A stretch of DNA of 20,000 nt from Malassezia furfur (taxonomy: Eukaryota). The notes below the pieces were generated by a model. It saw only the letters and a list, made by a program, of their open reading frames with translations. It was not told where the DNA came from and ran no database searches. Both the position numbers and the translations under genes were made by a program. Shown here in pieces: positions 1 to 20,000 of the stretch. The stretch is taken from the NCBI GenBank assembly GCA_052055015.1, contig JBQJIT010000017.1; one strand, written 5' to 3'. Every line of letters starts with the position of its first letter. The first letter of the stretch is position 1.

Positions 1-993
1 TGGGCATTTGCAGCGCTGGACGACCTGCTGCACAGCGGCCATGCGCGTGCCCTGAACCGTGCGAATGCACTGCCGCCCAACTGGGACTACAGCGAGGCAG
101 AGATTGTGCGTGCGACACTGCAGCTGGCGGTGCGTGTGGTGCACACGTCGCTCGGCATGCGCCTGCCGTGCCTGCCGCAGGCCGCCCACGTCTGGCTCGG
201 TATCGCTAAGGTCTTTTTGCTGGAGCAGGAGCAGGGTGGCGGTCCGGACGGCGCCTATTCAGGTGCCGCGACCGGGCGCGACCTGTACACAACCGAGCCT
301 GTGCGCCGTCTGATTGAGACGCTCGTGCGCCTCGCCGACTGTGCGGCCTGCGCGGCGCCGGCGCTCAGCCTCGAGGCTGCGGCCGATGCGCTGCGCACGG
401 GTGTGTCGTTCTACCAGGTATATACCGACCTCGTCGGGCTGTACGACGCCGTGTCACTGGGCGACCCGCTGTTTGCGCTCACGCTGCTCCCGCCGCTCGC
501 GATGACGTATGCGCCCGACTATCGCCGGCTGCTGTGGAGCGACTATGCGCACTTGCTGCGCACCATCACGACGCCGCTCGACGCCGCTCCCGTCGCGACG
601 GGCGATGTCGCGGACGGTGGCGACGCGTCAGAAGAGGCCGACGCGCTATGCATCCCGCTCGCACGCCGTCTGCATGCATACCTTTTTCCGCTCGAGACGG
701 ACGCCATGGTGCTGGGCAGCTACGCCCAGGCGCTGCTCACCGGTCAGGTGACCGAAGCGCAGCCGCTGCTGCACCACATCGCGGTGCACCATGTGGGCGG
801 CGCGCTCTGGGCGTCGCTCGAGCACTGGCCCGGTGCGCGCAGCCTCGCCGTAGCCGAGCGGGACGCACTGGGCCGCCGCGTGTTTGCGGCTTCGACGCCG
901 TCGGTGGTACAGGAGGCCCTCTTTGCCTACGTTCCGGCGGACGTCATCCCCGGGGACCGTGCGGCAGTGCGCGCACGATGGGTATCTACGTAG
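1..993 (+). CDS. RNA polymerase II-associated protein 1 (RPAP1/Rba50-like), 3' part; 5' end lies outside the window
   Basis: Frame 1 is open from base 1 (WAFAALDDLLHSG...LPPNWDYSEAEIVRATL) to TAG at 991-993. The block FYQVYTDLVGLYDAVSLGDPLFALTLLPPLAMTYAPDYRRLLW resembles the C-terminal region of basidiomycete RPAP1 proteins (recognised from memory). Confidence 0.75.
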   Translation, partial: WAFAALDDLLHSGHARALNRANALPPNWDYSEAEIVRATLQLAVRVVHTSLGMRLPCLPQAAHVWLGIAKVFLLEQEQGGGPDGAYSGAATGRDLYTTEPVRRLIETLVRLADCAACAAPALSLEAAADALRTGVSFYQVYTDLVGLYDAVSLGDPLFALTLLPPLAMTYAPDYRRLLWSDYAHLLRTITTPLDAAPVATGDVADGGDASEEADALCIPLARRLHAYLFPLETDAMVLGSYAQALLTGQVTEAQPLLHHIAVHHVGGALWASLEHWPGARSLAVAERDALGRRVFAASTPSVVQEALFAYVPADVIPGDRAAVRARWVST

Positions 994-1588
994 CTTTGTT
1001 CTTGCCCTTGTCTGCGGGCCGGTCGTCGGCACTGGCGAGAGCCCCGGCGCTCGCTGCGACGTCTTCGACGCCACCGATGCGCCGGGCCTCAGTGACCATC
1101 TTGTCCGCGTACAGTAGCTGTTCCAAGCGCCCGAGCTTTTTGCGGTCGTGCCGCAATGCGTGCTTGATGTCGTCGAGCTTGGCACGCTGCCGATGCGTCT
1201 GGAGCGCGGGCGCATGGCCACGCAGTGAGGTGCTGGGTGTCTCGCCCTGCTCGATCGCACTTGCGGCCGCCTGCGACGTCGTGAGCCCGAGCGTGTACAC
1301 GGACGGCTCCGCGCGCAGGCACAGGTCGGTAAGGAAGTCGATCGTCATTTCCTCGAGCACTGCGATGGAGTCGGGCGACGGGTTCGGCGCGTCGCCGTAC
1401 GCGTACATGAGGAGGCGCAGGTCCTTGGCGAAGAGCCCCGGGTTGTTGAACGGGCGGCGACCGCGCGCCGCGAGGTCCGCGCGGTACGACGCGGGTGCGT
1501 GCTCACTAGCGTCGGCGTGCGCGCGCGCCTCGGCGTCGTACGGCGTCGCGCGTCCGCCGGTGTACCGCAGCGGGGTGGTCGGCGGCAT
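986..1588 (-). CDS. TAF13: TFIID subunit 13 (TFIID-18kDa histone-fold family)
   Basis: Motifs GLFAKDLRLLMYAYGDAPNP..SIAVLEEMTIDFLTDLC and KLDDIKHALRHDRKKLGRLEQLL are typical of TAF13. Confidence 0.9.
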   Translation of the reverse strand: MPPTTPLRYTGGRATPYDAEARAHADASEHAPASYRADLAARGRRPFNNPGLFAKDLRLLMYAYGDAPNPSPDSIAVLEEMTIDFLTDLCLRAEPSVYTLGLTTSQAAASAIEQGETPSTSLRGHAPALQTHRQRAKLDDIKHALRHDRKKLGRLEQLLYADKMVTEARRIGGVEDVAASAGALASADDRPADKGKNKAT

Positions 1589-1595
1589 CAGAGAT

Positions 1596-1601
1596 CACGT
1601 G
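1596..1601. promoter_or_regulatory. CACGTG E-box in the 46-bp divergent TAF13/GLR1 gap
   Basis: TCACGTGG; the hexamer recurs in other promoter gaps. Confidence 0.5.
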
Positions 1602-1634
1602 GCTGGCGGCCGGGCGCTCGTTCGGCGTACCGGG

Positions 1635-3227
1635 ATGCCACCGCGCTTTGGGTTCGTGCGTCTGTCCTCTGTGTTTCGCCGAGGCCTACCCCCCGTGACT
1701 CCGAGCATCCGCCCAGCTTTTCGACTGGGTCAAGTGTCTGCGCATCTCGCCGCGTCTATTCACACAAGTGCACCCGCGAATATGCCCCCTGTCCAGCCCC
1801 CCAGCGAAGCGCACTACGATCTGATCGTCCTTGGCGGCGGGTCCGGCGGCATGGGCGCCAGCCGCCGTGCTGCGTCGTACGGCAAGAAGGTCGTGGTGAT
1901 CGAAGAATCGGGCGTGCTTGGCGGTACGTGCGTCAACGTCGGGTGTGTGCCCAAGAAGATCATGTGGCATGCCGCCGATCTGCAGGAGCACCTTAAGGAG
2001 GCGCACGAGTACGGCTTCGAGGATGCAGGCAAGTCGTTCAGCGTGCCGAGCGTCAACTGGACGACGCTGGCTGAAAAGCGCGACGCGTACGTGCGCCGCC
2101 TGAACGGCATCTATGACCGCAATCTTGAGAAGGACCACGTCGACTACATCTCGGGCCACGGCCGCCTGATGGGCAACGGCCGCGTGCGTGTGTCGCCCTC
2201 GCCGCACGGCGAGCTGAAGCAGGAGGTGAACATCTCGGCTGATCACATTGTGATCGCGACCGGTGGCCGTCCCAACGTGCCGAGCGACGAGAAGATCCCC
2301 GGCGCAAGCCTCGGCATCGACTCGGACGGCTTCTTTGCGCTGCGTGAGCAGCCGAAGCGCGTGCTCCTCGTTGGTGCGGGCTACATTGCCGTGGAGCTGG
2401 CGGGCATGTTCAACTCGCTCGGCTCCGAGACGCACCTCGCTATCCGCCACGATACGGTGCTGCGCAACTTTGACCCGATGATCGGTGAAACGGTCACCGA
2501 CGTGATGCAAAACATGGGCATCGACGTCCTGAAGCAGACCAACGTGACCAAGGTCGAGGGCGAAAAGGGCAAGACGCTCACCGTCCACCTCGACTCGGGC
2601 AAGACGCTCGAGGTCGACGCGCTCGTTTGGGCGATCGGCCGCCACGCCAACACGCACGACCTTGGCCTCGAGACGCTTGGCGTGAAGACGGACGCAAAGG
2701 GCAACATCGAGGTGGACAAGTACCAAAACACCAACGTCGACAAGGTGTACGCCGTCGGCGACATCGGCGGCAAGGTCGAGCTGACGCCCGTCGCGATCGC
2801 CGCCGGCCGCCGCCTGTCGAACCGCCTGTTTGGCCCCGCCAAATTCAAGGATGACCATCTCGACTACAACAACGTCGCTTCGGCCGTCTTCTCGCACCCG
2901 CCCGCAGGCTCGGTTGGTCTGAGCGAGCCCGCGGCCCGCAAGCAGTACGCGGGCGAAAAGATCACAATCTACCGCACGCGCTTCACGCCGATGTACTACG
3001 GACTGCTCTCGCACAAGATGCCCGCTGCATACAAGATTGTGTGCGTCGGCGAGGAGCAAAAGGTCGTCGGTGTGCACATGGTCGGCATGAGCTCTGACGA
3101 AGTGATCCAGGCCGTTGCGATCGCCGTCAAGATGGGCGCGACCAAGCAAGACTTTGACGACACCGTCGCCGTCCACCCGACGTGCGCAGAAGAGCTCGTG
3201 ACCACCTACACGCCGGTCCAGGAGTAG
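1635..3227 (+). CDS. GLR1: Glutathione reductase; upstream ATG 1635 adds a putative mitochondrial presequence, second in-frame ATG at 1782
   Basis: FAD-binding GGGSGG, redox-active GGTCVNVGCVPKK, NADPH-binding GAGYIAVE and C-terminal VAVHPTCAEE. The part of the 534..3227 ORF upstream of 1635 overlaps RPAP1 and TAF13 and is not treated as coding. Confidence 0.95.
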   Translation: MPPRFGFVRLSSVFRRGLPPVTPSIRPAFRLGQVSAHLAASIHTSAPANMPPVQPPSEAHYDLIVLGGGSGGMGASRRAASYGKKVVVIEESGVLGGTCVNVGCVPKKIMWHAADLQEHLKEAHEYGFEDAGKSFSVPSVNWTTLAEKRDAYVRRLNGIYDRNLEKDHVDYISGHGRLMGNGRVRVSPSPHGELKQEVNISADHIVIATGGRPNVPSDEKIPGASLGIDSDGFFALREQPKRVLLVGAGYIAVELAGMFNSLGSETHLAIRHDTVLRNFDPMIGETVTDVMQNMGIDVLKQTNVTKVEGEKGKTLTVHLDSGKTLEVDALVWAIGRHANTHDLGLETLGVKTDAKGNIEVDKYQNTNVDKVYAVGDIGGKVELTPVAIAAGRRLSNRLFGPAKFKDDHLDYNNVASAVFSHPPAGSVGLSEPAARKQYAGEKITIYRTRFTPMYYGLLSHKMPAAYKIVCVGEEQKVVGVHMVGMSSDEVIQAVAIAVKMGATKQDFDDTVAVHPTCAEELVTTYTPVQE

Positions 3228-4211
3228 CTAGTATTTTGCCGTAGGCGCCGCGTTGTGCGCTACCGCCGTCTCAAGAAATTGGCGGATCGCCGCCCAGTAT
3301 GTGCCGGGCGCATGCCGCGCAATCGCGCAATGCTTCGGCGTGGCCCACCGGCAGAGCTGCACAGTGTCTTCCGTGAGGCGCACCTCCTCGGGCGCCAGCT
3401 TTTCCAGGTCGTGCACACGCACCGGCACATGGCGCATCGTGTCCTGCGCCTCTTGTGCATGCGCAATCACCGCACCCGGGTCAATGAATGCGTCCGCCTC
3501 GGTAAACGTATACAGCCGTGCAGGCAGCTGCGCCGGCCGCTCGCCCCACGCCCAGCTCGCGACGTCATTCACCTGGTGCTTGGCGATATCGAGGGGATTG
3601 TCCCGCCGGAGAAGCCACGCATATGCATTCATCCCATCAAACACAGCACGCGTTGAGTTGCGCATCATCCAGTGCTGGAATTGGCCCAGGTACGAGCTGC
3701 CGGGTGCCATCGGCGCCATGGCCTTGGCAAACAGCTTACCGTCCAGTAAGCCAGGCGAGCAGTCCATGATATAGGCGAGCGGACGGGGGAGTCGTTCGGG
3801 TGCACGGCACCCGTACTCAAGCAGCGATGTGAACGGCATCAGCCCCCCGTTCGAGAAGCTGTGGAACGCCACCGTCGGGCGAACGTCGGGCGATGCGGCA
3901 TGGGCACGGTCGTGGGCTTCGCGGAGCAATTCCAACGCCGCAAGCGTGTCTTGTTCGCCGCCTGGTGGTGTCGTCATAAAAGCGCTCTTCGTCGTGCTCA
4001 ACTGCACCAGCACAGTCGCGTGAGGATACAGATCCATGTACGGCTGCACGTACTTGGATACATACTTCAGCTCGGCGTCCATCCAGCCGTACACAAAGAC
4101 TGCACATGGAGCATACGCCGACTTGGCCTTCTGAACGGCCGGCCGAGCCGCATACAGTGCAGTACCGACCTGTTGCAGCGCGGGCGCCATCGTACGTAGC
4201 GTCGTCCACAT
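3228..4211 (-). CDS. DUF829/TMEM53-like alpha/beta-hydrolase-fold protein (start at ATG 4211 or 4190)
   Basis: Family motifs VYGWMDA..KYVSKY, FHSFSNGG, IMDCSPG, LYTFTEADAFID and a late His (PKHCAI). Confidence 0.8.
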   Translation of the reverse strand: MWTTLRTMAPALQQVGTALYAARPAVQKAKSAYAPCAVFVYGWMDAELKYVSKYVQPYMDLYPHATVLVQLSTTKSAFMTTPPGGEQDTLAALELLREAHDRAHAASPDVRPTVAFHSFSNGGLMPFTSLLEYGCRAPERLPRPLAYIMDCSPGLLDGKLFAKAMAPMAPGSSYLGQFQHWMMRNSTRAVFDGMNAYAWLLRRDNPLDIAKHQVNDVASWAWGERPAQLPARLYTFTEADAFIDPGAVIAHAQEAQDTMRHVPVRVHDLEKLAPEEVRLTEDTVQLCRWATPKHCAIARHAPGTYWAAIRQFLETAVAHNAAPTAKY

Positions 4212-4252
4212 TAAGCGTACTACCCCGCGCCGCCGAGAGGGGGCCACTATTT

Positions 4253-4258
4253 CACGTG
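4253..4258. promoter_or_regulatory. CACGTG E-box upstream of the DUF829 gene, next to the WDR89 stop
   Basis: TCACGTGA palindrome. Confidence 0.55.
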
Positions 4259-4259
4259 A

Positions 4260-5573
4260 TTAGGGGTACGGCGCAAAGCGCTTCTTGGGGCCGGTGGACC
4301 GTGCACGGCCAGTCGACGCACCGGCGCCCGGCACGTCTGCGGAAGAGGATGGCGCCATGGCACCGGGCGGCGGAACAGCTTGCTGTGGGACGCTACCGTC
4401 GAGCGCCCATGCCAGAATGCAGCCGTCCTCGCCACCAGTGTAAAGACGCTGCGTACCGGCGTCCCACGCGACGCTGCGTACAATGTCGCTGTGCGCTGTT
4501 GCGCATGTCTGCGCACTGGGCAGTCGGGCATGCATGGACCACTCGGTATGCATTCCCGCAGCATCCACGTCAAAGCTTAGGAGCGCCGCGCCACCATCTT
4601 GGTCGCCGGTCATAAGGGGCACACGCACGCCGTTGGCGGGCGGGAGCATCGGCAGTAAGGTGCCCGCATCCACGACGTAGTCACTCACCCATGGTGGTGC
4701 ATAGCTCGTAGGTGTACGTACAGGCACCTCTGCAACAATTGGATCGAGCTTGTCCGCGTCCCACACCCCGAGTGTCTGCATGTTGCTCACCGCATAGATG
4801 GGGCCGAGGTGCGTGCGCCGCGGATCGTTGCTGAGCACCGTGTCCTTTTCGTCCATGCCAACATCGGTCGCCTCGGTGCGCGGCGTGTACGCATACGTGC
4901 CGTGTTGTGCAAAACCGACGCGGGCGAGGCTGCTGTCCGTATTCCCGACCGAGATCACCGCATCTTCCTCGGCGGCGATAGTCGTGTCGATGGCGCTGAC
5001 AAGCCCATCCATCCCGCCACTGAGCAGCACGCCCGGGTGACGGGGGGTATCCGGATGGAAGGTGAGCGTCATAATGTCGTCCGAATGCACCTCGCTGTAG
5101 GTACAAACGGGCGCAGACGGATTCCGCAGATCCCACAGATCAATCACAGCGTCGGCGCCCTTGAGCTCTGTGCCTGCGGCAACCAGCGGTCCGGTCGCTG
5201 CGAGTGACAGGTACGGCGCGCCGCTGGGGCCTACGAGGCGCGTTGCATCGGCGTGCGCGGAGCGCGCGTCCCAGAGCGCGACGTACCCACCGAGCGACGA
5301 GCCTGCCCATGCCGTGGACGCGAAGTCGACGTTGGTAATGCCCGTGATGTTTTGGTCGGCCGGCACGCTGATCGTGCGGACGGGCGCATTGAATCGGCCC
5401 TTGTCAAAGAGGAACAGCGCCGGTGTGTCACACACAGCCAGAAGGTGTGCGGGCGACACGCTGGGCATGAGCAGGTGCGTAAAGTATGGCTTGCGTGCAT
5501 CGCTGCTCGCAAAGCGGTCGAGCGGGCGGGCAGGCGTGACGCACCCGTCGACGGCGCGCAGCGTGTCAGTCAT
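4260..5573 (-). CDS. WD40-repeat protein, WDR89/YNL035C-like
   Basis: WD repeats (ALWDAR, IDLWDLR, HSDIVRSVAWD..LYTGGEDGCILAW) and YSEVHSDDIMTLTFHP..LLSGGMDGLV. Start placed at ATG 5573 (MTDTLR). The C-terminus PKKRFAPYP resembles a PY-type NLS. Confidence 0.8.
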   Translation of the reverse strand: MTDTLRAVDGCVTPARPLDRFASSDARKPYFTHLLMPSVSPAHLLAVCDTPALFLFDKGRFNAPVRTISVPADQNITGITNVDFASTAWAGSSLGGYVALWDARSAHADATRLVGPSGAPYLSLAATGPLVAAGTELKGADAVIDLWDLRNPSAPVCTYSEVHSDDIMTLTFHPDTPRHPGVLLSGGMDGLVSAIDTTIAAEEDAVISVGNTDSSLARVGFAQHGTYAYTPRTEATDVGMDEKDTVLSNDPRRTHLGPIYAVSNMQTLGVWDADKLDPIVAEVPVRTPTSYAPPWVSDYVVDAGTLLPMLPPANGVRVPLMTGDQDGGAALLSFDVDAAGMHTEWSMHARLPSAQTCATAHSDIVRSVAWDAGTQRLYTGGEDGCILAWALDGSVPQQAVPPPGAMAPSSSADVPGAGASTGRARSTGPKKRFAPYP

Positions 5574-5641
5574 CGGCGCACCGAAAAAAAAAGCGCGGCG
5601 TCGTCGGCAGGTGGAGGCCCTCCCCCGGCTTCCCCGGAACC

Positions 5642-6467
5642 ATGCTCGGTACGTGCCTGAAGCTAATGAAGTGATTGGATTGACAGGTGGCATTGCGTCG
5701 GGCAAGTCGACGGCTTCGCGGCTGCTACGTACTCACAAGATCCCCGTAGTGGATTTGGACGAGATTGCCGTCGAGGTCGTCAAGCCCGGCACGCCGACGC
5801 TGCGCCGGCTGGTCGAGACGTTTGGCACCGACATCCTCAACGAAGACAAGTCGCTGAACCGCGGTGAGCTCGGCCGCCGTGCGTTCGGCGACAAGGAAAA
5901 GACGAAACTACTGAACAAGATCACGCATGGCGCAATCCGCCGCGTGATGCTCTTCCGCCTGATCAAGCTCTGGCTGACGGGCGCACGGTGTGCCGTGGTG
6001 GACACGCCGCTGTTGATCGAGGCGGGATTGTACAAGTGGTGTGCGCTAACCGTGCTGGTGTGGTGGTACGTGTGTCATGGGGCTAACGCAGTACGGAAGA
6101 ACAGCAACTGGAGCGCATGCTCAAGCGCGACGGCCCCACCAAGGGCCTGACCGAGGCCGATGCGCGCGCACGCCTCGCGTCGCAGCTGCCGCTCTCGGAG
6201 AAGCTGCGGTACGCGGACAAGGTGATCGACAACTCGACTCACTACGGGGACGGCTCGACGCCGCTGCGTGAGGAGGTCGAGGCGCTCGTCGCCAACCTGC
6301 GCTACGACCAGCACTCCGTGCCGAGCACCCTTGCATGGTTGCTCAACTGGCTGCTGCCGCCCGTCGGCCTGCTGTGGGGCCTACTGGCTGCGCTGCTGCA
6401 CGCCCGGCGCATCCAGCTGCATCACAACCAGCAGCTGTTGGCCGAGGGGAAGAAGAAAGACGAGTAG
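5642..6467 (+). CDS. CAB5: Dephospho-CoA kinase; exons 5642-5648, 5672-6065, 6092-6467 (258 aa)
   Basis: Splicing gives the N-terminus MLVIGLTGGIASGKST (P-loop), then DTPLLIE, VWCTEEQQLERMLKRD, ARARLASQLPLSEKLRYADKVIDN and a C-terminal hydrophobic helix. Confidence 0.92.
5649..5671 (+). other. Spliceosomal intron, 23 nt (CAB5 intron 1)
   Basis: GTACGT..GCTAAT.GAAG. Removal joins ATG CTC G|TG ATT GGA to give the canonical CoaE start MLVIGLTGG. Confidence 0.88.
6066..6091 (+). other. Spliceosomal intron, 26 nt (CAB5 intron 2)
   Basis: GTACGT..GCTAAC.GCAG. Removal repairs the frameshift between ORFs 5161..6150 and 6117..6467. Confidence 0.92.
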
Positions 6468-8105
6468 CTATGTAGTGGGATTATTTGCGCCCTTGGTCGT
6501 GCTGGGCGCCTTGACGCGCGTCGGGGGGATGGGCATGGAGCCGGGGAACGGCACGCGCAGGTTCCAGTTGCGCTCGAGGTGCAGTTGGATGTCCTTGACC
6601 TCGAGGCGGTCACCCTTGCGGTGCTTGGCCAGGCGACACCCGAACGACGTCACGCTTTCGATAAACTCGTCGGCAATCTCGAGCAGCAGGTCCTCGACAT
6701 CGCCCTCGAGCTGCTCGTTTGGGTCAATCTCACTGACCAGCTCCTGCACTTTGCGCTTCGTCAGCAGCCGGTTGTTGCCGCTCGCCGCACCGAGCCCAAA
6801 CTGCGCCGCGGGGCCCGGACCCAGCACATCACCCAAGTTCGCGGCAAACCCGTCGCTGTCCAGGCTCAGATTCAGGCTCTCGTCTACCGCCGCACTGTCG
6901 CCCGCGCCGATGCCCAGCAGGTCCTCCCAGTGCTGACCGCCGCGGGGGGTATGTAGCGACTTGCCGTTGCGGCCCACCGGGTTCGGGCGGACCAGCACGG
7001 GCGGCGTCCCAGTCACCGGTGGCGTGCCGAGGCCCTGCGTCAAGGTCGGGTGCGGGCCGTGCGCGTTAGGGTACGGCTGCGGCGTCGAGGTATGTTGGGC
7101 GATCAGGTTCGCAAGCGCACCCGTCGACGATTGGGGCGTGCCGCCGCCCGTGGGCAGCAGCGACGAGGGCTGCGCAATGCCGGTAAGCGGAGTGCTTGAC
7201 GACGCGCCACCCTGTGCATGCGAGCGCAGCGCCCCGGCCGTCTTCGACGAGGGCGTCTCAGGTGCCGCCTTGTTGCCGCCCGCGTCGGCGGCGAGCTTAC
7301 CGGCGGCCTTGGCCGTGGATTGCGGCGTGCTTGGCGCATTGCTCGGCGTGCTTGGCCCCGGCGTGTGAGCCGCTTTGCCGCCCGACGGCTGCGCCTGCAT
7401 CGGCGGCGCCTGCGGCTGCGGCGCAGGCTGCGGCGCCTGAGGCTGCGGCGCCTGCTGCGCCTGCGACGGTTGTTGCTGTTGCTGCTGCTGTTGCTGCTGT
7501 TGCTGCTGCTGCTGCTTGTGCTGCTGGAGCAGCATCTGGTACTGCTGCTGGTCCTTGGCCCGCGCCTGCTCGCGAGCCAGAGCGACCTGACGCGCCAGGC
7601 TCATTTGCTTCGTCTTTAACTCATTGTACAGGTTCTGCTGCTGTTGCTTCTCCTGCGCGGAGAGATTGGGGTTCCGCAGTGACGCCTCGAGGTGCGAGAT
7701 GTTGAGCATGAGCGGCGACATGACCTTGTTGAACTGCTCCATCAACATCGCCTCGTGCTGCGGCATCTGCGCTTGCGGCACGGCGTTCTGCATCGGCTTC
7801 GGCTGCGCGGCAAACGAGCCCTGCTGTGCCGATCCCGCGGCGTCAGGGAACGTCTGGGGCATTGGGCGCTGCTGCACGTTTGGCTGGGTGGCCGCGCGCT
7901 GTTGCGACCCGAGGATCGCGCGGATCTGCTGCAGCTGCTCGGGGCTCACTTTGCCCTCGCGCGCCGCATTGACGATCGCCGTGAGCCCCTCTGGGTTGTT
8001 CGCAAGCAGCGGCTGCAGGCCCTGCATTGCGCTCGCGGGCAGGCCACCGCGGCCTGCCATGTTGGGCGGCACGCCGCCATTGCCTCCGGGGCCGTTGGAG
8101 CCCAT
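6468..8105 (-). CDS. TAF12: TFIID/SAGA subunit TAF12 with Q/P-rich N-terminal region
   Basis: C-terminal histone fold RLLTKRKVQELVSEIDPNEQLEGDVEDLLLEIADEFIESVTSFGCRLAKHRKGDRLEVKDIQLHLERNWNLRVP. Start placed at ATG 8105 (MGSNGPGG). Confidence 0.93.
   Translation of the reverse strand: MGSNGPGGNGGVPPNMAGRGGLPASAMQGLQPLLANNPEGLTAIVNAAREGKVSPEQLQQIRAILGSQQRAATQPNVQQRPMPQTFPDAAGSAQQGSFAAQPKPMQNAVPQAQMPQHEAMLMEQFNKVMSPLMLNISHLEASLRNPNLSAQEKQQQQNLYNELKTKQMSLARQVALAREQARAKDQQQYQMLLQQHKQQQQQQQQQQQQQQQPSQAQQAPQPQAPQPAPQPQAPPMQAQPSGGKAAHTPGPSTPSNAPSTPQSTAKAAGKLAADAGGNKAAPETPSSKTAGALRSHAQGGASSSTPLTGIAQPSSLLPTGGGTPQSSTGALANLIAQHTSTPQPYPNAHGPHPTLTQGLGTPPVTGTPPVLVRPNPVGRNGKSLHTPRGGQHWEDLLGIGAGDSAAVDESLNLSLDSDGFAANLGDVLGPGPAAQFGLGAASGNNRLLTKRKVQELVSEIDPNEQLEGDVEDLLLEIADEFIESVTSFGCRLAKHRKGDRLEVKDIQLHLERNWNLRVPFPGSMPIPPTRVKAPSTTKGANNPTT
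7470..7514 (-). repeat. CAG/CAA trinucleotide repeat encoding Q15 in TAF12
   Basis: 15 consecutive Gln codons, seen on the plus strand as a (CTG/TTG)n run. Confidence 0.95.
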
Positions 8106-8126
8106 CGTGGTCGTGGCAATGAAAAG

Positions 8127-8132
8127 CACGTG
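8127..8132. promoter_or_regulatory. CACGTG E-box in the 56-bp divergent TAF12/MTQ2 gap
   Basis: GCACGTGAC. Confidence 0.55.
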
Positions 8133-8161
8133 ACACCCGCGTCGCGTCGCGCACGGCCAGC

Positions 8162-8856
8162 ATGCTGCCGACGCCGGACATCGCGCATGTGCGCCGCACG
8201 TACGGCGACGAGGTGTACGATCCGGCGGAGGACACATTTGCGCTCATGGATGCACTGGAGCAGGATGCACCGGGGCTTCAGAACACGTCGCTGTGCGTCG
8301 AAATCGGCAGTGGCAGTGGGTGCGTGTCGACGTTCGTAGCGCAGCTCGTGGGACCGCACGCCGCGTACGTGTGCACCGATATCAACCCGGCAGCTACGCT
8401 GTGCACACGCGAGACGGCGGAGCGCAACCATGTGGCGCTTGACGTTGTACGTGCGTCGACTCTCGACGGCCTGCGGCTTACAGGGCTCGTAGATCTGTTG
8501 CTGTTCAATCCACCGTACGTCGTCACCAGCGACGAGGAAGAGGCCGCGGCGCAGGCGCATGCAGCTCTTGCCGGCGCGTGGGCAGGCGGCACGTACGGAA
8601 CTGCGCTGCTCCAGCGCATGATCGACGATGGCGTCTTTGAGGTACGTCGTCCTCAGCTCTCACGCAGCGCACTTTGCGATCTGGCGGACGCCTGTATGTG
8701 GTGACGATCAAGCAAAACGACCCAGAGGAGCTCGTGCGCCAGCTCGCCGCGCACGGCTTTGATGCCGACGTACGTACACTGCTCCTTACCCAGATCGTGC
8801 TGCGCCGCCGCGCAAATCGTGAATGGCTACATATCCTACGTGCAATCAAGTCTTAA
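8162..8856 (+). CDS. MTQ2: eRF1 glutamine methyltransferase catalytic subunit (Mtq2/N6AMT1/HemK2); exons 8162-8641, 8668-8769, 8794-8856 (214 aa)
   Basis: MLPTPD..VYDPAEDTFALMDALE, SAM motif VEIGSGSG, LLFNPPYV, AWAGG, GGRLYVV..N.PEE and RRRANRE. Confidence 0.92.
8642..8667 (+). other. Spliceosomal intron, 26 nt (MTQ2 intron 1)
   Basis: GTACGT..CTCAC.GCAG. Removal joins GVFE|RTLRSGGRLYVV and repairs the frameshift. Confidence 0.9.
8770..8793 (+). other. Spliceosomal intron, 24 nt, in-frame and stop-free (MTQ2 intron 2)
   Basis: GTACGT..CTTAC.CCAG. Removal gives GFDAD|IVLRRRANRE; retention would insert VRTLLLTQ. Confidence 0.75.
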
Positions 8857-10832
8857 GCCATGCGCCACAGCTTCGCACACACATCTGCTGTCGCATCCGT
8901 CTCCTCCGTCGGGAACGCGTAGTGCCGCAGCCGCTTGCGCGTCTCGCGGCGCACCGCCTGCTCGGCCGTCGCCGACTTCGTCGGCAGCATCGCAGGTACC
9001 TGCAGCGTGACGTCCAGCGGCTCGGTCGCCGGCGGCGCGCGCGGCTTCGCGCGCTCCTTGTGCTGCAACGTCTTACGCGCCTCGGTGTCAAAGAGCGTGC
9101 CGTAGGTCGTGTCGAGGAACTCCTCGAGGTTGTATTTTTGTTGCGTAAAAGGCTCCGCGAGAATGCTCGCAAACGTCGTCACCGAGCCGAGATAGTGCGT
9201 ATCGCCGCCGGCCTCCAGCGCGCGCTGCTGCTGGTTCTGGCTAAGACGGTACGCGCCAAACGCCGCAATCTCCCACAGTGAGCTCTCAAGTGCACCCGTG
9301 TGCAGCGGATTGGGCTCTTGCGCGTCAAACGGATCCTCGACACCGGTCGGACCGAGCGCCAGGTGATCGCCATCCCATTCGCGGTGGATCATCGGCATGC
9401 AGCTGGGGTGCCGGCGCAGCAAATTCCACACAAACGGCACAATCTCGACAATCGCTGCGGGCGTCGCACGCAGCGACAGCCGGCTCAGCCGCTTCAGGAA
9501 GGACGCAACGATGGCGACGGGCAGGTGTGTCGAGCTCAGGAATGTGTCGAGCATGCGCATGAAGCGCGAGCGGTATTTGGTATGCATCACCGATGCATCC
9601 AGCAGGCCATAAAGCCGCGTGTAGAACGCGGGGTAGTCGAGGTTGTGCGACACAATCAGCGTAAACAGGCCGTTGAGCGCCAGCAGCGCCGTCGTTCCGC
9701 GCGCGTCCAAGCAGTCCACGAGGAAATCGTGTAACATCGTCGGTTTGGGCAAGTGCGGCAGGATCTGGGTGTGCAGGCGCACCAGGATATCATGCGTCTC
9801 GGCAAGCGAGAGCGAGCCGCCATGGACGACCAGCGTACCGGACGCGTCGGTATGCGATGCAGGGAGCAGCAGACTCAGCCATGCGCCAGCGAATGCCTGG
9901 CGCTGCGCCGCAAGACCGTGCATCGACTCACGTAGCGTCTTGGTGCGCCGCGCACGGCGGCCCCGGCCGGCCGGCACCTCGGCTACCTCGTCGTCGTCGC
10001 TGTCGGACGCCTGAGCGAGCACCTCCTTCATGTCCTCGTCCTCGTCACTCCCCGCACCGTCCTCGCCAAATTTGGGCTTCTTTTGTGTCTTGCTCTTCTT
10101 CTTGGGCGGGGCTTTGGCGAGGTGCGGTACCAAAAAGTTGTTTAAGTGGTCGTCTTGCGTTGGGATTGCCGTGATCCGCACCAGCCACGTACGTGCGCGC
10201 GAACGGATATGCGCATGACGTGCAGATGCATCAGGGATCGCACGCAGGACGCGGATGAGTTCCCGACAAAACTCAAAGCGCACGTCGTCATAGATTTCGA
10301 GATACGACTCGGCGAACGCATCAACAACGTCGTCGGCCACCTCGCGGAAGAGCAGCGTGCGAACGAGCAGCCGGAACGGCGTAATAGACCACTTCCCAGC
10401 ATCGCAGGCCAGGGCCTCGGACGCGGCCACCTGGAGCGACATGGTGACCTCGAGTGCGGCAAGGCGCACCGACGATACCGGTGACACCAGCAACGTCTCG
10501 AGCACAAACTGTACGTACGCATTCCACTGCTCCTTCATCCAGCGCGCGACCTGCGCGCGCGGTTCATCGCTTGCCTCACCAAGCATAAGCAGGCCGACGT
10601 CCGTGACGTGTGCTACGTCTAGCGCACCAGACGCACACAACGCCACGAGACTCTGCGACAAGACGCGTACGGCGAGGGTCAGCGCCTTGAGATTGTCCTT
10701 GTCTTGTGTCTTCAATAGCTCACCATGAAGTTTCCGAGCAAGCTCCAAAAGCTCGACGATCGGATTCAGGTCCGTGGACGCGGCGAGCTGCCCCTGGATC
10801 GCCTTGACGCGCTCCAACGGTGCCGCTCCCAT
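8853..10832 (-). CDS. NOC4: Nucleolar complex protein 4 (CBF/Mak21 family, SSU processome)
   Basis: LALNGLFTLIVSHNLDYPAFYTRLYGLLD..HTKYRSRFMRMLDTFLSSTHLPVAIVASFLKRLSRLSL, NLLRRHPSC and ALESSLWE. Start at ATG 10832 (alternative in-frame ATG at 10868). Confidence 0.92.
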   Translation of the reverse strand: MGAAPLERVKAIQGQLAASTDLNPIVELLELARKLHGELLKTQDKDNLKALTLAVRVLSQSLVALCASGALDVAHVTDVGLLMLGEASDEPRAQVARWMKEQWNAYVQFVLETLLVSPVSSVRLAALEVTMSLQVAASEALACDAGKWSITPFRLLVRTLLFREVADDVVDAFAESYLEIYDDVRFEFCRELIRVLRAIPDASARHAHIRSRARTWLVRITAIPTQDDHLNNFLVPHLAKAPPKKKSKTQKKPKFGEDGAGSDEDEDMKEVLAQASDSDDDEVAEVPAGRGRRARRTKTLRESMHGLAAQRQAFAGAWLSLLLPASHTDASGTLVVHGGSLSLAETHDILVRLHTQILPHLPKPTMLHDFLVDCLDARGTTALLALNGLFTLIVSHNLDYPAFYTRLYGLLDASVMHTKYRSRFMRMLDTFLSSTHLPVAIVASFLKRLSRLSLRATPAAIVEIVPFVWNLLRRHPSCMPMIHREWDGDHLALGPTGVEDPFDAQEPNPLHTGALESSLWEIAAFGAYRLSQNQQQRALEAGGDTHYLGSVTTFASILAEPFTQQKYNLEEFLDTTYGTLFDTEARKTLQHKERAKPRAPPATEPLDVTLQVPAMLPTKSATAEQAVRRETRKRLRHYAFPTEETDATADVCAKLWRMA

Positions 10833-10889
10833 CGTGGCTGAGAAAAAAAGAGCCGCCTCCACTCCCATCTTCTTGTCGCCCTCCACACA

Positions 10890-12797
10890 ATGCACTGGCG
10901 CACCGTAGTGTGGGGTGCGCTCGTGCTCGCGTATGCTGCAGCGCGCGCGACGCTGCCAGATGCGCAATTATCCCATGAGGGTATCTATATCAACTTGCCG
11001 GCAACATCTTCGCTCAGGATATATATGGAACCTGCCGAACTCGAATTGGAAAATGCAACTGTATCAATTAGTGCGCTGCGCACGCGCTCCGCCGACCAGG
11101 TCGAACTGTGCAAGCAGGGCCAACTACGCTCGATTGAGGCGTGCAGTGCAACCGATCTCTTTACAACACATGAATTCACACCTGTGTTCACCATACAACA
11201 CGAGGATCTGCAGCCTGATCAGGGCGTGTCTTTATCCCACCTATGGGCATCGGCCAACGGCAGCCTAGCGGCGCTCGTACATCCTGAACCCCATGGGGTC
11301 TTACGCAGCGTGATAATAAAACTGCGTACGAACAGCCGACACGGAGTACGTACTCGCTTTTGGTGGCTTGGCAACCTGGTCCCCGAGCGCGGCCTGTGGC
11401 CGATCGCCGCGTCCGATGTTGCATCGCGCGACGGGCAGCCAGTCAATGGCAGTGCTTTGGATATCCCCTGGGACGGGCGTGCCGTGCGGATAAGTGGTAC
11501 GATGCAAGACCCATTTCTACCTCGCTCGCGCCAGCGGGCGTACATGCGAGACAGCTCGTGGGCCCGCGGTGTGACCATACGCACGCGCACGGGCGGAGAC
11601 CCTGTCCCGCTCTACTCGCCTACGAATGGTACTGTGGTGTGGAGCGCACCCTACGTGCATGTGCGTCCGCCCCACACAGGTGCTCATGCGGGCGAGAACA
11701 ACGAGGAGGACTGGTGCGTGATGATCCAGGATGCCTGGGGCACCGTCTTCCAGCTGTTTGGCCTCCAGCGCGGACACGCAACAGTACGAGTGGGCGAGCG
11801 GGTGCGGGCTGGCCAAAACATTGGCATTGCACATCAAACGCAGCTTAGCCAGATGCCGCCCAGCACCGAAGCGCCCGCTGACCCGCCCAAATCCTACGAA
11901 ATTCAACGGTTTTTGCCATACCCCTATCGTTTCCGCCGGCTCGAGGTGCGCGTCGGGCGCACATCATGTATCCGCCCCGGTGACGCATGTTTTGCGCCAG
12001 ACGCACCGTGGGATTACTACCCCCCGCAGTTTGTGCTCCGCAAACGCGATGAGCCGTCGGCGATCCCGCCGATGGTCGAGCCCCACCGCATCTACTTTGC
12101 GCCGGCGGCCGCCTCGCCACTCGACCACGTCCCTCTTGCGGCGCCGAAAAGTGCCCTGGCGCACCCATTGCCCTTGTCTGGGCGTGTGGATGTACTGAGT
12201 ACGCTGGTGTCGTTTGAGTCGACGCCCGGACACCTTGACGATGCGATGGACCCTCTAGCCTTGTATGCCCTTGAATGGGCCGTCGTCCCGCAAAGTGCGC
12301 AGCCAGTGTGCGAGCAAACCAATGTGTATTGGCGAAAGTCCTTTGAGCACAACCGCCTGCCGAATCCAAACAACGCCAACCTCGACGATCCCGCGTTCCT
12401 CCAGGCGCACTACGTCCCCACGGTGGTGGTTGCCAGCGTCGCCGGACACGCCTTCCGTGCGCAGATCAAGAGCCAATTTGACGAAAAGGAGCGTGCCCTG
12501 GTCTACGCGCTGAGCCGGACACGGGGCGGTAGGCCACACATTGAGGGGGCCTGGGACATTACGCGCGAGCCAACGCGCGGTGTGCACCAAGTGGCCATCC
12601 GTGCATGGGACATGAGCGGAAATGCAGTGTGCACGGAAACCACCGTTCTCCTCACCGACGTCGTGACACCGCGCCCCAACTTATGGCAGAGCCGCGAGTG
12701 GCACACGGCGGTGCTCGACTCGGCGCTACTTGGGCTGCCGCAGGCGGCAGCGACGCTATTGATGGGCGTAGCGCAGTTGCTTTGGGTCCTTTTGTAG
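10890..12797 (+). CDS. Uncharacterised secreted or surface-anchored protein with a degenerate peptidase M23/LytM-like domain
   Basis: 635-aa ORF filling the gap between NOC4 and UTP18. It has an N-terminal signal peptide (MHWRTVVWGALVLAYAAARA), an M23-like segment (PLYSPTNGTVV...VRVGERVRAGQNIG) and a hydrophobic C-terminal tail. Confidence 0.75.
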   Translation: MHWRTVVWGALVLAYAAARATLPDAQLSHEGIYINLPATSSLRIYMEPAELELENATVSISALRTRSADQVELCKQGQLRSIEACSATDLFTTHEFTPVFTIQHEDLQPDQGVSLSHLWASANGSLAALVHPEPHGVLRSVIIKLRTNSRHGVRTRFWWLGNLVPERGLWPIAASDVASRDGQPVNGSALDIPWDGRAVRISGTMQDPFLPRSRQRAYMRDSSWARGVTIRTRTGGDPVPLYSPTNGTVVWSAPYVHVRPPHTGAHAGENNEEDWCVMIQDAWGTVFQLFGLQRGHATVRVGERVRAGQNIGIAHQTQLSQMPPSTEAPADPPKSYEIQRFLPYPYRFRRLEVRVGRTSCIRPGDACFAPDAPWDYYPPQFVLRKRDEPSAIPPMVEPHRIYFAPAAASPLDHVPLAAPKSALAHPLPLSGRVDVLSTLVSFESTPGHLDDAMDPLALYALEWAVVPQSAQPVCEQTNVYWRKSFEHNRLPNPNNANLDDPAFLQAHYVPTVVVASVAGHAFRAQIKSQFDEKERALVYALSRTRGGRPHIEGAWDITREPTRGVHQVAIRAWDMSGNAVCTETTVLLTDVVTPRPNLWQSREWHTAVLDSALLGLPQAAATLLMGVAQLLWVLL

Positions 12798-14477
12798 CTA
12801 TGACACATACGAACGGAGCGCGTACAGCAGCACACGACCCCGGCTGTTGCCGATCGCCATGTACCGGCTCTCGGACGAGAAGTCGAGCGCAGTAACATGC
12901 CCGAGCGGCGTGCCCGCCGTCGGCCAGTTGGAGTAGGTCTGCAACGTGGGCACATGCACCATGCGCAAAGCGTCCTTCTTGTTGCGCGACGCAATCGCAA
13001 GCAGCTGCGCGTCGTGGCTGAATCGCATCGAGGTGATCGCCGTCGTTAGATTGCCGAGCGCGCGCCGCGACTTGAGCTGCACGTCGTCGGTGACCGGCGC
13101 AGCGACGGGAGTGTCGACAAGCCCATCAAGCGTCGCGCTCGTCGTCACGCGGTCGTCGGTGCCGCCATACACATTTACCACACCGCTAGTCGACCCCACC
13201 GCCCACGCCGACGGCACGAGCGACGACGAGGCACACTCAAGGCCCTTGGCGCCAAACAGCCCGGGATCGAATGCCGTCACGGGGCACGCGCGGTTGCGCA
13301 CATCCCACACATGCACGCGACCCTCGGTGGAGAGCGTCAGCAGCCGCGGCGTGGAGGTGGAGGGCGCCCAGGTCATGCCGGCGAGCGGCGCATTCATGCG
13401 CAGCTCGCCGATGCGCTGTCCGCCGCCGTTGGCGGTCACACCGCCGGCACCCCAGTCAACCAGATGGACTTGCCCGCGGCGCCCACCGATCGCAACGAGG
13501 CGCGCGTCCGCACCCGGCTCGAATCGCACAAAGCTCAGGTCGCGCTCGGCACCCGCATCGACTTCCGTGCCACCAGCACTCGACACCACCTTACCTGCGC
13601 CACGCCATGGCGATGAGCGAATGGTCTTACCGGAACGAATGTCGTATGCGTACAGGTACGGGCGGTTGCCGGCGATCAGCACCGAGTGACCAGAGGGGTG
13701 GAACTGTGCTGTCTTAATTGGCAAATCGGGCACATGCAGTGTCTCAAGTAGCGGATTGGTGCTCCCGTTGATTTGGAACAGGCGCACACGCCGATCGCGC
13801 GAGGCTGTAAGAAGGACATGCGAGCGTGCGCTAGGGTGGAATGCAATGTGTTCGATTGCCGCAGGCTCCTCGGCACGTTCCTGCGCCTCGTTTGCGTCAC
13901 GCAGGCGCTCCACGTCAAGACGGTCGGGCGTCAAACGTCGGGTCACGCCGCGGCTCACGAGGCCCGACTCGGCACTGAGCAGGTCACTGAGCAGGGGCGC
14001 ACTCCATGCGCTGCTCTCGCCCATGCTGGGAGCCACAGATGCCCAGGCCGGCCGCGGATGCATGCGCTCGTACTGCCGGCGCAAACGCCGCTGGTACTCG
14101 GCACCGCTGATCACCTGCTCACTAGGGTTGGTGCGCAGTTTACGAAGTTTTTTGACGCCGCGCATACTGCCGTCGGGTGCGCGCGCACCAGCACCCGCAA
14201 GCGGCACCATGATCTGCTCATCGTCCGCGTCAGTCCATGCGGCATGTGGTTGGTCAGATGTGGCTGTCGCCGCGGGTGCGTCGGTGCTTCCGGGGACGTC
14301 AACGTCGACGTCGAGCGCAAACAGCTGCCGGTGAGTGGGCGGGAGACGTACGTCTTGGTCCTGGGCCTCCTGTAGGGTATCCTCGTCTTCACGCTTCCGC
14401 GTGACGCCGGCGCCGCCAAACAGGCGCTGCGCCAAGCGCTGCTCTTCGGTGCGCTCTGCGCCGTGCGCGTCTCCCAT
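12798..14477 (-). CDS. UTP18: U3 snoRNA-associated protein 18 (WD40); exons 14477-14352, 14324-12798 (550 aa)
   Basis: AAWTDADDE, LRKLR..EQVISGAEYQRRLRRQYERMHPRPAWA, LGNLTTAITSMRFSHDAQLLAIAS..KDALRMVHVP..YSNWPTAGTPLGHV. Confidence 0.93.
   Translation of the reverse strand: MGDAHGAERTEEQRLAQRLFGGAGVTRKREDEDTLQEAQDQDVRLPPTHRQLFALDVDVDVPGSTDAPAATATSDQPHAAWTDADDEQIMVPLAGAGARAPDGSMRGVKKLRKLRTNPSEQVISGAEYQRRLRRQYERMHPRPAWASVAPSMGESSAWSAPLLSDLLSAESGLVSRGVTRRLTPDRLDVERLRDANEAQERAEEPAAIEHIAFHPSARSHVLLTASRDRRVRLFQINGSTNPLLETLHVPDLPIKTAQFHPSGHSVLIAGNRPYLYAYDIRSGKTIRSSPWRGAGKVVSSAGGTEVDAGAERDLSFVRFEPGADARLVAIGGRRGQVHLVDWGAGGVTANGGGQRIGELRMNAPLAGMTWAPSTSTPRLLTLSTEGRVHVWDVRNRACPVTAFDPGLFGAKGLECASSSLVPSAWAVGSTSGVVNVYGGTDDRVTTSATLDGLVDTPVAAPVTDDVQLKSRRALGNLTTAITSMRFSHDAQLLAIASRNKKDALRMVHVPTLQTYSNWPTAGTPLGHVTALDFSSESRYMAIGNSRGRVLLYALRSYVS
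14325..14351 (-). other. Spliceosomal intron, 27 nt, in-frame and stop-free (UTP18)
   Basis: Minus strand reads GTACGTCTCCCGCCCACTCACCGGCAG (donor, CTCAC branch site, CAG). Removal gives DQD|LFALD. Confidence 0.78.
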
Positions 14478-14503
14478 GGCGTCGAGGGAGAACTTTTTTC
14501 CTG

Positions 14504-14509
14504 CACGTG
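14504..14509. promoter_or_regulatory. CACGTG E-box at the centre of the 58-bp divergent UTP18/HEM3 gap
   Basis: GCACGTGAC, 26 bp from each ATG. Confidence 0.55.
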
Positions 14510-14535
14510 ACGATCGATTCGAAGCTGCGACGTCG

Positions 14536-16130
14536 ATGGCGGAGATCCACGCGCAGGAGCCGCCGGCCTGCCCGGTGCCGCACGCCAGGGAGCAGCCGCT
14601 TCCGCCAGGACACCCACCCGTGCCTGATGCGGCACCCAGCTCGTTGCAGCCGCCGACGGGACCGCACTGCATTTTTTTCCGCCAGCCGGAGGACAAGCTC
14701 GACGCGCCGGAAAACGTTGCGAACGACGTGCCGGAATCGGACCCGAGCGCGGAGGCTGTCGCGGATGTCGTGCAGGATATCGTGCCTGCAGAATACCTGC
14801 TGGTGCTCGCTAGCCGCACGAGCAAGCTCGCTGTACGTCAGGCCGAGCAGGTACAGCACATGCTCGAGGTGCGCTTTGGTGCATCATCGCCGGCGTTTGC
14901 CGACCCGGTGCCCGAGGACGTGCGTGAGGAGGTCGCAGCAATCCACGAGCGTTTACGTGCGCTAGATGGCCCTGATGCGCCGCTGCGTCCATTTGCGTTC
15001 CCTGCGCGCACGATGCAGACGGGCGGAGATCTGAATCTGCGCTCACCTTTGTACGTGATCGGCGGCGAGGGCCGCGCGATCTGGACGAAGGAGCTCGAGG
15101 TTGCACTGCTAGCCGGTGGTGTGGATGCGATCGTGCACAGCTTGAAAGACGTGCCCACGACGCTGCCCACCAACCTCGAGCTCGCGGCGATTCTTGAGCG
15201 CGAAGATCCGCGCGATGCGCTCGTTGTCAAGGCTGGCCTTCCGTACGCGTCACTCGAGGAGATGCCGCCTGGTTCAGTGATTGGTACATCGTCGGTGCGC
15301 CGCGTCGCGCTGCTGCGCCGTGCTTACCCCCATTTGATGTTTAGCGATGTGGTATGTCTTGGAAGCTAACGCAGCGCGGCAATATCCACACCCGGCTCGC
15401 GAAACTCGATGCCGAAAATGGACCCTATACGGCGCTTGTGCTTGCCGCCGCAGGGCTCAAGCGTATGCAGCTCGCTACGCGTATTACCGCATACCTCACT
15501 GCACCTGTTATGCTGCACGCCGTCGGCCAAGGCTCGCTTGGTATCGAAATCCGGTCACCAAACGGTTCACCGCGTGATGCGCGCGTCAAGGCGCTCATCG
15601 CGAGCATCGCCGACTGGCGCGCGACGTGGCGCTGCAGTGCGGAGCGGGCACTGCTGCACCGCATGGAGGGAGGTTGCTCCATTCCGCTCGGCGTTGCATC
15701 GTGGTTTGACGACCACCACGAGGTCGAAGTGACGCGTAACGAGCCGCTGGCCACGCCCGCACAGCTCGCGGCCGAAGGCAAGCCCGTCAGTGCGCCGGTC
15801 GATCTGCGTTTCTCGACGCCGCCGCCAGACGGCCAGGTGCTGACGCTGCGTGCGGTGATCGTGTCGTTGGACGGCACGCGCAGCTGTGAGTACGAGGCAT
15901 CAGCGCTGTGCAAGTCGGTGGACGATGCCGTGGCGCTAGGGATACAGGTTGCCGACGACCTTGAGCACCGCCAGGGTGCTCGTGAGATTCTTGAGGAGGT
16001 CGAGCACCACCGCCGCCTCGCCGAGCAGGCGGACGAGGCGCAGCGGCAAAAGCAGCAAGTACCCGCACAGGAGCAGGACCGGCGGTTTGTGCCGCGCACG
16101 GACGGACAGCCCAAGGTATGGGAAGTGTAG
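14536..16130 (+). CDS. HEM3: Porphobilinogen deaminase (hydroxymethylbilane synthase); exons 14536-15351, 15375-16130 (523 aa)
   Basis: LASRTSKLAVRQA, WTKELEVALL..DAIVHSLKDVPT, REDPRDALV, IGTSSVRR, DV|RGNIHTRLAKLD, AVGQGSLGIE and the cofactor-binding Cys in EGGCSIP. Confidence 0.95.
15352..15374 (+). other. Spliceosomal intron, 23 nt (HEM3)
   Basis: GTATGTCTTGGAAGCTAACGCAG. Removal restores the conserved FSDV|RGNIHTRL. Confidence 0.93.
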
Positions 16131-16136
16131 TAGTCA

Positions 16137-17934
16137 TTACGCGTCTACGTGGAAATAGATCACCTCGGCGAGCAGCACACCGAGACCCGCGGCCGCTGAA
16201 GGCACCAGCGTCACGATACACCACACGAAAAGGACACCGGGGCGCACAATGATGCTGTGGTGTGCGAGCGAGTCGCGCCAAAGCAGGCCGGCCAGGCTAG
16301 CGGCAAACGTGCCACCGAGCGCGCCGAGGTTCGATCCGAACGCCACGGCGTACATCCCCGCCTTGGTCAGCAGGGCCCGTTGAGCAGGTGCAAAGGCATC
16401 GAGGAAGGCAGCGTCCTGCATCACGCGCGTCAGCAAGATCGTAGCGCCGATGTTGGTGCCGCCGAACTGGGACAGTTAATCGACGTACGTTACATAGTAC
16501 CATGCTCAGAAAGGCAAGAAAGAAGGTGGTTGCTGCGACGCCATGCGCACACACCTTGACGACGCCTGCGGCCATGATCGTGACGAAACCGGCATGCGCA
16601 AGGCCCTGGACCAAGATAAACATCCCGAAGGCAAACGGCACGAGCGCCAGTGGAAAGCGGCGCAGCGTAGCGGTAGTCGACGGGAAGATGCGCAAGAGGC
16701 GGCGCACAATGCCCTGTTTGGGCACAGCCGGCACTGTGCTCCGGCGGTAGGCGTGCAGGTCCGCCGCGACGTCGCGCGCAAAGCAGAGCACCGCGCCTGG
16801 GATACCAATCTGGTACACCTCGATGCCGCCGCCCACGCTTGTGCCAATCAGCGCCGCGAGTACGGCGATCAAAGCGATGGAGCTGAACACTGCACCGAAC
16901 GGGTCAGTGAGCAGCATACGCGGCTCGATCTCGGGTGAGTGAATGTGCTGGGGGATGAAGACGTAAGTGTGGGCTTCGTTGGTGGGCAGGCCGTTGAGAC
17001 GTGCCGCCAGCATGCTGGTCCGTGCGCCTACTCCTGAGCCGGTCCGCACACGCAGCGTGCGGAAGTAGAGCAAGAGCACAGCGAGCGCCGCGAGCGCCGC
17101 GGCAAACGAGGGGAGCACCATGTACGCGGTGTAGGTGACAAATGACACGTCGAATCCCGTTGCAATGACCAGGTTGGTGACATTGGACGAAACGAGCACG
17201 GCCGAGGCGATGTTGGCCGCGACAAACTGCGCCCAGACCCACGCACTTGGCGGCGTAATGCCTGCGACGCGAGTCACGTATACGAGGAATGCGGTGCCGC
17301 TCAGGATCACGGCGTCGTTGCCGAGTACGACGCCCGCGAGCCACAAAAAGAGGTACAGCATAATGTACAGCATGCGCCCATTGAATGCAGCGCAGCGACA
17401 CACATGACATGCGAGGTAGCGCAGCAGGCCGCTCGTATCGAGCGACAGTGCAATGTAGCTGAGGCTGAGGAACAGCGCAATCACATCGTATGGGAGCACA
17501 CCGCCGTCCCCGGCGATGCCCGCGCGCACCTCGGCGCCACCGATGCACGTACCCATGAGCAGCACAAGCACGCCCAGCACCGGGGCCGTCGTGTGCGTGA
17601 GTGGCAGCCAGACGCGTGCAGGGGCACCGGGCGCGGAGGGTGAAGCGGACGCCCCGTCGGACGCGACTGTGGGCGTCGTGTCTGTCGATGGTTCAGCAAC
17701 CTCATCAAGCTCTACCGGAGGCTCGCCGAGCTGCGGCGCGCCGTGGCTCCGCTCGTCGGGGCCCGGCAAGTCGAGCCACGTGCGGAGACGGTCCTGGGCA
17801 CGGCGAAGGCAGGCCGAGACAAGGAGCGGCAGTGGGACATACACGGGCACAATACACAGGAATGACACAATGGCAAACACGACCACAAGCACGATGTCCC
17901 GCGCGTCGAGCGCGGCGCTCGGTGGCGTGGGCAT
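16137..17934 (-). CDS. ArsB/NhaD-superfamily (arsenical pump/citrate transporter-like) membrane protein; exons 17934-16489, 16466-16137 (591 aa)
   Basis: Many transmembrane helices; motifs PYDVIALFLSLSYIALSLDTSGLLRYLA, GNDAVILSGTAFL, ANIASAVLVSSNVTNLV, LCN|FGGTNIGATILL and GSNLGALGGTFAASLAGLLW. Confidence 0.85.
16467..16488 (-). other. Spliceosomal intron, 22 nt (ArsB-like gene)
   Basis: Minus strand reads GTACGTCGATTAACTGTCCCAG. Removal joins ORFs 16297..17934 and 16137..16436 in frame. Confidence 0.9.
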
Positions 17935-17986
17935 GGGGGCGCGAGAGGATCCGGGTGTGCCAAGCCCCTAGGGCCCAGGGGGTGCG

Positions 17987-17992
17987 CACGTG
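17987..17992. promoter_or_regulatory. CACGTG E-box upstream of the ArsB-like gene, just past the MEC1 stop
   Basis: GCACGTGC palindrome. Confidence 0.45.
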
Positions 17993-17998
17993 CCTCCA

Positions 17999-20000
17999 CT
18001 ACAGATAAGGCGCCCAGCCAATGTACATCTGGCTGAGGTTGTGAGTGCTGGTGGCATCGCAGATGAGCATGTGCACGAGGTTCTTGGTGGTGTGCCGCAC
18101 CTCGTCGGAGATGCCCGGGCGGTGCATTTTGCCGTCGAGCTTGTTCGAGACCGACTGAAGCGCCTTACGTGCGCCTGCCGAGGCGCCCGGGCGGTCGGCG
18201 CCCGCGGCGCCTGCCTTGTGCCGCGCGCGGCGCTCGGTGGCAACCCATTCGCCGTGCGGGTCGTGCACCATCGCCTGCAGCACGCTCATGAGCGACTCCT
18301 TGTTGTCGCGCAGGATGCCCATGGTGATCTCGGCGGTGCGGCGGAAGGCGCCTTCGACGCCCGTCACGCCCAGTGCGTCGACCATGTTGTGCGTCAGGCG
18401 GAACGGCACGCGCTCCGGGATCTCGAACGTGGTGCCCTTTTCAAACAGGCAGTTGAGGTCAACGTGCACCGTGTCGCCCGACAGTGCGTCGAACAAAATG
18501 TTGTCGCCGTGGCGGTCGCCGAGGCCCAGCACAAAGCCCACCATGGACATGACCGCGGCGGTGCGTGCGTACGCAGAGCGCGCGCGCAGCCACGCTCCAG
18601 GCTCAGGGAAGGTTTCGAGGAACCACGCGTGGAAGACGGGGGGGTATCGTGTGAGCACCTTTTGCTCAAAGAGCGCGGCGGCGTTTTTGGGGTGCGCGCG
18701 TGCCTCGTCGAGAAGCGTCTTGAGGTCGCTGGTGTACAGTGGCACGTCGAGTGCCGCGTAGTGCTTCGCGAGGATCTGGCGATAGGCCACGGTGTTGGGC
18801 ACCCACTCGATCAGGCCGCACTCCTCGTTGAGGATCAGCACGGCGTAGGTGCGGATGTACAGGCGGCGGCGACGCGACTCGGAGCTCGCCTGGAGGAGCT
18901 TGTTGATCATCGCGTCAAACTCCATCAGACGCGCGTCCTTGCGGAGGTCGTCGCGGGGCTTGCACAGGAATGGGTAGCGCATGCCGTTGCTGGCGTGCAC
19001 GACGATCTTACGCGGCTTTTGCAGCGAGTGCATAATCTCGATCGTCTCGTCAAAGCTGACGATGGTCGGGACGTCGCTCGGGAACGGGCGGTGCGTCTGG
19101 CTGACCGCGTCGTTGGGCGGCAGGGTGACGGTGATGGACGACTGCAGCGGCAGGATCAGTGGTGTGCCCTGCACCGCGGCGAGGAGCGCCGGGAAGTGCT
19201 TGGCGAGGGAGAGCGTCGTCTCCTTTCCGACGTGGTACTCGCACAGGTGGAGCAGCTCGGAGGAGAGCTGCTCGAACGCGTCAATGACGCGCGCCACGTC
19301 GGTGTACGTGCGCTCGGGCACGCCGCGGATGCGCGCGACGATGCACTCATAGCGCTGTTTGCGCTTGCGGTCCTTGGCGTGCGAGCCGGCGATCAGTGCC
19401 CAAAGGCTCTGCTGCGGGTAGGCCAGCACCACAGCGACGATGATGTCCAGCAGCACGGCCCACACCGCCTCGTTCTTGTGCACGATGCGCGCGACGAGCT
19501 GCGGAAAGACGGCGAACCACTGGTAGCGCGCGAGGTAGCGCACCGATTTGCGCATCATCTCGTTGATCTTGTCAAACTGCTGCTGCGCCTGCCGTGCGTC
19601 GTCGGTGGGCGCGCTGCCCGGCGCCGGCGCCTCGGCCTCGGCGAGTTCCGTGCCCGCGTCGAGCCAGATGGTGAGCATGCGGGGGAGGGTGCGGTAGAGG
19701 AACTTGGTGCCGTTCTGCGCCGACTTCATGTAGAAGCGGCACACGTTCAGCTGCAGCAGCATCTGGTTGCCGACCGTGCCGCCGCTCGGGGAGTCGTAGA
19801 AGCGGCCCAGATAGTACCACACCTTTTCCGAGTCTGGATCGAGTGCCGTGCACGTCTTGTAGTGCTGGATGATCTCGTTGTGCTGGAAGCGCGCCGTGTC
19901 CTCGACGAGGCGCGCATGCAGCAGGTGCGCGCGCGCGAGCGCGCGGATGGTGAGCATGCGGGGGAGGGTGCGGTAGAGGAACTTGGTGCCGTTCTGCGCC
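17999..20000 (-). CDS. MEC1: ATR/Mec1/Rad3 PIKK checkpoint kinase, 3' part (end of FAT, kinase domain, FATC)
   Basis: LPRMLTIWLD, SLQKPRK, FLCKPRDDLRKDARLMEF, LNEECGLIEWV, GLGDRHGDNILFD..HVDLNCLFEKG..PERVPFRLTHNM and FATC terminus NLSQMYIGWAPYL. Confidence 0.95.
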   Translation of the reverse strand, partial: AQNGTKFLYRTLPRMLTIRALARAHLLHARLVEDTARFQHNEIIQHYKTCTALDPDSEKVWYYLGRFYDSPSGGTVGNQMLLQLNVCRFYMKSAQNGTKFLYRTLPRMLTIWLDAGTELAEAEAPAPGSAPTDDARQAQQQFDKINEMMRKSVRYLARYQWFAVFPQLVARIVHKNEAVWAVLLDIIVAVVLAYPQQSLWALIAGSHAKDRKRKQRYECIVARIRGVPERTYTDVARVIDAFEQLSSELLHLCEYHVGKETTLSLAKHFPALLAAVQGTPLILPLQSSITVTLPPNDAVSQTHRPFPSDVPTIVSFDETIEIMHSLQKPRKIVVHASNGMRYPFLCKPRDDLRKDARLMEFDAMINKLLQASSESRRRRLYIRTYAVLILNEECGLIEWVPNTVAYRQILAKHYAALDVPLYTSDLKTLLDEARAHPKNAAALFEQKVLTRYPPVFHAWFLETFPEPGAWLRARSAYARTAAVMSMVGFVLGLGDRHGDNILFDALSGDTVHVDLNCLFEKGTTFEIPERVPFRLTHNMVDALGVTGVEGAFRRTAEITMGILRDNKESLMSVLQAMVHDPHGEWVATERRARHKAGAAGADRPGASAGARKALQSVSNKLDGKMHRPGISDEVRHTTKNLVHMLICDATSTHNLSQMYIGWAPYL
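19667..20000. repeat. Exact 55-bp direct repeat (19667-19721 = 19946-20000), spacing 279 bp, second copy cut by the window end
   Basis: Both copies read GATGGTGAGCATGCGGGGGAGGGTGCGGTAGAGGAACTTGGTGCCGTTCTGCGCC. Confidence 0.97.

Follow-up and report, generated by a model that had tools for sequence, protein, structure and literature searches.

Seven introns of 22–27 nt in five Malassezia furfur genes: very probably ordinary spliceosomal introns of a genus with very short introns

Introduction

Five genes within 20,000 nucleotides of Malassezia furfur DNA (contig JBQJIT010000017.1 of assembly GCA_052055015.1; this whole stretch is called the window below) carry seven intron-like elements of only 22–27 nt, which raises the question of whether they are spliceosomal introns of the usual kind. 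Very short introns in Malassezia are already published for the genus. They are stated in a review (PMC7426719), and for M. sympodialis the reported figures are 5350 introns, a mean length of 30 bp and RNA-seq support for 99% (PMC5389616, Table 2), while a mean/median length of 37.2/30.0 bp is given for M. restricta (PMC9241646, Table 1). An earlier note on this DNA had described Malassezia as known for short introns, in agreement with these published means and medians of about 30 bp. The seven M. furfur elements have genus and GT-AG class in common with the nuclear introns of both species, whose annotations draw on RNA-seq and proteogenomics; all of them fall under the two averages, yet within the published distribution. 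The available parts of the two reports give length statistics, without splice-signal or branch-distance anatomy. Here, we argue that the seven are very probably ordinary U2-type (GT-AG) spliceosomal introns, whose extreme shortness is a trait of the whole genus.

Results and Discussion

The seven introns share a compact set of splice signals

The earlier note had listed seven introns with their coordinates and lengths, and we found each sequence at its place and on its strand (Table 1). Their hosts, assigned by Pfam, are the genes for CoaE, Mtq2, UTP18, HemC and an ArsB/CitMHS-type permease, with all introns on the sense strand. All of them (7/7) start with GT and end with AG; the donor hexamer (GTRNGT class) is GTACGT in six introns and GTATGT in one, and the acceptor is CAG in six and AAG in one. 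Each intron holds one YTNAY motif. The presumed branch A, assigned by motif alone, lies 12–20 nt from the intron 5′ end and 5–9 nt from the 3′ end, so that a polypyrimidine tract has no space. The arrangement described before (GTAYGT donor, branch-like site, nearby CAG or AAG, essentially no polypyrimidine tract) was recovered in all seven, and GTACGT is followed in the 22-nt intron by exactly 3 nt (CGA) before TTAAC begins, as had been noted.

Table 1. Genes and introns of the window discussed in the text, with the presumed branch A assigned by motif
Feature	Positions	Strand	Length (nt)	Exons or splice signals	Branch A to 3′ end (nt)	Remarks
CoaE/CAB5-like dephospho-CoA kinase gene	5642..6467	+		coding exons 5642-5648, 5672-6065, 6092-6467		
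Intron 1	5649..5671	+	23	GTACGT...CTAAT..AAG	5	after 7-nt coding start ATGCTCG
Intron 2	6066..6091	+	26	GTACGT...CTAAC GCAG	5	
Mtq2/N6AMT1-type eRF1 glutamine methyltransferase gene	8162..8856	+		exons 8162-8641, 8668-8769, 8794-8856		Pfam MTS
Intron 3	8642..8667	+	26	GTACGT...CTCAC GCAG	5	
Intron 4	8770..8793	+	24	GTACGT...CTTAC CCAG	5	in-frame, stop-free
UTP18 (U3 snoRNP WD40 protein) gene	12798..14477	-		exons 14352-14477, 12798-14324		ATG at 14477
Intron 5	14325..14351	-	27	GTACGT...CTCAC CGGCAG	7	in-frame, stop-free
Hydroxymethylbilane synthase (HemC/HEM3) gene	14536..16130	+		exons 14536-15351, 15375-16130		Pfam Porphobil_deam, Porphobil_deamC
Intron 6	15352..15374	+	23	GTATGT...CTAAC GCAG	5	
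ArsB/CitMHS-type membrane permease gene	16137..17934	-		exons 16489-17934, 16137-16466		Pfam CitMHS + ArsB on both exons
Intron 7	16467..16488	-	22	GTACGT CGA TTAAC TGTCCCAG	9	

We scanned both strands of the window with the full motif of the earlier note at a length of up to 30 nt and obtained seven matches, precisely the seven introns, whereas 300 dinucleotide-preserving shuffles gave a mean of 0.10 matches and a maximum of 2, with 0/300 reaching seven. The occurrence of these elements is non-random, though the test is a generous one because the pattern was taken from the same seven introns. A relaxed scan (GTRNGY donor, YTNAY, [CTA]AG, candidates listed up to 45 nt) gave no further convincing introns across the window's 14 genes. 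In-frame candidates at 3070-3102, through which the Pfam profile is continuous, and at 8451-8492 and 16890-16919, judged by alignment, are coding. Two more, 4598-4624 and 5400-5435 (WD40 gene), have weak donors.

The geometry does not require a modified spliceosome

Within 22–27 nt, each intron accommodates three signals, namely the GUAYGU 5′ splice site, which is near-invariant, a YUNAY motif for the branch and, 5–9 nt beyond the branch A, the AG. In the mechanism that we propose, recognition would take place across the intron and almost wholly through the strong 5′ splice site and the branch site, the first AG just 3′ of the branch would serve as acceptor, and the lariat loops would measure only 12–20 nt.

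Such introns might be real and yet depend for their removal on a spliceosome that is modified or reduced. As the branch A follows the 5′ splice site by only 12–20 nt, U1 and U2 snRNPs would not be together on the intron, and early assembly would be sequential or would proceed without factors such as U2AF/Mud2. The distances at both ends of the intron and the missing polypyrimidine tract speak for this, and in human constructs U1/U2 assembly was reported to be constrained in space when donor and branchpoint are critically close (PMC11291888). However, the splice signals found here are textbook U1/U6- and U2-complementary motifs, and lineages with introns of equal or smaller size are reported to keep conventional U2-dependent components, including U2AF1/2; conventional U2-type machinery is described for the 15–16-nt introns of Stentor and for myxozoan introns of <30 nt (PMC13644364). 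Since conventional components, by that account, suffice for introns of comparable or smaller length in ciliates and myxozoans, a modified spliceosome is not required, and we regard it as unlikely. No snRNA genes lie in the window. Excision by the standard spliceosome would be in keeping with the ordinary U2-type reading.

Removal of the introns restores colinear proteins

The spliced frame is colinear with Pfam profiles or orthologues at all seven junctions. Five introns had been claimed to repair frameshifts, and indeed 5/7 have lengths that are not multiples of three (23, 26, 26, 23 and 22 nt) and their excision restores the frame. A deficit of stop-free introns of 3n length belongs to the surveillance model of Paramecium introns. 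Two of the seven introns here are of this kind (24 and 27 nt), n=7 being far too small to judge a deficit.

In the CoaE gene, exon 2 covers positions 3-130 of the Pfam CoaE profile and exon 3 positions 133-177; at intron 2 the profile thus passes from 130 to 133, and the split codon plus one residue supply positions 131-132. Alignments with PDB CoaE chains begin at their residue 4-5, which corresponds to the first residue of exon 2. Without intron 1, the ATG at 5642 is in frame, the product starts MLV/IGLTGG (slash, junction), and profile positions 1-2 are filled. Of the seven, intron 1 is the least secure, with only about 2.3 residues upstream of it. The unspliced CoaE frame has an in-frame ATG further upstream, but within the antisense of the neighbouring WD40 gene. 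Both examples by which frame repair had been illustrated, MLV/IGLTGG in CoaE and DV/RGN in HemC (Hem3), are correct, with Pfam, PDB and orthologues in agreement.

If intron 7 of the permease gene is kept, the frame enters unrelated sequence, whereas the spliced LCN/FGGTNIGATILL is colinear with 5/10 aligned homologues (P0361, P0362, P0384, P0388, P0474). Three further homologues break off as 'LCNVS...' at this very point, as would be expected if those genes have an intron there too.

The donor of the HemC intron

At 98%, a HemC exon is nearly identical to M. furfur sequence, and the spliced protein equals the NCBI M. furfur protein P0513 at 522/522 aligned residues, with neighbours that are consecutive in M. 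brasiliensis accession order. These results agree with M. furfur as the host. The junction of intron 6 joins positions 141 and 142 of the Pfam profile exactly, and FSDV/RGNI agrees with 4/4 full-length Malassezia orthologues listed and also with M. brasiliensis.

This intron could instead measure 26 nt (15349-15374, donor GTGGTA). The frame is preserved with either length, and the NCBI M. furfur proteins P0513 and P0514 (522 aa) read FSD/RGNI, one residue fewer than our model. Against it, the GTATGT of the 23-nt form fits the consensus of the other six introns, FSDV/RGNI is found in M. brasiliensis, M. yamatoensis, M. equina, M. pachydermatis and M. vespertilionis, and the valine (V183) is invariant across a 12-sequence alignment and needed for continuity of the Pfam profile at the junction. 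The longer form therefore has little probability. The 22–27 nt length class holds with either form.

The in-frame introns of Mtq2 and UTP18

The best match of Mtq2 is a M. brasiliensis 'peptide chain release factor N(5)-glutamine methyltransferase' (96%), and both of its junctions are gapless against non-Malassezia orthologues. Retention of intron 3 brings a stop codon into frame. At this junction the spliced protein is gapless against 11/16 aligned homologues, and the other five have 7-8 added residues beginning with V, which are read-through of each gene's own mini-intron. By these peptides, intron 3 would measure 24 nt in P0122 and 21 nt in M. obtusa, M. yamatoensis and P0126, as against 26 nt in our sequence. 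The read-through peptides of relatives imply orthologous introns of 21–27 nt that differ by non-multiples of 3, which fits non-coding sequence.

The frame alone does not demand removal of introns 4 and 5. Retained, they leave it open and add VRTLLLTQ to Mtq2 and VRLPPTHRQ to UTP18, whose best match (95%) is a M. brasiliensis 'U3 snoRNP protein', with Utp18-named matches as well. Both elements might thus be wholly or partly retained, giving optional isoforms with 8-9 more residues, and equivalent residues do occur in the annotated M. brasiliensis UTP18 (P0241) and in the unnamed calls P0242 and P0122. Yet for intron 4 such an insertion is found in just 1/16 homologues (P0122, an unnamed ORF call), and nothing is inserted in any of the 9 with a colinear C-terminus; for intron 5 the nine-residue insertion is present in 2/17 aligned homologues (P0241, P0242) and missing in 15. 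The two elements bear the complete GTACGT...YTNAC..CAG signature. Moreover, the UTP18 segment diverges faster than its flanks: the insertions of P0241 and P0242 differ from ours at 2/9 and 5/9 residues, as against about 5% in the matched region, while the V (GT.) and Q (CAG) at its ends stay fixed. The models that keep introns 4 or 5 are products of pipelines or of plain ORF calling, and these go wrong at frame-breaking mini-introns as well. Retention is, in our judgement, quite improbable, and introns 4 and 5 would be excised from the RNA like the others.

A reading of the frame breaks as errors in sequencing or assembly or as pseudogene lesions, with intron-like motifs by coincidence, is effectively refuted by the excess of motif matches over the shuffles, by the position of each motif exactly at a junction that restores colinearity, by the identity of spliced HemC with a protein of an independent public annotation and by the like behaviour of orthologous positions in several species.

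Mini-introns are mis-annotated in public Malassezia records

The prediction that gene finders would mis-annotate such genes was confirmed by split HemC and read-through Mtq2 and UTP18 models. One NCBI M. furfur annotation has HemC cut at the 23-nt intron into proteins of 288 aa and 221 aa. In two further M. furfur models the donor lies 3 nt upstream and the conserved valine is lost. For Mtq2 and UTP18, proteins annotated or ORF-called in M. brasiliensis, M. obtusa, M. yamatoensis and M. vespertilionis either run on through the orthologous sites or derail there. The problem is already known to practitioners: the minimum intron length had to be set down to 15–20 nt by Malassezia annotators, with min_intron_len = 15 used for M. 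restricta (PMC6473144). Public Malassezia protein sets hold split, truncated or padded proteins at mini-introns, and spliced models, built with the minimum intron length set to about 15 nt, are advisable for any comparative or functional study of these genes.

Comparison with other short-intron systems

The earlier note likened these introns to those of Paramecium and microsporidia, which stands as a likeness of length and fails as one of kinship. The tiny introns of ciliates (about 25 nt in Paramecium, 15–16 nt in Stentor) belong to the same length class and are likewise removed by a spliceosome, for which conventional components are reported despite their size (PMC5014332, PMC13644364). However, ciliates are an unrelated lineage with AT-rich introns, and the introns described here, at 48–70% G+C in a basidiomycete yeast and with yeast-like GUAYGU and CUAAC signals, do not belong to the ciliate type. 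Microsporidia, whose genomes are of fungal lineage and under compaction, likewise have introns of less than about 30 nt, but they are described as having very few introns, spliced with a reportedly low efficiency (median about 25%; PMC13644364). Malassezia, unlike them, is reported to average more than one intron per gene, along with the high RNA-seq support of M. sympodialis (PMC5389616).

In their near-invariant donor hexamer and CUAAC-like branch, the seven introns resemble the consensus of Saccharomyces cerevisiae. The budding-yeast splice consensus is GUAUGU and UACUAAC. The latter is given as the branch consensus elsewhere (PMC2367711). Budding-yeast introns, however, are long, with a reported mean of 397 bp (PMC8476143), whereas M. 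furfur packs like signals into 22–27 nt, with the branch A only 5–9 nt from the 3′ end.

Implications

The seven introns show how compact splice signals can become, with the branch A 5 nt from the acceptor in 5/7. It is conceivable, though we consider it doubtful, that they stand at the physical floor of U2-type splicing, with a near-fixed 5-nt spacing from branch A to 3′ end and a 5′ splice site-branch distance down to 12 nt, where U1 and U2 would not bind simultaneously and the polypyrimidine/U2AF step would be bypassed. Malassezia is absent from the known cases in the available text of a 2026 survey of ultra-short introns (0 occurrences of the name; PMC13644364). If that proposal were true, this transformable, CRISPR-amenable yeast would offer an experimental model for introns below the spliceosome footprint.

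Seven mini-introns lie in five genes of the window

The earlier note had claimed seven very short introns, and in the window sequence all seven elements are present at the claimed coordinates and on the implied strands. They are spread over five of the 14 genes, on the sense strand in every case. The donor is GTACGT in six and GTATGT in one, the acceptor is CAG in six and AAG in one, and each of the seven contains one YTNAY motif. With the branch site assigned by this motif, the presumed branch A is separated from the 5' end by 12-20 nt. Its distances to the 3' end in introns 1-7 are 5, 5, 5, 5, 7, 5 and 9 nt, respectively; since only 5-9 nt follow it, there is no room for a polypyrimidine tract. 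In intron 7 the donor hexamer and TTAAC are just 3 nt (CGA) apart, as had been noted. The composite pattern of the earlier note has seven matches on the two strands of the window, which are exactly the seven introns. In dinucleotide-preserving shuffles of the window (n = 300) its mean was 0.10 and its maximum 2, and none reached 7; this test is lenient, as the pattern was defined from the same seven introns, but the excess is nonetheless very large.

Mini-introns and genes of the window
Feature	Position	Strand	Length or remark
Intron 1 (CoaE)	5649-5671	+	23 nt, GTACGTGCCTGAAGCTAATGAAG
Intron 2 (CoaE)	6066-6091	+	26 nt
Intron 3 (Mtq2)	8642-8667	+	26 nt
Intron 4 (Mtq2)	8770-8793	+	24 nt
Intron 5 (UTP18)	14325-14351	-	27 nt
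Intron 6 (HemC)	15352-15374	+	23 nt
Intron 7 (permease)	16467-16488	-	22 nt
RPAP1 gene			5'-cut
TAF13 (TFIID 18 kDa) gene	989-1594	-	
Glutathione-reductase-type flavoprotein gene			
DUF829 gene			
WD40 protein gene			
CoaE gene			
TAF12 gene			
Mtq2-type methyltransferase gene			
CBF/Mak21-family protein gene			
Secreted protein gene, weak M23 match	10890-12797	+	635 aa
UTP18 gene			
HemC gene			
ArsB/CitMHS-type permease gene			
ATR-like kinase gene			C-terminal part in window

A relaxed intron scan of the window (printed up to 45 nt) revealed no additional convincing intron, so the statement that all detectable introns measure 22-27 nt stands for this stretch. Three in-frame candidates from the scan are demonstrably coding, and the donors of two others, within the first WD40 gene, are weak. 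An antisense candidate at 11059-11083 (-) is spurious: here the secreted M23-like gene is encoded on the opposite strand, and the candidate precedes the ATG of the CBF gene. The TAF13 ORF carries about 30 residues beyond the PDB TAF13 chains, between the two aligned halves (residues 95-132); the only GT...AG candidates there have non-consensus donors (GTGTAC), and the extra residues may form an inserted loop or come from an unspliced stretch that stays in frame.

Spliced products are colinear with homologues

Frame repair had been proposed for five of the introns and is confirmed for those of 23, 26, 26, 23 and 22 nt, while for introns 4 and 5 (24 and 27 nt) removal is not needed for the frame and the support comes from comparison with homologues. 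In CoaE, exon 2 covers positions 3-130 of the Pfam CoaE profile and the next exon 133-177, positions 131-132 being filled at the intron 2 junction by the split codon and one residue. For bacterial and eukaryotic PDB CoaE chains, the alignment starts by pairing their residue 4-5 with the residue that opens exon 2; this fits an N-terminus M-L-V read from a 7-nt coding start joined across the 23-nt intron. Without splicing, the ATG at 5642 would stand in the wrong frame, and the only upstream in-frame ATG lies within the antisense of the adjoining WD40 gene. An alternative acceptor for intron 1, the AG at 5686, would give a 38-nt intron and keep the frame; it was dismissed, since the protein would then lack IGLTG, a stretch that fits Pfam CoaE positions 3-7 and the PDB chains.

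The HemC Pfam profile is unbroken between positions 141 and 142, exactly at the 15351/15375 junction, and the spliced FSDV-RGNI (hyphens mark junctions) is the same as in four full-length Malassezia orthologues and M. brasiliensis. The HemC exon shares 98% identity with a protein named as M. furfur; spliced HemC agrees with another NCBI M. furfur protein at 522/522 aligned residues, the sole difference being one junction residue. When a HemC alignment was used in a metagenome scan for DNA of further Malassezia species, 80 loci of 38-62% identity were obtained; none of them was Malassezia-like, and they were set aside.

With both introns removed, Mtq2 (96% identical to M. brasiliensis) aligns without gaps to non-Malassezia orthologues across both junctions; the intron 3 site is empty in 11 of 16 homologues, and 9 of 16, whose C-terminus is colinear, show no insertion at the intron 4 site. 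Intron 5 of UTP18 (95% identical to M. brasiliensis) is in-frame and stop-free, and its nine would-be residues are missing from 15 of 17 homologues. They occur only in the annotated M. brasiliensis protein (P0241) and an unnamed homologue (P0242), with 2/9 and 5/9 differences, respectively, the first V (GT.) and the last Q (CAG) being kept. The residues right after this junction (14300-14324, -) are LFALD, and the motif LF(A/T/V/M)(L/V/F)D is conserved in all 17 aligned homologues; it resembles, and may be, the Utp18 motif that interacts with the arch of the exosome helicase Mtr4. At the permease junction splicing gives LCN-FGGTNIGATILL. This sequence aligns colinearly with 5 of 10 homologues, and three others stop matching as 'LCNVS...' in the same alignment column, as if an intron were present there too.

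Several public gene models are wrong at the mini-introns

It had been predicted that such introns would be mis-annotated, and this is the case for M. furfur HemC and for Malassezia Mtq2 and UTP18. Public records (proteins P0001, P0511, P0513 and P0514) hold three conflicting M. furfur HemC models at 15349-15374. One record breaks the gene into two neighbouring proteins (288 and 221 aa), of which the first runs on into the 23-nt intron 6; two other models (522 aa) place the donor 3 nt upstream (FSD-RGNI), which implies a 26-nt intron; the third form, of 523 aa with FSDV-RGNI, is supported by homology and found in M. brasiliensis. The M. obtusa and M. yamatoensis models of Mtq2 translate their counterpart of intron 3, which is 21 nt long and in-frame, and then derail at intron 4; the M. 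brasiliensis model also derails at intron 4, and the M. vespertilionis model is frame-shifted. The M. brasiliensis UTP18 model retains the 27-nt element. From the read-through peptides, orthologous introns in several species measure 21-27 nt, with lengths differing by non-multiples of 3. Spliced gene models are already present in public M. furfur records.

Neighbouring genes are closely spaced

The gene list, built from stop-to-stop ORFs and Pfam, comprises 14 genes in 20 kb. There are no RNA genes in the window, since an Rfam search gave no matches and a tRNA scan no genes. Exactly three copies of the palindrome TAGCTA lie in the window (3225-3230, 6465-6470 and 12795-12800; shuffle mean 0.84, with 11 of 200 shuffles reaching 3), each time as the TAG stop of both genes in a convergent pair: flavoprotein/DUF829, CoaE/TAF12 and M23-like/UTP18. 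Because the shared palindrome holds both stops, these coding regions abut with zero spacer. The remaining three convergent pairs (986-993, 8853-8856 and 16128-16139) are just as tight: the coding sequences of RPAP1 and TAF13, with stops at 991-993 and 986-988, respectively, overlap by 8 nt, the Mtq2 and CBF-gene stops overlap inside TTAA, and 6 nt separate those of HemC and the permease. The 3' UTRs of such pairs must extend into the neighbour's coding sequence. In divergent pairs (5571-5644, 10830-10892 and 14475-14538) the start codons, WD40 5573/CoaE 5642, CBF gene ~10832/M23-like gene 10890 and UTP18 14477/HemC 14536, are ~58-68 nt apart, leaving almost no room for separate promoters. The M23-like protein has an N-terminal hydrophobic leader (MHWRTVVWGALVLAYAAA...), and its Peptidase_M23 match is sub-threshold (21 bits vs the 28.7 cutoff).

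Ordinary splicing by intron definition is the probable mechanism

The motifs and the colinearity of the spliced products bear out the view that these are real introns; from these observations we infer excision, the choice of branch site and the nature of the machinery. Of the possible readings, ordinary U2-type splicing with recognition by intron definition is the best supported. Recognition would rely on a strong GUAYGU 5' signal, the YUNAY branch site would be used as a second signal, and the first AG 5-9 nt past the branch would serve as the acceptor. The argument offered for a possibly modified spliceosome, that U1 and U2 could hardly bind side by side on such introns, is reasonable, because human constructs are reported to fail at a critically short donor-to-branch distance (PMC11291888), but it is not compelling, because conventional components are reportedly kept in Stentor, with introns of 15-16 nt against 22-27 nt in the M. 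furfur window, and in myxozoans (PMC13644364). No publication on how Malassezia splices its mini-introns turned up in the open-access library searched.

Ultra-short introns are already known for Malassezia. The curated annotation of M. sympodialis is reported to hold 5350 introns with a mean of 30 bp, 99% of them supported by RNA-seq, and the use of RNA-seq is reported to have uncovered 2585 introns that homology-only prediction had overlooked (PMC5389616). For M. restricta, the reported mean/median intron length is 37.2/30.0 bp (PMC9241646), and the annotation settings given include a BRAKER minimum intron length of 20 and an AUGUSTUS min_intron_len of 15 (PMC6473144); a review also ascribes "very short introns" to Malassezia genes (PMC7426719). 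Thus, the phenomenon has already been published, as has what follows from it for gene finders. A 2026 paper on ultra-short introns names ciliates, Microsporidia and Dicyemida as exceptions (PMC13644364), and a term search of it gave no mention of Malassezia; the trait seems to be under-noticed outside Malassezia genomics. The finding serves mainly to warn annotators and to draw attention to a tractable fungal system in which very short introns can be studied.
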